DNA of 64,000 nucleotides from a virus, in IMG/VR virus record IMGVR_UViG_3300037309_000121; one strand, given 5' to 3'. How positions within the stretch are numbered: the stretch's first letter is position 1; every line of letters starts with the position of its first letter. The position numbers and the translations under genes are program-made. Shown piece by piece: positions 1 through 64,000 of this stretch. The notes beneath the pieces are model-generated. The model made no database searches. It was not told the origin of the DNA and saw only the letters and a list, made by a program, of their open reading frames with translations.

Positions 1-1
1 T

Positions 2-157
2 GGCCTGATCAAGCTCCGCAAGAAAGTCTTCGATACTCTGGGAGACTACTCGGCGTGGCAGGCAGTTCAGCTCGCCGACGGCGTCCACCCGAGCGCGACT
101 GGCTCTACGACTTTCGGGACGTACATCAGGGATATGCTCCTCGAGGCTGCGAGCTGA
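2..157 (+). CDS. C-terminal fragment of an SGNH/GDSL-type hydrolase (esterase), truncated by window start
   Basis: Frame 2 reads GLIKLRKKVFDTLGDYSAWQAVQLADGVHPSATGSTTFGTYIRDMLLEAAS-stop (TGA 155-157); DGVHP matches the SGNH block V DxxH motif followed by the terminal helix. Confidence 0.6.
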   Translation, partial: GLIKLRKKVFDTLGDYSAWQAVQLADGVHPSATGSTTFGTYIRDMLLEAAS

Positions 158-173
158 GGACGGAGGTGCGATC

Positions 174-512
174 GTGGCAGGTTCTCAGAACTTCACCGTC
201 GTCGAGAACGACACGTGGGAATTCAACGTGGTGTGGCAGGACAGCACCGGCACGCCGATCAACCTGACAGGGTACTCTGCGAGGTGCCAGGTTCGATCCG
301 GCTTCGACGGCCCGCTCCTGCTCAACCTCGCTGGCAGCATACCGACTCCGGCCAACGGCACCATTCAGTTCAGCGGCTTCGCGTCGATCCAGCAGGGGAG
401 CTACGTCTACGACGTCGAGGTGACGCTCGGCTCACCGACGGTGACCTACCGCAAGACGCTGCTCAGGGGTTCGCTCGTGGTCCAGCCGGAGGTCGTCCAG
501 AGTGCCGGGTGA
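174..512 (+). CDS. Small beta-sandwich virion/fibre-associated protein (BppU/LtfC-like)
   Basis: GGAGG RBS; pattern NFTVVENDTWEF...PINLTGYSARCQVR...YVYDVEV...LLRGSLVVQPEV typical of fibre-adjacent Ig-like proteins. Confidence 0.65.
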   Translation: MAGSQNFTVVENDTWEFNVVWQDSTGTPINLTGYSARCQVRSGFDGPLLLNLAGSIPTPANGTIQFSGFASIQQGSYVYDVEVTLGSPTVTYRKTLLRGSLVVQPEVVQSAG

Positions 513-792
513 ACCTTCAATCGTCGTCGTCACCGAGGACCTCGTGTCGACGGTCACGGTCCAGCAGCCGCTGGTCCAGGTCGTGCAGGTCGCCACTCCG
601 GGTCCGCAGGGTCCGCCAGGCAGCGGGGGTGCGTCTGCGCTGAACGACCTGATCGACGTGACGATCAGCAGCCCCGCTTCCGGTCAGCTGCTTTCCTATA
701 ACGGCTCGCAGTGGGTGAACCAGGCAGCTTCGCTCGTCGGCTCGCTCGACGACCTGAGCGACGTCTCCATCTCGGCACCAGCCTCTGCCTAG
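502..792 (+). CDS. Tail-fibre-like repeat protein, N-terminal part (ends at in-frame TAG)
   Basis: GGAGG RBS at 488-492, short collagen-like GPQGPPG and repeat LNDLIDVTISSPASGQLLSYNGSQWVN; same frame as 793-1839. Confidence 0.7.
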   Translation: MPGEPSIVVVTEDLVSTVTVQQPLVQVVQVATPGPQGPPGSGGASALNDLIDVTISSPASGQLLSYNGSQWVNQAASLVGSLDDLSDVSISAPASA

Positions 793-1839
793 GTGCTGCG
801 ATACAGCGGGACTGCGTGGGTGAACGCCAGCGTTGCCTACTCGGAGCTGACCGGCATCCCCTCGACCTTCGCCCCGAGCGCCCACACGCACGCTGCCTCG
901 GAAGTTACCAACTTCTCGGCTGCGGCAGACGCGAGGATCGCCGCAGCGAACCTCGATGCCCTGGCGAACGTGAGCGTGCCCTCTCCCTCGACGAACCACG
1001 TCCTGGTCTTCAACGGCACTTCTTGGGTCAGCTCGGCTGTGCCCGCGGTGACCAGCGTCTCGCTGTCGGCTCCTGCGATCTTCTCGGTTTCCGGTTCCCC
1101 GGTCACAGGCTCCGGCACCCTGTCGCTCTCCCTCTCGACGCAGCTCGCCAACCTGGTCTGGGCCGGTCCCACTTCCGGCGGGGGCGCTGCTCCCACCTTC
1201 CGAGCGCTCGTGTCCGCAGACCTGCCATCGCACACGCACACTGCCTCTCAGGTCACGGATTTCTCGACAGCTGCGGACGCGAGGATCGCGGCGAGCTCAG
1301 TCAACGCCCTGTCCGACGTCACCATCTCCACTCCCGCAGCTGGTCAGGTTCTCCGGTACAGCGGCACCGCGTGGGTGAATGCGACGCTCTCCTTCAACGA
1401 TCTTTCCAACACCCCAGCTCTCGTGTCGCAGCACAGGTTCGGGACGATCGCAGTTGTCGCCACTGCAGGTTCCGAACCGCTGACCGTTCTTGGGGAGACC
1501 TACACTGGCGAGAACACCACGCTCGAGCTGGTGCTGTACTTCTCCGCAACTGGTCCCCTCACCGGCAGCATCGGCATCCAGCTCTCGTCTGTTCCGACAG
1601 TCACCTCTGGATCGATGTCGGTAGAGAACGCTGTCGGAGACGCGACCTCAGTGGACATCTCGACCGACGACACGGTCCTGTTCCCCGTGACAACCGCTTC
1701 GCGCGGCTGCATCAGGTTGGTCATCTCGATGACTGGAGCGAACGGATCCGTGGGATTCTCCGTGCAGAACAACAACACCGTGGGTACGCCCAACCTCGTC
1801 ATCCTGCCTGATTCCTTCATCCGGAGGATCGACGCCTGA
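793..1839 (+). CDS. Tail-fibre-like repeat protein, C-terminal part (HTH-x-A-S-x-VT-x-F and DVTISxPxxGQVLRYSGTAWVN repeats)
   Basis: Two copies of HTH(A/T)AS(E/Q)VT(N/D)FSxAADARIAA and repeated VLxYxGxxWVN/S units; no separate RBS before GTG 793. Confidence 0.7.
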   Translation: MLRYSGTAWVNASVAYSELTGIPSTFAPSAHTHAASEVTNFSAAADARIAAANLDALANVSVPSPSTNHVLVFNGTSWVSSAVPAVTSVSLSAPAIFSVSGSPVTGSGTLSLSLSTQLANLVWAGPTSGGGAAPTFRALVSADLPSHTHTASQVTDFSTAADARIAASSVNALSDVTISTPAAGQVLRYSGTAWVNATLSFNDLSNTPALVSQHRFGTIAVVATAGSEPLTVLGETYTGENTTLELVLYFSATGPLTGSIGIQLSSVPTVTSGSMSVENAVGDATSVDISTDDTVLFPVTTASRGCIRLVISMTGANGSVGFSVQNNNTVGTPNLVILPDSFIRRIDA

Positions 1840-1890
1840 TTCCCAGGATCTTGAGGTTGCCACTCAGAACTTCTTGAGGGAGAATTGAGC

Positions 1891-2805
1891 ATGATCGTGA
1901 AGCCCTCGCAGTCCCTGACCGGAACCGATCTGAGCTCTTCCGGAGTTCATACGCTGTCAGTCGGGCTGTTCTCGGGTGGAGTAATACCGTCGACATCAAC
2001 GACGGTCGAGAGATGGAAGTATTTCCCCATCAGCGAGGTGACGAGCGTCATCTTCGACGAGAACTCGAGGCTCGTCGGCGACTACCCCGTGGTGAACGTC
2101 TGGAGGGATGAGAAGAGCCCGAAGTTCATCAAAGGTATCGCGATCTTCTACGACAGAGAGGATCGCATCATCCCGGTCAGGTTCCAGAAGATGACCGTGA
2201 ACGTCGGAGACGCGATCAGGAGAGCTGGGGAGGTAGCTGCTGGGGTGGAGCCTGTGATCGCGAACGTACCGCTGCCCAGGGCAGAACTCGAGCGGCTCGG
2301 GGCCACCCACGTCGACGTCACTCCGCGAGACGAGGACGGCAGTTTCACGACTACTCGCTCCATCGAGGTCTCAGACGTGAGTGAGGTCTTGCCAGGAGAG
2401 CACGGCTACGTGGTGCTCAAGAGCCACACGGCTCGGATCGAGGGCGACGTGAGGATCAAGGTCGCGAGGCGAGCGAACTCCCAGAACGGTGAAGATTCCG
2501 TGCCTGGTGGGTTCGCAGCCCAGGTGACGCAGACGGTGCGCAACCGCGGCTCGGACTACGGTCACCCGTCCACCAACCACCAGCTCACGGCGGACATGTG
2601 GAACGCCTACCTGTCGCGTCGCCTCGGCAAGGAAGTTCGGATGTCGGCGGAAGACGTCTGCATGCTGAACGTGCTGCAGAAAGCAAGCCGCCTCGCCGAC
2701 GGGACCAAGGACGACTCCTGGCTGGACATCGCGGGGTACACCGAGAACGTCGGCATGCTCCGCCGAGACCAGCGGAACATTCACGTGAAGGGTGGTTGCG
2801 GGTGA
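1891..2805 (+). CDS. Hypothetical protein with C-terminal DUF6378-like domain (phage helical nucleotide-pyrophosphatase-like)
   Basis: C-terminus RGSDYGHPSTNHQLTADMWNAYL...AEDVCMLNVLQKASRL...DSWLDIAGY; ATG 1891 after GGAGAA. Confidence 0.65.
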   Translation: MIVKPSQSLTGTDLSSSGVHTLSVGLFSGGVIPSTSTTVERWKYFPISEVTSVIFDENSRLVGDYPVVNVWRDEKSPKFIKGIAIFYDREDRIIPVRFQKMTVNVGDAIRRAGEVAAGVEPVIANVPLPRAELERLGATHVDVTPRDEDGSFTTTRSIEVSDVSEVLPGEHGYVVLKSHTARIEGDVRIKVARRANSQNGEDSVPGGFAAQVTQTVRNRGSDYGHPSTNHQLTADMWNAYLSRRLGKEVRMSAEDVCMLNVLQKASRLADGTKDDSWLDIAGYTENVGMLRRDQRNIHVKGGCG

Positions 2806-3116
2806 ACAAGCAGAACGTCAGGGTGCGACTGATTCAGGACACCATCACAATGAAGGTCGAGGTGGAGGTTGGTGTGTCCTCGAAGAAGAAGCCAGGCCTC
2901 TGGGCGACCCTGAAGGTCGACGCCGACGCCCCTGGTCTCGAAGACCTCGTGCAGCGGACGGCTCACGCTTGCGCTGTCCACCTGATCGTGAACTACAGAG
3001 ACAAGTGCGACCCGGACGAGTGCGGGAAGCTGGCCCGCGAGTGTCTCAGAGAGATTCAGATCAATGCGGGGATCGCTCACCGCAGGATCATCAGCTTTGG
3101 AGACGCAATTGCCTGA
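2802..3116 (+). CDS. Hypothetical protein
   Basis: GTGA overlap with upstream stop; phage-like codon use. Confidence 0.55.
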   Translation: MNKQNVRVRLIQDTITMKVEVEVGVSSKKKPGLWATLKVDADAPGLEDLVQRTAHACAVHLIVNYRDKCDPDECGKLARECLREIQINAGIAHRRIISFGDAIA

Positions 3117-3534
3117 AGACGACAAGATCGATCTTACGAATCGGCTCGAGGTGATCCGCAAGGTCGCCGAGATGGAGGGCGCTGTCCTCGTCGAGCACTT
3201 CGTCTGCTGCCGTTGTGGCTCTGCACAACAGACGATACACCTCTGGCTCGAATCTCTGAGGTGCTTTCGCTGCGGCCAGATGAATGCTTCCAAGATCCCG
3301 AGGCGACCTCAGGTCGGAGAGGTCAGTGTCGATCACCTCACGCAAGCCATGGCAACTTACCAGGCTGCCTATGAATCTCTGCTCTGCGGAAGGAGCATCT
3401 CTGACCGAGACCTTGACTGCGAGCGTATCATCTCGAGTGAAGACTCTGAAGCCGTCAAGTTTGCTCTCAAGACTATTCGCAGGGTGGCTCATCTCGCAGA
3501 GAAGCTCGCCGCCGGAGAAGCGTCCGGTGGCTAG
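3109..3534 (+). CDS. Zn-ribbon hypothetical protein
   Basis: TTG start after GGAG; CCRCG...CFRCG pairs. Confidence 0.55.
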   Translation: MPEDDKIDLTNRLEVIRKVAEMEGAVLVEHFVCCRCGSAQQTIHLWLESLRCFRCGQMNASKIPRRPQVGEVSVDHLTQAMATYQAAYESLLCGRSISDRDLDCERIISSEDSEAVKFALKTIRRVAHLAEKLAAGEASGG

Positions 3535-3778
3535 CCAGGAGCTCAGCCCACTTTCTCCTGGAACCCTGCTGGAATGCACACCGCGAGTCAGGCTTCGGGT
3601 CAAGCGTTCCCCCTCCAAAGAGCAGTTCGAGATGATGTTCGGCGCTGATGTCGCCTACCTCTGGGATGTGTACGGGCTGTCCGATCCGGAGGAGCTGCAC
3701 GGAGAAGCGAAGGACCTCCACATCCTCGCGCGAGCTATCTTCGAGGAGGTTCCAGATGCCGCCAGAAGTACCGGCTGA
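3527..3778 (+). CDS. Hypothetical protein
   Basis: Probable GTG start overlapping upstream gene; fills gap between coupled neighbours. Confidence 0.45.
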   Translation: MASQELSPLSPGTLLECTPRVRLRVKRSPSKEQFEMMFGADVAYLWDVYGLSDPEELHGEAKDLHILARAIFEEVPDAARSTG

Positions 3779-4277
3779 CCAGCCGCCCTACGGGGATGAT
3801 CCCTGGACTCAGCTCAAGCATGCAGTTGCCAGCGGAGGTTCGCACGTCTGCGAGTTCAACAAGTGTCCGAGCTGTGGATCGATCGAGTTCGATGTCCACC
3901 CGTTTGTAGAATCTCTGAAGTGCTCTCAGTGCGGGAACAGGTACCACTCGACGGATCGGAGATCTTGCTCGTTCCGCAATGCCATCATCCACAAGATGCA
4001 GGAAGTGGTTCAGCAGGTCAAGGATTGGTATCCTGCCGAAGTCTTCGGCGGCTCTCAGGAGCTCGACTCAGACGACCTGAGCAAGCTCGACCCCAAGACT
4101 CGGGCGATTGTCCAACGCAAGTGTGTCCACATGGCTCGGGTTGTCTGCTCGAATATACTTGCTGAGTTCGATCGTCTCACAGAGTACGAGCTCGAGGTTG
4201 CAGACGAAAGCTCTGCGGCCAACCTGGATGAAGACGAGGAAGAAGATGTCAGCGGAAGTGAGCCAGCTAGCGGTTGA
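3756..4277 (+). CDS. Zn-ribbon hypothetical protein with acidic tail, directly before terL
   Basis: GGAGG RBS, ATG 3756; CPSCG and CSQCG motifs. Confidence 0.6.
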   Translation: MPPEVPADQPPYGDDPWTQLKHAVASGGSHVCEFNKCPSCGSIEFDVHPFVESLKCSQCGNRYHSTDRRSCSFRNAIIHKMQEVVQQVKDWYPAEVFGGSQELDSDDLSKLDPKTRAIVQRKCVHMARVVCSNILAEFDRLTEYELEVADESSAANLDEDEEEDVSGSEPASG

Positions 4278-5751
4278 GTGGAGAGACGTCGGGGGAGAGC
4301 TGCGCCCCTTCGTCGGCAACCGCGACGTTACCTGGGCCCCCCAGGCTGGTTCCCAAGAGGCATTCCTCGCGTGCACCCTCTTCGAGGCGCTCTACGAAGG
4401 GACGCGAGGTCCGGGCAAGACCGATGCTCTGCTCATGGACTTCGCCCAGCACTGTGGGCGTGGCTACGGCGCTGAGTGGCGCGGTGTCCTCTTTCGCCAG
4501 AGCTATCCCCAGCTCGCAGACGTCGTCAACAAGTCGAAGAAGTGGTTCTCGCGAATCTGGCCCGCTGCTCAGTTCAACGAAGCTCAGATGAGGTGGCGAT
4601 GGCCCGGGGGTGAGGAGCTCATGTTCCGGCACATGAGTAGCCCCGACGACTACTACAACTATCACGGTCACGCATATCCTTGGATCGGCTGGGAGGAGCT
4701 CACTACCTGGCCGGACGACAAGTGCTACAAGGTCATGATGTCTTGCTCTCGCTCCACCCAGCCGGGCATGCCCCGCCGCTACAGGAGCACTACCAACCCA
4801 TACGGCGTCGGGCACAACTGGGTCAAGGCGCGATTCGGGCTTCCCGTTCCACCGAGGCACGTCATCGGTCGAATCGTCCGCGAGGTCGGGCCCGACGGCA
4901 AGCCTCTGCCCGAACGGGTAGCGATCCACGGAGACCTGCGAGAGAACAGGATTCTCCTGCACTCGGATCCCGGCTACGTCGACAAGATCAAGGCTGCAGC
5001 CCGCAACCCGAGCGAGCTCGCCGCGTGGCTCTACGGCTCCTGGGACATCGTCGCTGGCGGCATGTTCGACGACGTTTGGCGTCCCTCGACGCACATCGTT
5101 CCGAACCTGACGATCCACCAGATCCCCAGAGGCTGGCGCATCGATCGAGCGTATGACCACGGTCAGTCTCGACCGTTCAGTGTCGGGTGGTACGCCGAAA
5201 GTAACGGAGAGCCGATCAGGGTCGGTCCGCACGTCATCGGCAGGGTGCCGGGAGATATCGTGCGGATCTACGAGTGGTATGGTTGGTGTGGTTCGCCGAA
5301 CGAAGGCATGAGGCTCCCTGCATCTGAGATCGCAAGGGGCATCCTCGACCGCGAGCAGGACTGGGCACTGCGGCCTCGATGCAAGTACGGTGTCGCGGAT
5401 TCGGCAATCTTCGACGACTACGAGCCGGGTCGATCAGTCGCGGGCGACATGAAGCGGATCGGAGTCATCTGGACCCCAGCCGACAAGGGTGCCGGTTCTC
5501 GCGCTCAGGGTTGGCAGCAGGTTCGCGAACATCTCAAGGCAGCTATCCCCGGCATCGAGGGGGTGCGGGAGAGACCCGGCCTCTTCGTCTGCGAGCGGTG
5601 CGACCAGTTCCTGCGCACTTTCCCAGTTCTTCCTCGTGACGAACGCAACCTCGACGACGTAGACACGACTGCCGAAGATCACATCGGTGATGAAGTTCGC
5701 TACCGCCTCCGAGGCCGGAGGATGGAGGTGAAGACGGGCCGCTGGAAGTAG
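4246..5751 (+). CDS. terL: Terminase large subunit
   Basis: Walker A GTRGPGKT, Walker B region WIGWEEL, STTNPYG coupling motif, nuclease AYDHG and terminal EDHIGDEVRY. Confidence 0.95.
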   Translation: MSAEVSQLAVEWRDVGGELRPFVGNRDVTWAPQAGSQEAFLACTLFEALYEGTRGPGKTDALLMDFAQHCGRGYGAEWRGVLFRQSYPQLADVVNKSKKWFSRIWPAAQFNEAQMRWRWPGGEELMFRHMSSPDDYYNYHGHAYPWIGWEELTTWPDDKCYKVMMSCSRSTQPGMPRRYRSTTNPYGVGHNWVKARFGLPVPPRHVIGRIVREVGPDGKPLPERVAIHGDLRENRILLHSDPGYVDKIKAAARNPSELAAWLYGSWDIVAGGMFDDVWRPSTHIVPNLTIHQIPRGWRIDRAYDHGQSRPFSVGWYAESNGEPIRVGPHVIGRVPGDIVRIYEWYGWCGSPNEGMRLPASEIARGILDREQDWALRPRCKYGVADSAIFDDYEPGRSVAGDMKRIGVIWTPADKGAGSRAQGWQQVREHLKAAIPGIEGVRERPGLFVCERCDQFLRTFPVLPRDERNLDDVDTTAEDHIGDEVRYRLRGRRMEVKTGRWK

Positions 5752-5792
5752 AGCAGGAAGGATACGATCGAGGGGAAGTAGGAGCCCGCGCA

Positions 5793-7235
5793 ATGCCGAA
5801 GAAGGACGCCCCCACACCCGCGACGCCCTCTATGGCCTACGAGGCCATGCAGCCCATGTGGCGCAAGGTGGAAACTCTGCTCGCAGGTACCGATGCGATG
5901 CGAGCCGCGGGCGAGGAGTATCTGCCGAGGCACGAAGAGGAGGGCCAACACGCTTACCAGGAGCGCCTCTCGCGAGCAACGCTGCTCAACATGACGCAGC
6001 TCACTCTCGACTCCTGGGTCGGTCGACCCTTCGGAGATCCCGTGAAAGTTGGCGAAGACGTCCCGGAGCAGATCAAGGACCTGCTCGACAACGTTGACAT
6101 GCAGGGCAACGACATCACCGTGTTCTGCCGGACATGGTTCCGCGACGGCCTGGCGAAGGCGTTCAGCCACGTGCTGGTTGACTTCCCGAGAGCTCGTCCC
6201 AGGGAAGACGGGCTCCCGCGCACGCTCGAGGACGATCGACGAGACAACCTCCGGCCCTACCTCGTCCACATCAAGCCGGAGAACCTCATCTTCGCGAGCG
6301 CTGAGGTTATCAACGGTGTGGAAGTTGTCACGCACGTCCGCATCCGAGAGGAGCACGTCCAGCGAGAGGGCTGGGGCGAGAAGGTCGTGGTCCGCATCCG
6401 CGTGATCGATCCCGGTCTGGTCTCGATCTACGAGGAGCGCATCGACCCCAAGACGAAGAAGCCTGTGTACGTGCTGGTCGATCAGTACCCCTACTCGCTC
6501 GACTTCGTTCCCATCGTCACGTTCTACGCGGATCGACAGTCGTTCATGATCGGGAAGCCTCCGCTCAACGACCTCGCAGATTTGAACATCGCGCACTGGC
6601 AGTCCAGCTCTGACCAGACTGCGGTCCTTACGGTTGCTCGATTCCCGATCCTCGCTGTCTCGGGCACCGTCGGAGGGGACAAGCTCACTGTCGGCCCGAA
6701 CCAGTGGCTGAATACTCCAGACGTGGCGGGACGATTCTACTACGTGGAGCACACAGGCAGGGCAATCGCAGCGGGTCGGCAGGATCTCCTCGACAAGGAG
6801 GAAACCATGGCCGAGTACGGCGCGGTCTTCCTCAAGAGGCGTCCGGGTGGTGCGTCGGCAACTGCAAGGGCTCTCGACAGCGCCGAGACCACCAGCCCGC
6901 TCCAGGACATGGCGATCCGGTTCCAGTCCTCGCTCCAGCAGGCGCTGGTGTTCATCGGTGCCTGGATGGGCGTGACCGCCGATCAGGTCGGCACGATGAC
7001 GATCTCGACCGACTTCGGCATCACCGATCAGGACGGGAAGCAGCTCGACTCCCTGAAGGAGGCTCGCAAGAATCGGGACATCTCCCGCGCCCGCTACCTG
7101 AAGGAGCTGCACCGCTTCGGGGTGCTGTCTGACGACTTCAACTTCGAGCAGAATGAGGAAGAGCTCGAAGAGGAATCGGTCGAGATGCCGAGCGGGGAAA
7201 CAGACGAGGATCTCGACCCAGCAGCTTCCGAGTAG
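5793..7235 (+). CDS. Portal protein (DUF4055-type)
   Basis: Follows terL; YLPRHEEE...YQERLSRATLLN, PPLNDLADLNIAHWQSSSDQ, acidic C-terminus. Confidence 0.9.
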   Translation: MPKKDAPTPATPSMAYEAMQPMWRKVETLLAGTDAMRAAGEEYLPRHEEEGQHAYQERLSRATLLNMTQLTLDSWVGRPFGDPVKVGEDVPEQIKDLLDNVDMQGNDITVFCRTWFRDGLAKAFSHVLVDFPRARPREDGLPRTLEDDRRDNLRPYLVHIKPENLIFASAEVINGVEVVTHVRIREEHVQREGWGEKVVVRIRVIDPGLVSIYEERIDPKTKKPVYVLVDQYPYSLDFVPIVTFYADRQSFMIGKPPLNDLADLNIAHWQSSSDQTAVLTVARFPILAVSGTVGGDKLTVGPNQWLNTPDVAGRFYYVEHTGRAIAAGRQDLLDKEETMAEYGAVFLKRRPGGASATARALDSAETTSPLQDMAIRFQSSLQQALVFIGAWMGVTADQVGTMTISTDFGITDQDGKQLDSLKEARKNRDISRARYLKELHRFGVLSDDFNFEQNEEELEEESVEMPSGETDEDLDPAASE

Positions 7236-7249
7236 CGAGGAGATCCCGC

Positions 7250-7657
7250 ATGCGAGTCGAGAAGTTGCGAAACTGGAAGATCGCAGATCGCTCGTGGTTT
7301 CGCGAGCTGGACGAGCAGTGCTTCCCGATCGACGACCCATTCATGAACGGGCCGAGGTATCACTGGTGGATCCTCCGAGATGGCCGCGGCAAGAAGGTCG
7401 GCTACGCGGGTCTCGTCGTCACCGGAGACACCGCTCAGTTCACGAGGTGCGGCATTCTCCCCGAGCATCGCGGCCAGAATCTTCAGAGGATGCTCCTGAG
7501 GTCTCGGATCCGCTGGTGCCGGAGGCAGAAGCTGCGTGTCGTGACAACGTATACGATGTCGAACAACGTGTCGAGCCAGCGGAACCTGGAGCTCGAAGGA
7601 TTCTCGAGTCGCAGGTCTCCTGACCGGAAGTGCATTCTCCACCGACTGGAGCTCTAG
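7250..7657 (+). CDS. GNAT-family N-acetyltransferase
   Basis: Acetyl-CoA motif GILPEHRGQNLQRMLL and NNVSSQRNLELEGF. Confidence 0.85.
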   Translation: MRVEKLRNWKIADRSWFRELDEQCFPIDDPFMNGPRYHWWILRDGRGKKVGYAGLVVTGDTAQFTRCGILPEHRGQNLQRMLLRSRIRWCRRQKLRVVTTYTMSNNVSSQRNLELEGFSSRRSPDRKCILHRLEL

Positions 7658-7661
7658 GCAA

Positions 7662-8876
7662 GTGCCTGACGCCAATCAAGAATACCTCGACGCAGCGATT
7701 CGGAGGCAGATCTCCGTGCGTCGCTACACGATGTCGCAGATTCGTGAGATCCAGGCTGTGCTGGAGAAGGGCGACAAAAGAATCGTCGAGGAGCTGCGCA
7801 GGCGACTCGGCAAGATCGTCGGGGCTGCTGGCGGCGTCGACTTCCAGAGCGCCCGCTTCCGAGAGCTTCTCAGAGACATCCGAGAAATCCGGGTCGAGGT
7901 GATCCGAGAAGCGAGGAGCGAGCTCAGGACGAAGCTCCTTCAGTTCAGCCGGTCTGAGGCAGACTTTGAGAGAGAGCTGCTGGAGCTAGCCGTGCCCGTC
8001 GAGCTCTCGCTGACCGCCGTCGCTGCGGATTCCATACGGGAAGCGGTGACGAAGCGTCCCTTCCAGGGGCGCACGCTCGGTCAGTGGTGGGACAGCCTGA
8101 GCGATGCCGACCAACGGGCACTGACAGACGCCATCCAGATGGGCCTCTCGAACGGAGAAGACGTTGACACCATCGTCCGTCGCGTCGTGGGAAGCAGAGC
8201 GAGGAACTACTCCGACGGTGCACTGTCCATCACTCGCCGCAACGCAGAAGCGGTAGTGAGGACTGCGATCAATCACGCATCGAATGCGGCGAGAGAATCG
8301 CTATGGGAAGGTAACGAGGACATCGTCCTGGCTCTGCGGTGGACCAGCGTGCTGGACGGGAGGACGAGCGCCGTCTGCCGCGGCCGCGACGGAGCTCTGG
8401 CCCCGGTGGGCGGCAAGCCCCTCCCGAAGGGGAGCCGGATGCTTCAGCCTCCCGACGCTCGTCCCCCCGCCCACGTGAGCTGCCGCTCAATCATGGTCGC
8501 CGTCCTCGACGAAGCGGGCATCGTCGGCACGAGGCCGTTCGTCACAGACACCAGAACCTCGGAGCGCCGAAGGGTGGACTTCAGGGAGATTGCTCGTGAG
8601 AAAGGCATCTCCGTCCAGGAGGCTCGCTCCCGCTGGGCTTCGGCGAACATCGGGCAGGTGCCCGCAGAGACCTCCTACAACGACTGGCTCGTTCGACAGA
8701 GCCACGCCTTCCAGGACCGCGTCCTCGGCAAGACCAAGGCGAGGCTGTTCCGGGCGGGTAAGATTCGGCTCGAGCAGTTTATCGATCGGAGGGGCAACGA
8801 GCTCTCCCTCGACGAGCTGGCGAGCCAGCGACCGGATGCGTTCCGCGTCGCGGGGCTGAACCCAGAGGAGTTCTAG
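7662..8876 (+). CDS. Head morphogenesis / minor capsid protein (MuF, SPP1 gp7 family)
   Basis: RNAEAVVRTAINH, WTSVLDGRTSAVCRGRDG, PPAHVSCRS motifs. Confidence 0.88.
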   Translation: MPDANQEYLDAAIRRQISVRRYTMSQIREIQAVLEKGDKRIVEELRRRLGKIVGAAGGVDFQSARFRELLRDIREIRVEVIREARSELRTKLLQFSRSEADFERELLELAVPVELSLTAVAADSIREAVTKRPFQGRTLGQWWDSLSDADQRALTDAIQMGLSNGEDVDTIVRRVVGSRARNYSDGALSITRRNAEAVVRTAINHASNAARESLWEGNEDIVLALRWTSVLDGRTSAVCRGRDGALAPVGGKPLPKGSRMLQPPDARPPAHVSCRSIMVAVLDEAGIVGTRPFVTDTRTSERRRVDFREIAREKGISVQEARSRWASANIGQVPAETSYNDWLVRQSHAFQDRVLGKTKARLFRAGKIRLEQFIDRRGNELSLDELASQRPDAFRVAGLNPEEF

Positions 8877-8963
8877 CCGACAGCGGCGAGCGTCGCCGCG
8901 GGCCAGCAACTGGTGGGGTGATCCCCCAGACGAGCGTGACGCTCTGAAAGGACAAGGTTCGAT

Positions 8964-9773
8964 ATGCAGTTTGACTTCGCGCAGAACACGAACGTGGACA
9001 ACATCGAGAAGGTTCCTGCAGACTTCCGGGGCCTCTACGCCGAGCACACCGAGGGTGACAAGAAGACCTTCAAGCTCGCCTCCGACAACCCGGCGGTCAA
9101 ATCCGCCGTCGCCGCCATCACCGGCCTGAACAGCGCCCTGAAGGCCGCCCGCGCCGAGGCCACCGCGGCCAAGGGCCAACAGATCGACCTCACCCCGCTG
9201 AGCGAGTTCGGCACGGACCCCGCAGCCATTGCCACGAAGTTCAAGGAGACCATCGAGGGGCTGCAAAGCCAACTCAAGGGCGTCGACGTCAACAAGATCA
9301 AGGCCGACCTCGAGAAGCCGTGGTCTCAGAAGGTGACGGCAGCGGAGGAGCGGGCGAAGAAGGCCGAAGCATCCTTCCACCAGCGCGTGGTGGTCGGGGA
9401 CGCGAAGTCCGCCATCGCTTCTGCCAAGGCCGACGAGCTCCTGCTCCCCTTCGTGCTGCAGAGCGCGAAGGTCACTACCAAGGAGACCGGCGAGCTCGAC
9501 GTCGTCATCGTCGACGAACAGGGTGCCGTCCGCTACAGCGGTGTCACCGGCCAGCCGATGACCATCAGCGAGCGCGTCCAGGAGATGAAGGGGATCGAGC
9601 GGTTCGCGAAGCTGTTCCCCTCGGAGGCACCCAAGGGGGGTGGCGCTGCTCCCGGCAGCGCAAGCCGCAACTCCTCGCAGAACCGTCCGGGTGGTGTCAA
9701 GACCGAGGACATGACTCCTCAGCAGAAGATCGCTGCCGGTCTCTCCCGAGGGCTGGCCGTCAAGATGAAGTGA
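8964..9773 (+). CDS. Capsid scaffolding protein
   Basis: Ala/Lys/Glu-rich coiled-coil protein directly before the capsid gene, with GGG-rich linker and KIAAGL tail. Confidence 0.75.
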   Translation: MQFDFAQNTNVDNIEKVPADFRGLYAEHTEGDKKTFKLASDNPAVKSAVAAITGLNSALKAARAEATAAKGQQIDLTPLSEFGTDPAAIATKFKETIEGLQSQLKGVDVNKIKADLEKPWSQKVTAAEERAKKAEASFHQRVVVGDAKSAIASAKADELLLPFVLQSAKVTTKETGELDVVIVDEQGAVRYSGVTGQPMTISERVQEMKGIERFAKLFPSEAPKGGGAAPGSASRNSSQNRPGGVKTEDMTPQQKIAAGLSRGLAVKMK

Positions 9774-9966
9774 GGTGTGTCCCAAAGTTTGTTGAACTCA
9801 TCGCTTGTCCCGAGCGAAAGATCGGGACAAGATTTCCAGACTCGATAGGTGGGCAGGTGAACTGACCCACGTCGGCTCCGCGAGGGTGATCCAAGCGTGC
9901 CGGTGAGAACCGCCACCCAGAACACCACAGGCTGCGCGGTGCAGCCCCATCGCAGGAGACTGACCC

Positions 9967-10935
9967 ATGCCTTCCGTGACCCTTGCTGAGTCCGCCAAGC
10001 TCGCTCAGAACGAGCTCGTCGCCGGTGTGATCGAGTCGATCATCACCGTCAACCAGATGTTCCAGGTACTGCCCTTCGACGGCATCACCGGCAACGCCCT
10101 CGCCTACAACCGCGAGAACGCCCAGGGTGGTGTCGTGGTCTCGGGCGTCGGCTCCGACCTGACTACCGACCTCGGCGCTGGCGCGCTCGGCGTCGGCGGC
10201 GGTGCTGGCTACGCCAAGTCGGCGGCAACTTTCACTCAGGTGACGAGCTCCCTGACTACGATCATCGGCGACGCAGAGGTGAACGGCCTGATCCAGGCGA
10301 CTCGCAGCGGCGACGGCAACGACCAGACGGCTGTCCAGATTGCTTCCAAGGCGAAGCACGCGGGGCGCAAGTTCCAGGACATGCTGATCAACGGCGACGG
10401 CACGAGCAACACCTTCGCTGGTCTGCTGACGCTGTGTGCCTCGAACCAGAAGGTCGACACCGGCACCGACGGCAAGAACCTGGCCTTCAGCGACCTCGAC
10501 AAGCTGATTGCGCTGATCACCGACAAGGATGGCGTGGTCGACTACTTCGCGATGAACGTCCGGACGATCAACAGCTACATGGAACTGCTCCGCGGTCTCG
10601 GCGGTGCTTCGGTCAACGAGGTGGTCACTCTGCCCTCGGGTCAGGAGATCCCCGCCTACCGAGGCGTCCCGATCTTCCGGAACGACTACATCCCCCTCAA
10701 CCAAACGAAGGGCGCGACGAGCAACTGCACCACGATCTTCGCCGGTACCCTCGACGACGGCTCGCGGTCCTATGGCATCTCGGGCCTGACTGCTGCCGAG
10801 ATGGCAGGCATCAACGTGGTCGACGTCGGTGAGTCGGAGACCAAGGACGAGCACATCTGGCGCGTCAAGTGGTACGCCGGTCTCGCCCTCTTCAGCGAGA
10901 AGGGCCTGGCCCTCGCTGACGGCATCCGCAACTGA
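9967..10935 (+). CDS. Major capsid protein (YuA/M6-like)
   Basis: SVTLAESAKLAQNELVAGVIE...GLIQATRSGDGNDQTAVQIASKAK...WRVKWYAGLALFSEKGLA, closely matching recalled Mesyanzhinovviridae MCPs. Confidence 0.93.
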   Translation: MPSVTLAESAKLAQNELVAGVIESIITVNQMFQVLPFDGITGNALAYNRENAQGGVVVSGVGSDLTTDLGAGALGVGGGAGYAKSAATFTQVTSSLTTIIGDAEVNGLIQATRSGDGNDQTAVQIASKAKHAGRKFQDMLINGDGTSNTFAGLLTLCASNQKVDTGTDGKNLAFSDLDKLIALITDKDGVVDYFAMNVRTINSYMELLRGLGGASVNEVVTLPSGQEIPAYRGVPIFRNDYIPLNQTKGATSNCTTIFAGTLDDGSRSYGISGLTAAEMAGINVVDVGESETKDEHIWRVKWYAGLALFSEKGLALADGIRN

Positions 10936-10952
10936 CCTGATCCGAACCCAAT

Positions 10953-10980
10953 TGTCGAGCGAGGTAACCCTCGCTCGACA
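10953..10980 (+). terminator. Perfect 12-bp hairpin after major capsid gene (terminator or stability hairpin)
   Basis: TGTCGAGCGAGG-TAAC-CCTCGCTCGACA; no clear U-tract. Confidence 0.55.
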
Positions 10981-11033
10981 GATTACGATGACCTCTTCGT
11001 CGGAAATTCTTGAGCTGATCAAGGAGTGAAAAG

Positions 11034-11615
11034 ATGCCTGCATACATGGTCGAAGCCAGCCGTGACGCCGCGACTCGCCGAATTGATGGGGTCGACACCA
11101 TGGTGGTCTTCGCCGCAGACGCGGCGACAGCGAAGAAGATGGCGCAGGCTCGCTACACTGGCGACTCTGACGCGGTCTGGAACGGCGCTACGGTCACTGA
11201 GATCGTGGCTGCCGCCAACTGGATCGGCTGGGTCTTCAGCTGGGAGCTGATCGCACCGAACGGCACGATCTTCTCGTCCGGCTCCCTGACTGCAACTGGT
11301 GCCGCTCAGGACACAATCGACGAGATCGGTGCAGCTCTGGTCACTGCCATCAACGCAACGGCCATCGACAACGCTGCCTACAACGCTTCTACCAACACCC
11401 TCAGCGTCGCAGGTGCAGCGGACAACAAGGGCGATCATCGCCTCATCTTCCGGATCAAGCCCCCGGCAGCCCAGAACGAGGGCGACGTGAACGTGAGCGA
11501 CCTCGTGGGCACGATCACCCATCAGGGGTCTGCTGGTTCGGCCGTCACGGTTGTCCTGCCTGCCGACAACGCCGTCATCCCCCAGGTCTTCGCTCGCGGC
11601 ATCCGGGTGGCCTAG
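11034..11615 (+). CDS. Virion structural protein (head-associated)
   Basis: AAGGAG RBS; Ala/Gly/Thr-rich; position right after MCP. Confidence 0.65.
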   Translation: MPAYMVEASRDAATRRIDGVDTMVVFAADAATAKKMAQARYTGDSDAVWNGATVTEIVAAANWIGWVFSWELIAPNGTIFSSGSLTATGAAQDTIDEIGAALVTAINATAIDNAAYNASTNTLSVAGAADNKGDHRLIFRIKPPAAQNEGDVNVSDLVGTITHQGSAGSAVTVVLPADNAVIPQVFARGIRVA

Positions 11616-11667
11616 GATCACCCAAGAAGACCTGAAGTCAATCTCAGCCCGGAGGGATCGCAATCTC

Positions 11668-12288
11668 ATGAACACAGAGATCCAGACGAAGACATTTGTC
11701 CTGACCGGCCCTCTGGCAGGCAAGACTCTCCAGATCAACGGTCGAAACTTCGTGAACGGTCGATGCCAGGTGACGGCTCCCGCGAACCTGATGAGCGGCG
11801 CAGAGCTCTACCTCGGCTCCTACTACCAAGCCTTCCCCGAAGGATCAGCGTCACTCCTGGCAGCTCAGGCGAAGGAGGAGAAGTCCAATGGCCAGCGTGG
11901 TGTTCCGCCCAGCGACGTCGAGGACCAACCACACGCGGTACACGGCGGAGTTCAGCAGGCAGGGCAGGGGTCTGGGGCGGAAGACCCCGCTCTCGGCTCG
12001 GCAGATGCTGGAACCGCGTCCGGGCCCGCCGATGGTCTGGCCGCTGGGGACGGACAACCGAGCTCCGAGGCTCCCCGGGGAGACCAGGTGAAGGCCATCA
12101 ACGCGGCACTGCAGAAGCTCGACCCCGAGGTTGCGGAGCATTGGTCCGAGGACCACAAGCCAGCCGTGAATGTCGTGAGCAAGCTCGCTGGCTTCCCAGT
12201 CACCAGGTCTGAGATCGACGCGATCACTGGCGGAGCGAAAAATCCGCTGCGGACGGAGGATCGTCAGCCTCTCAAGAAGACGAAGTGA
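11668..12288 (+). CDS. Virion structural/hypothetical protein
   Basis: GGAGG RBS, ATG 11668; N-terminal domain plus low-complexity linker. Confidence 0.6.
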   Translation: MNTEIQTKTFVLTGPLAGKTLQINGRNFVNGRCQVTAPANLMSGAELYLGSYYQAFPEGSASLLAAQAKEEKSNGQRGVPPSDVEDQPHAVHGGVQQAGQGSGAEDPALGSADAGTASGPADGLAAGDGQPSSEAPRGDQVKAINAALQKLDPEVAEHWSEDHKPAVNVVSKLAGFPVTRSEIDAITGGAKNPLRTEDRQPLKKTK

Positions 12289-12331
12289 GTTCCGGTTCGT
12301 TGCGGCAGCGAGAGATCCAAGGAGTCAGCAA

Positions 12332-12499
12332 GTGGCGAACAAGATCCCCAACAGTCGTCAGAATCACGGCGGGATGCGTCGCGGCCCTTCTCAGAAGAAC
12401 GTGGTGAGTGGCGGTCGTCGGAAGGCGAACCCGGCCAGCGAAGCCACCTCCATGATGCGGCGCGGCAAGATGAAGGGTCCGGGGGTGGACGGGAAGTAG
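12332..12499 (+). CDS. 55-aa highly basic peptide (below ORF-track threshold)
   Basis: AAGGAG RBS then GTG; MANKIPNSRQNHGGMRRGPSQKNVVSGGRRKANPASEATSMMRRGKMKGPGVDGK-TAG. Confidence 0.6.
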   Translation: MANKIPNSRQNHGGMRRGPSQKNVVSGGRRKANPASEATSMMRRGKMKGPGVDGK

Positions 12500-12512
12500 C
12501 TCCAGCACCAAG

Positions 12513-13016
12513 ATGGCCAAGAAGCTCTACAAGATCGGCGAAGGAGCCGGTGGCCTGACTGGCAGAGCTGAGAAGCTCGCGAAGCAAACGGGGGAACTAC
12601 CAATGCGGAGAGTGACTTTCGGTGGGTTCGGGTCCGGCGGTGGAGACAGTCGTCGCCACGAGACGATAGTTCCTGAACCGCCCTCAATCTTGGGCATCAC
12701 GTTCCTCGTTGAGGAGAGCACTCCCCTTGAAGCCACGATCGAGTTCAGCGCCGCGATGGACCAGACCAAGGGTCTGGTCGATCCCGAGAACGACTGGTTC
12801 TTCACGCTCGCCCAGTCCGGGCTCACCTGGCGGTATCAGTCAGCGAGCTGGGTGTCGCCCACTCACCTCAAGCTGAGCACCTACCTGGGCCTCGGGACCA
12901 GCTTTGACCCCCAGCAGGACCGAGCTGTGTACTCGGGTTCTGGCAGCGATCAGCTGAGGGGCCTCAACAGCGCTACGCTGCCGACCGGCTATGTCGCGAC
13001 GCACCCTGGATTCTGA
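12513..13016 (+). CDS. Hypothetical protein in head-tail region
   Basis: ORF filling operon between neighbours. Confidence 0.55.
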   Translation: MAKKLYKIGEGAGGLTGRAEKLAKQTGELPMRRVTFGGFGSGGGDSRRHETIVPEPPSILGITFLVEESTPLEATIEFSAAMDQTKGLVDPENDWFFTLAQSGLTWRYQSASWVSPTHLKLSTYLGLGTSFDPQQDRAVYSGSGSDQLRGLNSATLPTGYVATHPGF

Positions 13017-13024
13017 GGTGACGC

Positions 13025-13663
13025 ATGCCCTTCGTCCTGGAGAATGGTCAGGGTCTCGAAAATGCGAACGGCTACATCAGCGTCGCATTCGCCGACACCT
13101 ACCACTCGGATCGAGGTCATGTCTACTGGAGCTCTCTCAGTTCGACGAAGAAGGAACAGTGCATCGTCCGAGCGACAGACTACATTGACAAGCGATTTGG
13201 TCGTCGATTCCGAGGATCTCGTCGCTCCCAGCGGCAAGCGCTGGAGTGGCCGCGGCTGGACGCCTTCGACGACGACCGCTTCCTGCTCGCGGAGCAGGAC
13301 GAGATCCCACGCTCGCTCTCGAAGGCTTGCGCCGAGTACGCCCTCCGAGCCGCCCTCCTGGGCGAACTTGCTCCCGACCCACCGCTGCCGGTTCCGGTCC
13401 AAGATCTGGGAACGAATTCCCCGACAGCTCCGCCTTCCGGAGATATCCTGACGGGGCAGGTCAGCTCGAAGGCTGTGAAGGTTGGTCCAATCGAGGAAAG
13501 CACTGCGTATCAGACAGCGAGCGAGGTCTCTGCTCGCACTCGGAACAAGCAGGCGATGGGCTTCACCGTCTCTGACTTCAACATCCCCGAGTACCCCGCA
13601 GCAGACCTTCTGCTCGAAGAGCTCCTCAACACGAACGCACAGCGCAGGATAGCGAGAGGTTGA
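13025..13663 (+). CDS. Head-tail adaptor (DnaT-like annotated family)
   Basis: FVLENGQGLENANGYISVAFADTYH...RATDYID...QALEWPR signature. Confidence 0.8.
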   Translation: MPFVLENGQGLENANGYISVAFADTYHSDRGHVYWSSLSSTKKEQCIVRATDYIDKRFGRRFRGSRRSQRQALEWPRLDAFDDDRFLLAEQDEIPRSLSKACAEYALRAALLGELAPDPPLPVPVQDLGTNSPTAPPSGDILTGQVSSKAVKVGPIEESTAYQTASEVSARTRNKQAMGFTVSDFNIPEYPAADLLLEELLNTNAQRRIARG

Positions 13664-14040
13664 TGGCTTACAACTACTCGAGCCTCTCCGCAACTGCCAA
13701 GCGACTCATCGATCGGTTCGGTCGGAGCGTGACGCTCAAGAAGCAGAGCGCGACTCCGACTGATGCGGCGAAGCCCTGGAGAGGCAGCTCTCAGGCGAGC
13801 GACATCTCGACGACAGCGCTGGCAGTCATCGTAGACTTCGCGCTCGAGGAGGCGGAGAGCGATCACGTGCAGCGCGGAGACAAGAGAGCCTATGTCGCTC
13901 AGGATAGTGCTCCTGAAATTGACCTCTCTTCCTACGATCGCCTCGTCGAAGCTGACGGTCAGACCTGGCAGATTGTTCGAGCAGAGACGATCAATCCTGG
14001 CGACACCAAGTTGATGTACGACCTGCAGCTGAGGCAGTAG
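13663..14040 (+). CDS. Head closure / head-tail joining protein
   Basis: YSSLSATAKRLIDRFGRSVTL...INPGDTKLMYDLQLR. Confidence 0.75.
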   Translation: MAYNYSSLSATAKRLIDRFGRSVTLKKQSATPTDAAKPWRGSSQASDISTTALAVIVDFALEEAESDHVQRGDKRAYVAQDSAPEIDLSSYDRLVEADGQTWQIVRAETINPGDTKLMYDLQLRQ

Positions 14041-14042
14041 CG

Positions 14043-14486
14043 ATGGCGACGACTACACAAGCTCGCGACGAGATCCTCGCTCGCCTCAAGACGGCTGCGG
14101 ATTCTGTCACGCCGAATCCCCTGAGGCTCATCTATGACGATGCTCCGGGTCAGCCGACTCGCACCGAGAGCACAACCTCGAGAGTCGATCCTTGGGCTCG
14201 CGCCCGAGTGCAGCACACGGCGGGGCGTCAGGCCTCGCTCTCGGGGGCTAGCGGCACGAAGCGGTGGGAGCGTAGCGGCTTCCTGATCGTCCAGCTTTTC
14301 ACGCCCATTCTCCAGGGACAGAGCTCTGCCGACTCTCTGGTGGGTATCATTCGAGGCGCGTTCGAGGGGTACTCGACGCCCAGCGGTGTCTGGTTCCGGA
14401 ATCCCCGAATCAGCGAAGTTGGGTCGGACGGCACCTGGTACCAGACGAATATCCTTGTTGACTTCTTGTACGACGAGGTCAAGTAG
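14043..14486 (+). CDS. Tail terminator protein
   Basis: WARARVQH...GFLIVQLFTP...GTWYQTNILVDFLYDE, directly before tail tube. Confidence 0.75.
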   Translation: MATTTQARDEILARLKTAADSVTPNPLRLIYDDAPGQPTRTESTTSRVDPWARARVQHTAGRQASLSGASGTKRWERSGFLIVQLFTPILQGQSSADSLVGIIRGAFEGYSTPSGVWFRNPRISEVGSDGTWYQTNILVDFLYDEVK

Positions 14487-14501
14487 ACGGAGACTCAAGC
14501 C

Positions 14502-16091
14502 ATGGCTGTGCTCAACAAGATCGACTCGAACATCACCGGCCTTCGGTATGCGGTTGAGTCTAGCCTCGGGGTCCTACCGGCAGCTGCCTCTCAGTTCTGG
14601 CTGCCCTTCGAGCCCAACAGCTACCCCGACTTCGGCGGCGAAATCACCACGGTTGCGCGGAACCCGATCAACCCGTCTCGTCAGCGCAAGAAGGGCGTCG
14701 TGACCGACCTCGACGCCAGCGGCGGCTTCAACACCGACCTTACCCAGACGAACCTCCGCGACATCCTCCAGGGGTTCATGTTCGCCGACCTCCGGACGAA
14801 GCAGTCGTTCACCGGAGTTCAAACGGTCGCGACGTCTGACGACAGCTACGGCGCAACTGGCATCCACACCGGTTTCTTCGCCGGTGACCTGATCCTCGCC
14901 AGTGGGTACACGAACAACGCGAACAACGGTCTCAAGAACGTCGTCACGGCGTCCGCCAACAAAGTCACGGTCAGCCAGAACCTGGTCGACGAAACCTCGC
15001 CCACCACGGCCAAGATCCAGTGCGTCGGATTCCAGTTCGGCGCTGGCGAAGTCGAGATCGTCGTCCCCGGCGGCGGCGACCTGCCCCGCCTCAACCGAGC
15101 GAGCGGCTCGAAGGACTTCACGCAGCTCGGCCTGATCCCCGGCGAATTCGTCCGAATCGGCGGAGACTCGGCCCCGAGTCAGTTCGCCACCGCGGCGAAC
15201 AACGGCCTCGCCCGAGTCCGTGCCGTGACCGCCACCACCATCACGTTCGACAAGACGCAGGGCACGATGGTCGCCGACGCTGGGGCGTCGAAGACGATCC
15301 AGATCTTCAAGCCCGCTGCCCTCCTCAAGAACGAGACCGGCACTCTGATCAAGCGTCGTTCTTACACCCTCGAGCGGACGCTCGGCGCGAACAACGACTC
15401 CGATCTCACTCGCGAGCAGGCAGAGTATCTCAACGGCGCGATCGGCTCAGAGTTCACACTGAACGTGCCGACTGCTGAGAAGGTCACTGTCGACCTCTCC
15501 TTCCAGGCGCTCAGCAACTCGACTATCGACGAGAACATCACGGGCGCGAATACTCTCAGGTCCAAAGCTGCGGTGGCTGCTGGCTCAGCTGCGAATGCTC
15601 CGGGCATCGCGGAAGCCGACGCATTCAACACCAGCTCGGACGTCAGCCGCATCAAGCTAGCTACCTTCACTGAAGGCACCACCAACCCGGCTCCGCTCTT
15701 CGCGTTCGCGCAGGAGCTGACGCTCACGCTGAACAACAACCTGACCCCGAACAAGGCGATCGGCGTGCTCGGTGCATTCGAGGTCACCGCTGGAACTTTC
15801 GAGGTTGGGGGGTCGATCACCGCCTACTTCGCCGACGTCGCCGCGATCCAGGCTGTCCGCAACAACGCCGACATCACGCTCGACGCCCACTTCGTGAAGT
15901 CCAACTCGGGCATCAGCTTCGACGTCCCGCTGATCACCCTCGGCGATGCTCGACTCAACGTCGAGCAGGATGACCCGATCACGCTGCCGCTCGAGAACGC
16001 GGCTGCGACAGGCGCGAAGATCCACCCGACCCTGAACCACACCCTGATGATCATGTTCTGGGACTACCTCCCCAGCGCAGCGGACATCTAA
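14502..16091 (+). CDS. Major tail tube protein with internal inserted domain
   Basis: KIDSNITGLRYAVE...EPNSYPDFGGEITTVARNPINPSRQRKKG; YuA-like tube protein. Confidence 0.85.
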   Translation: MAVLNKIDSNITGLRYAVESSLGVLPAAASQFWLPFEPNSYPDFGGEITTVARNPINPSRQRKKGVVTDLDASGGFNTDLTQTNLRDILQGFMFADLRTKQSFTGVQTVATSDDSYGATGIHTGFFAGDLILASGYTNNANNGLKNVVTASANKVTVSQNLVDETSPTTAKIQCVGFQFGAGEVEIVVPGGGDLPRLNRASGSKDFTQLGLIPGEFVRIGGDSAPSQFATAANNGLARVRAVTATTITFDKTQGTMVADAGASKTIQIFKPAALLKNETGTLIKRRSYTLERTLGANNDSDLTREQAEYLNGAIGSEFTLNVPTAEKVTVDLSFQALSNSTIDENITGANTLRSKAAVAAGSAANAPGIAEADAFNTSSDVSRIKLATFTEGTTNPAPLFAFAQELTLTLNNNLTPNKAIGVLGAFEVTAGTFEVGGSITAYFADVAAIQAVRNNADITLDAHFVKSNSGISFDVPLITLGDARLNVEQDDPITLPLENAAATGAKIHPTLNHTLMIMFWDYLPSAADI

Positions 16092-16107
16092 CTGGAGAAG
16101 AGAAGAC

Positions 16108-17868
16108 ATGATCTCGAGCTTGATCGCCGCGCTCTCGTTGTCCGTTCCCGGCTCTGCCTGCGACATCGACTTCAACAACGATGGTAGATTCCCAGATGTT
16201 GGTGACGTGACTGACCTCCTCAACGTGTTTGGCGGGGGCACGTGCTCGACCGCTTCCTGCGACAGCCTCGACATCAACGGTGACGGAATGTTCCCCGACA
16301 ACAACGACATCGAAACCTTCTACGAGCGATACTCGACCTGCGTCGACAACCCCTCCATCACCTGGGCAGATCTCACTCCCCGACCGGGAGCCTTCGTGTA
16401 CTACTTGGATCCGACACACCCCTCGGCGTCCGACTCGGGTCCCTGCAACAGCCCCAGCACGCCGTGCAAGACTGAAGACGCAGCCTACAGGAAGCTCCGC
16501 TCTGGGTCTTCCGACCAGCTCCGCATCGCTCGCGGCTCAGACATCGCCGGGAGGCTCGGAGTCAGTCCGGGCAACAACGAGCCCGACGACTGGCGAAAGA
16601 GTGGTGCCTCTCCGCAAGCTCCGATGGTTGTCACCAGCTACGGGAATCCCGACCTGCCTCCGCCGATCATCCGCGGAGGAGCGATGATGCACGTCGGCTC
16701 CTCGAACTGGATCATCAGCGGCATCGACTTCCGAGGCACATTCAAGGTGCTCGGGAACTGCAACAACTGGGTTCTCGAGGACACTGAGATCCGCGACGTT
16801 CCCGGCACCGGTCTCGTCGTCGAGGCGGAAGGTCTGGGGCAGGGTCCCTACTACAACGCCATCACCAACGGTGTTGTGCGAGGATTCGTGATCCGCAACT
16901 GCTACGGGGGCAGCGCGTCACATTCGCAGGGCACGTATCTCCAGGGCGTCGACAACCTCCTGCTCGAATACGGCGTGCTGTATCGCAACGGATGGGATCC
17001 GGCGAGAGGTCGAGACGGCACAGCTACGGGCTACAACCAGAACGCCTACGTCGTTGCGGGCTCTGATCGCATCACCCTCAAGAACGTCTGGAGCATCGAA
17101 CCTGCAGCCGGAGCTATACAGCTTCGCGGCAACGCATCGAGCGCCTACGACTGCGCCGTGCTCGGGGCCCCGCTGGGCATCGGAGGCGGGCACCCGCTCG
17201 GTCGATGGCCGACCGACGGTTGGGAGGGTACTATCGAGCGATGTGTGGTGCTCGACGGCGCTCCGTTCATCACGAGCAGCCTCCCCCGTGGGTTCGGTAT
17301 CGGAGTGGTGAGGTCGATCGGAGGGACTGTGCGCAACAACGTCGTCGCGAACTGCAAGGGTTCTCGCGAGGCGGGGTTGTACTTCGACTCAGACTCTTCG
17401 GCTCGCTGCGTCGTGGAGAACAATGTCGTGTGGAACTGGGATGGGGCGGCAGTGCAGTTTCGACGTCAGCTCCAGGCTGCTGAAGTTGTCAGGAACAACA
17501 TCTTCGCCCATCCGGCCAGCGGAGCTGCGGCGCAGCTGTACGTCAACGTTTCCAGCCCAGGTGGTTCCCTTTCCGGCAATGTCTACTGGGGAAGTCCAGT
17601 CGGGAAGGATGCCAACAACCAGCCCAAGGACATCGGGTGGTGGCGTCAGTTCGAGCCGACTGCCGAGCTCCGGCCGGTGAACTTTCCTCCCTTCACTGCC
17701 GCTTCCTGGCTTGAAGAACAGGGCATCTCCGGCCTGGTGGACCCGCACGGCAAGATCGCCCAGTTCGCTGCGCAGAGCGTCCGGAAGAATTCGGAGAACC
17801 CACAGTGGTGGGCAGAAACCTTCGCCAAGCGGGTTCGCCGTGCGTTCCCCCTGCCCTCTGCCGAATAG
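16108..17868 (+). CDS. Secreted right-handed beta-helix (polysaccharide lyase-like) protein with N-terminal dockerin/EF-hand-like tag
   Basis: Signal-like MISSLIAALSLSVPGSA; two DxNxDG loops flanked by Cys; beta-helix repeats (NWVLEDTEIRD, TVRNNVVAN, VVENNVVWN, VVRNNIFAH). Confidence 0.75.
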   Translation: MISSLIAALSLSVPGSACDIDFNNDGRFPDVGDVTDLLNVFGGGTCSTASCDSLDINGDGMFPDNNDIETFYERYSTCVDNPSITWADLTPRPGAFVYYLDPTHPSASDSGPCNSPSTPCKTEDAAYRKLRSGSSDQLRIARGSDIAGRLGVSPGNNEPDDWRKSGASPQAPMVVTSYGNPDLPPPIIRGGAMMHVGSSNWIISGIDFRGTFKVLGNCNNWVLEDTEIRDVPGTGLVVEAEGLGQGPYYNAITNGVVRGFVIRNCYGGSASHSQGTYLQGVDNLLLEYGVLYRNGWDPARGRDGTATGYNQNAYVVAGSDRITLKNVWSIEPAAGAIQLRGNASSAYDCAVLGAPLGIGGGHPLGRWPTDGWEGTIERCVVLDGAPFITSSLPRGFGIGVVRSIGGTVRNNVVANCKGSREAGLYFDSDSSARCVVENNVVWNWDGAAVQFRRQLQAAEVVRNNIFAHPASGAAAQLYVNVSSPGGSLSGNVYWGSPVGKDANNQPKDIGWWRQFEPTAELRPVNFPPFTAASWLEEQGISGLVDPHGKIAQFAAQSVRKNSENPQWWAETFAKRVRRAFPLPSAE

Positions 17869-17885
17869 TCTCAGGAGAAGAAGAG

Positions 17886-18314
17886 TTGAGCACGTACAAG
17901 CAGTTCCAGACTGATACCAATCTCGAGATCTCCGGCATCCGCCTGAACCTGGGCGGCGCTGGTACCTTCGTCATTGCTCGCGCCGGTGGCTCCAACGAGA
18001 AGTTCGCCCGCCGGATGCTTGCCGCAACCAAGCCCTTCCGACGAGCTATCGCGAACGAGACGATGGACAACAAGGAGGCTGACCGTCTCACCGCTCGAGT
18101 TTTCGCAGAAACGGTTGTGCTGAGCTGGGAGGGTGTGACTGGCCCCGACGGCAAGGAGCTCCCCTTCAGCGTCGAGAACGCTGTCAAGCTCTTCACTGAC
18201 CTGCCAGACCTCTTCGCCGAGATTCGCCGAGCCTCCAGCGACGCAGCACTGTACCGCAAGGAGATCCTGGAGGCAGAAGCGGGAAACTCGTCTCCTGCCT
18301 CCAGTACGCCCTGA
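17886..18314 (+). CDS. Tail assembly chaperone (gpG-like)
   Basis: TTG start after GGAG; FVIARAGGSNEKF...VVLSWEGV...FSVENAVKLFTDLPDLF. Confidence 0.85.
   Translation: MSTYKQFQTDTNLEISGIRLNLGGAGTFVIARAGGSNEKFARRMLAATKPFRRAIANETMDNKEADRLTARVFAETVVLSWEGVTGPDGKELPFSVENAVKLFTDLPDLFAEIRRASSDAALYRKEILEAEAGNSSPASSTP
18281..18287 (+). other. -1 programmed ribosomal frameshift site producing the G-T chaperone fusion
   Basis: In-frame GCG GGA AAC = G GGA AAC slippery heptamer; -1 frame reads LVSCLQYALTQGVGEQKIL... without stop into ORF 18323-18676. Confidence 0.85.
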
Positions 18315-18676
18315 CCCAGGGGGTGGGAGAGCAGAAGATCCTCGAGCAGTGCTGGGCTAGCAGGCTGCCGATCCCGAAGGCCATACAGAACGCTCCCGAC
18401 CTGAACCTCGGTCTCGAGCTGGCCTACATGGCCTTCTGGGAGCTCAGCACTTCTCGACCAGTCGGGTGGGCTCCCGGCCCGATCCCCTGGCACGTCATCC
18501 ACGAGTACGCAATGTCGCAGCACCTCGACGAGGAAGAAAAAGCCGATTTCGTCTACCTCATCCGGAAGATGGATCGCGCGTTCCTGGAGTGGAACGAGGT
18601 TCGGCAGAAGAGCGGGAAGAACCGCGACTCGAGCTCGAGGAACAAGCTCGGGAGCGCCAGCAAATCCACCACTTAG
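18287..18676 (+). CDS. Tail assembly chaperone gpT part (expressed by frameshift)
   Basis: APDLNLGLELAYMAFWELSTSR...PIPWHVIHEYA, continuous with the -1 frame at the slippery site. Confidence 0.8.
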   Translation, partial: LVSCLQYALTQGVGEQKILEQCWASRLPIPKAIQNAPDLNLGLELAYMAFWELSTSRPVGWAPGPIPWHVIHEYAMSQHLDEEEKADFVYLIRKMDRAFLEWNEVRQKSGKNRDSSSRNKLGSASKSTT

Positions 18677-18703
18677 GCTTCAGCGGTCATATGCTTCTGG
18701 ACC

Positions 18704-19144
18704 ATGGCCAGCCCCTCTACCTTCGCCAAGCGCATGCAGATCCGCGCCGATCGATTCGGAAAGAACGTGGATCGCATCGCCAGGAGAGCTGCCCTGGCGA
18801 TCGATCAGACGCTAGTGCTCGCGACACCAGTCGACACAGGCCGAGCTCGATCCAACTGGCGAGCTCAAGTTGGTAGCCCGCCGAGCGGCACCATTCAACC
18901 CTACGTCCCCGGCAGCAAGCTCGGGATCGGGGAGCAGGCGAATGCTGCTGCGGCGATCCAGCAGGCGGCTGGTCAGGTGGCTAGCTGGCGTCCCTCGACA
19001 GAAGTTCCGCTGTTCATCTCGAACAACGTGGCGTACATCGGAAAGTTGAACGAAGGTTCTTCGAAGCAGGCTCCCGCAAACTTTGTCGAGCAGGCAATCT
19101 CAGCAGGGCTCAGCGCTATCGCTGGAGCGAAGGTGATCACCTGA
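18704..19144 (+). CDS. HK97 gp10-like tail completion protein
   Basis: TPVDTGRARSNW and ISNNVAYIGKLNEGSSKQAPANFVE motifs. Confidence 0.85.
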   Translation: MASPSTFAKRMQIRADRFGKNVDRIARRAALAIDQTLVLATPVDTGRARSNWRAQVGSPPSGTIQPYVPGSKLGIGEQANAAAAIQQAAGQVASWRPSTEVPLFISNNVAYIGKLNEGSSKQAPANFVEQAISAGLSAIAGAKVIT

Positions 19145-21810
19145 TGGCTACCGAACGCTTCGACATAGTCTTCTCGACTCGAGGCACTCGCGAGGTGCGG
19201 AGGGAAATCGCAGGCATCGGAAGCGGGTCAGCTTCTGCTGCCAGCTCAGTAGACTTCCTGCGAAATTCCCTCATCGCCATCGGTTCCGCACAGATCATCC
19301 GCGGTCTCGTCAGCATCGCCGACACGTACCAGAACGTCCAGAACAGGCTGCGCCAGGTGACCAGCGGTACGGACGAGCTCCGAGTCGTCACGGAGGAACT
19401 GTTCGACATCGCGAACAAGACTCGCGTGGGCTTTGAAGAAACCTCGCAGCTCTACTTCCGCTCCGCACGAGCTGCACAGACTCTCGGGAAAAGCCAGCGC
19501 GAGGTGCTCGACTTCACCACGGCCCTGAGCCAGTCGGTCGCCCTGTCAGGAGCTTCGGTTCGCGAGGCTAACCTCGCCGTGCTCCAGTTCACTCAGGGCC
19601 TCGCGGCGAATCGCCTGGCGGGAGACGAGCTCCGCTCAGTCCTCGAGCAGCTGCCCAACATCGCAGCTTCGATCGCGAAGCAGCTCGGGGTCACTATCGG
19701 CGAGCTGAAGGACCTGGCCTCGACGGGCGCAGTGACGTCTGAAACTATCTTCGCAGCCTTCTCCGGAGAGGAAGCAGCCAGGATCGCATCAGAATTCGAG
19801 CGCACCATCCCAACTGTCGAGCAGTCGCTCGTCGTCCTGAAGAATCGGGTCATCGAGCTGGTTGGAGAATTCAACCAGGCTACGGGAGCGACGCAGAAGC
19901 TCTCTGCTGTGATCAAGCTGCTCGGGGATAACGCCGACGTCATCGCTCGAGCTGTCCTCGGTGGTATCTTCGCCTTGAGCGTGATCAAGGCTGTGCAGGC
20001 AATCCAGCTCCTGACGGTCGTGATCGCAGCAAACCCGCTCGGCTTCCTCCTTACGGCGCTCACTGCCGGAGTCGTAGCGCTGATCGCGTTCAGCGATCGC
20101 ATCGTCTCGCTGCAGGATGGACTGACTACCCTGCAGGATTTCTTCCAAGCGTTTGCAGAATTCCTCGGGTCGCGATTCACAGAGCTCCTGGATCTGATCA
20201 GCGGTTTCTTCGGAGAGCTGCCGGATCTCGCGAGCGTCTCTTTCGAGGATGTCCTGATCGGAGGAGCCCAGTTCCTCGACAACTTCCTCGGCGTCTTCCT
20301 GGGCACCTTCTACGCCATCGGTGCCCTGCTCAGCAACGTCGGGGAGAACTGGCCCGAGCTGATCACCTTCGCCGTCAAGCAGATGGTGAACGCTGCGATC
20401 AAAGCCCTGAACTTCTTGCCGAAGGCGATCAACGCCCTCATCGACGGACTTATCGCGTCGTTCAGCTCGTTCTTCAAGCGCCTCGAGCTCGCCTGGATCT
20501 ACTGGTCGCAAGCGGTGAACAACGCCTTCGACGGCAACTTCGACGCGGCCCTCGAGAACATCAAGGATGCGACCTTCCAGGTCGAGAATGCCGTCGTGAA
20601 CATCGGCGACAACGTGCGGCGAGCGTACAACAAGTACAAGGACATCAATCTCATCCCGACGCTGAAGATCTCCGGTGCCGAGCAGGCTGCCGCTGAGCAG
20701 CTTGGGCAGGACGTCATCGACGCCTTCCTGAAGGGCTTCAACGAGCCCGGCGCAGCCGAGGCGAATATCCAGTCGATCCTGGCTCGCGCCCGCGAGATCG
20801 CAAGCGAACGTGCCTCCGCAGCACAGGCTCAGGCGGCCCGGGACGTTGCGGCCCGCGAGGGGCTGAATGCGCCGGGTGCTGATCTCACCGGCGAGATCCG
20901 TGCCCGCGTGCTGAAGGAGATCACCGACGGCCTCACCCGCGAGGCCAGCCTCCTCTCCCTGGGCAATCGCGAGCGAGAAGTTCGGAATGCCCTCGACAAG
21001 ATCCAGGAAGATCTCCGCGCGAAGAAGGTCACTGCGACTCCGGACGAGCTCAGTGCATTCCAGCGCCAGGTCGAGTTCAACTTCGCTCTGAAGGATCAGG
21101 CTCGAGTCCTCGAGGAGATCAAGGGCCCGCAGGACGAGATCAAGAACAACATTGCGGCCATCAATGCCCTGTACTCGCAGGGGAAGATCACGATCGACGA
21201 GTACAGCGAGGCGCTGCGGAACCAGCGCATCGCGCAGCTCGAGAGCGACCGCTCAGTGGCAGGCGGCTTCGAGCGAGGCTTCCTGAAGCTCCAGAACCAG
21301 ATCGGAGACTTCGCTGCCCAGGCGGAGAGCACGCTCGTCAATGCATTCAGCTCTGCTGAAGACGCTCTCGTCGAGTTCGTGCAGAGTGGGCAGTTCAACT
21401 TCTCGAAGCTGGTGGACTCGATCCTGGCAGATCTGACTCGACTGCTGGCCCGACAAGCTCTGTTCAGCCTCATTGGAGCGTTCGCTGGTCCTGCTGGTGG
21501 AGCGACCGTTGTTGACTCCAGCCTGTCGACGCTCCTGTCTGGATCCAGGGCTGAGGGCGGACCAGTCTCTGCGGGGAAGTCCTATCTCGTCGGAGAGCGG
21601 GGACCGGAGATCTTCCAGCCGAACGTGAGCGGCACTATCGTTCCCAACGGTGCGACGATGTCTGCTCCTCAGCTGAACGTCTCTGTCGTGAACGTGACGG
21701 ATCCCGACGAGGTCGGATCCGCACTCAACGACCCTCGGAACCAGGAGATCATCGTGAACATCATCGGTCGCAACCGCCAAGCAATCAACCGCTCTCTGGG
21801 GAACGGATAA
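19144..21810 (+). CDS. Tape measure protein
   Basis: Tape-measure domain (QFTQGLAANRLAGDELRSVLEQLP), helical repeats, C-terminal RAEGGPV...YLVGERGPEIF. Confidence 0.93.
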   Translation: MATERFDIVFSTRGTREVRREIAGIGSGSASAASSVDFLRNSLIAIGSAQIIRGLVSIADTYQNVQNRLRQVTSGTDELRVVTEELFDIANKTRVGFEETSQLYFRSARAAQTLGKSQREVLDFTTALSQSVALSGASVREANLAVLQFTQGLAANRLAGDELRSVLEQLPNIAASIAKQLGVTIGELKDLASTGAVTSETIFAAFSGEEAARIASEFERTIPTVEQSLVVLKNRVIELVGEFNQATGATQKLSAVIKLLGDNADVIARAVLGGIFALSVIKAVQAIQLLTVVIAANPLGFLLTALTAGVVALIAFSDRIVSLQDGLTTLQDFFQAFAEFLGSRFTELLDLISGFFGELPDLASVSFEDVLIGGAQFLDNFLGVFLGTFYAIGALLSNVGENWPELITFAVKQMVNAAIKALNFLPKAINALIDGLIASFSSFFKRLELAWIYWSQAVNNAFDGNFDAALENIKDATFQVENAVVNIGDNVRRAYNKYKDINLIPTLKISGAEQAAAEQLGQDVIDAFLKGFNEPGAAEANIQSILARAREIASERASAAQAQAARDVAAREGLNAPGADLTGEIRARVLKEITDGLTREASLLSLGNREREVRNALDKIQEDLRAKKVTATPDELSAFQRQVEFNFALKDQARVLEEIKGPQDEIKNNIAAINALYSQGKITIDEYSEALRNQRIAQLESDRSVAGGFERGFLKLQNQIGDFAAQAESTLVNAFSSAEDALVEFVQSGQFNFSKLVDSILADLTRLLARQALFSLIGAFAGPAGGATVVDSSLSTLLSGSRAEGGPVSAGKSYLVGERGPEIFQPNVSGTIVPNGATMSAPQLNVSVVNVTDPDEVGSALNDPRNQEIIVNIIGRNRQAINRSLGNG

Positions 21811-23078
21811 TGGCCTGGGTATTTGGCACATCTACAAACTACCAGACGTTCGCCGACCTGCTCCACAACCTGGCTACGGGCAGCAGCCTCGCTACACTGG
21901 CGATCAATGCTGCTGGCAGTGGCTACGCTGTCGGAGACATCGTCTCGATCAGCGGCGGTACACAGACGGTTCAGGGGCAGGCAGAGGTCGTGAGCGTGGG
22001 TGGAGGCGGTGCCGTCACCGCGGTGCGCATCTACAACGCGGGCTTCTACACGGTCAACCCCGGTACTGGAGCTGCCACGACTGCTCTGACCGGCAGCGGC
22101 TCGGGCCTCACACTCAACACGACGATCGCCGCCAACGGCTGGACGAGTCGACGCTCGACGAATGTCGGAGGATCCGGTCAGCGAGAAGTTATCGTGGAGG
22201 GCAGCGGCTCTGGGTCTGACCAGATATTCGTCGGCTGGCGCAGCTACTCCGACGTCGGAAGCGGCGCGACGAACCTCGAGCTCGCTGGATTCACAGGATT
22301 CAACTCGGGTCTGACGTGGGAGAATCAGGCTGGCATCAGCCCGGGTCGAAACACGACCACAAACGGCGGTGCGTTCGTTCCGCTCCTGAACTCCACAGTC
22401 ACCTGGTGGGTTTCTGTGAACTCCCGGCGGATTCAGTTCTGGGCGAACACCTCCTCGTGCTACGCACACGGGCACCTCGGCCTGCTGAACAGCTTCGCTA
22501 CTTCGGGGGAGTATCCTCTGCCGCTCTACATCTGCGGCTCGACCACAGAGCGGTATCGTCTCCCATCAACTTCAACTGTTTTCACCAGCGGTCTGTCAGA
22601 TCCTCAGCGCGAGCAGTCCAGTCAAGTTGGTCCTGGGCTCGTGCGTCTGCAGGATGGAACCTGGCTGTCCGTCGCCAACGCATTCAACTCTTCTTCCAGG
22701 ACAGCGGTGATTCAGGGAGCAGTGGTGTATCCGGCAGGAACTCTGAGCGGGGCCAATCCCGTTAGCGACGACCAGTGGTTCGTGTCATCCGACACCTGGG
22801 CGAGCTTCATACCTCAGAGCCCTACGCAGAATGCGAGGTTGCTGCCGACTGAGGATTCCGGAGGCGACTACTTCGTCCGTGTCCCCTGCACAATCTTCTA
22901 CAGCGTCGCCGCAGTCCCAGCTGGCGTCCTGGGTGAGATCGACGGGGTGTTCTGGTTCGAGGCAGCTTCGTTGGTCGTCGCTCTCAATCGCCTCTCCGAA
23001 GGGTCAGACAGGTATCGAGTTTTCCCGAATGGCGTCCGCACTGACAACTGGGCGCTGTGCGCCGTCAAGGAGGCGTAG
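21810..23078 (+). CDS. Tail structural protein
   Basis: TAATG overlap after TMP; Gly/Ser/Thr-rich, terminal VLGEIDGVFW. Confidence 0.7.
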   Translation: MAWVFGTSTNYQTFADLLHNLATGSSLATLAINAAGSGYAVGDIVSISGGTQTVQGQAEVVSVGGGGAVTAVRIYNAGFYTVNPGTGAATTALTGSGSGLTLNTTIAANGWTSRRSTNVGGSGQREVIVEGSGSGSDQIFVGWRSYSDVGSGATNLELAGFTGFNSGLTWENQAGISPGRNTTTNGGAFVPLLNSTVTWWVSVNSRRIQFWANTSSCYAHGHLGLLNSFATSGEYPLPLYICGSTTERYRLPSTSTVFTSGLSDPQREQSSQVGPGLVRLQDGTWLSVANAFNSSSRTAVIQGAVVYPAGTLSGANPVSDDQWFVSSDTWASFIPQSPTQNARLLPTEDSGGDYFVRVPCTIFYSVAAVPAGVLGEIDGVFWFEAASLVVALNRLSEGSDRYRVFPNGVRTDNWALCAVKEA

Positions 23079-23080
23079 TC

Positions 23081-24067
23081 GTGGCGTATCAGACTGGTTC
23101 TGCGTCTAGCCAAGAAGACCTGATGAACATCCTCCAGACCTTTGCTTCCGCGCAGGGCTGGACTGTCAACCACTTCTCCACGACGAACGACTGGCTGGCC
23201 CTCAGCAACGGGAGCGTCTTCGTGCAGTTCCGCTGGGACAATTCCAGCGGCATCGCGATGTTCCACTCAACCGGGTTCGTGAACAGCAGCACAGCCCCGG
23301 GGAACCACACGAACGACGATGGTTGCGGTCTCCTCGATGCTTCCACTCCCTACAACTCCACAGTCAACTCCGGCAGGCGAATCGTTGTCGGAAATGGTCC
23401 TTTCACGGCCTACCACTTCTTCACAGACAACACAACGAAGTACATCCACGTCGCCCTGGAATACGCCCCAGGGCTCTATCGACACTTCGCCTTCGGGACG
23501 ATCGACAAAGTCGGGAACTGGACTGGGGGTCAGTATGCAGCGGCTACACACTGGGAAGTCGCTGCGCAGACGATTCCAGCCAGCGGCAACCACAGCGTCC
23601 TGTGGGATGGCCTCTACGGCAACAGTTTCGACGTGAACGTCTCGGCCTCTGTGCGAGTCGAGGGAATGCCGAACCAAACCGGAAGCATGCGATGGATGTT
23701 GCTCAACGACATCGGATCACAGGGAACTGATCGAGGCGGCAACGCTAGGGTGCGAGGTCTGGGGGGAACCAGGAGCGGGCCTCTGGCCTCCCAGATGCTG
23801 AAGTTCCGAGCGAACCTGGCCAACGGCTACGTGCCGCTCGTGCGCATCCCGATCTTCTGGGTCGACCCTACCCCAACCCCAGATCAGTGGATGTTCCTGG
23901 GGAATGTGTCGGACGTTCGAGTCTTACAGATAGCGAACATCACTGTCGGGCAGGAGCTCGCAGTCGGTTCAGATACCTGGAAGATCTTCCCGTTCATCCG
24001 CAAGCAGGCGATCGCATCTGGCGAGGAGTCCCGGAACGCTGGCATCGCGTACAGGAAGGTTGTGTGA
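23081..24067 (+). CDS. Tail structural protein
   Basis: AYQTGSASSQEDL start; ends WKIFPFIRK...GIAYRKV, similar architecture to upstream gene. Confidence 0.7.
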   Translation: MAYQTGSASSQEDLMNILQTFASAQGWTVNHFSTTNDWLALSNGSVFVQFRWDNSSGIAMFHSTGFVNSSTAPGNHTNDDGCGLLDASTPYNSTVNSGRRIVVGNGPFTAYHFFTDNTTKYIHVALEYAPGLYRHFAFGTIDKVGNWTGGQYAAATHWEVAAQTIPASGNHSVLWDGLYGNSFDVNVSASVRVEGMPNQTGSMRWMLLNDIGSQGTDRGGNARVRGLGGTRSGPLASQMLKFRANLANGYVPLVRIPIFWVDPTPTPDQWMFLGNVSDVRVLQIANITVGQELAVGSDTWKIFPFIRKQAIASGEESRNAGIAYRKVV

Positions 24068-25785
24068 GCAGCTTCCCCACCCAACCTCACCTCGGGCTGA
24101 GCGGAGATCTCGGATCGAGACTGTACCCCACAGGACTGTCGACGAACCTCGACAATCTGACGCCTCCACCATCCTCAGCAGCCCTCCTGGAGCTCTCCGG
24201 GCTCGGAGCTGGCGCTCGCGGAACTTTCGCTCCCGTGCCCCCTCCCCCGCCCGGGACGAATCGGACAGCCGTTGCTCTCGAGTGGGGGAAGGACTGGTTC
24301 CAGAGGATACACGTCATCCCGAGATCTATCTCGCTCGGCAACGTGCTTTCCATGGCGACAGTTACGCTCGACGTCTACAACGCATATCTCTTCGAAACGA
24401 AGCAGCTCCAGGATGTCATCAACAATCTTGGGGGCGGCGCGAGCATCATAGATCTGCCTTCGCTGCCCTACAACCTCGCGCCGCAAACTTCGCTGATCCT
24501 CACGCTGCAGGTTTCTCCGGACGGACCATCCACGATCAACGGCACGCTGGACTTCGACACCGACGAACCCTACCTCGTCCAGGTACGGGTTTCCGGCACC
24601 AGAGTCGTCGTCTTCCCGTTCGAGCCTGAAGCCCCGTTCATCGAGCGGCTGCAGTTCCTCACTGACGTTTTTGTCCACAAAGACGGCACGGAGCAGCGAG
24701 TATCCCTGCGCAAGGCACCGAGACAGGTCTTCGACCTCAAGCTCCGGCGAGAGGATGGCGTCGAGCGACAGCGAGTTGACTTCCTGCTCTTTGACTGGCA
24801 GAGTCGGGTGTTTGGGTTCCCGATGTGGCACGAGCCTACCTTGCTCACGGCTGACGTCGTGGCAGGAGCTACGAGCATCAATGTCCAGGACGCAACGCTC
24901 TCTGACTTCCGAGTGGGCAGCCTCGCGATCATCTACGAGAGCGAGACGAAATTCGACGCGCTGGAAGTCGCAACCGTTGGATCAACTACGATCTCGTTCA
25001 GCACCTCGATCTCTCAGAACTACTCGGCAGCTTCCGGCGTCCGAGTCATGCCGATGCGAACTGCCATCAGCAGTCAGCCTGCGAAGGAAGCCAAGTACGC
25101 AGTCAACCTCTGCGACTTCGACCTGACCATGCGGGTGCTAGACAACGACGTCGATCTGAGCGACCTGACGGGGTGGCCGACGTACAACAGCAAGATCCTG
25201 CTCAGCGACCCGAACGCGATCACCGGTACCCTCGACGGCCTGATCGAGCGGGAACTCACGGTCTTCGACGGCTCCGGCGGCGGCAAGTTCTCGCAGGTAA
25301 GCACCTGGAACCGCGCCCGCCACAGCTCGGCGAAGACATTCGTCAGCACAACCCGCAGCCGCCTCTGGGCGATACGCAAGCTGCTCCACGCACTTCGCGG
25401 TCGACAGGTTAGCTTCTATCTGCCAACGTTCACTAAGGACGTGACCTTGGCTGTTTCCTACTCTTCCGGCAGCGCTGCGATCACGATCGTGAACGTTGGC
25501 TATTCTCGCTACGCGAAGCAGCGAACGCCCAAGGTCGACGTGCGCGTCATCTTGAACGACGGAACTATCTTCACCAGGACTATCGCGAATTCTTCTGAGA
25601 TCGACGTCAACACTGAGCAGCTCACCCTGAGTTCGGCGATATCTCAAAACATCTCGCCCAGCGACGTGTCGAGGATCGAGTTCCTCGAGAAGGTGCGCAT
25701 CGACAGTGACGAGATTGTGATCGAGCATCGCTCGGCAAATGGGGAGGCTAACATTGGCTTCCCCGTCAAGGTCGTGCTGGAATAG
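24064..25785 (+). CDS. Tail structural protein (distal-tail-like C-terminal part)
   Basis: ERLQFLTDVFVHKDGTEQRVSLRKAPRQ; LRGRQVSFYLPT. Confidence 0.7.
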   Translation: MSSFPTQPHLGLSGDLGSRLYPTGLSTNLDNLTPPPSSAALLELSGLGAGARGTFAPVPPPPPGTNRTAVALEWGKDWFQRIHVIPRSISLGNVLSMATVTLDVYNAYLFETKQLQDVINNLGGGASIIDLPSLPYNLAPQTSLILTLQVSPDGPSTINGTLDFDTDEPYLVQVRVSGTRVVVFPFEPEAPFIERLQFLTDVFVHKDGTEQRVSLRKAPRQVFDLKLRREDGVERQRVDFLLFDWQSRVFGFPMWHEPTLLTADVVAGATSINVQDATLSDFRVGSLAIIYESETKFDALEVATVGSTTISFSTSISQNYSAASGVRVMPMRTAISSQPAKEAKYAVNLCDFDLTMRVLDNDVDLSDLTGWPTYNSKILLSDPNAITGTLDGLIERELTVFDGSGGGKFSQVSTWNRARHSSAKTFVSTTRSRLWAIRKLLHALRGRQVSFYLPTFTKDVTLAVSYSSGSAAITIVNVGYSRYAKQRTPKVDVRVILNDGTIFTRTIANSSEIDVNTEQLTLSSAISQNISPSDVSRIEFLEKVRIDSDEIVIEHRSANGEANIGFPVKVVLE

Positions 25786-25788
25786 CAG

Positions 25789-26598
25789 ATGTCCTACGTC
25801 GCGCAAGAAACCTCGATCGAGAGTGGTCAGCCGATCGAGCTGTTCGACTTCCGCATCGGCAGCGATTCCTATTTCTACACCAGCAACCCATCTGCCATCA
25901 CGTACAACAGCGTGACCTACCAACCCTTCGAGGTGGATCGACAGAACCTGAACTTCAGCGCAGAGCAGCGAGCCGAGACCCTCCAGATCGGAGTCCCGGC
26001 GACGGCACCTCTCGTCAGGAAGTACATCAACTCAGTGCCTGGACAGCGAGCTACGCTCACCATTCGCCGCGTGCACCGAAACGACGGCTTGAATGAGGTG
26101 ATCGAGCTGTGGAAGGGTACGGTTCGCACAGTCGGGTTCGACCAGAACGGAGTACGCGCGAACATCGCAGTTGTGCCACTGACAGCAGAGCTGGCGAACG
26201 CGATCCCTCGCTTCAAGTATGCTGCAGTCTGCAACCACGTGCTGTACGATCAGGCCTGCACAGTTGCCCAGTCGTTGTTCCGTCATCAGGGAGAAGTTGA
26301 TGGAGTAGCGGGCGACTCCATCACAGTTCAAGGGCTCGGCGCGAAGGGTACAGGGTGGGCCAACGGAGGCTACATCGCGCTGCCCACTGGGGACTTTCGG
26401 CTCGTCATCGAGCACACGGGTGACACGATACGTGTACTCAAGCCGTTCCCCAGCTCTCCGCTCGGACTGACAGTCGAAGTGTTCGCCGGGTGCGACCACA
26501 GCATCAACACCTGCTCTTCCAAGTTCTCCAACGTCGCGAACTTCGGCGGATTCGCCTGGGTGCCGCTCAAGAATATCTTTGTCACAGGGCTGAAGTGA
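25789..26598 (+). CDS. Baseplate hub / tail tip protein (DUF2163, BR0599 family)
   Basis: GQPIELFDF; CNHVLYDQAC; AGCDHSINTCSSKFSNVANFGGF Cys motif. Confidence 0.88.
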   Translation: MSYVAQETSIESGQPIELFDFRIGSDSYFYTSNPSAITYNSVTYQPFEVDRQNLNFSAEQRAETLQIGVPATAPLVRKYINSVPGQRATLTIRRVHRNDGLNEVIELWKGTVRTVGFDQNGVRANIAVVPLTAELANAIPRFKYAAVCNHVLYDQACTVAQSLFRHQGEVDGVAGDSITVQGLGAKGTGWANGGYIALPTGDFRLVIEHTGDTIRVLKPFPSSPLGLTVEVFAGCDHSINTCSSKFSNVANFGGFAWVPLKNIFVTGLK

Positions 26599-29579
26599 TG
26601 CTTCGAATCAGGCGGCTTGCCGCTCCCGCAATCTTCTTCGCACTCTTCCTGTTCGCCCAGCAGCAGGAGTCGACAGTTCATTCAGTTCGACTGGATCTGC
26701 CACCGACAGTGTCCACAGACGAGCAGAAAGCCTTCGTCGAGACGCTGGTTCTTTTCACGATCTTCTTCGTCCTGAGCCAGTTCCTGAAGCCGAAGCCGAA
26801 GATCGAGAATGCCAGACCCGCAGGGCTAGGAGACTTCAAGTTCCCGACTGCGACCGAGGGTCGACCCGTGTCGCTGATCTGGGGCACGGTCAAGGTCGAG
26901 GGACCGAACGTGGTGTGGTACGGCGACCTCCGCCAGCAGCCGATCACCGAGAAGATCAAGACGGGGCTGTTCTCGAGCACGCGGGTCATCAGGGGCTACA
27001 AATACTACATTGGTATGCAGATGGCCGTGTGCCGCGGCGGCACCTTCCCCGTGCAGTCGCTGCTCCGCATCTGGGTAGGAGATGAGGTTCTCTGGACCGG
27101 GAACGTGACCGCAGACGGCACCGCAATCGACATCGACGAGCCAGAGTTCCTGGGTGGAGAAGACCTCGGGCAGGGTGGAATCGTCGGCAGGCTGAGGTTC
27201 TACTCCGGAAGCACCACGCAAGCTGCCGCCTCCTACCTGACGACTCAGCAGTCCGTCGGAGGAGTGACGCCAACCTATCGAGGCACCTGCTACCTGCTCT
27301 GGGAGCAGGGCTGGCTCGGCAACTCTACGAGCATCGCTCCCTGGGCGTTCGAGCTGCGCCGCATACCAAATGGTCTCGGGCTGGCAACTCCAAGCGTGAA
27401 CAGCGGGAACGACGCTAACCCGATGAACGTCATCTATGAGATTTTGACCAACGCTGAGTGGGGTCTCGGATTGCCCGCCGCAGACATCGACACGAGCAAC
27501 TTCTCAGCTGCTGCCGAAACTCTTCGAACCGAGGGCAACGGATTCAGCTTCGTGCTCGACAGCGAGATCGAAGCAGCAGAACTCCTCAGAGAGATCGAGC
27601 GACAGATCGACGGAGTGATCTACCTGGATCGATCGTCGGGGAAGTGGAAGTGCAACCTGGCTCGCGGCGGCTACTCAGTCCCGAGCTTGACTGCGATCAA
27701 TCAGAGCAACATCCTGGAGATACGGTCGTTCGGTCGCTCGACCTGGGACGACACCACGAACAACGTCCTAGTGAAGCTCAGCAACCGAGCGCTCGACTAC
27801 AAGGAAACCTATGCCGGTGCCCAGGACATGGCGAACATCCGCCTCCAGGGCAACAAGATCGTATCCGTCGAGAAGATCTATCCCGGCGTCAAGGACGCCG
27901 CGTGCGCGAACGCGATCGCGTGGAGAGATCTGAGGCTCCTCAGCTCTCCGATCGCTCGAGCCGAGCTGGTCGTGAATCGAACGCTCTACGACAAGAACAT
28001 CGGAGACGTGATCCGCTGGAGCGACTCCGACCTGGGCATCACAGATCTTTCTATGCGAATCACGAAGATTGACCTGGGTCGATTCGACGATGGGCAGATC
28101 TCCGTTTCGCTCGTGGAGGACATCTTCGTATTCGACGCCGGAGTCTTTCAGGCTCCGGGCGCAACCAACTGGGTTCCTCCACCACAGACGGTCTCGGCTA
28201 TCCCCACGAGCGACTCAATCGTCATCGAGGCTCCCAGGAAGTTCTGCACCTTGGACGAAGAGCAGCCCAGCGTCTTCAATCGGATCTGGGCTGGCGCTCG
28301 CTTCCAGAACGATGCAGCTTCTCTCATGGACATCGTGACTCGTCCAGGCTCTGGTTCCTACACAGACGCCGGAGACGTCGCAGGCTTCCTCGTGGCAGGC
28401 GAGCTCGCCTCCGGCATCAACGAGTCGGGAACGCAAGGATCTATCTCGATCAACGTCGACGCCGACCTGGACTCGCTGTCGCTCCTCATCGCAGCGATGA
28501 CCCCGAGCGTGACAGCGGAGGACGTCGGCACTCGGCTGGCGAACCTCGTGCTCATCGACAACGAGTTTTTCGCTTTCCGAGCTGCGACCACCGGGAGCGG
28601 TCAGCTGCAGCTCAGCTCCGGCTATCGCGGGTTGCTCGACTCGACTCCAGCCGCGCACGCCGCCAACGCCCGCGTTTGGATCCTCCTGGGCAACCTCACC
28701 GAGCGGGTGTTCACCCCAGGCACTCTCGTCAACGTGAAGCTGCTCCCCCGCAGCGCCACGCAGTCGCTGCCCGAGGGCTCGGCGACCGCGATCAACGTGA
28801 CGATGTCGAACCGCGCGGACTGTCCCTACCCTCCCGTCGCGCTCCGGTTCAACACCACGCTCTACCCGACCGGGAACGTCGACCTCGACAGCTCCGGGAG
28901 CGGCGGGCCCGGAACTGGCCTCGACGATCGCGGTATCGCGGTAAGCTTCGTTCGACGAGACTTCCGCAACGGCGACGAGGCTAAGGCTGTGGTCGACGAA
29001 ACCAGCCTGCCCGCAGACTTCCCTGCCGCGAATACCACTGAGTATGCCGTCGAGGTGCGCAACGACCCGAGCGGATCCAACACGCTCCTGTTCACGACTG
29101 CCTACCAGAGCACGGTGCCGATCGAGATCAGCAGGACGCGCATCCTCCGGTATGCTGGTTCTCTGCCCTCACGCTTGCGCATGACGGTGCTCACCAGACA
29201 CACGAAGGACACTGTCCTGCGGAGCTCGATCCAGAACCCAAGGTGGGACTTCAACGTTCAGTCATCGCTCATCTCCGGCGATTTCAACTTCGGAGTGCGA
29301 GCGAACGGCGCTTCCTCAGCCGCATACGTCACTGTGAGCACAGGCACCCACACGCTGAACATCGGCACCGCTCTGGGAACTGGAAATGTCGAGGTCTCTA
29401 TCAACAGCGGCGCGTTCTCCACAGTCATCACAGCCGGTCTCACCACTGGAACTTTCTCGGCGAATGCTGGTGACAGCATCGTCGTGAGGCACACGCAGCC
29501 GGGCGCAAATACATCGGAAACTTTCGTCGAGCTTACCTTCGGCGGAACGAGCGTCGCCTACGGGGTCTTTAGCTACTAG
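26598..29579 (+). CDS. Tail tip / central fibre protein (J-like), N-terminally fused to a small tail-assembly domain
   Basis: FKFPTATEGRPVSLIWGTV, GYKYYIGMQMAVC, PTYRGTCY, NPMNVIYEILTNAEWGLG. Confidence 0.85.
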   Translation: MLRIRRLAAPAIFFALFLFAQQQESTVHSVRLDLPPTVSTDEQKAFVETLVLFTIFFVLSQFLKPKPKIENARPAGLGDFKFPTATEGRPVSLIWGTVKVEGPNVVWYGDLRQQPITEKIKTGLFSSTRVIRGYKYYIGMQMAVCRGGTFPVQSLLRIWVGDEVLWTGNVTADGTAIDIDEPEFLGGEDLGQGGIVGRLRFYSGSTTQAAASYLTTQQSVGGVTPTYRGTCYLLWEQGWLGNSTSIAPWAFELRRIPNGLGLATPSVNSGNDANPMNVIYEILTNAEWGLGLPAADIDTSNFSAAAETLRTEGNGFSFVLDSEIEAAELLREIERQIDGVIYLDRSSGKWKCNLARGGYSVPSLTAINQSNILEIRSFGRSTWDDTTNNVLVKLSNRALDYKETYAGAQDMANIRLQGNKIVSVEKIYPGVKDAACANAIAWRDLRLLSSPIARAELVVNRTLYDKNIGDVIRWSDSDLGITDLSMRITKIDLGRFDDGQISVSLVEDIFVFDAGVFQAPGATNWVPPPQTVSAIPTSDSIVIEAPRKFCTLDEEQPSVFNRIWAGARFQNDAASLMDIVTRPGSGSYTDAGDVAGFLVAGELASGINESGTQGSISINVDADLDSLSLLIAAMTPSVTAEDVGTRLANLVLIDNEFFAFRAATTGSGQLQLSSGYRGLLDSTPAAHAANARVWILLGNLTERVFTPGTLVNVKLLPRSATQSLPEGSATAINVTMSNRADCPYPPVALRFNTTLYPTGNVDLDSSGSGGPGTGLDDRGIAVSFVRRDFRNGDEAKAVVDETSLPADFPAANTTEYAVEVRNDPSGSNTLLFTTAYQSTVPIEISRTRILRYAGSLPSRLRMTVLTRHTKDTVLRSSIQNPRWDFNVQSSLISGDFNFGVRANGASSAAYVTVSTGTHTLNIGTALGTGNVEVSINSGAFSTVITAGLTTGTFSANAGDSIVVRHTQPGANTSETFVELTFGGTSVAYGVFSY

Positions 29580-29610
29580 GATAGAGTTCCGCAGTCGGAG
29601 ACTACCGAAC

Positions 29611-29880
29611 ATGCCTGAAGAAAGATCTCAAGAACAGGTCGTGCTCAGCAGAGAGGAGCTGCACGCCCTAGTCAGGAGCACGGTCGAGGAAACCCTCACC
29701 TCGATCGGTCTGGACCACAAGAACCCGATCGAGCTGCAGAAGGACTTCAAGTCCCTGCGCGAGTGGAGGGAGGCCATGCAGGAAGTTCGCAACAAGACCC
29801 TGCTGACCGTGATCGGCATCCTGGTCATGGGCCTAGCCGCTGCGATCTGGATCGGCCTGAAGTCGATGTTCTCCAGCTGA
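29611..29880 (+). CDS. Small single-TM membrane protein, holin candidate
   Basis: Charged N-terminus then TLLTVIGILVMGLAAAIWIGL; sits right after tail tip gene. Confidence 0.55.
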   Translation: MPEERSQEQVVLSREELHALVRSTVEETLTSIGLDHKNPIELQKDFKSLREWREAMQEVRNKTLLTVIGILVMGLAAAIWIGLKSMFSS

Positions 29881-29890
29881 GGAACACCAC

Positions 29891-31468
29891 ATGGAAATGC
29901 GAGACAAGGTTCGTCTGTCTCTCGAGAAGCATGGCGGTAACGTGAGTGCTGCAGCTCGAGAGCTCGGCGTCGAGCGTTCAACCATCAACTACCACCGCTC
30001 GAAACTCGGGATGAACAAGCCGCTCGCTTCCGGTCAGGTGCGAATCCCAGACGAAGAGGTCTTCGACCTACCGAAGAAGGGTGAGATCAAGCGATACCTG
30101 CTCACTTCCGCCCAGAACAACACGCGGTTGCATTCTCAGCTCTGGGAGAACCTGCTGGCATTCGCAAAGCGGGCTGGAGCCGAGATACTCGTCAGCACGT
30201 ACACGTACAACAAGACGGCATACGGCAAGCTCGCGGTCAAGCGCGGAACCGCAGACCACGACAAGCAACTGTGGTACGACGAGCGCATCGAAGACTTCGT
30301 CTGCGACCGACGCACGGTGCTCGCCCCCGGGCTGGTGTTCTGTGGCGAGATGAACATCCTCCCCACAGCAGAGAACCCTCTGGAGGGCTTCGAGACCTAC
30401 ACTGGTCGACGGAGCGGCATCTTCCCGCACGCGAAGTTCGCCATGCGGTCGATCGCAACCATGAAGGGTGAGGGCACAAAGTTCAACTACACGACGGGCA
30501 CGTGCACACAGCGAAACTACATCCAGAAGAAGGCTGGTCTGAAAGCTGAGCATCGCCATTCCTACGGGGCGCTCCTGGTCGAGGTCGACAGCGAAGGACA
30601 CTGGTGGGTTCGCCAGCTGAATGCAGACGACAGAGGCTCGTTCCAAGACCTCGATGTCAAGGTCGAAAGTGGTGAGTGTCAGGAGGGGCAGCAGGTCGAG
30701 GCCATCACCTGGGGAGACGTGCACGTCGCTCAGCTAGACTCCACCGTTCGCTCCCTCGCCTGGGGCGAGCAGGGCATGCTCGATGCTCTCAGGCCGAAGT
30801 TCCAGTTCATCCACGACCTGCTGGACGGAGTCTCGTTCACTCACCACGACCGCGGCAATCCTCACGTGCGGTTCAAGAAGTTCCTCGCTGGGCAGGACGA
30901 CGTGGTCTCCGAGCTGAAGGAGGCTTCCGCGTTCCTGAAGGAGGCTAACCGCCCATGGTGTCAGACGGTGGTCGTCGATTCGAATCACGACGGCTGGTTG
31001 ATGCGGTGGCTGCGGGAGCACGACTACCGCAGCGACCCGCGGAACGCGGTGTTCTTCCTAGAGGCACAGCTCGCCGTGTACCGCGCCCTCGAGAGCCGAG
31101 AACGCGGGTTCTGCCTCGTCGAGCACGTGATGCGCAAACTTGATTGCCCGCGAGGCACCCGGTTCCTCCGCACTGATGAATCTTTCAAGACGTGCCGAAA
31201 CTCGATCGAAAATGGGATGCACGGGCACCTTGGACCCGACGGCGCTCGCGGCAACGCCCAGGTGTTCAGCAAGATGGGTCGCAAGGCGAACACTGCCCAC
31301 AGCCACAGCGCGTCTATCCACGACGGGCTGTACGTCGCTGGCGCTTCGTGCAACCTGGATCAGGACTACAATGCTGGCCCGAGCTCCTGGTCACACTCGC
31401 ACATCGTCACCTACCCCTCCGGCAAGCGGGCGATCGTGACGGTGTGGGCCGGGAAGTGGCGGGCCTGA
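29891..31468 (+). CDS. HTH-fused calcineurin-like metallophosphoesterase
   Basis: N-terminal GNVSAAARELGVERST HTH; WGDVH, IHDLLDG, DSNHD, MHGH, AHSHS motifs. Confidence 0.75.
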   Translation: MEMRDKVRLSLEKHGGNVSAAARELGVERSTINYHRSKLGMNKPLASGQVRIPDEEVFDLPKKGEIKRYLLTSAQNNTRLHSQLWENLLAFAKRAGAEILVSTYTYNKTAYGKLAVKRGTADHDKQLWYDERIEDFVCDRRTVLAPGLVFCGEMNILPTAENPLEGFETYTGRRSGIFPHAKFAMRSIATMKGEGTKFNYTTGTCTQRNYIQKKAGLKAEHRHSYGALLVEVDSEGHWWVRQLNADDRGSFQDLDVKVESGECQEGQQVEAITWGDVHVAQLDSTVRSLAWGEQGMLDALRPKFQFIHDLLDGVSFTHHDRGNPHVRFKKFLAGQDDVVSELKEASAFLKEANRPWCQTVVVDSNHDGWLMRWLREHDYRSDPRNAVFFLEAQLAVYRALESRERGFCLVEHVMRKLDCPRGTRFLRTDESFKTCRNSIENGMHGHLGPDGARGNAQVFSKMGRKANTAHSHSASIHDGLYVAGASCNLDQDYNAGPSSWSHSHIVTYPSGKRAIVTVWAGKWRA

Positions 31469-32236
31469 GTGCGGACCAGCCCCTCGCAGCTCGTCAGGCT
31501 GCAGCAGTGTCCCCGGCTCTGGTGGTTCAGGTACGTGCGGAAGCTTCCCTTCCCCGAGACCAAGCCGCTCGCCCTGGGGAACGCTCTGCACGCCCTCTGC
31601 GCAGCCTCGCTATGCGGCCGCCCGCGACCAGCCGGGTGGGATCACCACCTGAGCAGTCAAGATCGAGAGCTGGCTCTCCGGCTCTTCGAGGCTGGGGCCG
31701 CGGTGCTGCAGCCTCGCCCCGGACTCGAGGTCGAGATCGACGTCGCCCTCCGGAGCGGATCACACGAGATCTGCGGACGCATAGATTGCCTCGATCCCTC
31801 CCCGAGCTCTCTCGAGGTGGTTGACCACAAGACAGCCTCCTCTGCTCGCTGGCTGAAGCGTGCGGAAGACCTACGGGCAGACGTCCCGATGATGACCTAC
31901 GCGGGTTACGCTCTGTCGAGAGCTCCCTCAGCGGTGGCGGTGCGCTTGCGACACAACCAGTTCGTCGAGGACGACCCGAGGGTCGAGAGCGTCTCGATCC
32001 TGGTCAGCCGAGAGGAGGTCCGCAACTTCTGGGCGAGCACGATCGTCCCACTCCTGCGCACCGCAGAGGCTGCGGGAGAAGTCGAGAGCTGGCAGGAAGT
32101 TACCGGGCACCCCGCCCGCTCGAATGCCTGCCACGCCTACAACGGCTGCAGGTTCGCAGCGATCTGCCACGGCGGTCTGCCGATCGGAGAGTTCACGCCG
32201 GAGAGGGCCGAGGCTCACGGCTGGGCCCCTTTCTGA
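31469..32236 (+). CDS. PD-(D/E)xK Cas4-like exonuclease
   Basis: SPSQ...CPRLWWFRY, GNALH, GRIDC, VVDHKT, C-terminal C-x5-C-x5-C. Confidence 0.8.
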   Translation: MRTSPSQLVRLQQCPRLWWFRYVRKLPFPETKPLALGNALHALCAASLCGRPRPAGWDHHLSSQDRELALRLFEAGAAVLQPRPGLEVEIDVALRSGSHEICGRIDCLDPSPSSLEVVDHKTASSARWLKRAEDLRADVPMMTYAGYALSRAPSAVAVRLRHNQFVEDDPRVESVSILVSREEVRNFWASTIVPLLRTAEAAGEVESWQEVTGHPARSNACHAYNGCRFAAICHGGLPIGEFTPERAEAHGWAPF

Positions 32237-32672
32237 CCGGCCACACATACCCTTCGGGACCACACGGTTCCTCGACCCAGCCGAACTGACCGTAGTGCTC
32301 CGGATCCTTCTGCTTGAGGCGAGCGCGGTGCGAAGCGTGGACGTCTTCTCGACCCCACCACTCCGGGAGCGAGGCGGACCTCCCCTCCAGGATCAGCCGC
32401 TCCCTCAGCTCCTCGAACCACGGGAGCATCGTGTCATTCTTGCCACGAAGGATCCACTCCTTCCGCATGGCGATGCCGTACTCGCAGAGCTGCCGCTCGT
32501 GACCTCGCCACATCAAGACTGCCGGGTGGCTAGCCCACCCGACCTTCTTGTCTGAGGGAACGAGCAGCACATTCAGTATCTGCTTGCACTCTAGACCCTG
32601 CTTGTTGAGGCGCTTGTCGTCCAGCACCTTGGCGCTGGCCGCGAATCCAGGATACGGCAAGAAGGTCTGCAA
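32193..32672 (-). CDS. Pyrimidine-dimer DNA glycosylase / endonuclease V-like protein (MSMEG_6728 family)
   Basis: TTG start; QTFLPYPGF...LDDKRLNKQGLE...GWASHPAVLMWRGHE...HASHRARLKQKDPEHY. Confidence 0.85.
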   Translation of the reverse strand: MQTFLPYPGFAASAKVLDDKRLNKQGLECKQILNVLLVPSDKKVGWASHPAVLMWRGHERQLCEYGIAMRKEWILRGKNDTMLPWFEELRERLILEGRSASLPEWWGREDVHASHRARLKQKDPEHYGQFGWVEEPCGPEGYVWPVRKGPSREPRPSPA

Positions 32673-32851
32673 GCTAGTTCCACCCCCGGACAAATCCACG
32701 AACCCTAGATTCCTCGCCTCGATCGCGACGTCGAGCCCTCGACACGAGCTTCTTGGCCAGCTTCCGGTAGCTGGGAGTCTGTTTCGACAGCTTCTCGGGC
32801 TTCTTCATAACCGAAGGATACATCAAGATCGGGAAGAGGCAAGCCGATCGC

Positions 32852-33130
32852 GACTCAGCCGACTCAGCGGCCCAGGCGGTTGCTCGATCTGAGCTCCCTG
32901 GCCTTACTCCCTTCTTTGACGAAGTCGAGTCGAGCACTGAGTCGCCCCCTACCCAATCACCCAACTTGGGCTACTTTCGGACGAGTGGAGATGTTGGACT
33001 CAGCGCGACTCGAACAGAAAGTCTATGTGACAATTGTTGACCCGAACGCTTGCCCAACTCTGATCCATAAGACAAGATTACGCTGAAGTCTGGCTGACGA
33101 AACTGAGTCGCGCAAAGTCTCGCCTGAGTC
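32852..33130. repeat. Cluster of six GACTCAG/CTGAGTC heptamers in the divergent non-coding region
   Basis: Copies at 32852, 32861, 32997 (GACTCAG) and 32937, 33103, 33124 (CTGAGTC). Confidence 0.8.
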
Positions 33131-33148
33131 TATGAGGAGGAGATCATC

Positions 33149-33505
33149 GTGCCCAGGAAGATGCTCGTCCGGGGGACAGTGAGGGGACTGAGGGTCGAGG
33201 TCGAGCTGCATCACGAGGCGAGCGGCCTCACCACGGCAGAGGAGTTCTCCATCGACGCGGTCGTGGGGGGCTGGTATTACTACTGGCCGGGTACTCACTT
33301 CGACCCCCCAGAGTCCGACTCTGAAATCAACCTCGACATGTCCCACCGAGAGCTGGAGGCTGCGGTTGGGAGAGCGGCGATGCGAGAAGGCTTCGGGCTC
33401 TGCACAGTTGTCACTCATCCGAAGGGCATCGCCTCGCAGCTTCACGAGCTCGCGGAGGAGGCCGTCCTCGACAACATCGATGATTATCTGGTGGACCCCG
33501 AGTAG
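33149..33505 (+). CDS. Hypothetical protein
   Basis: Strong GAGGAGGAG RBS then GTG. Confidence 0.6.
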   Translation: MPRKMLVRGTVRGLRVEVELHHEASGLTTAEEFSIDAVVGGWYYYWPGTHFDPPESDSEINLDMSHRELEAAVGRAAMREGFGLCTVVTHPKGIASQLHELAEEAVLDNIDDYLVDPE

Positions 33506-33521
33506 CTCTCGAGCTAGAGGC

Positions 33522-35084
33522 ATGTATAGTTCTGGCGTGGAAGAAGTCGACCTCTCCCAGTTCAAGACAGCGCCGTTCGAGCACCAGCTGCGAGAGTGGC
33601 TCACCAGCCGCTCTATGCACTCGCGGGCCGTGTTCTGGGAGCAGGGGACTGGGAAGACCTGGCTGGCGATCAACACCGCAGCTTCGCTCTTCCGAGAAGG
33701 AAAGATAGACGCAGTCGTCGTCGTGGCACCCAACGGCGTGCATCGCAACTGGGTCACGGAGGAGATACCTCGCCACCTCGCGGACGATGTGTCTTCGAGG
33801 TCCCGAATGTTCTGCTACAGGACGGACAAAGCGACGTCGAAGTGGCACCAGGAGGAGTGCGAGCGGATCCTCAGGCATCAGGGGCTGGCGTGGCTCGCGA
33901 TGTCCTTCGACGCAGTCGTCACCGACCCGATCATGGAACGGGACAAGGACACCGGATCTCGCCGAACTCTCTGGAGGGGCGGGAAGAAGTTCCTGTGGGA
34001 CTTCTTGTCGACTCGGAAGGTGCTGTACATCGTCGACGAGGCTCGGCGCATCAAGAATCCTAAGGCCGACCGGACGAAGGTCGTAGTCAAGAGCGGTCGC
34101 TACGCGCCCTATCGACGAATCCTCAACGGGACGCCCGTCCCCAACGGTCCCTTCGACCTCTTCCCGCAGCTCCAGTTCCTCGACGAGAAGTTCTGGGACC
34201 AGCACGGCGTCGGCCTCTGGACGACCTACAAGTCTTTCTTCGGGCGATTCCAGAAGGCTCAGGTGCGAAACAAGCAGGGCAAGCTCGTTCAGTTCGACCA
34301 GCTCATCGGGTACCAGAACCTCGACATCCTCAACCGCATCGTGGACACGATCGGTACGCGAGTACTGAAGGAGAATGTGCTGGACCTCCCCCCGAAGGTC
34401 TACACTCGCCGCGAGTTCGACCTGACAGACGCCCAGGCGAAGGCGTATAGGGCGATCCGCGACGACTTCATGGTGATGCTGGAGAGCGGGCAGCTCGTGA
34501 CAGCCCCGCTTGCCCTGACCCGGCTCCTGCGGCTGCAGCAGGTTGCCAGCGGCTTCGTCGCTGCGGACGACGGAGAGCCAGCCGTGGACATCGGCAAGGT
34601 CAACCCGAGGCTGGACCTCGTGCTGGAGATCGCCGAAGACCTCCCGCACAAGGCCATCATCTGGACGAAGTTCCGCCGCACCGTCGACAAGCTCGTGGAG
34701 GCCCTGGGCGAAAGAGCCGTCCGCTACGACGGCGCGGTCGACGAGGATGCCCGGGGGCGAGCAGTCGCCGCGTTCAATCGCGGAGATGTGCAGTTCTTCG
34801 TCGCCAACCAGCAGACCGCCTGCGAGGGCCTCACCCTCCTGGGCAACCAGGAGCAGGACTCGCTCGCCTGCAAGACCTCCATAATCGCTGAGCACACCTT
34901 CGACCTGGCAGTTCGCCTGCAACTCGAGGATCGCAACCACCGGATCGGTCAGAAGTTCTCGACAGAATATATCGATGTCTGCGGTGCCGGGACGATTGAC
35001 TACCACATCGTTCGAGCGCTGAGGGAGAAGTTCGACGTCAGCTGCCAGGTGACCGGAGATCGTCTGAAGGATTGGCTTGCCTAG
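33522..35084 (+). CDS. SNF2-family (SF2) helicase
   Basis: EQGTGKT, VDEARRIKN, LNGTP, QLEDRNHRIGQ. Confidence 0.92.
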   Translation: MYSSGVEEVDLSQFKTAPFEHQLREWLTSRSMHSRAVFWEQGTGKTWLAINTAASLFREGKIDAVVVVAPNGVHRNWVTEEIPRHLADDVSSRSRMFCYRTDKATSKWHQEECERILRHQGLAWLAMSFDAVVTDPIMERDKDTGSRRTLWRGGKKFLWDFLSTRKVLYIVDEARRIKNPKADRTKVVVKSGRYAPYRRILNGTPVPNGPFDLFPQLQFLDEKFWDQHGVGLWTTYKSFFGRFQKAQVRNKQGKLVQFDQLIGYQNLDILNRIVDTIGTRVLKENVLDLPPKVYTRREFDLTDAQAKAYRAIRDDFMVMLESGQLVTAPLALTRLLRLQQVASGFVAADDGEPAVDIGKVNPRLDLVLEIAEDLPHKAIIWTKFRRTVDKLVEALGERAVRYDGAVDEDARGRAVAAFNRGDVQFFVANQQTACEGLTLLGNQEQDSLACKTSIIAEHTFDLAVRLQLEDRNHRIGQKFSTEYIDVCGAGTIDYHIVRALREKFDVSCQVTGDRLKDWLA

Positions 35085-35105
35085 CCGTGGATCCTGACAT
35101 ATACT
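35077..35105 (+). promoter_or_regulatory. Sigma70-like promoter
   Basis: TTGCCT-N17-TATACT upstream of 35128. Confidence 0.65.
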
Positions 35106-35127
35106 GACTATCGAGGAGCAAGTTGCC

Positions 35128-35673
35128 ATGTCGTCGAACCCGTATGCCGCGTTCAAGGACAGTGCTCGCCCAGCAGAGGAGGCGATGACGGCTCTGCGAG
35201 CCATGATCGACCAGGCGAGGGAGAAGGAAGCCGCGATCGAGAGCTTGTCCGCCCAGCTGAAGCTGGAGCAGGAGGCGCTCCGAGACCTGACCTGGACGAA
35301 GATCCCGACGCTCATGGACGAGATGGGCATCGAGGAGATCAAGACGCCAGACGGCATCAAGGTCAAGGTGAAAGAGGAGATCGAAGCTGGCATCAGCACA
35401 GAGCGGCGCTCGCTGGCCCACAAGTGGTTGGAGGAGAACGGCCACGCGGGGCTCATCAAGCGGGAGATCTCGGTCGCGTTCAACCGAGATCAATCCGAAG
35501 AAGCTGCCAAGCTCGTGGGCGAGCTCCAGGGTCGCTTCCCTGGAGTGTCGCAGGACAGCAAGGTTCACCCAGCCACGCTCAAGGCGTGGGTCCGCGAGAT
35601 GCTCGCGAAGGGGAACGAGCTCCCGCTCGACCTGTTCGGCGTCTTCCGGAGGCGTATCGCGAAGATGGATTGA
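35128..35673 (+). CDS. Conserved replication-module hypothetical protein
   Basis: GAGGAG RBS; coiled coil, IPTLMDEMGI, KWLEENGHAGLIKR, VHPATLKAWVRE. Confidence 0.7.
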   Translation: MSSNPYAAFKDSARPAEEAMTALRAMIDQAREKEAAIESLSAQLKLEQEALRDLTWTKIPTLMDEMGIEEIKTPDGIKVKVKEEIEAGISTERRSLAHKWLEENGHAGLIKREISVAFNRDQSEEAAKLVGELQGRFPGVSQDSKVHPATLKAWVREMLAKGNELPLDLFGVFRRRIAKMD

Positions 35674-35677
35674 GTCT

Positions 35678-35755
35678 GCAGGGGTAGCTCAGCGGTAGAG
35701 TAAGTCGCGTCTGAGAAACGTCGACAGGTCGCGGGTTCGAGCCCCGCCCCCTGCT
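35678..35755 (+). tRNA. Non-canonical tRNA-like gene, anticodon GAG, extended anticodon arm, no encoded CCA
   Basis: Acceptor GCAGGGG/CCCCTGC; D arm GCTC-AGCGGTA-GAGT; T arm GCGGG-TTCGAGC-CCCGC; variable AGGTC; loop CT-GAG-AA. Confidence 0.8.
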
Positions 35756-35847
35756 TTGTGAAGAGGTTGCCGGGGCACCTGCCGAAGCTCCGGGGTCTAA
35801 CGTCCGGGTGACTTGAAACTACCGGCGAACTTGAAAGGATCGCGATC

Positions 35848-36687
35848 ATGGCCAAGCAGGACAACCAAACCAAGGATCTGGGCAGCAAGGAAACTGGAGA
35901 GCTCGCGAAGTTCGACTACGGGGAGATGGCAGGCTCCGGATTCGAGAACGTCACGACCAAGGATCTCTCCATCCCGTTCCTGACTGTCCTCCAGGCGCTG
36001 AGCCCGGAAGTTCAGCCGGGGGAAGATCGCGTGCCGAACGCCGAGGCGGGCATGCTCTTCAACACCGTGACTCGCGAGCTCTTCGACCCCAAAGAGGGCA
36101 TCTGCTTCCAGCCGGTCTGCACCCAACACTGCTTCATGGAGTGGCGGCCCCGCAACCAGGGCGGCGGCCTCGTGGGCAAGCACTCCGTTGACAGCGAGGT
36201 GGTGGCGAAGGCCCAGGCTGCCGCGAAGGCCGCGAACGCTGAGTTCGGCAAGCTCAAGACTGCCGCGGGCAACGACCTGATCGAGACTCGCTACATCCTC
36301 GGCTATATCCTCCGAGACCCGAACCAGGAGGATCCGGGCGAGCCGATCATGATCAGCTTCACGTCGACGAAGATGAAGGTCTACAAGAACATCACCACCC
36401 GCCTCTACACCTTCGCCGGTCGTCCTCCGCTCTTCGCGCACCGTCTCCGCATCACGTCGTCGATGGAGGAGAATCCCAAGGGCAAGTTCTACAACTTCAA
36501 GATCGAGCCCTTCTTCGGCTCGATCCAGGAGTCTCTGATCAACCCCGCGAAGGAGTCGACGAGGAAGCTCCTGACCGACGCCTTCGAGCTGAAGCAGTCG
36601 TTCGAGAAGGGCGAGACCAAGGTCAACTACGAAAAGCAGGGCGGTGCCTCCAACAGCTCCGACTCCGGCGAGGAAGTTCCCTTCTGA
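35848..36687 (+). CDS. Single-stranded DNA-binding / annealing protein
   Basis: DLSIPFLTVLQALSPEV, GMLFNTVT, NPKGKFYNFKIE, acidic tail ending EEVPF. Confidence 0.7.
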   Translation: MAKQDNQTKDLGSKETGELAKFDYGEMAGSGFENVTTKDLSIPFLTVLQALSPEVQPGEDRVPNAEAGMLFNTVTRELFDPKEGICFQPVCTQHCFMEWRPRNQGGGLVGKHSVDSEVVAKAQAAAKAANAEFGKLKTAAGNDLIETRYILGYILRDPNQEDPGEPIMISFTSTKMKVYKNITTRLYTFAGRPPLFAHRLRITSSMEENPKGKFYNFKIEPFFGSIQESLINPAKESTRKLLTDAFELKQSFEKGETKVNYEKQGGASNSSDSGEEVPF

Positions 36688-36717
36688 CGACTCCGAACTT
36701 CGGCTGATTGCTCTTGT

Positions 36718-36747
36718 GCCGGGGTGGGTGCCTGCACCCACCCCGGC
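36718..36747 (+). terminator. Perfect 13-bp hairpin between SSB and RecD-like gene
   Basis: GCCGGGGTGGGTG-CCTG-CACCCACCCCGGC; lacks strong U-tract. Confidence 0.5.
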
Positions 36748-36766
36748 TGGTTCGTCGGGAGAAATC

Positions 36767-38029
36767 ATGAACTTTTCGCCGCAGCAGGATCAAGCCCTGC
36801 AGAGAGTGGCCCGCTGGCTGGAGAAACCAGACAAGCCCTGGTTCTATTTGGCCGGATATGCCGGAACTGGCAAGACAACCTTGGCCAAAGAATTCGCCTC
36901 CGGCGTAGGTGGTGGCGTGTGCTTCGCTGCCTATACTGGCAAGGCGGCATATGTGCTCCAGAGCAAGGGGTGCGTCGGAGCCACGACTCTCCATCGACTT
37001 ATCTACAAGCCGAAGGACAAGTCCAGGCAGCGGCTGAAGGAGCTGCAGGAGCAGCTCGACGACCTGGTGCAGCAGCTCACTGCCGAGGAGAAGGTCGGCT
37101 ATCCCTGCGACCACGGCAACCCCGCCATCGCCGAAGCTGTCAACAAGCACCCAGAGGTCGTCAAGCTGCGCGCCGAGCTGGACGCCGAGCGATCCTCGCT
37201 GGAGCGCCCGCTGTTCGCTCTCAACCTCGAGAGCGAAGTTCGCAACGCCGAGCTCGTGATCATCGACGAATGCTCGATGGTCGACGAACAGATGGGCAGG
37301 GATCTCCTCAGCTTCGAGACACCTGTGCTCGTCCTGGGCGACCCAGCTCAGCTCCCACCCGTTCGCGGCGAGGGCTTCTTCACTCAGCGGGAGCCCGACT
37401 ACCTGCTCACAGAGATCCACCGTCAGGCAAAAGACAACCCCATCCTGAGACTGGCGACGGATGTGCGAGAGGGTCGTAGTCTGTCTGTGGGGGACTACGG
37501 CGACAGCAGAGTCATCGATCTGTCGAGCGCGGAAGAATCCCTCTACACATCTCACGAGCAGATGCTCGTAGGCAGGAACCAGATGCGCAAGGGCTGCAAC
37601 CGGAAGATCCGGAAGCTCCTGGGTCGCGAGCTGCCTATGCCGTCGCCGGGAGATCGTCTCGTCTGCCTCCGCAACAACCACGAGTTCGGTCTCCTCAACG
37701 GAGGCATCTGGCAGACTCAGGACGCCGTTCAGATCGACGCAGACGAGATCGGTCTCACGCTGAAGAGCGAAGACGGCAGCTCTTCGATTACCACCGTCGC
37801 ACACACCCACTACTTCCTCGGAGAGAAGCCCCCGTTCTACCAGATCCGAGAGCGAGACTGCTTCGACTTCGGCTACGCTCTAACGGTCCACAAGTCCCAG
37901 GGTTCTCAGTGGGATAGCGTGCTGATCTTCGACGAGAGCTGGTTCATGCGGAACCTAGCCAGAAACTGGATGTACACCGCTATCACGCGAGCTGCGAAGA
38001 AGGTGACGATCGTCCGCCACCGGCGCTGA
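36767..38029 (+). CDS. RecD/Dda-like SF1B helicase
   Basis: GYAGTGKTT, IIDECSMV, VLGDPAQLPPV, YALTVHKSQGSQW, YTAITRA. Confidence 0.92.
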   Translation: MNFSPQQDQALQRVARWLEKPDKPWFYLAGYAGTGKTTLAKEFASGVGGGVCFAAYTGKAAYVLQSKGCVGATTLHRLIYKPKDKSRQRLKELQEQLDDLVQQLTAEEKVGYPCDHGNPAIAEAVNKHPEVVKLRAELDAERSSLERPLFALNLESEVRNAELVIIDECSMVDEQMGRDLLSFETPVLVLGDPAQLPPVRGEGFFTQREPDYLLTEIHRQAKDNPILRLATDVREGRSLSVGDYGDSRVIDLSSAEESLYTSHEQMLVGRNQMRKGCNRKIRKLLGRELPMPSPGDRLVCLRNNHEFGLLNGGIWQTQDAVQIDADEIGLTLKSEDGSSSITTVAHTHYFLGEKPPFYQIRERDCFDFGYALTVHKSQGSQWDSVLIFDESWFMRNLARNWMYTAITRAAKKVTIVRHRR

Positions 38030-38078
38030 AGCCTACAATCCACTTCCGCACCCCCAACAAGGACAGGAGCAAGACGCG

Positions 38079-39884
38079 ATGTCATACGGTCCCAAGCTGC
38101 CCATCTCTCAGGAAACCCACGCCGAGAAGTACCGCCTCCCGGGCGAGAGCTTCGAGGAAGCGATGAGACGGGTCGCGGTCGGTCTTTCCGATGACAGTGA
38201 CCACTTTGTCGCGCTGGAATCGATCCTTCTACACCAGCGGTTCATGCCGGGCGGTCGCGTGCAAGCCGCTATCGGTTCTCCCAAGGATGTCACTGCATAC
38301 AACTGCTTCGTCAGCGGAACTATCGACGACAGCTTCGTCGAAGGTGCTGGGAGCATCATGTCGCGCCTGCGCCAGGCGGCAGCGACGATGCGCAAGGGCG
38401 GAGGAATCGGCTACGACTTCAGCACGCTCCGCCCAGAGAAGGCGACGATCCGCAAGCTGATGTCCGTCAGCTGCGGCCCCATCCCCTTCATCAAGATCTT
38501 CGACGCGAACGGTCGCTGCATCAGCAGCGCCGGGCACCGCCGCGGGGCGCAGATGGGAGTGATGCGGGTCGACCACCCCAACATCCGGGACTTCATCCGC
38601 ATGAAGCAGCCTCCTGCCGAGGCTGCTCCGGTCATCCAGGCCATGGACGCATGCGAGCCAGGGAGCCAGGATTGGGCGAGTTGGTACTCCTGCCTCCAGA
38701 AGCTCCTGGACGTGAAGGGGTTCAACGTCTCCGTCGCCCTGACCGACGAGTTCATGGAGTGCGTCCAGCAGGGCAGCCCGTTCAACCTCCGCTTCGGTGG
38801 CAAGATCTACGAGACCATCGAGGCTCGCGAGCTCTGGGAGCTCATGATGAGGTCGACGTGGGACTGGGCAGAGCCCGGCGCTCTGTTCATCGACACCATC
38901 AACCGCATGAACAACCTGTGGTACTGCGAGCAGATCGCGGCCACGAACCCGTGCGGGGAGCAGCCCCTGCCGCCCTTCGGGGCCTGCCTGCTGGGCAGCT
39001 TCAACCTCGTGAAGTACATTGCGACCCGCAGCGACGGCACCCGCCGCTTCGACTTTGATCAGCTCCGGGCCGACATCCGCCCGGTGGTCAGAGCGATGGA
39101 CAATGTCGTGGATCGAACTCGCTACCCGCTCCGCGAGCAAGAAGCTGAGGCTCAATCGAAGCGGCGCATGGGTCTCGGGGTGACCGGGCTGGCGAACGCT
39201 CTCGAGGCGCTCGGTCACCCCTACGGCTCCACAGAGTTCCTGCAGATGCAGCACCAGATCCTCTCGCTGATCGCCCGGTGGTGCTACATCGCCAGCACCG
39301 AGCTCGCGCAGGAGAAGGGATCCTTCCCGCTCCTCGACGTCGACAAGTTCCTGCAGAGCGGCTTCATGAAGACCATGGACGAGGAAGTTCGCGACCTGAT
39401 CCGTCACCGAGGCATCCGCAACAGCCACCTCCTGTCGATCGCCCCGACCGGAACCATCAGCCTCTCGGCAGACAACGTGAGCTCGTCCATCGAGCCAGTG
39501 TTCGCGTATCAGACCGAGCGGAAGATCAACATGCCCGGCGGCATAGTCACCGAGGTGATCCCTGATTACGGGGTTGCCCAGTTCGATGTTCGAGGTAAAC
39601 GGTGCTCCGACGTGACGGTTGCCGAGCACCTCGCCGTCCTCGAGACTGCCACCCGGCATGTCGACTCTGCGGTCTCGAAGACCTGCAACGTACCTGCGGA
39701 CACTCGCTGGTCCGACTTCGAGAACATCTACATGGAAGCATGGCGACGGGGGTGCAAGGGCATCACGACCTACCAGGTCGGAGGTCGCCGGGCGGGCATC
39801 CTGAAGTCTGCGGACGAGAGCGCGGAGAAGTCGGTGGAGATCTGCCACGTCGATCCGGAGACCGGCGCAAGAAATTGTGAGTAG
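38079..39884 (+). CDS. nrdJ: Class II (B12-dependent) ribonucleotide reductase
   Basis: YNCFV, TNPCGEQPL, SIAPTGTIS, KGITTY; no small-subunit gene nearby. Confidence 0.9.
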   Translation: MSYGPKLPISQETHAEKYRLPGESFEEAMRRVAVGLSDDSDHFVALESILLHQRFMPGGRVQAAIGSPKDVTAYNCFVSGTIDDSFVEGAGSIMSRLRQAAATMRKGGGIGYDFSTLRPEKATIRKLMSVSCGPIPFIKIFDANGRCISSAGHRRGAQMGVMRVDHPNIRDFIRMKQPPAEAAPVIQAMDACEPGSQDWASWYSCLQKLLDVKGFNVSVALTDEFMECVQQGSPFNLRFGGKIYETIEARELWELMMRSTWDWAEPGALFIDTINRMNNLWYCEQIAATNPCGEQPLPPFGACLLGSFNLVKYIATRSDGTRRFDFDQLRADIRPVVRAMDNVVDRTRYPLREQEAEAQSKRRMGLGVTGLANALEALGHPYGSTEFLQMQHQILSLIARWCYIASTELAQEKGSFPLLDVDKFLQSGFMKTMDEEVRDLIRHRGIRNSHLLSIAPTGTISLSADNVSSSIEPVFAYQTERKINMPGGIVTEVIPDYGVAQFDVRGKRCSDVTVAEHLAVLETATRHVDSAVSKTCNVPADTRWSDFENIYMEAWRRGCKGITTYQVGGRRAGILKSADESAEKSVEICHVDPETGARNCE

Positions 39885-39888
39885 CGTA

Positions 39889-39916
39889 TTGCCTTCTGGC
39901 CATCGAACGATATATT
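39889..39916 (+). promoter_or_regulatory. Sigma70-like promoter
   Basis: TTGCCT-N16-TATATT upstream of AGGAGG RBS and ATG 39946. Confidence 0.7.
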
Positions 39917-39945
39917 CTTCGAGTCGGATCAGGAGGATTTTTGAG

Positions 39946-40758
39946 ATGAAGTTCATCAGCAGCTGCGGCCCCATCGGGCCAGAAGATATCGCGTCCCTCA
40001 CCGGATCACAACTTCTCATCGTCCACAACGAGCTCCGCTCGGCCAACGGGGACTCGGTAACGAAGAGGTTCGCAGACAGCAAGAGCGGTCGAGAGCGGAC
40101 CACCAGGGCCTACGAGCTCTGGCGATCTCGCCAGCCGCAGCGGGCCACGCCCATCTCCCCGACCATGTCTGCCGTTCGAGCGGAGACGAAGTTGCCTCCA
40201 GCAACTTCGCGTGGGCTCTCGTCAGCCGCAAGCTCCAGGAACAAGTCTTCAGCGAGAGTCGGGGACAAAACGGAGCTCATGCGTCTCCCCGCCCGCAGAG
40301 ATATTCGCACTCACAAGCCGAACACGAGTCGCGGCAAGATCATCGCCCTCGGCTGCAGGAAGGAGGGCATCACCTCCGCGGAGATTCAGCGGATGACCGG
40401 CTGGGACCTCCAGCAGATTCGCTCCTGCCTCCGTCAGATCAACCAGCACACTGGACACGGCATCGAGGAGCGGTCCCCAGAGCACTTCTATATCTCGGGA
40501 GAGCCGCGGAAGCGCAAGAGTCTGAGCTGGGCTCCGAAGAGCGAGATCCGCGAGCACAAGAAGGGCACGAAGCGAGCCAAGGCAATACAGATGTTGCTGC
40601 GGTCGGAGGGTGCTTCGTTCGAGGACATCAAGGCAGCCTGCAGCTGGAACGACGTCCAGGCATACGAGGGCATCAAGCTCCTCCACGGCTACCTGGGCTA
40701 CGGCATCGAGGAGAAGGACGGGGTCATCCGCGCCTACACCAAGGAGAAGCAGAAGTGA
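39946..40758 (+). CDS. Basic protein with two DUF3489-like winged-helix repeats
   Basis: KIIALGCRKEGITSAEIQRMTGW and KAIQMLLRSEGASFEDIKAACSW. Confidence 0.6.
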   Translation: MKFISSCGPIGPEDIASLTGSQLLIVHNELRSANGDSVTKRFADSKSGRERTTRAYELWRSRQPQRATPISPTMSAVRAETKLPPATSRGLSSAASSRNKSSARVGDKTELMRLPARRDIRTHKPNTSRGKIIALGCRKEGITSAEIQRMTGWDLQQIRSCLRQINQHTGHGIEERSPEHFYISGEPRKRKSLSWAPKSEIREHKKGTKRAKAIQMLLRSEGASFEDIKAACSWNDVQAYEGIKLLHGYLGYGIEEKDGVIRAYTKEKQK

Positions 40759-41048
40759 CTAGACAGGAGCTGTCGCTCCTCCTGTTCCTCGAGACCCAGG
40801 CCGTCGATAATGGCGGCAAGGTGCGGACGAACCGCATGAACAAGGAGGAGCTCGAACTGGCCCGCCGGTGGAACGACGAGGGCTTTTTGCAGTTCGGTCG
40901 CCTGAAGATGGCGGACATCGACGGTGAGCGAACGCGGGACGTCGCGACCCACTGGGTGAGACTCTCAGACGTCGCCTGGACCACGGCCCACGCCGAGCGC
41001 CGGAAGCGGGCCGAGCGGTGCGAGTCAGTGAAGGACTACCCGAAGTGA
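40755..41048 (+). CDS. Hypothetical protein
   Basis: GTGA coupling to upstream gene. Confidence 0.65.
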   Translation: MTRQELSLLLFLETQAVDNGGKVRTNRMNKEELELARRWNDEGFLQFGRLKMADIDGERTRDVATHWVRLSDVAWTTAHAERRKRAERCESVKDYPK

Positions 41049-41212
41049 AGACGAGGCCCACCATCTGTCCGATCTGCAGGGTTCGCAAGCATCGCTGCGC
41101 GTGGCAAGGAGTTCAGCCCTGGCTGAAGCGCATCAGCTGGTGGTGGTGCGAGCGATGCAACTACGTCTTCTATCAGGTGATATTGGTCAGGAGCAAGGAG
41201 AGGCTGCAGTGA
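41045..41212 (+). CDS. 55-aa Cys/Trp-rich Zn-finger-like peptide
   Basis: Coupled at both ends; CPIC...WWWCERC. Confidence 0.5.
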   Translation: MKTRPTICPICRVRKHRCAWQGVQPWLKRISWWWCERCNYVFYQVILVRSKERLQ

Positions 41213-41439
41213 GGTGCTACAACGGATGTCCCGACAGCAAGCTGAAGGCGTATCTGGACGAGCAGGCTTCTCTGCGACGGCAGATCGATGCTCTAGGCTA
41301 CCGTGTCACGTGGTTCCCCAGTGGTGAGTTCTATCAAGCGTTCACGAGGAACCTTCAGCCCGTGGGCAAAGAGCACCGCTCGCTCACAGAGGTGCTCGAA
41401 GAAGTGAGGAGTCTGCACAGTGGGAACGCGCAAGTATGA
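41209..41439 (+). CDS. Hypothetical protein
   Basis: GTGA coupling; GGAG RBS. Confidence 0.55.
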   Translation: MRCYNGCPDSKLKAYLDEQASLRRQIDALGYRVTWFPSGEFYQAFTRNLQPVGKEHRSLTEVLEEVRSLHSGNAQV

Positions 41440-42325
41440 CAAGCTGAGCATCGAGGACTTCGGGGCTCACCTGCTCGACAACCTCGACCTTGACCCGATC
41501 TACGTGGCCCTGCACCGTCTGCAGTGCACTGAGGGAGGTTGGGACCTAGCCACGATCTACCGCTGGCTCGTCGCCTACTGGTGCTTCTACCACGCCGGGG
41601 CCGCGTGCTACATCGCCTCCCGACCGCGAGAGGAGTTCTGGGACTGGATGGAGCGGGCGGCTGCGAATCGCGTCGAAGAACCGTGCCCGCTGGGCGGGAA
41701 CGCCGTGAACGGAGGCTGGCCGCGAGGCCACGAGCGCCGCCACTTCCGCGGAGCCCAGGGCTACGCCGCGGTGAAGGAGCTGAAGGCGAAGTACCCGGAG
41801 CCCGAGGACTTCGTCGTCGCCCTGCAGAGAGTCGACGCGGGGACCAGCGTCCCGTTCTCCAAGCTCTCGGAGAAGATCCGGGAGCACCGGAGCTTCGGCC
41901 CCTGGATCGCCTTCAAGGTTGGCGACATGCTGGATCGCGTGCTCGGCAAGCAGGTTGACTTCACCGAGGCCGAGGTGTTCATGTTCGAGGCCCCGCGGGA
42001 AGCCGCCATCCTCCTGTGGCGCACGAAGCAGAACCTCCCGGAAGGTGCGAAGCCGAAGGACGAGACCCAGGTCATCAAGCGGGTCGTGCAGTACCTCGTG
42101 GACTACTTCGCGGGAGCGCCCCACGAGAAGCGAGCGCCACCTTCCTACGACCGGATGGTCGGTCTGCAGGAGATCGAGACGATCCTCTGCAAGTGGAAGA
42201 GCCACATGACGGGCTCGTACCCACTGTGGAACGATATCGACGAGATCAACGCCGGGCTGTCCCTCTGGAGCGAGACGTGTCCGGCAGTCCAAGAATTCCT
42301 CAGGCACATGCCGAAGCGCCGATGA
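41420..42325 (+). CDS. Amino acid:DNA transferase (AADT, aGPT-Pplase2 family)
   Basis: DLDPIY, RWLVAYWCFYHAGAA, WPRGHERRHFRG, FGPWIAFKVGDM, QEIETILCKWKSH; matches recalled M6 gp51 / PaMx11 gp47 type. Confidence 0.88.
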   Translation: MGTRKYDKLSIEDFGAHLLDNLDLDPIYVALHRLQCTEGGWDLATIYRWLVAYWCFYHAGAACYIASRPREEFWDWMERAAANRVEEPCPLGGNAVNGGWPRGHERRHFRGAQGYAAVKELKAKYPEPEDFVVALQRVDAGTSVPFSKLSEKIREHRSFGPWIAFKVGDMLDRVLGKQVDFTEAEVFMFEAPREAAILLWRTKQNLPEGAKPKDETQVIKRVVQYLVDYFAGAPHEKRAPPSYDRMVGLQEIETILCKWKSHMTGSYPLWNDIDEINAGLSLWSETCPAVQEFLRHMPKRR

Positions 42326-42522
42326 AGAAGATATCTGCAATCCTCTCGCTCGTCGTCCTGAGCGGATGCTCTTCGGCTCCGAGCAGACCTGAGGGATTTT
42401 GCAGCCGTGGGGTCCCGCTCGAGAGTCCCAGCTCCTGGAGGAGCGGCATCGTCGATCAGTCGATAGAGGAGGCCGATCGTCGGCAGTTCCTGCGCCAGCT
42501 CGAGAAAGAGGTTCGACAGTGA
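42322..42522 (+). CDS. Small lipoprotein
   Basis: MKKISAILSLVVLSG-C lipobox, 66 aa, ATGA coupled. Confidence 0.65.
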   Translation: MKKISAILSLVVLSGCSSAPSRPEGFCSRGVPLESPSSWRSGIVDQSIEEADRRQFLRQLEKEVRQ

Positions 42523-42626
42523 GAAGTCGCAAGCTCTACCAGTTCCTGGTCGGATTCTTCGAAGGTCTTTTCGTCGGATTCGTCGTCGGCCTGTCCATCG
42601 TGATCTTCTTCCTGGAGGTCCTGTGA
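42519..42626 (+). CDS. 35-aa single-TM membrane peptide
   Basis: RSRKLYQFLVGFFEGLFVGFVVGLSIVIFFLEVL; GTGA coupled both sides. Confidence 0.5.
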   Translation: MRSRKLYQFLVGFFEGLFVGFVVGLSIVIFFLEVL

Positions 42627-43483
42627 ACACCATCAACGTCGTCGGTGCAGGCATCGCCGGATCTTTGGTCGCTCGCGTCCTCCGCGCTCGCGGGCACACG
42701 GTTCGGGTCATCGACGACTGCGACGTCAACTCCGCGAGCCGTGCCAGCAGCAACTTGTACATCGGGAGCTGGCTGAAGAAGTTCGGCAGCCCCGCAGCGT
42801 CGAACGGCATCCGCGTCGTCGAGGAGCTCTTCGCCGGGAAGATCGACCAGCCTTTCAGTCGCGGGATCGCCGACGCCGCTAGGGTGCGGCACATCGCCCA
42901 GCGGCACCTGCTCGTCGATCCCGATGTGGTCGGCACCGCTACCTCAGTTCACCAGGTTGACGACCCGTTTCCCCCGAACTACGGGGGTGGAGTCAAGGTG
43001 TCTGTGCTCGGAGGTAGGTTCTTCCCCGGACGAACCGTCATCTGCACCGGCTATCGAGGTGCGGAGCTCGTTCCCGGCCTGAAGGTCGACGTCAAGGTCG
43101 GCCACGGCATCCACTTCCGCGGCCGCCTGCCGGAGGGGAAGAGCTCGCTCACGCTGGCCTCTCCCTACACGCACGCGAAGCTCTACCAGCTCGACGAGGA
43201 CACGATCTACTTCGCAGACTCCGTCGCCGTGACCCGAGGTACCTACGACAAGCGGAGGAAGGAACTCATGGACCGCACCATGGCCCGCGCGGTCAAGCTG
43301 ATCGGGTTCGAGCCCGAGGTGAAGTCCATCCTCGTCGGCTACCGGCCGTTCGTCTCCGGACACGACTTCGGTTACCTCGCGCAGGTGAAGCCGGGCGTGT
43401 GGGTGCTGAACGGGGGTGGGAAGAACGGCATCGTGGCCTACGCCGACGCGGCAGATCGGCTCGCGAAGGAGATCGGGTCGTGA
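42623..43483 (+). CDS. FAD-dependent oxidoreductase (glycine/D-amino-acid oxidase-like)
   Basis: VVGAGIAG Rossmann motif, SRASS, GYRP, NGGGKNGI. Confidence 0.85.
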   Translation: MNTINVVGAGIAGSLVARVLRARGHTVRVIDDCDVNSASRASSNLYIGSWLKKFGSPAASNGIRVVEELFAGKIDQPFSRGIADAARVRHIAQRHLLVDPDVVGTATSVHQVDDPFPPNYGGGVKVSVLGGRFFPGRTVICTGYRGAELVPGLKVDVKVGHGIHFRGRLPEGKSSLTLASPYTHAKLYQLDEDTIYFADSVAVTRGTYDKRRKELMDRTMARAVKLIGFEPEVKSILVGYRPFVSGHDFGYLAQVKPGVWVLNGGGKNGIVAYADAADRLAKEIGS

Positions 43484-44373
43484 GGCACGAGGTGCTCGTC
43501 GGTGATTCCCTGTCGTTACTGCAGTCGCTCGAGGACGAGCGATTCCAGTGCTGCGTCACCTCGCCACCCTACTGGGGGCTGAGGCACTACGGAGCTGAGG
43601 GGGAGATCGGTCGAGAGCAATCGGTGCAGGAATACGTCGATAGGCTCGTGGCCGTATTCTCTGAGGTTCGCCGAGTTCTCAGGTCGGACGGCACGCTCTG
43701 GCTGAACATCGGCGACACGTACACCTCCGGTGGGCGGGCTACCTTCAGGAGCAGCGCCTCGTCGAACAAGGGGCATCGTCGGCAAGATGATCTGCCCCGA
43801 CCGCAGACTCCCGCTGGCCTGAAGCCCAAGGAGCTCGTAGGTGTGCCGTGGCGATTGGCCTTCGCACTCCAGGCTGATGGCTGGTACCTGCGCAGCGACA
43901 TCATCTGGCACAAGCCGAACCAGATGCCGGACGCGGCGAAGGATCGACCCACGAAGGCGCACGAGTACATCTTTCTGCTCGCCAAGAGCGAGCGATACTA
44001 CTTCGATCGGCACGCGATCATGGAGAAGGCGGTGTGCCAGCGCAAGCGAGGACCGAGCCTGCACAAGGATCTTGTCTCGACGAACGGCAACGGTGGACTC
44101 AGCAGGCGGGAGCCGGAGGAGTTCCGCAACGGCAGGACTCTGTGGTCAATCAACACTGCGTCGATCAGAGGGCAGAAGCATTCGGCAGTCTTCCCCCGAT
44201 CCCTGGCAATGAAGTGCATCCGAGCTGGTTCGAGGCCAGACGACGAGGTTTTGGATCCTTTCGTCGGTTCGGGCACGACTCTGGTCGTCGCCAGGCAGCT
44301 TGGCAGAAGTGGAGTCGGCATCGAGCTGAGCTCGGAGTACGCCGACGCGGCGAGGAAAAGGATCGAAGCATGA
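43480..44373 (+). CDS. Beta-class amino-methyltransferase (N4-cytosine type, SPPY)
   Basis: VTSPPYWGLR, LWLNIGDTY, IIWHKPN, HSAVFP, LDPFVGSGTT. Confidence 0.92.
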   Translation: MRHEVLVGDSLSLLQSLEDERFQCCVTSPPYWGLRHYGAEGEIGREQSVQEYVDRLVAVFSEVRRVLRSDGTLWLNIGDTYTSGGRATFRSSASSNKGHRRQDDLPRPQTPAGLKPKELVGVPWRLAFALQADGWYLRSDIIWHKPNQMPDAAKDRPTKAHEYIFLLAKSERYYFDRHAIMEKAVCQRKRGPSLHKDLVSTNGNGGLSRREPEEFRNGRTLWSINTASIRGQKHSAVFPRSLAMKCIRAGSRPDDEVLDPFVGSGTTLVVARQLGRSGVGIELSSEYADAARKRIEA

Positions 44374-44807
44374 GCAATCGCGACGACACCATCAAGATTC
44401 GTCCCGCAACTCGTGGTGATCACGAAGTCCTGCTGGCTATCGCCAAGAGCCACAAAGCCACACGTGACTTCGGACATATCATGTTCTCTGGAGAGCAAGC
44501 ATACCAGAAAGGCTGGATCCGCGTCGCAATCGTAGCCGATCACGTTGTGGGCTTCACCTGTGTGCGGCACAAGATGCGAGAACCCAAGACCAGCTTGTAC
44601 TACATCTGCGTCAGGCCCGAGGCGAGGCGGATGAAAGTTGGTCAGGCCCTCCTGGACGACCTTACAGCCACCTCGCCGCATCGCTGCATCGAGCTCTCCT
44701 GCTTCAAGGACAACGCGGAGGCCCTGGCCTTTTACGCGAAGAACGGGTTCGAGCAGAAGGGTGAGGCTCTGAAGGGCAAGGGTTGGCATCTGGAGAAGAC
44801 CTGGTGA
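44370..44807 (+). CDS. GNAT-family N-acetyltransferase
   Basis: ICVRPEARRMKVGQALL, DNAEALAFYAKNGF; ATGA coupled. Confidence 0.88.
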   Translation: MSNRDDTIKIRPATRGDHEVLLAIAKSHKATRDFGHIMFSGEQAYQKGWIRVAIVADHVVGFTCVRHKMREPKTSLYYICVRPEARRMKVGQALLDDLTATSPHRCIELSCFKDNAEALAFYAKNGFEQKGEALKGKGWHLEKTW

Positions 44808-44950
44808 GAACTTGCCCAGACAGGCTGTGTGTTGGCTATTCTTTCTGGCCTCATCCGCTGGTGTGGTGGTGGCGCGGTTGGAGACGCTGGCCACTTTGTC
44901 GGGCTTGTCGCTTCTGCGGCAGGCAAACTGTTCGGAGGTTCAACCCATGA
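44804..44950 (+). CDS. 48-aa Trp/Cys/Arg-rich micro-ORF (below ORF-track threshold)
   Basis: GTGA overlap with GNAT stop and ATGA overlap with kinase start; RTCPDRLCVGYSFWPHPLVWWWRGWRRWPLCRACRFCGRQTVRRFNP. Confidence 0.5.
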   Translation: MRTCPDRLCVGYSFWPHPLVWWWRGWRRWPLCRACRFCGRQTVRRFNP

Positions 44951-45627
44951 TCATCAACATCCGAGGCACGTCCGGCTCCGGGAAGACAACGCTTGTGCGC
45001 AAGGTCTTCGACCATCTGCAGGCTGGGAACCACACGAAGACTGAGTGGCACCTCGACGAGCAGGACTGGAGCCACCCCCTGCTCGCTGGGCTCCGACCAG
45101 AGCGCGAGCGCAAGCGCCCGTGGGGGTACGTCCTCGAGAACCGCGAGAGAAGGGCGAACGTCGTCGTGCTCGGCTCCTACGAGAGCGAGTGTGGAGGCTG
45201 CGACTCCATCTCGGGCCTCGACCTCATGTACGGCCTGGCGAGGCTCGCGCACGAGCGGCGATACCACGTCATCTTCGAGGGCCTCATCATCAACTCCGAC
45301 TTCAAGCGAGCGGCCCAGCTCGCGACGGACCAGATCCCGCACCTGCTCATCTACCTGAGTACCCCGCTGGAGCAGTGCATCCAGTCGGTCGAGCACCGGA
45401 GGAACCAGTCCAAGCGGGCCGAAAAGTTCCGCGCCGCTGGCGGGGAAATGCCTGCATTCAACCCGGCGAACACGCGGGCGAAGTACGACCTCAACCTCAA
45501 GATGATCGATCGCATGCGTGCGGCAGGAGTGAGCTGCCTGAGCCTCGCTCGCGACGAGGCGTTCCTCGAGATCTCGAAGCTCCTCGCCGAGCCCTGGACG
45601 GAGAAGTCGGGAAAGGTTCCGCAGTGA
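44947..45627 (+). CDS. P-loop nucleotide kinase associated with 5-hmdU modification
   Basis: INIRGTSGSGKTT; LGSYESECGGCDSI; VIFEG. Confidence 0.8.
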   Translation: MIINIRGTSGSGKTTLVRKVFDHLQAGNHTKTEWHLDEQDWSHPLLAGLRPERERKRPWGYVLENRERRANVVVLGSYESECGGCDSISGLDLMYGLARLAHERRYHVIFEGLIINSDFKRAAQLATDQIPHLLIYLSTPLEQCIQSVEHRRNQSKRAEKFRAAGGEMPAFNPANTRAKYDLNLKMIDRMRAAGVSCLSLARDEAFLEISKLLAEPWTEKSGKVPQ

Positions 45628-46502
45628 ACAGAGACAACGTCAACCTCTTCTTCGCAATCGCTCGGGAGCGGTACGCAATCAAGCTCCGCCGGGAGAAGAT
45701 GCCGCACAGCCCCGAGCAGTGGAGCGAAGATCCCATCTTCCGGCAGTGGAGATTCTGCAACGTCTTCCGCGAAGACGACAAGACCACCGCGTGGTTCCGC
45801 CGCAACATACGCGGCCCGCTCTCGCTTCGCGGACCAGATGTCCTGCTCGCAACGACACTGTTCAGATGGTTCAACCGCATCGAGACAGCCGACAAGATCG
45901 TCGAGTTCATGACTGTCGAGGGCTACAGCGAAGACGGGATCCGGAAGGTGCTGGAGGGGCACAAGCCGCTCGTCACCGGATCTTACGTCATCAAGACTCC
46001 GGACGGCCTCAGCAAGCTCGAGGGCATCCTCTCCTGCATGCGCCCCATCGTCAGGGACGCCGTGCAACTGGCCACGCACGTCGAGCCAGACACGACTCTC
46101 GAGGGGATGTGGACAGTCCTCCGGATGTACCCCTACCTCGGCTCCTTCATGGCCTACGAGGTCGTGAGCGACCTCCGCCACACCTGCTTGCTTCAGAACG
46201 CGCCAGACATCATGACCTGGGCGGCAGCGGGGCCGGGCTGCGCGCGCGGGCTGGGCTGGGTCGTCGCTGGAGATCCCGAAGCGTACAACTACAACTCCGC
46301 CAAGGGTCAGGCCAGGATGCTGTCCTGCATGCGAGAACTTCTGAGCATGAGCCAGAGCAGCGAGTACTGGCCCGAATCTTGGCCGAGGTGGGAGATGCGG
46401 GAGGTCGAGCACTGGCTCTGCGAGACGTGGAAGTACGTGCGGTGTCGAGATCACGGGCAGCCGCCCAGGGGGAGGTTCCGGTGCACCACCCCAGCAACCT
46501 GA
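45624..46502 (+). CDS. 5-hydroxymethyluracil DNA kinase helical domain (aGPT-Pplase1 family)
   Basis: ARERYAI...WSEDPIFRQWRFCNVFREDDKTT, FRWFNR, FMAYEVVSDL, GPGCARGL, REVEHWLCE. Confidence 0.88.
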   Translation: MNRDNVNLFFAIARERYAIKLRREKMPHSPEQWSEDPIFRQWRFCNVFREDDKTTAWFRRNIRGPLSLRGPDVLLATTLFRWFNRIETADKIVEFMTVEGYSEDGIRKVLEGHKPLVTGSYVIKTPDGLSKLEGILSCMRPIVRDAVQLATHVEPDTTLEGMWTVLRMYPYLGSFMAYEVVSDLRHTCLLQNAPDIMTWAAAGPGCARGLGWVVAGDPEAYNYNSAKGQARMLSCMRELLSMSQSSEYWPESWPRWEMREVEHWLCETWKYVRCRDHGQPPRGRFRCTTPAT

Positions 46503-46963
46503 GCAAGGCCGAGCTCGACGCGGCCTTCGACAACTCCGACTCCCGGCTGACCATCGCCGTCGACTTCGACGGAACGATCGTCGACCACCGCTACCCGGAC
46601 ATCGGAGCGCCCGCCTGCGGCGCGTTCGACTGGCTCCGCGAGCTGAAGCGGCGGGGCGTCAAGCTCATCCTCTGGACCATGCGGTCGGATTCGTCGAAGG
46701 ACGGTCCCACCCTGACGGACGCGGTCGAGTTCTGTCGGAGGCACGGCGTCGAGTTCGACCACGTCAACGAGAACCCGGGTCAGCGCACGTGGACCACGTC
46801 CCCGAAGTGCTACGCCCACATGTACATCGACGATGCCGCGGTGGGAGTGCCCCTCCGCGACTCGCCCCGAGCCGGTGGGCGACCAGTCGTCGACTGGCAC
46901 CGGCTCGGACCCATGATCCTCGAGCGGGTGCACGCTCACAACGACCGGAGGAAGAAGCCGTGA
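46481..46963 (+). CDS. HAD-superfamily hydrolase (BT0820-like)
   Basis: IAVDFDGTIV, ILWTMRS, FDHVNEN, KCYAHMYIDD. Confidence 0.85.
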   Translation: MHHPSNLSKAELDAAFDNSDSRLTIAVDFDGTIVDHRYPDIGAPACGAFDWLRELKRRGVKLILWTMRSDSSKDGPTLTDAVEFCRRHGVEFDHVNENPGQRTWTTSPKCYAHMYIDDAAVGVPLRDSPRAGGRPVVDWHRLGPMILERVHAHNDRRKKP

Positions 46964-47006
46964 ACGAATCCTGGTTCGAGCACCGGAAGTCTCGGAGCCG
47001 CTGAGC

Positions 47007-47387
47007 GTGCCGCAGCGCCCGCCAGCGTACCTGCCGCCCGTCACCGACGACAAGGTCGTCGCGAGGTTCACCTCGCGCCTGTCCATGCCGGGGAACGACG
47101 CCTGCTGGTTCTGGTGGGGGCACGTCTCGGAGAAGGGCTACGGGCAGTTCTGGATGAGTGGCCGCGCCCACTGGGCGCACCGAGTTGCTTATGCGATCTG
47201 GGTCGGGGAGATCCCTGCGGGCATGACCCCCGACCACACGTGCGGGCGAGCTTCGTGCGTCAATCCGCACCACCTCACGCTTGTCACAATCTCCGAGAAC
47301 TCGAGCAATCGCTGGAAGAGGCAACGCGAGGGTTGCCCTAGCAGGGACGAGAGCTATACTCCCGAACAAGGAAACTCAACATGCTGA
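47007..47387 (+). CDS. HNH endonuclease
   Basis: CWFWWG, GYGQF, AHRVAY, PDHTCGRASCVNPHHL. Confidence 0.88.
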   Translation: MPQRPPAYLPPVTDDKVVARFTSRLSMPGNDACWFWWGHVSEKGYGQFWMSGRAHWAHRVAYAIWVGEIPAGMTPDHTCGRASCVNPHHLTLVTISENSSNRWKRQREGCPSRDESYTPEQGNSTC

Positions 47388-48418
47388 CGATCAAGGCCCG
47401 CAACGTACACCAGGCACTCCCAGAGATGATGCACCAGCTCCGCGCCAACGGAGTGCGCAGGGAGAGCCGCAACGGCTCGGTTCTGGTCTTTCCCTACCCT
47501 GTCGTGGTCGAGTACGCTCGACCCCAGGAGAGGGTCATGTACTGGCGCGAGCGGGACTGCAACCCGTTCTTCCACTTCTTCGAGGCGCTCTGGATGCTGG
47601 GGGGCCGCCGAGACGTAGCCTTCCCCTCGCGGTTCAACAGCACCTTCGGGCAGTTCAGCGACGACGGCGTCGTCTTCAACGGAGCCTACGGGTACCGGTG
47701 GCACGACCACTTCGGCCACAACCAGCTCGAGATCGTCGCCCAGCGGCTGAGGGCGAATCCCGACGACCGGCGAGTCGTCCTCGGGATGTGGGATCCTCGG
47801 GAGGATCTCGGCTCTTCCAGCAAGGACGTGCCGTGCAACCTAAGTGCCTGCTTCCAGCGGGGCGCTGACGGCGAGCTGAACATGACGGTCTACAACCGCT
47901 CCAACGACATCGTCTGGGGCGCGCTCGGGGCGAACGCGGTGCACTTCAGCGTGCTCCAGGAGTTCCTGGCGCTCGCCATCGGGTGCCCCGTCGGACGGTA
48001 CTGGCAGATCTCCTGCAACATGCACGGATACCTGAAGACGATCGAACCTCTCCTGTCGCTGTCGGACAAGTCCTTCCCCTCGAGGTATGCGCAACTCACG
48101 GACCCCTACGAGCAGGGCGACGTCCAGCCGCTCGAGATGTTCCCCTCCGGCACTGGAGGAGACTTCGTCAGCGACCTCGCGATGTTCCTCGACGAGGGCG
48201 AGCGGGCGATGGGGTACAAGACGAAGTTCATGCGCCGCGTCGCGATGCCGATGCTGCGGTCGTGGCTCGCGTTCAAGGACAGCAGCAACCCTACTAGGTT
48301 CGAGGAGGCGATGCGCATCGTGAACGACTGCCAGGCTACAGACTGGAGGCTCGCCTGCGGCCAGTGGCTCTCCGTCCGTCAGCAGAAGGCAGCTGCGAAA
48401 GCAGTCCAAGAGGAGTGA
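47381..48418 (+). CDS. Thymidylate synthase homologue, probable dUMP hydroxymethylase
   Basis: NPFFHFFEALWML, DVPCN catalytic Cys, RSND..WGA.GAN with Asn at the dUMP-specificity position; context of hmdU-modifying genes. Confidence 0.88.
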   Translation: MLTIKARNVHQALPEMMHQLRANGVRRESRNGSVLVFPYPVVVEYARPQERVMYWRERDCNPFFHFFEALWMLGGRRDVAFPSRFNSTFGQFSDDGVVFNGAYGYRWHDHFGHNQLEIVAQRLRANPDDRRVVLGMWDPREDLGSSSKDVPCNLSACFQRGADGELNMTVYNRSNDIVWGALGANAVHFSVLQEFLALAIGCPVGRYWQISCNMHGYLKTIEPLLSLSDKSFPSRYAQLTDPYEQGDVQPLEMFPSGTGGDFVSDLAMFLDEGERAMGYKTKFMRRVAMPMLRSWLAFKDSSNPTRFEEAMRIVNDCQATDWRLACGQWLSVRQQKAAAKAVQEE

Positions 48419-48420
48419 GC

Positions 48421-48888
48421 ATGTCCCAGAACATCTACCTGATCTGTCCCGTCCGCCGCTGCACTCCGGAGGTGAGAGCGGTCATGGACGCCTACGTCGC
48501 TGGCCTGGAGGCCAGGGGACACAAGGTGCACTACCCTCCTCGCGACGTCGACCAGAGCAACGACGACGGCGGAGTTAGGATCTGCCAGGAGCACCTGCAC
48601 GCCATGCTCGCTTGCGACGCGGTGCACGTGTGGTGGGATCCCGCGAGCACCGGCTCGCACTTCGATCTCGGGATGGCCTACGCGATGCATGCTATCCGAC
48701 TCGTGCTACACCTGAAACTGGGCGTGAGCGGGTTGAAGGAACTCGACCAGAAGCACGGCATCGACGTGGGACCTATCCCGCAATTCTTCATCGCCAACCA
48801 CGACCAGGTCAAGACCGATCCGGAGAAGTCATTCACAAATGTTTTGCTGAGCATGGCGGAAATGCCGAGGGTAGTGACCCATGACTGA
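48421..48888 (+). CDS. Nucleoside 2-deoxyribosyltransferase-like protein
   Basis: IYLICPVR, VHYPPRD, AMLACDAVHVWWD, STGSHFDLGMAYA. Confidence 0.7.
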   Translation: MSQNIYLICPVRRCTPEVRAVMDAYVAGLEARGHKVHYPPRDVDQSNDDGGVRICQEHLHAMLACDAVHVWWDPASTGSHFDLGMAYAMHAIRLVLHLKLGVSGLKELDQKHGIDVGPIPQFFIANHDQVKTDPEKSFTNVLLSMAEMPRVVTHD

Positions 48889-49276
48889 ACCCGTACCAAT
48901 CGTCGCCACACCAAGTGGGGAGATCATCACTCCCGAAGAGTCCTTGGCGAGGGACAGCGGCGAGGGATTCCTCGCCCAGCTCGACGCAATTGCCCAGGAG
49001 GACGCGGCGGGGTTGAAGAAGGCGTACGAGTCCTACGGCCCGAGCTGGAAGACGAGAGGCGGCGTTGGGGCCTACATGATGGCGTGCCGCAAGTTCGATC
49101 GGCTAGAGAATCGCGTGAAGAGGCTGGGCTGGGACGTGTTCCGCGCAATCGCGGAGGACGATCGTGGCGAGGGCTGCATCGACGACGTGCGAGATCTGAG
49201 GCGATACCTCATGCTGATCGAGGCGGAGATGCGGGCGCGGGGGTTCCGGAGGACGCATAGGGACAACAAGACATGA
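48881..49276 (+). CDS. Nucleotide-modification-associated helical protein (MazG-like fold candidate)
   Basis: [25 protein letters not shown]...[15 protein letters not shown]. Confidence 0.6.
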
Positions 49277-49395
49277 GAGTTTCTCTGATATTCGCCTGGT
49301 ACGACCTGTGGGTGGGTTTTTTCTGGGACAGGAAGAAGAGGTGGCTCTATTTCTTTCCAATTCCCATGCTTGGTGTCATCCTCAAGTTCTCATAG
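49273..49395 (+). CDS. 40-aa aromatic-rich peptide (below ORF-track threshold)
   Basis: ATGA coupled; [40 protein letters not shown]. Confidence 0.55.
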
Positions 49396-49398
49396 AAC

Positions 49399-51312
49399 AT
49401 GCAGCTCCCGATGTTCCGCCCATCCTGCTCGTGGGAGCTGACTCCCGTCTCGCAGCTGCCCTCCTGGGCGAATGCCGAACGGGTGTGCGTCGACCTCGAG
49501 ACCCGCGACCCCCAGCTGAAGAAGCTGGGGCCGGGCGTCCGCCGCGACGGCAAGGTCGCTGGCATCGCCTTCACCATCGAGGACGGGCCGAGCCACTACC
49601 TCCCGATCGGTCACAGCGAGGACAACCTCGACCCGGCGCACGTCTGGGCCTACATCCGCGACCAGTTCCGCGCCTTCCGGGGGTGGGTCGTCGGCTCCAA
49701 CTTCCAGTACGACCTGGACTACCTCTGGCAGAACGACGTGGAGATGCCCAACATCAAGGGCATCCGCGACATCCAGGTCGCCGAGCCGCTCATCGACGAG
49801 CTCCAGGACGAGTACAACACCGACGCCATCGCGGCCCGGTACGGCCTGCCCGGCAAGAACGAGACGATCCTGCGCGACGCGGCTACGGCCTTCGGGGTCG
49901 ACGCGAAGAAGGGGCTGTACCTCCTCCCTGGCCGATACGCGGTTGAGTACGCGATGCAGGACACGCGGGTGCCGCTCCAGGTGCTCCGCCGCCAGGAGCG
50001 CCGGATCGAGGAGGCGGGCCTCTGGAAGATCTTCGACCTGGAGACGAAGCTCCTCCCCGTGCTCGTCAAGATGCGACGCCGCGGCGTGCGAGTCGACTTC
50101 CACAAGCTCACAGAGGTCGAGAAGTGGACAATCGAGCAGCAGCACACCGCGCTGCTGAAGGTGAAGCACGAGACCGGGATCGCGCTCGCCCTGACGGATG
50201 TGACAAAGCCGCAGGCGCTCGCGAAGGTTCTCACCCACATCGGGGTCGAGTGCCCCACCACGCCGAAGACCGGCCAGCCCAGCGTGTCGAAGGAGCTCCT
50301 CGCGTCCATCAAACACCCGGTCGGAGCCCTGCTCCTCCGGGCCAGGAAGATGGACAAGCTCCGCAACACGTTCGTCTCCTCCGTCCGCGAGCACGCGGTC
50401 AACGGTCGCATCCACACGACCTTCAACCAGCTCCGCAAGAGCTCGGACGACGAGGACGAGGACGACACCGGCGCTCGGTACGGTCGCCTGAGCTCGACCG
50501 ATCCGAATCTCCAGCAGCAGCCCGCCCGCGACCCGGAGATCGGGCCGCTCTGGCGGACGATCTACGTCCCCGACGATGGCATGCTCTGGGCCGCGATGGA
50601 CTACTCCCAGCAGGAGCCGCGGCACGTAGTTCACTTCGCGGAGCGATGCAAGCTGCCCGTGGCCGACGTCATGGGCCACAAGTTCCGCACGGATCCGAAG
50701 ACCGACAACCACACCGAGATGGCCCGCATCATCGCGGGCGCGGGCGACGACTGGAAGCCGGACAAGATCATCCGCAGCCACGCGAAGGAGGTTTTCCTCG
50801 GGCTGTGCTACGGCATGGGCGGAGCGAAGCTCTGCCGCAAGCTCGGCAAGCCGACCGAGTGGGTCATGTCGCCGAAACTTGGCAAGATGATCGAGGTCGC
50901 CGGTCCCGAGGGGAAGGCCATCCTCGAGGAGTTCGATCGCAAAGTGCCCTACGTGCGGATGCTCGCGCGGCTCTGCGAGGACAAGGCGAAGAAGGATGGT
51001 GTGATCAAGACGCTTCTCGGTCGCCACTGCCACTTCCCGAGGAAGGACGACGGCACCTACGACTGGACCCACAAGGCGCTGAACCGCCTGATCCAGGGCA
51101 GCTCCGCCGACCAGACCAAGCTCGCCGTGGTCATGCTGGACGAGGCGGGCTGGACCCCGCAGCTCCAGATCCACGACGAGATCGACGACAGCGTGGCCAC
51201 CCCGGAGGACGCGGAAAAGCGGGCCGACGTCATGCGGCACTGCATCGAGCTGACGGTCCCCAGCAAGGTCGACGTCGAGATCGGCGACTCCTGGGGCGGG
51301 AGCATGAAATGA
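49399..51312 (+). CDS. polA: Family A DNA polymerase with 3'-5' exonuclease
   Basis: VDLETRD, NFQYDL, RLSSTDPNLQQQP, DYSQQEPR, KEVFLGLCYG, IQGSSADQTK, QIHDEI. Confidence 0.95.
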   Translation: MQLPMFRPSCSWELTPVSQLPSWANAERVCVDLETRDPQLKKLGPGVRRDGKVAGIAFTIEDGPSHYLPIGHSEDNLDPAHVWAYIRDQFRAFRGWVVGSNFQYDLDYLWQNDVEMPNIKGIRDIQVAEPLIDELQDEYNTDAIAARYGLPGKNETILRDAATAFGVDAKKGLYLLPGRYAVEYAMQDTRVPLQVLRRQERRIEEAGLWKIFDLETKLLPVLVKMRRRGVRVDFHKLTEVEKWTIEQQHTALLKVKHETGIALALTDVTKPQALAKVLTHIGVECPTTPKTGQPSVSKELLASIKHPVGALLLRARKMDKLRNTFVSSVREHAVNGRIHTTFNQLRKSSDDEDEDDTGARYGRLSSTDPNLQQQPARDPEIGPLWRTIYVPDDGMLWAAMDYSQQEPRHVVHFAERCKLPVADVMGHKFRTDPKTDNHTEMARIIAGAGDDWKPDKIIRSHAKEVFLGLCYGMGGAKLCRKLGKPTEWVMSPKLGKMIEVAGPEGKAILEEFDRKVPYVRMLARLCEDKAKKDGVIKTLLGRHCHFPRKDDGTYDWTHKALNRLIQGSSADQTKLAVVMLDEAGWTPQLQIHDEIDDSVATPEDAEKRADVMRHCIELTVPSKVDVEIGDSWGGSMK

Positions 51313-51809
51313 AGTTCAAGGCAGTCACCAAGGTGAAGAGGCGATATCCCAGGAGCACCCCTGGGCTGATTGCCCAGGGAGAGTTCCGCGTCAGGGGAGG
51401 CGGCTCCCTCCGGGCCAAGGTGCTCGTGTTCGAGCGGCCGCAAGATCTGCAGCGGTTCTTCGCGGAGGATCTTGGTCGCCCCGTCGGGCGGAAGTGCCTC
51501 GGCGCGGTAAGCTCGATGTCAACGTCGTTCTACGACGTGCAGCCGGGACGGGAAGTCAAGGAGCGCGTCGAGTTCGACCGCCGGTACTTCTGCCTGATCG
51601 GCCTTACCCGCAAGAACGTGACGATGCGTGTTCTGAGCCACGAGGCGGTTCACGCCGGGTTCTGCCACGCGAAGCGAGCTCGGAAGACAGACTGGGACAG
51701 GGAGGCACTTGGCTTCGACGAGGAGGCTGTCGCATATCCTGCCGGTGAGGTGGCGCGCGAGCTCGTTGTCTTCCTGGAGCGGCAGGGTATACTCGAGAAG
51801 CAGCCATGA
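51309..51809 (+). CDS. Hypothetical protein with HExxH motif
   Basis: ATGA coupled; VLSHEAVHAG...EEAVAY. Confidence 0.55.
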   Translation: MKFKAVTKVKRRYPRSTPGLIAQGEFRVRGGGSLRAKVLVFERPQDLQRFFAEDLGRPVGRKCLGAVSSMSTSFYDVQPGREVKERVEFDRRYFCLIGLTRKNVTMRVLSHEAVHAGFCHAKRARKTDWDREALGFDEEAVAYPAGEVARELVVFLERQGILEKQP

Positions 51810-52120
51810 ACGAGAACGCCCCCGAGTTCTACAGCGAGCGCCGCGTCAAGACGCGGAAGCCGCACCGCTGCTACGAGACTCGTCGAGAGATCCCGAAGGG
51901 AGCTCAGGCAGTTATCGTGACAGGCAAGTGGGACGGGAAGGTCAGCTCGATGTACTTTCTCCCAGAGGCGATGGAGCTCTGGAAGCAGGTCGACTCCCAG
52001 TACCGCAAGATGGACGAGGAGCTATGCTTCGGAGGGCTGCACGAGCACTTCGTCCAGCAGAAGCACTACAACCCCGACGACCCGCTCGTCGCCAAGTGGG
52101 AGGAGCTATGTCAGAAGTGA
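51806..52120 (+). CDS. Hypothetical protein
   Basis: ATGA coupled; KTRKPHRCYE. Confidence 0.6.
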   Translation: MNENAPEFYSERRVKTRKPHRCYETRREIPKGAQAVIVTGKWDGKVSSMYFLPEAMELWKQVDSQYRKMDEELCFGGLHEHFVQQKHYNPDDPLVAKWEELCQK

Positions 52121-52602
52121 AGTGGGACCAGCGGTTCCTCCAGATGGCGGTACTCGTCGCTGGCTGGAGCAAGGATCCGAGCACCAAGTGCGGCGCGGTC
52201 ATCGTCGCTCCCGACCGCCGAGTCATCTCCCTCGGCTTCAATGGGTTCCCGCAGCGGATGCCGGACAGACCCGAGCTGTACGCCAACCGCGACGAGAAGT
52301 ACAGCCGAATCGTCCACTGCGAGATGAATGCCGTGCTCTTCGCCAGGGAGAATCTGCGGGGCGCAACACTCTACACCTGGCCTTTCCTGTCGTGCGACCG
52401 ATGTGCGGTTCACATGATCCAAGTGGGTATCTCGCGGTGCGTAGCTCCGCTGCCAACCGACGACCACAAGAGGTGGAGTTCGAGCTTGGCAAAGACACGA
52501 CAGTACTTCAGCGAGGCTGGAGTAGAGTTCAGCGAATATCGCGTGAACAACATCACGGGATTCTCAATCCCGGAGATCACTTCTGGATCGCAACTTGGCT
52601 GA
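52108..52602 (+). CDS. dCMP deaminase
   Basis: WSKDPSTKCGAVIV, GFNGFP, VHCEMNAVL, SCDRCA. Confidence 0.92.
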   Translation: MSEVKWDQRFLQMAVLVAGWSKDPSTKCGAVIVAPDRRVISLGFNGFPQRMPDRPELYANRDEKYSRIVHCEMNAVLFARENLRGATLYTWPFLSCDRCAVHMIQVGISRCVAPLPTDDHKRWSSSLAKTRQYFSEAGVEFSEYRVNNITGFSIPEITSGSQLG

Positions 52603-53008
52603 GAAGGCAACCAACTCCAGGATCATGAAGGCGCTCCGCAAAGCTCGCCTCGACCCCGTCAGGATCGAGAACGGCGACACCTCCCCGGGGACGCCGGACA
52701 TCAACTTCATCTGGGGCTGGGTCGAGGACAAGTTTCTGCACCACTGGCCCAGGAAGGGCAGCGTCGTGAGGGTACCTCACTTTGTGCAGGAGCAGAGGGT
52801 GTGGCTCACTCGTCGGCGAACAGCTGGCGGTGGAGCTTGGTTGTTCCTCCAAGTAGGCAGAGAGTACCTGCTGTTTGACGGTAGGATTGCTGCAGAGGTG
52901 CTGGGGTTGACGGACGAGGAGACCCTCCGTCGCGCCGCTATCAAGGTATGGACAAGCGGTCTCAACGATTCGGAGCTGATAGAATGCCTGCAAAGTACAC
53001 GACTGTGA
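52595..53008 (+). CDS. PD-(D/E)xK nuclease (VRR-NUC/resolvase-like)
   Basis: PGTPDINF...WVEDK...QEQRVWL. Confidence 0.7.
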   Translation: MAEKATNSRIMKALRKARLDPVRIENGDTSPGTPDINFIWGWVEDKFLHHWPRKGSVVRVPHFVQEQRVWLTRRRTAGGGAWLFLQVGREYLLFDGRIAAEVLGLTDEETLRRAAIKVWTSGLNDSELIECLQSTRL

Positions 53009-53331
53009 CGACGAGTTCCCTCACTGCGGGGGAACGGCTCTACATCCAGCGGCGGCGCATGGGCTGGACCGTCCAGCAGGCAGCCAAGCGAGCCAGAACT
53101 ACGGTCTCCCTCTACCGAGCTTGGGAGAAGGGTCGAACCGAGTCAGATATCCCCTCGGTTGGCCTCGGTCAGCTCACGCCGCAGGAGAAGTGCGTGATCA
53201 TGAGACGCCGCTCGGGCAAGCTCGCGGTCGAGGTCGCAGCTGAGCTCGGCTGCTGTCGCCTCTGGCTTCGCCAGATGGAGAACTGCACGGCTGACGTTGG
53301 CCGCCTCCTGGAGTACTGGCGAATTCGGTGA
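52984..53331 (+). CDS. Tandem XRE-type HTH protein
   Basis: RRRMGWTVQQAAKR...YRAWEKG and RRRSGKLAVEVAAELG...LRQMEN. Confidence 0.7.
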   Translation: MPAKYTTVTTSSLTAGERLYIQRRRMGWTVQQAAKRARTTVSLYRAWEKGRTESDIPSVGLGQLTPQEKCVIMRRRSGKLAVEVAAELGCCRLWLRQMENCTADVGRLLEYWRIR

Positions 53332-55757
53332 GCACTGTCGCACCCAGCTACCCAGATTCGCTAGCCTTCCTCGAGCAGTGGCTCCCGGGAGGACCGTGGC
53401 TGCTCACAGCCATCGGCCTGGACAAGACGGGCATCGAGACCCGCGCGTTCAGGGCCGCCCAGAAGGACGAGCTCCTCGAGTGGCTGGAGCAGCAGGGCGC
53501 TCACCGCAACATCTACTTCAGCGTCAACACGTGCTTCCCCGAGTACCTCGCGAGAGCTGACGGGAATCGGTCGAAGAAGACCGAGGCTACCGACATCCAG
53601 CGGATGGTCTGCCTGCACGTCGACCTCGACCCGCGCGAGGGCGAGGACCGGACGAAGGAGCAGGAGCGGATCAAGGCTCGCCTGACGAGCAACCTCCCGC
53701 AGGGGGTGCCACCACCCTCGCTCTTGGTGTTCTCGGGCGGCGGGTACCAGGGCTTCTGGCTGCTGAGGGAGCCCGTCGTCCTCGATGGCAGCAAGCCGAT
53801 GGCGGAGGATGCCAAGCGGTGGAACCTCCAGATGGAGGTGCTCTTCGGAGCTGACCACTGCCACAACATCGACCGCATCATGCGGCTGCCGGGCACGGTC
53901 AACCGTCCCGACGCGAAGAAGAAGGCGAAGGGCCGAGTCGAGGCGCTGGCCGAGGTCGTCGAGTGGCACGCCGACCGCGTGTACGAGATCGGCCAGTTCA
54001 CCAAGGCACCAGAGGTACAGACCCCGGGTGGCGGAGACGCTAGCACCTCGGGCGTCGCCCAGCGGGTGAAGGTCAGCGGCAACGTCAAGCGGTACAACGG
54101 CGACATCGACGCGGTCCCCGGGGCTGACAAGCTCCCGGGCAAGGCTCGCGTCGTCATCGTGCAGGGCCTAGACCCGGACGAGCCGCACAAGTTCGGCAAC
54201 AGCCGGAGCGAGTGGCTCCTGTTCGCCTGCTGCGCCATGGTCCGGGCCGGGTTCGACGACGACACGATGTACGCCGTCATCACCGACCCGCGGTTCGGCA
54301 TCAGCGCCTCTGTCCTCGACAAGGGCAGCGCAACCGAGAAGTACGCGATCCGTCAGATCGAGCGGGCCAAGGAAGAGGCGGTCGACCCGTGGCTCAGGAA
54401 GCTGAACGAGAAGCACGCGGTCATCCGCAACTGGGCTGGCAAGACCCGCATCATCGAGGAGGTCTGGGATCCGATCCTCAGCCGCCACAAGGTGACGCGG
54501 ATGTCCTTCGACGACTTCCGCAACGGCTACATGCACGAGCAGGTTCAGATCGGCCAGACCGACAAGGGCGTGCCCATCACCAAGCCGGTGGGGCAGTGGT
54601 GGCTCCAGAACAACCAGCGGAGACAGTACGAAACCCTCGTGTTCGCTCCTGGGAAGGAGGTGCCCGGCGCATATAACCTCTGGCGCGGGTTCGCGTGCGA
54701 GGCGAGGCCGGGCGACTGCGGCAAGTTCCTGCACCACCTCGAGCACATCCTGTGCCGCGGCGTGAAGGAACACTACGACTACCTCATCGGCTGGATGGCC
54801 CGCTGCGTCCAGCAGCCCGCCAGCCCGGGTTACTCTGCCGTCGTGATGCGGGGCGGCATGGGCACCGGCAAGAGCTACGTCGCGAAGATGTTCGGCTCGC
54901 TGTTCGGTCGCCACTACATGTCTGTCACAGACCCGAAGCACCTCGTGGGAGCGTTCAATGCGCACCTCCGCGACTGCGTCCTCCTCCTGGGCGAGGAGGC
55001 GTTCTACGCTGGCGACAAGAAGCACGAGTCCATCCTGAAGATGCTGATCACCGAGGAGCTGATCACCATTGAGGCGAAGGGCGTCGACGCAGAGGCGAGC
55101 GGCAACTGCGTCCACCTGATGATGGCCTCGAACGAGGACTGGGTTGTGCCGACGAGCTTCGACGACCGCCGGTTCTTCGTCCTCGACATCAGCGAAGACC
55201 GGAAGGAAGACCACGCCTACTTCCAGGAGATCACAGAGCAGATGGACCGGGGCGGCCGCGAGGCGCTGCTGTACTTCCTGCTGAACTACGACCTGAAGGG
55301 ATTCAACGTGCGGAAGGTGCCGAAGACGCAAGGGCTGCAGCAGCAGAAGCTGCTCTCGATGGATCCGATGGAAGCATGGTGGTACGAGAAGCTCCAGAAC
55401 GGCAAGCTCCTCGTGGAGCACGACAGCTGGCGGCCCGAGCTCGCCTGCCAGGACCTCCAGACGGATTTCTACGAGCACTGCAGGCAGCTCAACATCGCAC
55501 GCCGAGGCGACAACACCAGGCTCGGAGAAGCGATCAAGAGATTCTGTCCCGTCGATACCCTGAAGGTGACGCAGGGTCGCTCGCCGGTCGAAGTCACAAT
55601 GCCCGGTGGGCAGCGGAAGCTGATCAGCCGCCCGTACTACTACAAGTTCCCATCCCTCGAGGAATGTCGAGACTGGTGGGACAGGAGGTTTGGAGGTCCC
55701 TACCAGTGGCGCAAGGCGGAGGACGGGGAGCCGAAGAAGGAGGAGGTTCCGTTCTGA
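53328..55757 (+). CDS. Primase-helicase (RepB-like primase + SF3/DUF5906 helicase)
   Basis: IYFSVN, LHVDLD, SGGGYQGFW, RIMRLPGT; GGMGTGKS, LLLGEEA, DRRFFVL. Confidence 0.88.
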   Translation: MSTVAPSYPDSLAFLEQWLPGGPWLLTAIGLDKTGIETRAFRAAQKDELLEWLEQQGAHRNIYFSVNTCFPEYLARADGNRSKKTEATDIQRMVCLHVDLDPREGEDRTKEQERIKARLTSNLPQGVPPPSLLVFSGGGYQGFWLLREPVVLDGSKPMAEDAKRWNLQMEVLFGADHCHNIDRIMRLPGTVNRPDAKKKAKGRVEALAEVVEWHADRVYEIGQFTKAPEVQTPGGGDASTSGVAQRVKVSGNVKRYNGDIDAVPGADKLPGKARVVIVQGLDPDEPHKFGNSRSEWLLFACCAMVRAGFDDDTMYAVITDPRFGISASVLDKGSATEKYAIRQIERAKEEAVDPWLRKLNEKHAVIRNWAGKTRIIEEVWDPILSRHKVTRMSFDDFRNGYMHEQVQIGQTDKGVPITKPVGQWWLQNNQRRQYETLVFAPGKEVPGAYNLWRGFACEARPGDCGKFLHHLEHILCRGVKEHYDYLIGWMARCVQQPASPGYSAVVMRGGMGTGKSYVAKMFGSLFGRHYMSVTDPKHLVGAFNAHLRDCVLLLGEEAFYAGDKKHESILKMLITEELITIEAKGVDAEASGNCVHLMMASNEDWVVPTSFDDRRFFVLDISEDRKEDHAYFQEITEQMDRGGREALLYFLLNYDLKGFNVRKVPKTQGLQQQKLLSMDPMEAWWYEKLQNGKLLVEHDSWRPELACQDLQTDFYEHCRQLNIARRGDNTRLGEAIKRFCPVDTLKVTQGRSPVEVTMPGGQRKLISRPYYYKFPSLEECRDWWDRRFGGPYQWRKAEDGEPKKEEVPF

Positions 55758-56137
55758 TGCGCCTGCTCGTCTGCGGCGGTCGAGACTTCTCTGACGCAGC
55801 TCTCCTCGAGAGAACCCTCGACGCAATTCACTCGGAGACTCCTGTGACAGTTCTCGTCCACGGCGCTGCGAGGGGAGCCGACACGCTCGCGGCCCAGTGG
55901 GCGAAGAGCAGGGGCGTCGAGGCGCTCGCCTTCCCGGCCGACTGGGAGCGGGACGGGAAGGCTGCCGGTCACCTCCGGAACGCCCGCATGCTGGAGGAGG
56001 GACGACCGGACGCGATCCTGGTTTTCCCCGGAGGGCGCGGGACCGCCGACATGGTGGCGAGGTCCAGGCGGGCCGGGCTCCCCGTCTCCGGGCCCGGGGC
56101 TCCTCCACCCGCTCCAAGCGAACCCGAGCTCTTCTAG
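55757..56137 (+). CDS. SLOG/YspA-like (DUF2493) protein
   Basis: LVCGGRDF, HGAARGAD, GKAAGHLRN, FPGGRGTADM. Confidence 0.85.
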   Translation: MRLLVCGGRDFSDAALLERTLDAIHSETPVTVLVHGAARGADTLAAQWAKSRGVEALAFPADWERDGKAAGHLRNARMLEEGRPDAILVFPGGRGTADMVARSRRAGLPVSGPGAPPPAPSEPELF

Positions 56138-56146
56138 CGATCCGGC

Positions 56147-56174
56147 TTGCTCTCTCGCGAATCTGCTGTATGAT
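56147..56174 (+). promoter_or_regulatory. Sigma70-like promoter
   Basis: TTGCTC-N16-TATGAT upstream of DUF932 gene. Confidence 0.6.
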
Positions 56175-56223
56175 TCTTGCAGAGGAGACGATTGTGTCTC
56201 CCGACACAGGAGGGATCAGCGAA

Positions 56224-57258
56224 ATGGCTCACGAGATCACAGCGAAGGACGTGTTCGGCGAAGTTCGAGCGCGCGGCGAGCGGGCCTGGCACGGCCTGGG
56301 CGTCGAGATGCCCCCGGGCCTCGGTGCCTGGGAGGGCTTCCAGCGGATCGGCCTCGACTGGGAGACCGACCTTCTCCCCATGCAGGCGGTCCTCCCAGAG
56401 GGCGGCGTGATTGCGGCAAACGACGTCAAGATGCACGTCCGCAAAGACACCCGCGACTTCCTGGGCACGGTCAGCTCCGGCTACCGCCCCATCAGCAACC
56501 GCCGACTGGCCGAGTGGATGGACGAGCTCTGCGGCGCTGATGCTGCGGTCCAGCTCGAGACCGCTGGCTCCCTCCGCGGCGGCCGCCGGGTGTTCTGCTC
56601 GGTCAAGCTCCCGAAGACGATCGAGGTCGTGAACGACGACATCCTCGAGCTCTACATCATCGGCTCCAACGCCCACGACGGCTCCGCCCGCTTCAACACA
56701 TACGGGAGCAGCATCCGCCCCGTGTGCGCCAACACGCTCGGCTTCTCGGAGCGCGACCTGCACCGTGGCGTGTCCTTCCAGCACACTGGTGACGTCGACA
56801 TCAAGATCGAGAAGGCCCGCGCCGCGCTGGGCATCGTCCTGAAGGAAGCCGATCGGTACGAGACCGAGTGCCAGTCGCTCGTCCGCCTGAACCTCAACAA
56901 GGAGCAGATCTCCGCCTACTTCGAGGCGGTGTACGACAAGACGTTTGGGGTGATCCACGACAGCCTGCCCAAGGAAGAGCAGGAACGCCGGGCCGAGCAC
57001 AAGAAGAAGACGCTGGCCCAGTGGGTGCTCCTGATGGACGACGCGAAGCAGAACATCAAGGGCATCACCGGCACCGCGTGGGCTGCCTTCAACGCCTACT
57101 CGCAGTGGTCCGACCACGAGCGCGGCCGCTTCGGCGGGGTCGACGAGAGCGACGATCGCGTGCACTCGAACCTCTTCGGCGTCTCCGCCATCGGCAAGAA
57201 GAAAGCGTGGAGTCAGGCCCTGAGCCTGATCAACGGGAAGACGCTGGCGACCGCCTGA
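56224..57258 (+). CDS. DUF932 / TIGR03299 phage-plasmid protein
   Basis: AWHGLG, TAGSLRGGRRVF, NAHDGS, RPVCANTL, GTAWAAFNA. Confidence 0.88.
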   Translation: MAHEITAKDVFGEVRARGERAWHGLGVEMPPGLGAWEGFQRIGLDWETDLLPMQAVLPEGGVIAANDVKMHVRKDTRDFLGTVSSGYRPISNRRLAEWMDELCGADAAVQLETAGSLRGGRRVFCSVKLPKTIEVVNDDILELYIIGSNAHDGSARFNTYGSSIRPVCANTLGFSERDLHRGVSFQHTGDVDIKIEKARAALGIVLKEADRYETECQSLVRLNLNKEQISAYFEAVYDKTFGVIHDSLPKEEQERRAEHKKKTLAQWVLLMDDAKQNIKGITGTAWAAFNAYSQWSDHERGRFGGVDESDDRVHSNLFGVSAIGKKKAWSQALSLINGKTLATA

Positions 57259-57281
57259 ACGAGCTTGTCCTTCATGTGTGG

Positions 57282-57313
57282 AGAGGGGCGGTCGAATGCC
57301 GCCCCTCTTGTTT
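57282..57313 (+). terminator. Rho-independent terminator
   Basis: AGAGGGGCGG-TCGAATG-CCGCCCCTCT followed by TGTTT. Confidence 0.65.
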
Positions 57314-57485
57314 CCCGGGGACAGTTTGTCGCCTCGGGACGGCCAACGACCTGTGCCGCGGGAAGTGGGACGCAGAGCCCCCCCGTCGATAGAGTCGGCG
57401 GACCCTCCAGTCATCCTCTCCAGTGGATGATGCCCGAACGGGTCGATCTGGGAGAGCCGGAGCGGATGAAAGTTCGCTTCGGCTC

Positions 57486-57513
57486 TTGCCTTCTGCGAGA
57501 TGCAAGCAATGTT
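57486..57513 (+). promoter_or_regulatory. Sigma70-like promoter (weaker -10)
   Basis: TTGCCT-N16-AATGTT; shares CTTGCCTTCTGCGAG with the copy at 58151. Confidence 0.45.
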
Positions 57514-57530
57514 TGAGTGGGAAGCAGCCG

Positions 57531-57833
57531 ATGATCACGATACGTTCTTACACTAACGCAATCTTCTCCCGCCTGAGCAAGGTATCCCAAATCGCCGTGC
57601 TGGAGATTGAAAACAAAGAGGAGGAGCTTTGCCGATTAGGGCAGTGCCCCGACAAGCTGCTGCTCCAGGGCCCGAGAATCTCGAGCAACGATCCCGGCCC
57701 GATCCAGTGCACGAAGTGTGGGTCGCGATACACGGTCGCATGCGACGAGTTCCACTCGCACAGCCGAGAGTGCCTGCACCGAATCTCTACCGGATCAGAA
57801 GCATCCGCAAAGATCTTGGAGGAGTCCAGGTGA
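57531..57833 (+). CDS. Cys/His-rich hypothetical protein
   Basis: CTKCG motif; GTGA coupled to next gene. Confidence 0.5.
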   Translation: MITIRSYTNAIFSRLSKVSQIAVLEIENKEEELCRLGQCPDKLLLQGPRISSNDPGPIQCTKCGSRYTVACDEFHSHSRECLHRISTGSEASAKILEESR

Positions 57834-58117
57834 CCAAGAAGCCCACCAAACTCTATCACGCCACGACACCATCCAAGGCTCGTCGCTACAAGGAGTCTGG
57901 GTGCATCCACGCTCCGGTCAGGGGATTCGACACGCTGCCAGCGGCGATGCTGTGGGCGATGAAGGTAGGCCGGACTGTGATCTACGAGTTCCCGGTTCGC
58001 GAGGAGCTCACACACAAGCTCCCAGACCACCACAACGTCTTCGGCAGCGCCTGGTGGAGCGAGGAAGATGTGCAGATGTCCGAAGTTACCTGCTCGTGCT
58101 CCGCCGAAGCGAGCTGA
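57830..58117 (+). CDS. Hypothetical protein with ART-fold-like LYHAT start
   Basis: KLYHATT...VRGFDT...VIYEF. Confidence 0.5.
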   Translation: MTKKPTKLYHATTPSKARRYKESGCIHAPVRGFDTLPAAMLWAMKVGRTVIYEFPVREELTHKLPDHHNVFGSAWWSEEDVQMSEVTCSCSAEAS

Positions 58118-58151
58118 AGAAGATTCGCGGGGATAAACCTCAGAAAACTAC

Positions 58152-58179
58152 TTGCCTTCTGCGAGCTGTGAGGCATACT
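58152..58179 (+). promoter_or_regulatory. Sigma70-like promoter
   Basis: TTGCCT-N16-CATACT upstream of AAGGAG RBS and ATG 58200. Confidence 0.65.
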
Positions 58180-58199
58180 TGAGGCGAAGGAGCTGACCC

Positions 58200-58481
58200 A
58201 TGAGCGAAGCCGAGCAGAACCCCGTAACCCCAGCGAGCAGCGAGCCTGCGGCGGCCAAGAAGATCCAGCTCAACAGCAAGACGCGGCGGGGCCTCGCCCT
58301 GATGCGGATGCTGCTGATGGCTGCCTCCGACCCGAACATGCCCCCGTACCAGACCCTCGTGGACCGCCTCAAGAAGCGGAACGAGGACGAGCTCAACCAG
58401 GCGCTCGCCTGGGTCGAGCAGAACGAGGACTGGGAGTCGGTCGAGAAGTGCTGGGAGATGATGAAGGAGAAGAAGTCGTGA
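58200..58481 (+). CDS. Hypothetical protein
   Basis: AAGGAG RBS, promoter directly upstream. Confidence 0.65.
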   Translation: MSEAEQNPVTPASSEPAAAKKIQLNSKTRRGLALMRMLLMAASDPNMPPYQTLVDRLKKRNEDELNQALAWVEQNEDWESVEKCWEMMKEKKS

Positions 58482-59194
58482 AGGGCGTCACCGTCGTCAG
58501 CGAGCGGGAGATCACCATCCGCATCCGGGACGAGCGGCGTCGCCAGTACACGCTCGAGGACCGACCGGGCGTCTTCGCCCTCCAGTCCCAGCGCTGGTGG
58601 AGGAAGGGCAAGCGGCCGAAGCGGGACAGCATGCGGCAGAAGTGCTACGACGCCGAAACCGAGGTGCGTCCGCAGATGAGTAACCGCAAGTTCGAGAACC
58701 TGGAGGACGCGGCTGCATACCTCCGCGACACCATGGAGACGGACTGGTTCCAGCGGCGCTGGCCGAAGTTCGTGGAGCTCAGGATCAGGTACAGCCCGCA
58801 GACCGTCGGAGCGCACGCCTCGCCCAACCGGTCGAACGTGTACTACCTCCGGGAGCCAGACGCCAGGCTGCCCGTCGCCGTCACGCTGCCCACCGCCGGG
58901 CGGATCACCGCCGGTCCCTGGGCAGTGCCGCGGGAGGAGGTCTGGCTGCACGAGCTCGCCCACTGCATCATCCCGGGCGGCCATCAACACGACCGCCTCT
59001 GGGTCAGGACGTTCCTCGAGCTCGTCCGGCTCCGCATGGGCCGAGAAACCCACGACCTGCTGCGGGACGCCTTCCGAAGGAAGCGGGTGAAGTTTGCTCC
59101 CTACCGGCAAGTGCAGCCGACGGAAGAGATGCTGGAGAAGCTCGCCGCCTGCCGCCCAGCCGCGATGGCTAGAGTTCGAGGGGCCCGAGCTTGA
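58478..59194 (+). CDS. SprT-like HExxH metallohydrolase
   Basis: VWLHELAHC...HQHDRLWVRTFLELV. Confidence 0.65.
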   Translation: MKGVTVVSEREITIRIRDERRRQYTLEDRPGVFALQSQRWWRKGKRPKRDSMRQKCYDAETEVRPQMSNRKFENLEDAAAYLRDTMETDWFQRRWPKFVELRIRYSPQTVGAHASPNRSNVYYLREPDARLPVAVTLPTAGRITAGPWAVPREEVWLHELAHCIIPGGHQHDRLWVRTFLELVRLRMGRETHDLLRDAFRRKRVKFAPYRQVQPTEEMLEKLAACRPAAMARVRGARA

Positions 59195-59526
59195 GCAGCA
59201 AGAAGAACCAACAAGTTCGCCTGGAGCCGTGCGACCTACCGCCCGCCGAGGAGAAGCCGAAGGTCTTCTCCATCCAGCGCAGGGATGGAGAAGTTGTCTG
59301 CTGCTGGCTCTGCGAGCAGCGAGTCGCCACGAAACCCTTCGCCAGCTTGTCGCGGGAGGACGAGGGTCTCGGCGAAGTTGACCTGTGCCAGGTGTGCTCA
59401 GGACTCGACCACGTCCGCGCCGCATTCCTGCCAAGCCGGTATCCTCACCTGAATCTCCTGCGAGACCTGATGAAGGCCACGCGGGCCATCGTCCGTCAGG
59501 AACTGCTGCGAGGGAGAGCAACATGA
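59191..59526 (+). CDS. Hypothetical protein (CxxC pairs)
   Basis: CWLC and CQVC; coupled both sides. Confidence 0.55.
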   Translation: MSSKKNQQVRLEPCDLPPAEEKPKVFSIQRRDGEVVCCWLCEQRVATKPFASLSREDEGLGEVDLCQVCSGLDHVRAAFLPSRYPHLNLLRDLMKATRAIVRQELLRGRAT

Positions 59527-59924
59527 GGCTGAGTTCCGAACAGAAACGCGGGCTGGACGCCTGGCTCGAGAAGAACGTGCACGCGATCCGCGAGCTCGAC
59601 CTGGAGGTGTCAGAGGTCGTCTTGATGGCGTCGCAAGACCTCGGGTTCCAGCTGACCCAGGGACTGATCTGCCACCGGATCGGCCCGAACCGGAAGATTC
59701 GACACATGTGGCCGGGATCGGAGGGGATGCTCAAGTCGCTGAGCGGCCAGACCGCAGCGAGGTCTCAGGTGATGGTCGCCATGCTCGAGAAGATCAGATC
59801 GGAGATCGGGGTAGATCCAGTCGACGGCTGGGAGGAGGTCATCGCGTGGGCCACATCCCGCTCGTCCCCAGGTGCGGTCGATGCTACTGGGTCCAGCTCC
59901 CCTCCTGCAGGTGCGAGGTCCTGA
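59523..59924 (+). CDS. Hypothetical protein
   Basis: ATGA coupled; GGAG RBS. Confidence 0.55.
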   Translation: MRLSSEQKRGLDAWLEKNVHAIRELDLEVSEVVLMASQDLGFQLTQGLICHRIGPNRKIRHMWPGSEGMLKSLSGQTAARSQVMVAMLEKIRSEIGVDPVDGWEEVIAWATSRSSPGAVDATGSSSPPAGARS

Positions 59925-59926
59925 AC

Positions 59927-60748
59927 ATGCAGACATCAATCGTCAAGTCCGCAGCACCGTTCGACTGCAAGCTCCTGCAGCACTCGATCCAAGTCGAGGG
60001 AGATCGGATCCCTGGGGTCGAGGAAGGGAGCGTGACTCTCGCCTTCGCCGACCCACCCTACAACATCGGCGTCGAGTACGCCGACGACAGCACCAGGGAC
60101 AGACGTCCACCCACCGACTACTTCCAGTGGTGCCAGACCGTCATCGAGGTCGTGGCGAGGACGCTCCGACCCGGGGGCACCTTCTGGTGGCTCTGCCCGG
60201 AGCAGCACGGCGACACGATCGGCCCGATGCTGGAGCGGGTCGTCGGGCCCCGGCTGTACAGAATCATCTGGCGAGAATCGTTCGCCCAGTACCAGCAGCA
60301 CTCCCTCACCGCCGACTACCGATTCCTCTTCTGCCACAGGAAGCGACCTGATGACGACCTCAAGCTCGTCACCTTCAACCCCGACGCGATCCGCGAGCCG
60401 AGCGTCAGGCAGGAGATGGGCGACAAGCGGGCTGACCCCCGCGGCCGGGTACCTGGCCAAGTGTGGGACATCCGGAGGCTCCAGGGCACTGCGAAGGATC
60501 GCGTCGACTGGCACCCGGCGCAGCTGCCCCCCGAGCTCCTGAAGCGAATCGTGCTCGGGTGGTCCAACCCCGGAGATTTGGTCTTGGACGCCTTCGCTGG
60601 ATCTGGAACCATGGGTCTAACGTGCAGGGCATACGATCGGAAGTGCATCCTGATCGACCAGTCGCCGACCTACCTCCAGAAGATCCGAGAGCGACTTGGG
60701 CTCGACCAGTCTACGTCGTCTGGGAGCTCCGGGACGGAGGGTTCCTGA
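59927..60748 (+). CDS. Beta-class N6-adenine DNA methyltransferase
   Basis: FADPPYNIG, HPAQLP, VLDAFAGSGT. Confidence 0.9.
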   Translation: MQTSIVKSAAPFDCKLLQHSIQVEGDRIPGVEEGSVTLAFADPPYNIGVEYADDSTRDRRPPTDYFQWCQTVIEVVARTLRPGGTFWWLCPEQHGDTIGPMLERVVGPRLYRIIWRESFAQYQQHSLTADYRFLFCHRKRPDDDLKLVTFNPDAIREPSVRQEMGDKRADPRGRVPGQVWDIRRLQGTAKDRVDWHPAQLPPELLKRIVLGWSNPGDLVLDAFAGSGTMGLTCRAYDRKCILIDQSPTYLQKIRERLGLDQSTSSGSSGTEGS

Positions 60749-60749
60749 T

Positions 60750-61256
60750 ATGCCCCGCTGGCGGTACATCCCAGATCGACTCGAGTTCGTGTGCGAGCAC
60801 GGCGTGGGACACCCCGCCACCTGGTCTCCAAATGGGGTTCACGGTTGCGACGGGTGCTGCTCCGTCGGTCAGTTTCCCGGTCGCGCCCCCTCCGTCGGCG
60901 ATCTTGCTCTCTGCGGGGCTGGCTCTCTTGGTGTTGTCACAGAAACTCAGAAGGTGCGAGTCACGTACCCGGACGGGACGACCGCTCTGGCGTGGGTGGG
61001 CCTCCACCTGAGCGGAGCTCTGAAGGGCACGAAGCCGGGCGACCCCTGGTCGAGCCGCAACCCCTGCATCGTCGGCAACCTCCTGCACCTGTCGACCAAG
61101 GTCGACCTCGACTGGGCAGACGACGTCTGGGTCTCGATCTCGGAGCAGCAGGTGGAGCAGTGGCCCCGCCTCTTCCCCAGGCAGTTCCCCTCGGAGCTTG
61201 CTCACCGAAGAGCAGTGAATCAAGTCATCACGGAAGCGATAGGGAGGATGCGGTGA
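60750..61256 (+). CDS. Hypothetical protein with N-terminal CEHGVGHP...HGCDGCC metal-binding motif
   Basis: GGAGG RBS, ATG 60750. Confidence 0.6.
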   Translation: MPRWRYIPDRLEFVCEHGVGHPATWSPNGVHGCDGCCSVGQFPGRAPSVGDLALCGAGSLGVVTETQKVRVTYPDGTTALAWVGLHLSGALKGTKPGDPWSSRNPCIVGNLLHLSTKVDLDWADDVWVSISEQQVEQWPRLFPRQFPSELAHRRAVNQVITEAIGRMR

Positions 61257-61702
61257 GGACAGATGCCGGAAGCTCGATCGACGAGAGGCAGAAGCTGCTC
61301 GCCTGCGCGAAGATCGCGTGGTTCTACCACGGCCCGAAGTCCGAAGAGCACTTGGGTCAGGTGTGGATTGTGATGATGAAGATCCTGGCCAAGTTCGATC
61401 CCAGCAAGAGCAGCCTCTCGACCTACTTGTCCAGGGCCTACCGCTTCTACCTGATCGACGAATACCGGAAGGCGGTGCGCGGCGGACACTCCTCGACGAT
61501 CGAGCTCTTCGAAGATTCAGCAACTTTCATCACGAGGACAGCAGAAGATCGCGAGATTCCAGAGGTCAAGGACGAGTGCCTCCAGCTCCTCGCCAGGGGC
61601 CTGAAGATCTCGGAGATATCGAGGTCGCTCCACATACCGGATGGCACGGTGAAGAGCAGGATCCACCGCGAGAAGATGAGGATTCTCTCTTCGAGATTTT
61701 AG
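61253..61702 (+). CDS. Sigma70/ECF-family RNA polymerase sigma factor
   Basis: Region 2 KFDPSKSSLSTYLSRAYRFYLIDEYRK; region 4 GLKISEISRSLHIPDGTVKSRIHR. Confidence 0.8.
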   Translation: MRTDAGSSIDERQKLLACAKIAWFYHGPKSEEHLGQVWIVMMKILAKFDPSKSSLSTYLSRAYRFYLIDEYRKAVRGGHSSTIELFEDSATFITRTAEDREIPEVKDECLQLLARGLKISEISRSLHIPDGTVKSRIHREKMRILSSRF

Positions 61703-61730
61703 TTGCCTTATCGCCGAAGAATCGTACACT
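61703..61730 (+). promoter_or_regulatory. Sigma70-like promoter
   Basis: TTGCCT-N16-TACACT right after sigma gene stop. Confidence 0.65.
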
Positions 61731-61804
61731 ACAGAAGCAGTCAAACGAGATCACCGAAAGAATCTCGCGCTCGCGTGACGTTTAGTCTCACAGGATCTCA
61801 CAGC

Positions 61805-62890
61805 ATGTACACCCTCCCCATCTCCCCGAAGTACGTCTCCCACTGGGGCCTCTGGCAGGCTGTCCGCGAGCTCATCCAGAACGCCTACGACCAGCGCGAC
61901 GCCGACTCAGCGTGCCAGGTCGAGGTGCGGCTGAACGCCCGCGGCACCCTCCGGATCTCCACGTCCACCGGCGAGCTCCCCGCGAGCTCGCTCCTCCTGG
62001 GCGAGACGACCAAGCAGGGCACGGGAGCCCGCGGCAAGTTCGGCGAGGGCTACAAGCTCGCCATGCTCGTCCTGTCTCGCATGGGGCACCGAGTCGAGGT
62101 CTACAACGGGAAACGCAAGTGGCTCCCGGTCATCCAGGCCGACCCGCGGTTCGGCTGCGACCTGCTAATCATCTACGAGGAGGATCTCGCCATGCCCGAG
62201 CAGGGCGTGTCGTTCCTCGTGCACGACGTCACGGAGGCCCAGTGGCAGGAGATCCAGCGGAACATCCGCGCCGACGGCGGCTGCGAGGAAGCGATCCTCG
62301 AGGATCCGGCGGAGAAGGGCCGGGTGTACGTCGGCGGCCTGTTCGTCTGCGAGGACAAGGACTTCCGGTTCGGCTACTCCCTCCGCGCCGGTGCCGTCCA
62401 GCTCGACCGCGACCGCGGCATGATCGACGGTTTCGACTTGTCGGTGCAGACCAGCAGGCTCTGGTCGGCGATGAAGAACGACCAGCGGGTGTACGACCTG
62501 ATCAAGGAAGACGCACCCGACGTCCGTTACGTGCAGAACGTCATCAGTTCCGGCAGCAGCGCCCCGGTGGTCGCTGTCGTGGCGGCCCGTTTCGTCGCCG
62601 AGCACGGCGCTGACACCATACCGGTGTCGAGTCAGGCAGAGGTGCAGCGAGCCCAGGCGGCGGGTGTCAAGTGGGCGCTCGTCCCGAGCCAGCTCAAGGA
62701 GCTGATCGGTCGCGTCCAGAGCATCTTCATCCCCAGCAGCGACGGCCCGCTCGCCCGCCTGCAGAAGTTCGTCGAGCAGTACCGCTGGTCGCTCACGACC
62801 GGTCAGAAGATCGAGCTCGACGACATCATCCGGGTCATGAGCGAGCAGCAGAGCAGCATGGCGGCCGTGGCTGCGGAGGTCGGAGCTTGA
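61805..62890 (+). CDS. GHKL (Hsp90/sacsin-like) ATPase-domain protein
   Basis: AVRELIQNAYD, LLLGETTK, GKFGEGYKLA. Confidence 0.8.
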   Translation: MYTLPISPKYVSHWGLWQAVRELIQNAYDQRDADSACQVEVRLNARGTLRISTSTGELPASSLLLGETTKQGTGARGKFGEGYKLAMLVLSRMGHRVEVYNGKRKWLPVIQADPRFGCDLLIIYEEDLAMPEQGVSFLVHDVTEAQWQEIQRNIRADGGCEEAILEDPAEKGRVYVGGLFVCEDKDFRFGYSLRAGAVQLDRDRGMIDGFDLSVQTSRLWSAMKNDQRVYDLIKEDAPDVRYVQNVISSGSSAPVVAVVAARFVAEHGADTIPVSSQAEVQRAQAAGVKWALVPSQLKELIGRVQSIFIPSSDGPLARLQKFVEQYRWSLTTGQKIELDDIIRVMSEQQSSMAAVAAEVGA

Positions 62891-63366
62891 TCGCGGAGCC
62901 GACAACTGACGAGCGGGCGGAGACTCAGACCCTGCTGGACAAGATCCACAGGAAGAACATCTACCTCGCGCTCCGGCTGCGAGGATTCCCGAAGCTCCAC
63001 ATGACGCTCCGGTACTACGCGGGAGCAGACCGAGACTTCTTTGCGAGCCTGTGCCTGCGGGTCGCTCAGTGGCTCGCGGATCGCGAGCCTGAGCCCTTCC
63101 GCTGCAACCTCGGCAAACGAGACATGTTCGGCCCGCGGCGGGACGTGCCGGTGCTGCTTGCGACGGAGCCCCTGCCCGCGTGGGTCGAGGAGCTCAGGAA
63201 CCTCGTGCCATCGCACGACACCTACGACAGGTTCCGACCGCACGTGTCGACCAGGAGCGAGGAGCCAGGGATTTATCTCTTCGACAGTGTCGCAGTCATG
63301 CACCGCAAGGAGGTCCTCTGCCAGTGGGCTCTCCGCACGAGACAGGAGAATCAGCTGTGGGAATGA
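62887..63366 (+). CDS. 2H phosphoesterase, Acb1-like
   Basis: LHMTLRY and HDTYDRFRPHVST = two HxT/S motifs. Confidence 0.75.
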   Translation: MIAEPTTDERAETQTLLDKIHRKNIYLALRLRGFPKLHMTLRYYAGADRDFFASLCLRVAQWLADREPEPFRCNLGKRDMFGPRRDVPVLLATEPLPAWVEELRNLVPSHDTYDRFRPHVSTRSEEPGIYLFDSVAVMHRKEVLCQWALRTRQENQLWE

Positions 63367-63930
63367 ACGCTCGGATCACGCTCCGCATCCTCGACAAGGA
63401 GCACCAGGACTGCTCGCTGAACACGTTCAACAAGCTCCGGTCAAAGTACAGCGAGGCGAGGTACGCCATCGACGACCACGGGAACCCAACCGGCAACGAA
63501 GGTTCTTGGCGAGGCTTCGAGGAAGACCTGAAGTCGTTCACGCTCCAGGAGCCCGGTCTCCACCTCCAGCTCGACATCACCGCCGACTACGGCGAGCCCT
63601 ACGTCAACCGATTCTACTTCTACGGCGGCGGGATGCAGAAGTGCAAGCCGGAGCTGGTTTACCCCCCAATTCGACCAAACGAAGCTCGTCCCGCAGCCGC
63701 GGATCCTGCCGAAGGGCACGGAGCCGGTCAAGGCCGTTGGCAACTGGGTCGAGCCGCCGGAGGGCGGAGAGGTCCAGCTCGTATGGACGCTGAGCAGGAG
63801 CGACCGCCAGATCACGAGGACCGACTCGGAGCTCAGGTCGTTCTTCGCCCGCCGAGGGGAGCAGATCCCGAGCGGCCTGAGGCAGCACCACGTCGACACC
63901 TACTTCGCGGCGATGACGGAAGACGACTGA
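63363..63930 (+). pseudogene. Hypothetical gene apparently split by a one-base shift in a C6 tract
   Basis: ATG 63363 frame reads ...KCKPELVY; phage-like codons continue in the +1 frame (PQFDQTKLVPQPRIL...MTEDD, TGA 63928-63930). Confidence 0.5.
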
Positions 63931-64000
63931 TGGACAAGGAACGCCTCAGCAGGACCGAGGAGGACGGGGTCTGTCACGGCTCGATCCTCCGGCGGGCTGC
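63930..64000 (+). CDS. Start of next hypothetical gene, truncated by window end
   Basis: TGATG overlap; MDKERLSRTEEDGVCHGSILRRA. Confidence 0.45.
   Translation, partial: MDKERLSRTEEDGVCHGSILRRA

Follow-up and report, generated by a model that had tools for sequence, protein, structure and literature searches.

Phage-encoded tRNA look-alikes that are unable to decode have been known since T4 and T5, and gene finders label them as tRNAs with an arbitrary anticodon, which at the locus described here is 'Leu(GAG)'. The species 1 and species 2 stable RNAs of T4 (rnaC and rnaD) are small, have tRNA-like ends, and are co-transcribed and processed with tRNAs. tRNA-like folds also lie within transcripts, as in the C4 antisense RNA of P1 and P7, the mascRNA of MALAT1 and the tRNA-linked RNAs of murine gammaherpesvirus 68, where they act as RNase P and RNase Z cut signals that free a small RNA and define mRNA ends. 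Engineered tRNA scaffolds are processed and kept stable like a tRNA. In those made by the approach of Ponchon and Dardel a foreign hairpin replaces the anticodon arm and, according to PMC3753655 and PMC3401473, such a hairpin-bearing tRNA body is expressed efficiently in E. coli. RNA1, RNA2 and RNA3 of T5 are recorded in RefSeq NC_005859 (T5s03, T5s06 and T5s07) as 'tRNA-like stable RNA with unknown functions'; they are phage-encoded and combine a tRNA-type acceptor and T arm with an expanded structure in the position of the anticodon arm. The fold of RNA2, for instance, comprises an 8-bp acceptor, a D-like arm, a long branched arm and a T arm with the parts GCAGG/TTCGAAT/CCTGT. A further group is formed by the tRNA genes of Lak megaphages, in which conserved, unexplained inserts in the anticodon region have been described as 'enigmatic introns' (Devoto et al. 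2019, PMC6784885). Functional tRNAs have an anticodon stem of 5 bp, with a maximum of 6 bp in the tRNAs for Sec and Pyl and in mitochondrial tRNA-Ser; some of these stems longer than 5 bp have an unpaired base, and compensation is provided by a 1-nt linker between acceptor and D stem, by a D loop of reduced size and by a variable loop of 3 nt (PMC7609411). In the literature we found no paper that gives a function to the non-decoding phage tRNA-like RNAs as a class.

Below, we describe a tRNA-like gene of a phage related to the YuA/M6 group. With moderate confidence we favour the reading that it specifies a functional, non-decoding tRNA-like RNA, made up of a conserved chassis (acceptor stem, D arm and T arm, and hence the elbow) and an over-long, exchangeable anticodon arm.

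The locus and its cloverleaf

The window, by which we mean the whole 64-kb stretch of DNA that was analysed, derives from a YuA/M6-like siphophage and, on the evidence of Pfam and PHROG scans, resembles a whole genome. The same scans recognize terminase, portal, capsid, tail tube, tape measure and tail proteins; other genes encode a 'DNA transfer' protein, a PD-(D/E)XK exonuclease, an SNF2 helicase, a Dda-like helicase, a ribonucleotide reductase, a DNA methylase, a primase-helicase-like protein and DNA polymerase A. The nearest named phages are those of the Pseudomonas M6/YuA group, with a gp34 identity of only ~41%. A nucleotide search of 50,697 phage records with the region gave no near match, and a more distant search returned only generic pieces of tRNA. 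There is, in addition, a gene set of the thymidine-hypermodification type (window 41420-42325, 42623-43483, 44812-45627, 47381-48418 and 48364-48888), which encodes an amino acid:DNA transferase (PF18724, 8e-25), an FAD oxidoreductase fragment, a P-loop kinase-like protein, and thymidylate-synthase-like and nucleoside 2-deoxyribosyltransferase-like proteins. As in phages of the M6/YuA group, a modified base is probably present in the DNA of this phage.

The tRNA-like gene (Table 1) lies between two genes with relatives in phage Pam3. The stop codon of the upstream DUF7307 gene ends 4 nt before it, and the ATG of the gp34-like gene starts 93 nt past its end. Homologues of the gp34-like protein are labelled as ssDNA-binding proteins in some phage records; the protein ends in an acidic tail, ...SGEEVPF (36673-36687), which is kept in relatives and resembles the partner-binding tip of bacterial SSB. 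The only promoter match precedes the gp33-like gene, and no terminator-like site was found between this match and the genes 3' of the tRNA-like gene; the simplest assumption is therefore that the latter is transcribed together with the replication genes. The stretch that separates the tRNA-like gene from the gp34-like start codon is likely to serve as a leader or regulatory element. Within this spacer there is a hairpin (35770-35776 with 35787-35793), recognized by eye and distinct from the minimum free energy (MFE) structure, whose pairing survives a change of G-C to G-U. Two CTTGAAA repeats stand directly 5' of the start codon. Inspection of the spacer by eye for a sigma-54-like site and for an antisense target gave no match.

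Table 1. Features of the tRNA-like gene and of its surroundings (positions in the window)
Feature	Position	Strand	Basis
sigma-70-like promoter, only match upstream on the + strand	35077..35105	+	consensus match only
DUF7307 / Pam3 gp33-like gene	35128..35673	+	Pfam PF23984 1.3e-30; PHROG 2378
tRNA-like gene, 78 nt, no encoded CCA	35678..35755	+	ARAGORN, Rfam, MFE, strict cloverleaf scanner
acceptor 5' strand GCAGGGG, pairs with 35748-35754	35678..35684	+	sequence, MFE
D arm: GCTC/GAGT (one G-U pair), loop AGCGGTA with G18 G19 doublet	35687..35701	+	sequence, Rfam, MFE
elongated anticodon arm, A/A opposition 35703/35726	35703..35726	+	sequence, MFE
anticodon-arm stem, bulged T 35721	35704-35710 with 35718-35720 and 35722-35725	+	sequence, MFE
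anticodon-arm loop CTGAGAA; 'anticodon' GAG at 35713-35715	35711-35717	+	sequence, MFE
variable region GGTC, class-I type	35727..35730	+	sequence, Rfam
T arm: GCGGG/CCCGC, loop TTCGAGC	35731..35747	+	Rfam, MFE
acceptor 3' strand CCCCTGC and discriminator T (35755)	35748..35755	+	sequence, MFE
conserved spacer / 5' leader of gp34-like gene	35756..35847	+	81/90 identical to type B
Pam3 gp34-like gene	35848..36687	+	Pfam PF23977 1.2e-53; PHROG 2402

ARAGORN makes a single tRNA call in the 64 kb, on the + strand at 35678-35755, and names it Leu(gag), with the anticodon at position 36. The Rfam tRNA model (RF00005) matches the gene over model positions 1-71 with 46.7 bits (gathering threshold 29, E 8e-7), placing 14 nt where 7 are expected at the anticodon loop; the Rfam scan found no family besides tRNA, and in particular neither C4 nor any intron family. 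The MFE structure given by RNAfold (-32.4 kcal/mol) is a cloverleaf, as is the centroid structure, with an acceptor of 7 bp, a D stem of 4 bp, an anticodon stem of 4+3 bp and a T stem of 5 bp. A strict cloverleaf scanner also recovers the gene. The initial annotation, made by inspection of the letters, had described textbook acceptor, D and T arms, and these methods bear it out: the 7-bp acceptor, the D arm with its GG, and the 5-bp T stem with a TTCRA loop are those of a canonical tRNA. Its 7-bp anticodon arm with a bulged T at 35721 (strands GTCG-CGT / ACG-T-CGAC) corresponds exactly to the MFE cloverleaf, in which the bulged U and the 7-nt loop CUGAGAA both appear, the latter as proposed (CT-GAG-AA). 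The extra A that it placed at 35703 is opposed by A35726; the gene has 78 nt where this body would have ~71-72 if its stem were of 5 bp, so that the excess is 6-7 nt, close to the six or so that had been estimated. The variable region, given there as 5 nt, has this length if A35726 is left outside the arm and is 4 nt (GGTC) if that base is counted within it. The discriminator is T, as claimed, and is followed by TTGTG, so that CCA is not encoded. The linker between acceptor and D stem is TA, that between the D arm and the anticodon arm is AA (35702-35703), and the base at position -1 (35677) is T, i.e. U in the RNA.

Where a canonical tRNA has an anticodon stem of 5 bp, or 6 bp in the exceptions, this gene has 7 bp, a bulged U and an A/A layer. 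Given the 6-bp maximum, its anticodon helix extends two to three layers beyond that of any known functional tRNA. Its identity is equally at odds with the name that it received. Bacterial tRNA-Leu has, in keeping with the determinants of LeuRS, a class-II long variable arm and A73, and the CUN readers have G37, as does the typical bacterial tRNA-Leu(GAG) loop. Here the variable region is 4-5 nt long, the discriminator (35755) is T and position 37 (35716) is A; thus the view that this is not an ordinary leucine tRNA holds on four counts, namely a class-I body, U73 in place of A73, A37 in place of G37, and the over-long anticodon helix. A working decoder that reads CUC, charged with leucine or with another amino acid in spite of the long arm, is accordingly very improbable. 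The form of the loop, C32-U33-GAG-A37-A38, is canonical and speaks for it, as does the fact that 6-bp anticodon stems, some of them bulged, work in tRNA-Pyl (PMC7609411). Against it stand the length of the helix (7 bp with a bulge and an extra A/A layer), the conflict of U73 and the short variable region with bacterial Leu identity, and the observation that, with a stem made of the outer 4-5 pairs, a loop with U33 is never obtained by deleting 7 contiguous nt from the 14-nt region. The last point means that a single-block intron offers no way out either. The orthologues, described below, also count against a working decoder.

The folding energies are less distinctive. The whole molecule has a z of -1.97, and the anticodon arm a z of -1.16, with 25 of 200 shuffles folding equally well; the case for a real feature thus rests on the covariance-model score and on the relatives. 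That the arm is no stabler than shuffled sequence, and that its loop looks like that of a textbook tRNA (C32 U33 ... A37), both count against the non-decoding reading, and the second could mean that the copy in the window still decodes or did so recently.

Conservation of the body and replacement of the arm

Relatives were sought with the gp34-like protein, whose homologues (P0002-P0018) range from 48 to 83% identity on contigs of up to 83 kb; it is among these that additional versions of the arm would most probably turn up. The close relatives compared here, with 82-83% protein identity, are on three IMG/VR and two metagenome contigs, and all five have a tRNA-like gene at the same place, 89 nt in length and scoring 47.9-48.0 bits with the Rfam tRNA model. 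Three of these loci are identical over 3.8 kb (here termed type B), and another, L001, shares 96.2% identity with this group; three independent genomes are therefore counted, namely the window, type B and L001. In an alignment of the window with type B there is no difference in the 5' strands of the acceptor and of the D stem, a few changes are seen in the T arm and in the 3' acceptor strand, and the downstream spacer is nearly unchanged, whereas the whole anticodon arm is different. One T-stem pair, the second, is C-G in the window and G-U in type B, both sides having changed.

The type B arm reads CTGC-TGT-CCAGGGG-CCACCG-CCCCTGG-TT-GCGG, 33 nt as compared with 24 nt in the window. It is predicted to fold into a 4-bp base, a 3x2 internal loop, a G+C-rich helix of 7-8 bp and an apical loop of 4-6 nt (z -3.4; none of 200 shuffles was as good), and it contains no 7-nt anticodon loop. 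Thus, relatives with a normal 5-bp arm, which would have pointed to local duplication or decay in the window, are not what the sister phages have: their arm at the syntenic position is even longer. The two arms share no similarity beyond chance (992 of 1000 shuffles align equally well), but each is an end-closed hairpin that extends the anticodon stem. Between L001 and L003 the arm differs by two substitutions, A-U to G-U and G-C to G-U, and both keep the pairing, which fits an RNA helix formed from the + strand.

The orthologues also bear on decoding. A 7-nt loop with a constant anticodon is absent from them, the loops of L001, L002, L003 and L010 being of 4-6 nt, and the 'anticodon' that ARAGORN reads in sister genomes that are 96% identical is CCA in one case and none in the other. 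Because the orthologues are devoid of an anticodon loop, the conserved function of this gene is not to decode CUC; the proposal in the initial annotation of a mis-charging or recoding tRNA for CUC is disfavoured on the same grounds, and both observations also weigh against the working decoder considered above.

It is possible to compare the rates of change directly. When the window is compared with type B, the body minus its arm is identical at 46 of 54 positions (85%) and the spacer at 81 of 90 (90%), the latter above coding DNA; the gp34 gene is 83% identical and its protein 82%. At the third positions of conserved four-fold-family codons in gp34 the identity is 66/119 (55.5%), from which body and spacer differ with Fisher p values of 1.3e-4 and 2.4e-8, respectively, in a comparison that presumes near-neutral third positions in a genome with a GC3 of 88%. 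The contrast of the body with all third positions is weaker (p 0.014). Since the body is conserved while the arm is unrelated, selection acts on the body, whereas the arm can be swapped. The exchange probably came about by recombination within the near-universal sequences of the D arm and of the variable region and T arm.

These figures have to be set against the alternative that the gene is a decaying pseudogene, that is, a former phage tRNA that has suffered indels in its anticodon arm and is now functionless. Real tRNAs do land beside the gp34-like gene, as is evident from a related phage in which an ordinary tRNA-Arg(UCU) occupies the neighbouring slot, directly downstream (L202:2357-2434 (+), 45% gp34 identity; canonical, 58.3 bits, with encoded CCA). 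An A/A mismatch in the acceptor stem of type B and the unremarkable energy of the window arm would also suit decay. We nevertheless regard a pseudogene as unlikely: the conservation of the body above that of third positions (85% versus 55% in four-fold families) argues against it, all four arms are intact in both versions, the replaced segment is each time a clean hairpin and not a scrambled stem, and one T-stem pair is altered on both sides. Support from covariation is thin, as the syntenic gene is available from three independent genomes only. Among six genes that share the 5' half of the window gene, the acceptor and T stems are 95.8% paired, as against 57-67% when the partners are slid, and two T-stem pairs change on both sides; the 5' strand of these genes was fixed by the search pattern and so carries no weight.

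tRNA-like genes elsewhere in viral contigs

Further loci were examined with the strict cloverleaf scanner, which replaced a relaxed ARAGORN search that had given many false calls inside coding regions. At some 120 more distant gp34 loci (30-56% identity) there is usually nothing tRNA-like beside the gene, and the M6/YuA phages, M6 among them, have at this place a 142-nt spacer with no tRNA-like fold. Nonetheless, the slot adjacent to gp34 is a recurrent landing place for tRNA-like genes. Besides the tRNA-Arg(UCU) mentioned above, L028 has a long-armed tRNA-like gene of 90 nt (Rfam 30.4 bits) just downstream of its gp34-like gene, and weaker candidates are found in L203, L232 and L242. A two-piece (circularly permuted) tmRNA is encoded at L211:926-1296 (+), just upstream of a gp34-like gene at 1501; it scores 124.5 bits with tmRNA_permuted and 93.5 bits with beta_tmRNA, and ARAGORN gives its tag peptide as ANDDNFGFDEADLPLAA. 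Its beta type hints at a betaproteobacterial host range for the phage group, and together with the source of L010 it suggests a betaproteobacterium of activated sludge as host.

The 5' half GCAGGGGTAGCTCAG together with an elongated arm is also found away from gp34, in L008, L009 and L185. The first of these is an unrelated early region of temperate type that has the same 5' half. The second (L009:281-14003) is a G+C-rich phage contig with ~35 tRNA genes, of which those examined have an encoded CCA; several have over-long or loop-less anticodon arms, in one (476-561) the arm is built from a 4-bp stem, then an internal loop, and then a GCGC/GCGC helix closed by a triloop, and another (601-682) has the same acceptor as the window gene. 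The third, L185:6888-6973, is on a contig of a Paceibacterota MAG (DATEYD010000026.1) and directly follows another tRNA gene; it has the acceptor GCAGGGG, discriminator T and a long, interrupted anticodon arm. The design may thus extend to a CPR bacterium, unless the contig comes from a phage and was binned with it.

A pattern search of IMG/VR for class-I-type bodies in which the D and T arms are separated by 6-35 nt more than usual returned at least 120 loci. Among the matches listed (L065-L184), at least 97 have a compatible acceptor stem and T arm; one long hairpin fills the middle region in 77 of these 97, and the beginning of a normal loop, Y32-U33...R37, is kept in 19. Such counts indicate that insert-bearing tRNA look-alikes are common in viral contigs. 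The loci that keep the loop start often have GUU, GUA or GUG (Asn, Tyr and His, the queuosine family) and resemble the tRNA 'introns' of huge phages. Five genes of 98-101 nt on different contigs (L066, L099, L166, L170 and L171) share an expanded-arm motif near CATGGTGAAGGACCAAA and may be a distinct conserved sub-family. Two 96-nt tRNA-like genes, L141:1120-1215 (+) and L146:4453-4548 (-), have in common a 7-bp base helix and a UYAAGG loop, while most positions of the 8-bp upper helix differ and are fully compensated; this pair clearly exemplifies selection on a hairpin that is carried by a tRNA scaffold.

It might be supposed that the window gene is an interrupted tRNA gene, its extra nucleotides being a short intron removed after transcription in the manner of the 'enigmatic introns' of huge phages. 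Phage tRNAs with unexplained inserts are indeed on record (Devoto 2019, PMC6784885), the 19 of 97 listed IMG/VR genes that keep Y32-U33...R37 after a 5-nt stem strand exceed the ~6% expected by chance, and with an insert allowed, ARAGORN readings as Trp(CCA) for type B and as Pro(UGG) for L028 are possible. The structures fit poorly, however. In the window the extra bases are on both sides of the loop (3 nt 5' and 4 nt 3') and do not form one block; there is no bulge-helix-bulge of the kind that flanks the single insert, usually at 37/38, of archaeal and eukaryal tRNA introns, the strands of the 3x2 internal loop of type B being directly opposed; inserts of 7-18 nt are far below the size of group I introns (core at least 200 nt), and Rfam finds none; and the arm substitution in L001 would turn the 'anticodon' CCA into CCG. 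An intron is thus very improbable.

A further alternative is that the RNA acts as bait or decoy, or that it presents a cargo hairpin on a tRNA scaffold, and that it titrates a host factor which binds or cuts tRNA, the arm being swapped in an arms race. The constant chassis, with an arm that is wholesale different between phages 82% identical in gp34 protein, would be expected on such a scheme, and the scaffolded hairpins of L141 and L146, with their conserved loop and fully covarying stems, provide viral examples. Engineered tRNA scaffolds, moreover, stabilise inserted hairpins in E. coli (PMC3753655 and PMC3401473). We nevertheless consider this alternative rather unlikely. Among ~40 window ORFs scanned with Pfam and PHROG there is no RNA ligase, kinase-phosphatase, CCA-adding enzyme, aminoacyl-tRNA synthetase or Ro60-like partner, and hence no candidate partner gene nearby. 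Exact IMG/VR searches with the window arm and the type B arm brought up nothing new, and neither was found on another chassis; copies and complements of the arm within the window are at chance level, with none involving nearby mRNA; and the window loop, with A37, is not a copy of the typical bacterial tRNA-Leu(GAG) loop.

Possible processing and role, and known counterparts

Returning to the favoured reading of a non-decoding tRNA-like RNA, we infer its transcription, processing and stability, and a role for the released RNA, along the following lines. The gene would be transcribed within the replication-gene operon, and host RNase P would cut the transcript at 35677/35678, 4 nt past the upstream stop codon. 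A 3' tRNA-processing nuclease would cut after 35755, and the host CCA-adding enzyme would finish the end. Together, the two cuts would part the gp33-like from the gp34-like mRNA and free a stable, tRNA-shaped RNA. The long arm would move the loop by about three helical layers, such that the RNA could not decode on the ribosome, while proteins that recognize the top half or the elbow of a tRNA could still bind it.

As to the role of the released RNA, we tentatively put forward processing punctuation, with the RNA as a by-product. A possible but doubtful role is to lure a host factor that binds tRNA, as bait or decoy, or to display a hairpin as cargo. Two roles named in the initial annotation, as a decoy against tRNA-directed defences or as a regulatory RNA within the replication operon, are both possible. 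It is also conceivable, though rather unlikely, that the gene is a modular device in which the tRNA chassis provides excision and stability and the exchangeable arm is a rapidly swapped cargo that would bait a factor of host tRNA-directed immunity or tune expression of the neighbouring replication genes. A device of this kind would explain why closely related phages have unrelated arms on a body under purifying selection, and would make the insert-bearing viral tRNA-like genes one functional class and not annotation noise.

The present case has the merit of simplicity: one 78-nt gene in a mid-sized phage, between two replication genes, for which a sister phage supplies a natural partner with a swapped arm. 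The genes of the window and of type B form a handy pair with which a processing signal, a decoy and a carrier of a functional hairpin could be told apart. It should be noted that the window gene is not to be counted as compensation for CUC codon usage.

It remains to place this RNA among the systems described at the outset. Engineered scaffolds are man-made and can be likened to it by design logic only; on that analogy they show that the architecture is workable. The Lak inserts keep the anticodon and are one block beside it, whereas in the window the stem is extended on both sides and the orthologues have no anticodon loop. Nor is the RNA like the tRNAs with a 6-bp stem, as it has 7 bp with a bulge and an A/A layer, a normal 2-nt linker and a normal D loop. 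It is unlike C4 RNA in that it has no match to the Rfam C4 family and its arm has no complementarity to nearby mRNA. The T4 species 1 and 2 RNAs are larger, are encoded in the T4 tRNA cluster and are without a full cloverleaf. The T5 RNAs differ in being 73-144 nt in length and encoded in a tRNA gene cluster, and none of them reaches the Rfam tRNA model at E<0.01; the window RNA is 78 nt, scores 46.7 bits as a tRNA, and is the sole tRNA-like gene of its phage, inside a replication operon. The likeness to T5 RNA1, RNA2 and RNA3, for which Rfam has no family, is one of design and consists in a phage-encoded RNA that has the acceptor and T arm of a tRNA and a non-decoding structure in place of the anticodon arm. 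On our best reading, therefore, the window gene belongs with the long-known tRNA-like RNAs of phages, of the kind represented by T5 RNA1 and RNA2, and not with the leucine tRNAs.

Follow-up and report, generated by a model that had tools for sequence, protein, structure and literature searches.

Does the cluster of predicted thymidine-modifying genes in this viral DNA encode an established route to a hypermodified base, or does it make a variant product? The DNA is a 64,000-nucleotide stretch (IMG/VR record IMGVR_UViG_3300037309_000121), hereafter called the window. A preliminary description had read the cluster as a complete hypermodification pathway of the glycine/FAD/acetyl type, in which an enlarged gene set pointed to a variant product. 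The reference for this type is phage PaMx11, in which gp46 (PUGT/AADT), gp47 (NGTO), gp48 (an acetyltransferase) and gp49 (5-HMUDK) together produce 5-acetylaminomethyl-dU (5-AcNmdU) (Lee et al. 2021 NAR PMC8989533; Wen et al. 2024 NAR PMC11472151). That pathway was established in vitro, and the virion DNA of PaMx11 itself has never been analysed (PMC8989533); the earlier account of it agrees with this source. Our analysis draws on gene content, synteny and residue conservation, and the chemistry is carried over from the in vitro reconstitution and crystal structures of the PaMx11 system. On this basis the cluster is probably a PaMx11-type thymidine hypermodification module that works by the mechanism proposed below and yields 5-AcNmdU.

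Gene content and order of the module

The named genes all lie on the + strand within positions 41420-52602. Their ORFs are intact, with reading frames backed by strong GC3 periodicity, and each pathway enzyme in the cluster obtained a Pfam assignment. Every gene named in the preliminary description was recovered in this interval, but that list had omitted a DNA methyltransferase (MTase) gene, an HNH endonuclease gene and two further ORFs.

The gene order is collinear with PaMx11 gp46-gp59, at 25-56% identity. From gp46 to gp56 both phages have, in sequence, AADT, FAD oxidase, GNAT, 5-HMUDK, a helical protein, dUMP hydroxymethylase, PolA and dCMP deaminase, with identities of 43%, 25%, 43%, 35%, 45%, 49%, 56% and 46%, respectively. 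This synteny and the active-site residues kept in the enzymes bear out the assignment to the glycine/FAD/acetyl type. The likeness encompasses the replication module as a whole, comprising helicases, modification genes, hydroxymethylase, PolA, dCMP deaminase, an HTH protein and primase. In contrast to PaMx11, however, the window has an MTase gene between the oxidase and GNAT genes, an oxidase that belongs to a separate long-branched clade, and genes for a HAD phosphatase, an HNH endonuclease, an NDT/DNPH1-like protein and a DUF1599-like protein. Conversely, gp52 (an HD-domain protein), gp53 and gp54 of PaMx11 have no counterpart here, and the ribonucleotide reductase is single-chain and class II-like rather than NrdAB.

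A second known system is the 5-NedU pathway of the Pseudomonas phages of the M6/YuA type, which uses AADT gp51, the PLP decarboxylase gp52, the rSAM isomerase gp53 and kinase gp54, and to which the M6-like Stenotrophomonas phage Bhz59 also belongs. The window has in common with these phages a glycine-transferring clade-2 AADT (47.5-48% identical), the kinase, the hydroxymethylase, the synteny of the replication module and related virion genes. However, the place of the PLP and radical-SAM genes is taken here by genes for an FAD oxidase and a GNAT, so that the cluster is not of the M6 type. Searches of the whole window by tblastn with the Bhz59 PLP and radical-SAM proteins gave no match at E <= 0.01, and no PLP or radical-SAM Pfam domain was found among the cluster ORFs, in agreement with the absence of these genes stated earlier.

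Predicted enzymes and the proposed pathway

The first gene (41420-42325) encodes a clade-2 AADT (PF18724, E 8e-25), an orthologue of PaMx11 gp46 and M6 gp51 that is predicted to be a glycine:5-PmdU transferase. Its PDB matches are 25qc (7e-89) and the PaMx11 glycinyltransferase 8z2m (9e-73). Residues D25, W162, K166, E253, T254 and C257 align with gp46 D24, W146, K150, E243, T244 and C247, of which the first three form the glycine-binding triad, E243 and T244 are metal ligands and C247 is the nucleophile (PMC11472151). Thus, both the glycine-binding residues and the catalytic cysteine are present. Relative to gp46, seven residues are inserted in the Arg-rich Loop56 of the protein and D175 is replaced by alanine.

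The adjacent gene (42623-43483) encodes a putative FAD-dependent N-alpha-GlyT oxidase/lyase (PF01266, 1e-11) that is a divergent orthologue of gp47. Its only PDB matches are 8z2o and 8z79, both PaMx11 gp47 chains, with residues 4-284 aligned to 5-285 (E 3e-16). Residues W50, P181, Y182, R212, R241 and K267 are conserved relative to gp47, and the features shared with gp47 include its W51/K268 base cage, its P179-Y180 wedge and R242, for which binding of the glycyl carboxylate has been proposed. The protein therefore has the features by which NGTO-type oxidases are defined (base cage, wedge Y180 and R242 in a protein of ~285 aa) despite its low overall identity. Four residues that contact DNA or base in gp47 are replaced (Q182H, Y244F, K48I and K202T). 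The oxidase falls in a well-supported clade of five members, separated from all other phage homologues by a long branch of 2.9 substitutions per site.

The GNAT acetyltransferase (44370-44807; PF00583, 8e-12; PF13508, 2e-11) is an orthologue of gp48, the 5-NmdU N-acetyltransferase, to which it aligns over its full length, with 142 aa compared, and its gene has the expected position downstream of the oxidase gene. The preliminary description listed a P-loop kinase and a 5-hmU DNA kinase. Both genes exist, but they correspond to gp49 and gp50 and do not represent two enzymatic steps. The gp49 orthologue is a P-loop 5-hmdU DNA kinase (5-HMUDK, 44947-45627; AAA_33 9e-7, with a weak PF18748 match, 0.0017) with the Walker A motif GTSGSGKT; the gp50 orthologue is a putative 5-hmdU DNA kinase helical-domain protein (45624-46502; PF18723, 4e-37). 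We place the start of 5-HMUDK at the ATG at 44947 (MIINIRG), and 44812 is also formally possible.

Alongside the kinase, the module encodes a TS-family dUMP hydroxymethylase (47381-48418; PF00303, 8.5e-18) that is orthologous to gp51 and 47.5% identical to the Bhz59 enzyme. Compared with PDB structures, it scores best with the CMP hydroxymethylase MilA (1e-18) and less well with thymidylate synthases (1e-10). The catalytic cysteine is kept, and the uracil-specifying 'PFN' position of thymidylate synthases holds Asn, whereas MilA has Asp there. Further downstream lie genes for a family A DNA polymerase (PolA, 49399-51312; PF00476, 1e-49), which is the counterpart of gp55, and for a dCMP deaminase (52117-52602; PF00383, 1e-15) with HCE and CDRC zinc motifs, which is the counterpart of gp56 and would supply dUMP. 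The two ORFs between them (51309-51809 and 51806-52120) have GC3 frame support; they had no match in Pfam or NCBIfam and matched only unnamed viral clusters or PHROGs.

The remaining genes include three that may act on the nucleotide pool, as judged by fold or family resemblance. One is a small HAD-type phosphatase (46481-46963; phrog_1238, 4e-29) with a DFDGT motif, which matches the NCBIfam BT0820 family at 9e-27 and 94 bits, under the family cutoff of 165 bits. Another (48415-48888) is an NDT/DNPH1-superfamily protein and candidate dNMP N-glycosidase, whose PF05014 score of 26.9 bits falls just short of the cutoff (28.8). An atlas search gave feature matches to NDT clusters, and Foldseek matched its AF2 model (pLDDT 74) to NDT, DNPH1/Rcl, BlsM and BcmB (probability 0.9-1.0, E 0.006-0.04). 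For NDT, DNPH1 and BcmB the probability is 0.96-1.0. The third (48881-49276) is a helical-bundle protein resembling DUF1599 and the 'nucleotide modification associated domain' (Nmad). Its AF2 model (pLDDT 80.5) matched AFDB clusters named Nmad or DUF1599 with probability 0.9-1.0 but E of 0.08-1, and a search of PDB structures gave no match. Homologues occur in the related loci L007-L011, L033, L035, L050 and L065, and the position of the gene between hydroxymethylase and PolA is kept in several related clusters. The preliminary description called genes of this kind pool-sanitising; the HAD, deoxyribosyltransferase-like and helical genes are indeed present, but sanitising is a functional reading that is not visible in the sequence. 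The HNH gene (47007-47387; PF13392, 1e-11) encodes a homing-type endonuclease. The HNH, HAD, NDT-like and DUF1599-like proteins are not plausible as base-sculpting enzymes.

Orthology suggests the following pathway. Before replication, dCMP deaminase would provide dUMP, which the TS-family enzyme would hydroxymethylate to 5-hmdUMP. Conversion to the triphosphate would fall to cellular or other kinases (no dedicated hmdUMP kinase was identified here), and the phage PolA would then incorporate 5-hmdU where T would go. After replication, 5-HMUDK would act on the polymer to convert 5-hmdU to 5-PmdU, perhaps assisted by the helical-domain protein. The AADT would displace the phosphate with glycine, through attack of Cys257 at C6 and an exocyclic methylene, to give N-alpha-glycinylthymidine. 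The FAD oxidase would oxidize the N-C-alpha bond, generating 5-aminomethyl-dU and glyoxylate, and the GNAT would acetylate the amine at a fraction of T positions. From this comparison, the most likely final base is 5-acetylaminomethyl-dU, reached through N-alpha-glycinyl-T and then 5-aminomethyl-dU.

A methyltransferase gene within the module and competing interpretations

The gene between oxidase and GNAT (43480-44373) encodes a beta-class N6-adenine/N4-cytosine DNA MTase (PF01555, 1e-50; phrog_67). In the protein, motif IV (SPPY, residue 28) lies N-terminal to motif I (FVGSG, residue 261), and its PDB matches are TTHA0409, N4CMT, CcrM, M.MboIIA and M.PvuII, as befits a beta-class enzyme. No MTase family other than PF01555 scored above threshold. 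The gene overlaps both neighbours by 4 nt at GTGA and ATGA stop/start junctions. The 11-mer GCCGACGCGGC occurs just twice in the window (positions 43442 and 44341), flanking the MTase gene. In GC3 the MTase gene falls below the AADT, oxidase, kinase and hydroxymethylase genes (the GNAT gene is lower still). The bracketing repeat and the GC3 are consistent with recent insertion. In the three closest relatives of the cluster, the stop codon of the oxidase gene overlaps the start codon of the GNAT gene with no MTase between them, and the MTase is absent from these relatives and from all 62 related IMG/VR clusters. Many unrelated phages that lack hmU genes carry full-length homologues (46-52% identity); among the best 80 of >598 IMG/VR stretches with relatives of the MTase, none has hmU genes within 5 kb. 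As far as sequence and context indicate, the protein is an ordinary sequence-specific m6A/m4C DNA MTase that was recently acquired, and is predicted to add a second, independent anti-restriction layer to the operon. It is the sole extra gene among the polymer-level enzymes, and because it is specific to this lineage and belongs to a generic phage family, the suggestion that the enlarged gene set implies a variant product is not supported.

The location of the MTase gene could nevertheless be taken to mean that the enzyme N-methylates the free amine of 5-aminomethyl-dU, giving 5-methylaminomethyl-dU or an N-methyl-N-acetyl derivative. Exocyclic amines of flipped bases are the targets of beta-class MTases, and the gene sits exactly between those for the amine-generating oxidase and the amine-consuming GNAT. 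There is also a precedent in tRNA: MnmC, made up of the FAD oxidoreductase MnmC1 and the methyltransferase MnmC2, turns cmnm5U into nm5U and this in turn into mnm5U. MnmC1 is a homologue of gp47, and N-methylation is the next step of the tRNA pathway (PMC8989533). The predicted oxidation of a glycyl-aminomethyl-uracil is the same chemistry, and here too an MTase gene directly follows the oxidase gene. However, the substrate here is DNA, and the MTase, whose SPPY and FxGxG motifs are intact, belongs to PF01555 and is not of the MnmC2 type. Its absence from the related clusters, its occurrence in phages without hmU genes and the marks of recent insertion make methylation of the amine very unlikely.

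The same architecture might instead serve other chemistry, with another adduct as the substrate of the oxidase clade or of the AADT, or another product of the oxidase, so that the final base is not 5-AcNmdU but, for example, another amino-acid adduct that is acetylated. The divergence of the oxidase speaks for this: it is 25% identical to gp47, compared with 43-49% for its neighbours, and its position in a long-branched clade leaves some doubt about the chemistry. The replaced gp47 contact residues and the Loop56 insertion in the AADT point the same way, and Lee et al. (PMC8989533) stress the combinatorial diversity of such clusters. However, the glycine-binding residues of gp46 and the carboxylate-binding arginine and base cage of gp47 are conserved, the AADT is closest to two experimentally glycine-specific enzymes (48% for the M6-type and 43% for the PaMx11 enzyme), and in the clade, four of five members have a gp48-orthologous GNAT after the oxidase. 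We therefore regard a different product as improbable. Even less credible is a phage with canonical T in its virion DNA, whether through decay of the module or because the TS homologue simply makes dTMP as a thymidylate synthase. The phage is known here from its genes alone, but these are intact, the AADT, oxidase, kinase, deaminase and TS homologue retain catalytic residues, and diverged relatives share the module as a whole. Moreover, the TS homologue is orthologous to the enzymes of hmU-dependent phages and matches a hydroxymethylase with a higher score than any thymidylate synthase.

Host, relatives and significance

The phage is putatively a Mesyanzhinovviridae-like siphophage, by its sequence, and comes from a freshwater metagenome. 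Nucleotide similarity to YuA/M6/PaMx11-like phages (~75%) is limited to capsid and PolA fragments, and synteny at the protein level extends over the module for replication and modification. A bacterium of the Phycisphaerales (Planctomycetota) is the probable host, whereas that of PaMx11 is Pseudomonas; the new host proposed in the preliminary description, which would be a new host phylum, has indirect support.

The cluster is a further member of a known system, and its chemistry is not new. It extends the PaMx11 glycine/FAD/acetyl pathway beyond Pseudomonas phages to a freshwater lineage, and we found no paper on hypermodified phage DNA for Planctomycetota in the literature searched. Because the logic of the pathway is known and PaMx11-like metagenomic contigs have already been reported, the general significance is modest, unless the MTase does act on the aminomethyl group. 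If it methylates 5-aminomethyl-dU, the result would be the DNA equivalent of the conversion of nm5U to mnm5U, a base so far undescribed in DNA. The very divergent NGTO-type oxidase clade, which keeps the proposed catalytic cage, should lend itself to structure-function studies and to use in enzyme-assisted sequencing tools.

The core of AADT, oxidase, kinase and hydroxymethylase is common to 62 IMG/VR loci, and a GNAT is present in 16 of them, including the three nearest relatives (UViG_3300010429_001356, 3300009838_000077 and 3300044961_000217; loci L004-L009). These three have the same gene order as the window but lack the MTase. Their identities to the window are 85-87% for AADT, 82-83% for the oxidase, 65-68% for GNAT, 84% for the helical protein, 98-99% for the HAD phosphatase (in L007-L009), 87% for the hydroxymethylase and 96% for PolA (L009). 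Their P-loop kinase, however, is only 42% identical to that of the window, which suggests that the kinase gene has been exchanged.

Gene map of the cluster

Genuine reading frames were chosen among numerous spurious ORFs by GC3 periodicity; G+C content is about 62% across the window, and the + strand holds nearly all of its genes. The cluster opens with an amino acid:DNA transferase (AADT; 41420-42325), followed by an FAD oxidoreductase (42623-43483), an N6/N4 DNA methyltransferase (MTase; 43480-44373) and a GNAT acetyltransferase (44370-44807). Next come a P-loop kinase (44947-45627), with a ribosome-binding site ahead of its ATG in an ORF formally open from 44812, an HMUDK helical-domain protein (45624-46502), a HAD phosphatase (46481-46963), an HNH endonuclease (47007-47387), a thymidylate synthase (TS)-family enzyme (47381-48418), an NDT-like protein (48415-48888), a helical protein (48881-49276) and PolA (49399-51312). 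Two ORFs (51309-51809 and 51806-52120), for which family searches of Pfam, NCBIfam, PHROGs and viral clusters gave no assignment, precede the dCMP deaminase (52117-52602). On the downstream side follow genes for a small conserved protein, an HTH protein and a primase (53328-55757); the upstream genes encode an SNF2 helicase, proteins like Pam3 gp33 and gp34, an SF1 helicase and a 601-residue, single-chain RNR (38079-39884; PF02867, 1e-99). The frames and family assignments thus recover every gene that the preliminary description had listed for 41420-52602. Walker A, zinc and DxDGT motifs are present in the kinase, deaminase and HAD protein, respectively.

The AADT and oxidase genes are separated by a 298-nt gap (42326-42622), equivalent gaps in relatives being 200-640 nt. 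A 75-residue ORF with a TTG start in this gap (42399-42626) is doubtful as a gene, having neither a homologue in close relatives nor a family match. Two long alternative-frame ORFs, 45719-46963 and 50124-51809, were rejected: coding GC3 signal is confined to the 3' portions, which correspond to the HAD gene and to 51309-51809, respectively, and their tblastn matches are shadows of the real genes that they overlap. Scans for promoters and terminators between 39500 and 56000 did not exceed shuffled expectation. A tRNA at 35678-35755 (46.7 bits) is the sole Rfam match in the window.

Correspondence with the PaMx11 pathway

The reference for this gene set is Pseudomonas phage PaMx11, in which gp49 is the 5-hmdU DNA kinase, gp46 a glycine:DNA transferase, gp47 a flavin-dependent lyase that makes 5-aminomethyl-dU (5-NmdU) and gp48 an acetyltransferase that makes 5-acetylaminomethyl-dU; the pathway was reconstituted in vitro, and the virion DNA of PaMx11 has never been analysed (Lee et al., PMC8989533). 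A tblastn search with the AADT matched 95 phage records, mainly of the Pseudomonas YuA/M6/PaMx11 type, and for comparison we used annotated regions from three phages: PaMx11, Bhz59 (an M6-like Stenotrophomonas phage) and Sonora. At the nucleotide level, the collection of isolated phages that was searched contains no close isolate: matches are short, about 75% identical and confined to PolA and the capsid gene.

PaMx11 gp45-gp59 are collinear with the window. Amino-acid identities are 43% for AADT and gp46, 25% for the oxidase and gp47, 43% for GNAT and gp48, 35% for the kinase and gp49, 45% for the helical-domain protein and gp50, and 49% for the TS-like enzyme and gp51; PolA, deaminase and primase are 56%, 46% and 47% identical to their counterparts. 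At the position of the single-chain RNR, PaMx11 instead has NrdA and NrdB, and similarity between the RNR and NrdA is weak. The M6-type cluster differs in having PLP and radical-SAM proteins; as the preliminary description had stated, neither has a counterpart anywhere in the 64-kb window.

Active-site residues of both gp46 and gp47 have been defined by Wen et al. (PMC11472151). In alignment with gp46, AADT residues D25, W162 and K166 correspond to the glycine-binding D24, W146 and K150; the metal ligands E253 and T254, the proposed nucleophile C257 and the DNA-kinking residues R107, H108, R110 and F189 are also kept. The two proteins differ in a seven-residue insertion in Loop56 and a change of D175 to alanine. 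For the oxidase, two gp47 chains are the only relatives in the PDB (aligned over residues 4-284). Its W50, P181-Y182, R212, R241 and K267 match gp47 W51, P179-Y180, R210, R242 and K268, and gp47 Q182, Y244, K48 and K202 are replaced by H, F, I and T. A PDB search with the TS homologue placed the CMP hydroxymethylase MilA (1e-18) ahead of any thymidylate synthase (about 1e-10). The catalytic cysteine is kept, and the uracil-specifying position holds the Asn of thymidylate synthases rather than the Asp of MilA.

The core of the preliminary description, that the cluster encodes thymidine hypermodification of the PaMx11 glycine/FAD/acetyl type, is therefore well supported as a prediction from synteny and active-site conservation.

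Oxidase divergence, the inserted methyltransferase and the likely product

An oxidase profile recovered 62 IMG/VR loci, in almost all of which AADT, P-loop kinase, helical protein and TS homologue adjoin the oxidase; GNAT is present in 16. The three closest contigs (loci L004-L009) share amino-acid identities of 82-83% for the oxidase, 85-87% for AADT and 96% for PolA. In the oxidase tree, the window groups with these relatives and with the further loci L010 and L011 in a clade of five members that has full support, set apart by about 2.9 substitutions per site from some 48 other phage NGTO-like oxidases, that of PaMx11 included. Judged by this long branch, the oxidase is, of all parts of the pathway, the least conserved. 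GNAT association is scattered over the tree, requiring at least 4 and up to 10 changes. The P-loop kinase is only 42% identical to its counterparts on the close-relative loci L007-L009, whereas flanking genes are 65-99% identical and the adjoining HAD gene 98-99%, a pattern that suggests gene-level mosaicism or replacement within the cluster.

In Stenotrophomonas phage Sonora (locus L003, 8102-12166), the kinase and a PF18757 protein accompany an AADT, an NGTO-like oxidase whose annotation reads membrane protein, and a helical-domain protein labelled as a second aGPT-Pplase, with no GNAT; this isolated phage may stop at 5-NmdU or make another product.

Among the accessory proteins, the HAD protein is a member of a small phage HAD phosphatase family, and the model of the NDT-like protein has an NDT/DNPH1/BcmB-type fold (probability up to 1.0, modest E-values). 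The protein encoded at 48881-49276 is a helical bundle, whose gene several related clusters also keep between those for the hydroxymethylase and PolA. Its model found no usable match in a Foldseek search of the PDB, and AFDB cluster matches of high probability and weak E-values indicate a resemblance to DUF1599, or 'nucleotide modification associated domain', proteins. A plausible candidate role for all three is the clearing of competing nucleotides; older hmU phages encode dTMP-degrading activities. None of the three resembles an enzyme sculpting the appended group.

With a PF01555 match of 1e-50 and the motifs SPPY (residue 28) and FVGSG (residue 261), the MTase is a standard DNA amino-MTase of the beta class; its PDB matches are TTHA0409, a cytosine-N4 MTase, CcrM and M.PvuII. 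Its gene overlaps its neighbours at both ends, through GTGA at the stop of the oxidase gene and ATGA at the start of the GNAT gene. The 11-mer GCCGACGCGGC has only two copies in the window (43442-43452 and 44341-44351). Each junction of the MTase insert has one of them about 30-40 nt upstream, and the peptide YADAA ends both the oxidase and the MTase. These repeats are consistent with the footprint of a microhomology-mediated insertion. A second beta-class DNA MTase (59708-60748; PF01555, 2.5e-39), with DPPY at residue 115 and FAGSG at residue 296, lies at a distance from the cluster.

By analogy with the tRNA pathway from MnmC1 to MnmC2, it is tempting to propose that the inserted MTase N-methylates 5-NmdU. 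However, the oxidase stop overlaps the GNAT start directly, with no intervening MTase, in the three closest relatives, and no MTase homologue lies within 7 kb in any of the 62 related clusters. Homologues of 46-51% identity occur instead in unrelated phages (LESphi3, Bordetella, Ralstonia, cyanophages and mycobacteriophages). Relatives are encoded in more than 598 IMG/VR stretches, and in the neighbourhoods of the best 80 no AADT, oxidase, GNAT, kinase, helical-domain or TS-homologue gene lies within 5 kb. N-methylation by this enzyme is thus highly improbable, and the MTase is probably a recently acquired, independent DNA methyltransferase unrelated to hypermodification. With the MTase so placed and the accessory proteins as described, the enlarged gene set lends no support to the variant product that had been proposed from it. 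A broader alternative, variant chemistry within the same architecture, is retained mainly because the oxidase is the part of the pathway that has diverged furthest; we consider it unlikely, although less so than N-methylation, and favour the PaMx11-type product route.

Probable host and source

Because PaMx11-like metagenomic contigs have already been published by Lee et al. (PMC8989533), the kind of pathway in the window is already known; interest lies in the strongly divergent oxidase clade, the oddly placed and probably unrelated MTase and a likely new host phylum. We searched the tail-region protein encoded at 16108-17868 against 185,579 species genomes. Its first ~60 residues match only proteins from Phycisphaerales, Phycisphaerae and Planctomycetaceae MAGs (34-61% identity), which points indirectly to a Planctomycetota host. 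Our literature search found no paper tying planctomycete phages to hypermodification. Other sequencing runs contain 10% or less of the sampled words and carry no information on habitat; the stretch is present in its entirety in a single freshwater metagenome, its probable source.

Follow-up and report, generated by a model that had tools for sequence, protein, structure and literature searches.

Gene content and organization of the operon

The window, by which we mean the whole 64,000-nucleotide stretch of viral DNA that was analysed, is a phage genome of the M6/YuA/PaMx11 kind with ~62% G+C. One long early operon runs along its + strand from a helicase through DNA polymerase A (Table 1), and a megablast of this operon against cultured phages gave no match. 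The gene considered here, P0001, lies within it, between the genes for an FAD-dependent oxidoreductase and a GNAT acetyltransferase. The oxidoreductase aligns with PaMx11 gp47 over its full length at 25% identity. The small conserved ORF in the AADT-FAD interval had no match in a Pfam scan, and the P-loop kinase allele of the window is only ~42% identical to the allele of otherwise close relatives.

Table 1. Features of the early operon, with the second methylase of the window.
Feature	Coordinates	Strand	Matches and remarks
Helicase	36644-38029	+	
Ribonucleotide reductase (RNR)	38079-39884	+	
DUF3489 protein, then two small ORFs	between RNR and AADT	+	
AADT, amino acid:DNA transferase / aGPT-Pplase clade 2	41420-42325	+	PF18724; ~47% identity to M6/YuA proteins
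Small conserved ORF, 75 aa, AADT-FAD interval	42399-42626	+	66-aa gene called at equivalent place in relatives
FAD-dependent oxidoreductase, PaMx11 gp47 homologue	42623-43483	+	PF01266 DAO; weak MnmC1 match
P0001, beta-class SPPY amino-methyltransferase, 297 aa	43480-44373	+	PF01555; phrog_67 DNA methyltransferase
GNAT acetyltransferase, PaMx11 gp48 homologue, "allele A"	44370-44807	+	PF00583; 43-46% identity to gp48
P-loop 5-hmdU DNA kinase	44944-45627	+	AAA_33; weak HMUDK_HMUD1 match
5-hmdU DNA kinase helical-domain protein (HMUDK_hel)	45624-46502	+	PF18723, 130.8 bits
HAD-like gene	between HMUDK_hel and HNH endonuclease	+	
HNH homing endonuclease, wedged before ThyA-like gene	47007-47387	+	PF13392; 7-nt overlap
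Thymidylate-synthase-like enzyme (ThyA-like), predicted dUMP hydroxymethylase	47381-48418	+	PF00303; 49% identity to PaMx11 gp51
DNA polymerase A	downstream of ThyA-like gene	+	
Second accessory methylase, DPPY beta class	59927-60748	+	PF01555, 135.9 bits; motif ADPPYN; ATG at 59927

In PaMx11, gp46 adds glycine to phosphorylated 5-hmdU, gp47 acts as a glycinyl-thymine lyase that leaves 5-aminomethyl-dU (5-NmdU, 257 u), and gp48 acetylates 5-NmdU to 5-AcNmdU (299 u) (PMC8989533); structures of gp46 and gp47 are given in PMC11472151. The first-pass annotation, made from the sequence alone, had placed P0001 at the step where a free 5-aminomethyl group arises, and the colinearity of the operon with PaMx11 gp46-gp49 agrees with this placement. 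The DPPY methylase that the same annotation had located at a distance is also present as described (Table 1). Its best NCBIfam match is an adenine-specific methylase, its position is unrelated to the operon, and it is absent from the complete genome of a relative, L010.

P0001 is joined to both of its neighbours by start/stop overlaps, as had been reported. Its GTG (43480-43482) overlaps the TGA of the FAD gene (43481-43483) in the sequence GTGA, the ATG of the GNAT gene (44370-44372) overlaps the TGA of P0001 (44371-44373) in the sequence ATGA, and a Shine-Dalgarno sequence, AAGGAG, lies 8 nt upstream of the GTG. From these overlaps the oxidoreductase, methyltransferase and acetyltransferase had been read as specially coupled, and this part of the claim does not hold. 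Overlaps of 4 to 8 bases are the rule in the operon and join most neighbouring genes, among them the RNR/DUF3489, DUF3489/orf97, orf75/FAD, kinase/HMUDK_hel and HNH/ThyA pairs. The HNH homing endonuclease is certainly not a pathway enzyme, yet it is joined in the same way. The overlaps thus show co-transcription and no special coupling of the FAD-P0001-GNAT trio.

P0001 is a beta-class DNA amino-methyltransferase

The assignment of P0001 to the SPPY methyltransferases is borne out by its motifs and profile matches. Motif IV is found as TSPPYW at residues 27-32 (SPPY at 28-31), while the SAM-binding motif I, FxGxG, is found as DPFVGSGTT at residues 259-267, C-terminal to SPPY in the permuted order of the beta class. 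On PF01555 (N6_N4_Mtase), whose curated cut-off is 26.7, the protein reaches 173.6 bits, and it keeps the variable region along with SPPY and FxGxG. The top structural matches of an AF2 model (pLDDT 85) are all beta-class DNA methylases, namely N4CMT, M.BceJIV, CcrM, PvuII and TTHA0409, with Foldseek probability 1.00 and TM-scores of 0.6-0.8 when normalised by target length. Sequence matches to solved beta-class methylases reach E 2e-22. We looked in P0001 for the MnmC methylase domain and did not find it: Pfam returned PF01555 and two weak generic methylase matches, and NCBIfam returned only DNA methylases.

More than 8000 homologues of P0001 were recovered at E<=1e-20, mostly at 53-61% identity. 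They come from phages as well as from bacterial chromosomes, and several carry the annotation cytosine-N4-specific. Outside the phage lineage of the window, three family members are the nearest of those whose genomic context was read. P0009 (59% identity to P0001) adjoins RusA and a primase, P0010 (56%) sits among small early genes, and P0074 (57% in an end-to-end alignment) is on a Stenotrophomonas maltophilia chromosome, tail-to-tail with a full-length SmaI-family endonuclease (PF17411, E 8e-89). No hypermodification cluster surrounds any of these three. The position of P0074 beside a SmaI endonuclease indicates that the family includes true SmaI-type restriction-modification methylases. M.SmaI makes N4-methylcytosine in CCCGGG. 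No cognate endonuclease lies beside P0001, whose neighbours are the FAD lyase and GNAT genes, so P0001 is an orphan methylase.

The clade formed by P0001, P0007 and P0008 has diverged within this family. Among internal branch lengths, its stem lies at the 99th percentile. Of 79 positions with conservation of 95% or more across the family, the clade keeps 72 and has replaced 7, while the 117 other members have replaced at most 4 (median 0). The changes listed for the clade include D36H/N, Q42E, S80T, D118E, E151D, S152A, V153A and F235S. Such substitutions would fit a change of specificity or of substrate. Phages ordinarily evolve fast and carry mosaic blocks.

P0001 is variably present within its phage lineage

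The order FAD-methylase-GNAT recurs in three Logan contig sets, whose methylases are close to P0001 (86% and 74% identity), and these contigs belong to the same phage lineage as the window. Scanning metagenomes with the FAD protein as query brought in a single further relative. Four other members of the lineage, L009, L010, L011 and L181, have no methylase at this place, and their GNAT gene starts within 3 bases of the FAD stop. They are 93% identical to the window in RNR, 85-87% in AADT, 83% in FAD and 87% in ThyA, which puts them at the same distance from the window as L001, a carrier of the methylase. In nucleotide alignment the methylase-less relatives show a clean gene-sized gap from ~43480 to ~44370. 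L010 (66,455 bp, rated 100% complete) has no PF01555 match anywhere in its record. The P0001 gene is therefore a dispensable indel in this lineage. In the FAD tree L001 is nested among methylase-less phages, which implies repeated gain, loss or exchange of the gene.

A single mosaic block spans the methylase together with the N-terminal two thirds of the GNAT. The two genes agree in synonymous divergence (0.85-1.4), which exceeds the values for AADT and FAD in those phage pairs by a factor of 2-3, and in the window GC3 is lower in both than in the genes around them. The GNAT allele of methylase-bearing phages differs from that of methylase-less phages (alignment A1), and physical linkage to the adjacent insertion explains why this allele travels with the methylase. 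We considered elevated dN/dS between the GNAT alleles as a sign of co-adaptation and rejected it; the elevation is confined to pairs of extreme GC3 with compressed dS, and the comparison of the window with L009 is ordinary. The methylase itself has a dN/dS of 0.10-0.17, which shows that it is functional and is maintained under purifying selection.

Methylases at AADT and FAD loci

If P0001 had a part in the pathway, its clade might be expected to recur with the pathway genes. The first-pass annotation had proposed N-methylation of 5-aminomethyl-dU and pointed to co-occurrence of the methyltransferase clade with FAD-AADT clusters across viral genomes as a way to check it. We surveyed 80 AADT loci and 64 FAD-bearing loci in IMG/VR, scanning the latter over +-6 kb. 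A PF01555 gene of any kind was found at 2 of the 64 FAD-bearing loci, a rate that we judge to be near background by a rough estimate of phage methylase frequency, and a member of the P0001 clade at none (0/64, +-6 kb). Across the AADT and FAD loci the slot after the FAD gene holds a GNAT, or an Amidoligase_2 with a low-molecular-weight phosphatase, or nothing. Some 15 metagenomic clusters of the PaMx11-type FAD-GNAT arrangement also had no P0001-type methylase. Among cultured phages, P0001-like methylases occur in Mycobacterium phages, cyanophages, Staphylococcus phages and others, while AADT occurs in a largely separate set that includes Pseudomonas M6-like phages. Co-occurrence of the P0001 clade with AADT and the 5-hmdU DNA kinase is thus confined to one phage lineage. 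A common origin of the methylase-linked FAD genes was also considered and discarded, as these genes fall in three separate places in the FAD tree. Our literature search returned nothing on methylases in thymidine hypermodification clusters, nor on N-methylated aminomethyl-dU.

One of the two FAD loci with a PF01555 gene, L040, lacks a GNAT and encodes a 224-aa SPPY methylase directly 3' of the FAD gene, the two genes overlapping at ATGA. The L040 protein defines a compact clade of ~30 small SPPY sequences in PF01555, with no members in cultured phages. In 6 of the 8 contexts that we read, a member lies within a few genes of AADT, and in L040 and L179 it directly follows the FAD gene. The architectures are AADT-FAD-methylase-kinase (twice), methylase-orf-AADT...FAD, GATase_6-AADT...HMUDK_hel-methylase, Tet_JBP-methylase...GATase_6-AADT and AADT-methylase. 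As a control we used 80 viral PF01555 loci (1.06 Mb) from an IMG/VR scan with the small-clade alignment, which fetched generic methylases because its patterns are universal motifs, and AADT, the kinase and the FAD gene were found at none of the 80. The small SPPY clade is truly cluster-associated, and its tie to AADT clusters means that PF01555 enzymes may have a role in hypermodification chemistry. The varied positions of the clade within these clusters make the occurrence of two methylases after an FAD gene a weak coincidence. A special kinship of P0001 with this clade was tried and rejected: P0001, P0007 and P0008 score 63-71 bits on the small-clade HMM, where the family has a median of 56 and a maximum of 73.

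Restriction sites

Site avoidance was explored as a read-out of the methylase target and was set aside, with no motif tied to the methylase and low power. None of the phages compared contains GCCGGC, GGCGCC or ACGCGT. The methylase-less genome has no GGGCCC or ACCGGT, and neither do L001 and L005, which bear the methylase. Methylase presence was not tracked by any 4- to 6-mer (largest difference 2.4 z, with low power since the methylase-bearing relatives amount to only 21 kb). Whether or not they carry the methylase, the phages show no avoidance of CCCGGG, so that pressure from SmaI-type enzymes is not evident.

Function of P0001

We think that P0001 is probably an accessory orphan N4-cytosine methylase of the SmaI-type beta-class family that covers sites composed only of G and C. 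The first-pass annotation had offered an ordinary m4C anti-restriction enzyme as its simpler alternative, and this is the better supported of its two proposals, with a 57%-identical relative serving as the partner of a SmaI endonuclease. On this model the gene would have been inserted into, and would be co-transcribed with, a PaMx11-type 5-acetylaminomethyl-dU operon. The enzyme would act on phage DNA that has just been replicated. Within a short recognition site it would flip out one base, a cytosine or perhaps an adenine, and use SAM to methylate the exocyclic amine of that base. This methylation may protect G+C-only restriction sites, which are beyond the reach of thymine hypermodification. 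Since thymine modification cannot protect such sites and they are common at 62% G+C, a cytosine methylase makes biological sense here. The target base, the target site and the anti-restriction role are our inference.

The more novel proposal is that P0001 itself belongs to the pathway as a tailoring enzyme. It would flip 5-aminomethyl-dU after the FAD lyase has acted and N-methylate the aliphatic amine to give 5-methylaminomethyl-dU, which the linked GNAT may then acetylate to an N-methyl-N-acetyl form. P0001 does lie exactly between the enzyme that unmasks the amine and the one that caps it, and in other FAD clusters the same slot is taken by amine-modifying enzymes (GNAT, or Amidoligase_2 with the phosphatase). 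A parallel of gp47 with MnmC has been drawn (PMC8989533). The independent small SPPY clade near AADT (6/8 contexts against 0/80 control loci), the seven changes at family-conserved positions on a long stem, and the persistence of P0001, under purifying selection, in linkage with its own GNAT allele also speak for such a role. These points are real but indirect, while those on the other side bear directly on co-occurrence and synteny. P0001 is dispensable in relatives equally close to the window, its association with FAD-AADT is limited to one lineage, and the nearest relatives outside that lineage whose context was read are ordinary, including one that is paired with a restriction endonuclease. 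Its score on the small-clade HMM is within the family range, and the variable placement of the small clade weakens the shared slot as an argument. P0001 has no homology to the methylase domain of MnmC that acts on nm5U, and we know of no PF01555 enzyme that methylates an aliphatic amine, which we count against the proposal. The retained variable region fits a site-specific enzyme, which would touch a small share of the modified bases. With its clade absent from FAD-AADT clusters outside its own lineage and both present and absent within it, N-methylation of 5-aminomethyl-dU by P0001 is not favoured, and we regard it as unlikely.

The substitutions also admit an intermediate reading, in which P0001 is an m4C or m6A base methylase specialised for 5-hmdU-containing or hypermodified DNA, timed by the operon and with a specificity unlike that of its SmaI-type relatives, leaving the modified thymine itself untouched. 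Clade-specific changes in conserved core motifs with SPPY and FxGxG intact, co-expression with the modification genes, and the lack of CCCGGG avoidance with or without the methylase are consistent with it. Only the substitutions set this reading apart from a plain accessory methylase, and phage genes are often fast-evolving, so we consider it quite improbable.

If P0001 is an accessory cytosine methylase as we prefer, a single operon would carry two layers of anti-restriction, thymine hypermodification and methylation of thymine-free sites, and adjacency with start/stop overlap in phage early operons would be weak evidence of shared chemistry. The broader idea that PF01555 amino-methylases, P0001 on the one hand and the small AADT-associated SPPY clade on the other, were independently recruited to N-methylate 5-aminomethyl-dU, giving 5-methylaminomethyl-dU or, with the linked GNAT allele, the N-methyl-N-acetyl form, is in our view doubtful. 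Were it true, a new base would be present in phage DNA, and the substrates of a very large methylase family would extend from aromatic exocyclic amines to aliphatic amines. The small AADT-linked clade is the better testing ground for this idea.

Comparison with known systems

P0001 has the same fold as rotifer N4CMT (8s9m), TTHA0409 (2zie), M.PvuII (1boo), CcrM (6pbd) and M.BceJIV (8urk), but these solved beta-class methylases are just 20-26% identical to it and are therefore uninformative on its target site. SmaI-type methylases, represented by P0074, share with P0001 the core motifs and their order, SPPY first and FxGxG last. P0001 differs from them in that its variable region carries 25 inserted residues and its gene lies within a phage hypermodification operon.

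The operon of the window is colinear with PaMx11 gp46-gp51, with AADT, FAD lyase, acetyltransferase, kinase, helical protein and ThyA-like genes in that order and all homologous. Unlike the window, PaMx11 has no methylase between its FAD and acetyltransferase genes.

In MnmC, the FAD domain converts cmnm5U to nm5U, and the methylase domain converts nm5U to mnm5U. The logic shared with the window is FAD-dependent cleavage of a glycine adduct, followed, if P0001 acted on the pathway intermediate, by SAM-dependent N-methylation. The methylase of the window is a PF01555 DNA amino-methylase whose substrate is DNA, and in this comparison the methylation step is hypothetical. Its product, 5-methylaminomethyl-dU, is the DNA twin of the tRNA base mnm5U, and we found no report of it in the literature searched. 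If P0001 or the small SPPY clade did make this base, the PaMx11 pathway would fully parallel the MnmE/G-MnmC pathway of tRNA.

Small SPPY methylases at AADT clusters

SPPY methylases of the PF01555 family with a length of about 220 aa form a compact clade (P0128-P0156, alignment A3), whose members come from metagenomes only. The amino acid:DNA transferase AADT is encoded a few genes or less from the small SPPY methylase in 6 of the 8 contexts read, and in none of 80 control viral loci carrying other PF01555 genes. AADT clusters bearing a small SPPY methylase contain FAD or GATase_6, and none of them contains M6-type PLP/radical-SAM enzymes. Among methylases, this clade is the strongest candidate for a part in thymidine hypermodification. 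A third type of PF01555 methylase (224 aa) is found at L198, a locus where the genes run in the order Tet_JBP, AADT, FAD, GNAT, and kinase, followed by an HNH gene and, five genes downstream, the methylase; no ThyA-like gene is present within the range read around this cluster.

Features of the window and of fetched loci
Feature	Position	Remarks
P-loop 5-hmdU DNA kinase	44944-45627 (window)	
HAD-like gene, DFDGT motif	46481-46963 (window)	start codon uncertain; phrog_1238 match
HNH homing endonuclease	47007-47387 (window)	upstream of ThyA-like gene
Second accessory methylase, DPPY	59927-60748 (window)	
LAGLIDADG homing endonuclease	L006:1347-1751	downstream of GNAT
Small SPPY methylase	L040:11701-12375	
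Small SPPY methylase	L179:4095-4769	
Small SPPY methylase	L095:6001-6672	
Small SPPY methylase	L096:4691-5374	
Small SPPY methylase	L097:6001-6660	
Tet_JBP-led cluster	L198:4348-10051	
Amidoligase_2-like protein and low-molecular-weight phosphatase	L020, L022, L035, L042, L051, L054, L060	genes after FAD gene

A mosaic operon

Identity between the kinase of the window and the kinase of relatives is only about 42%, against 82-95% for the genes on either side; this kinase is a swapped allele, and the operon is strongly mosaic. The HNH gene is shared by the window and several relatives, and the homing endonucleases within the operon show that selfish or accessory genes often insert there. The HAD-like gene, which has no match in Pfam, sits between HMUDK_hel and the HNH gene.

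Second methylase and hexamer avoidance

The top NCBIfam match of the DPPY methylase is an adenine-specific methylase. The window contains 268 GANTC sites, versus 179 in a relative genome of similar size that lacks this methylase. Hexamers were counted over the whole window and the relative genome L242-L245. GCCGGC, GGCGCC, and ACGCGT, expected 28, 24, and 12 times, respectively, are absent from the window and all relatives. Since GGGCCC (11 occurrences) and ACCGGT (7) are present in the window and missing from every relative, the window seems to have been freed from two avoidances that its relatives retain, perhaps through the DPPY methylase or a different host.

Amidoligase variant of the FAD-type cluster

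FAD-type clusters recur in a variant form in which an Amidoligase_2-like protein and a low-molecular-weight phosphatase stand in for GNAT. Amidoligases near FAD-type clusters are mentioned but left unresolved in PMC8989533; this replacement of GNAT suggests that 5-NmdU is acylated or aminoacylated rather than acetylated.
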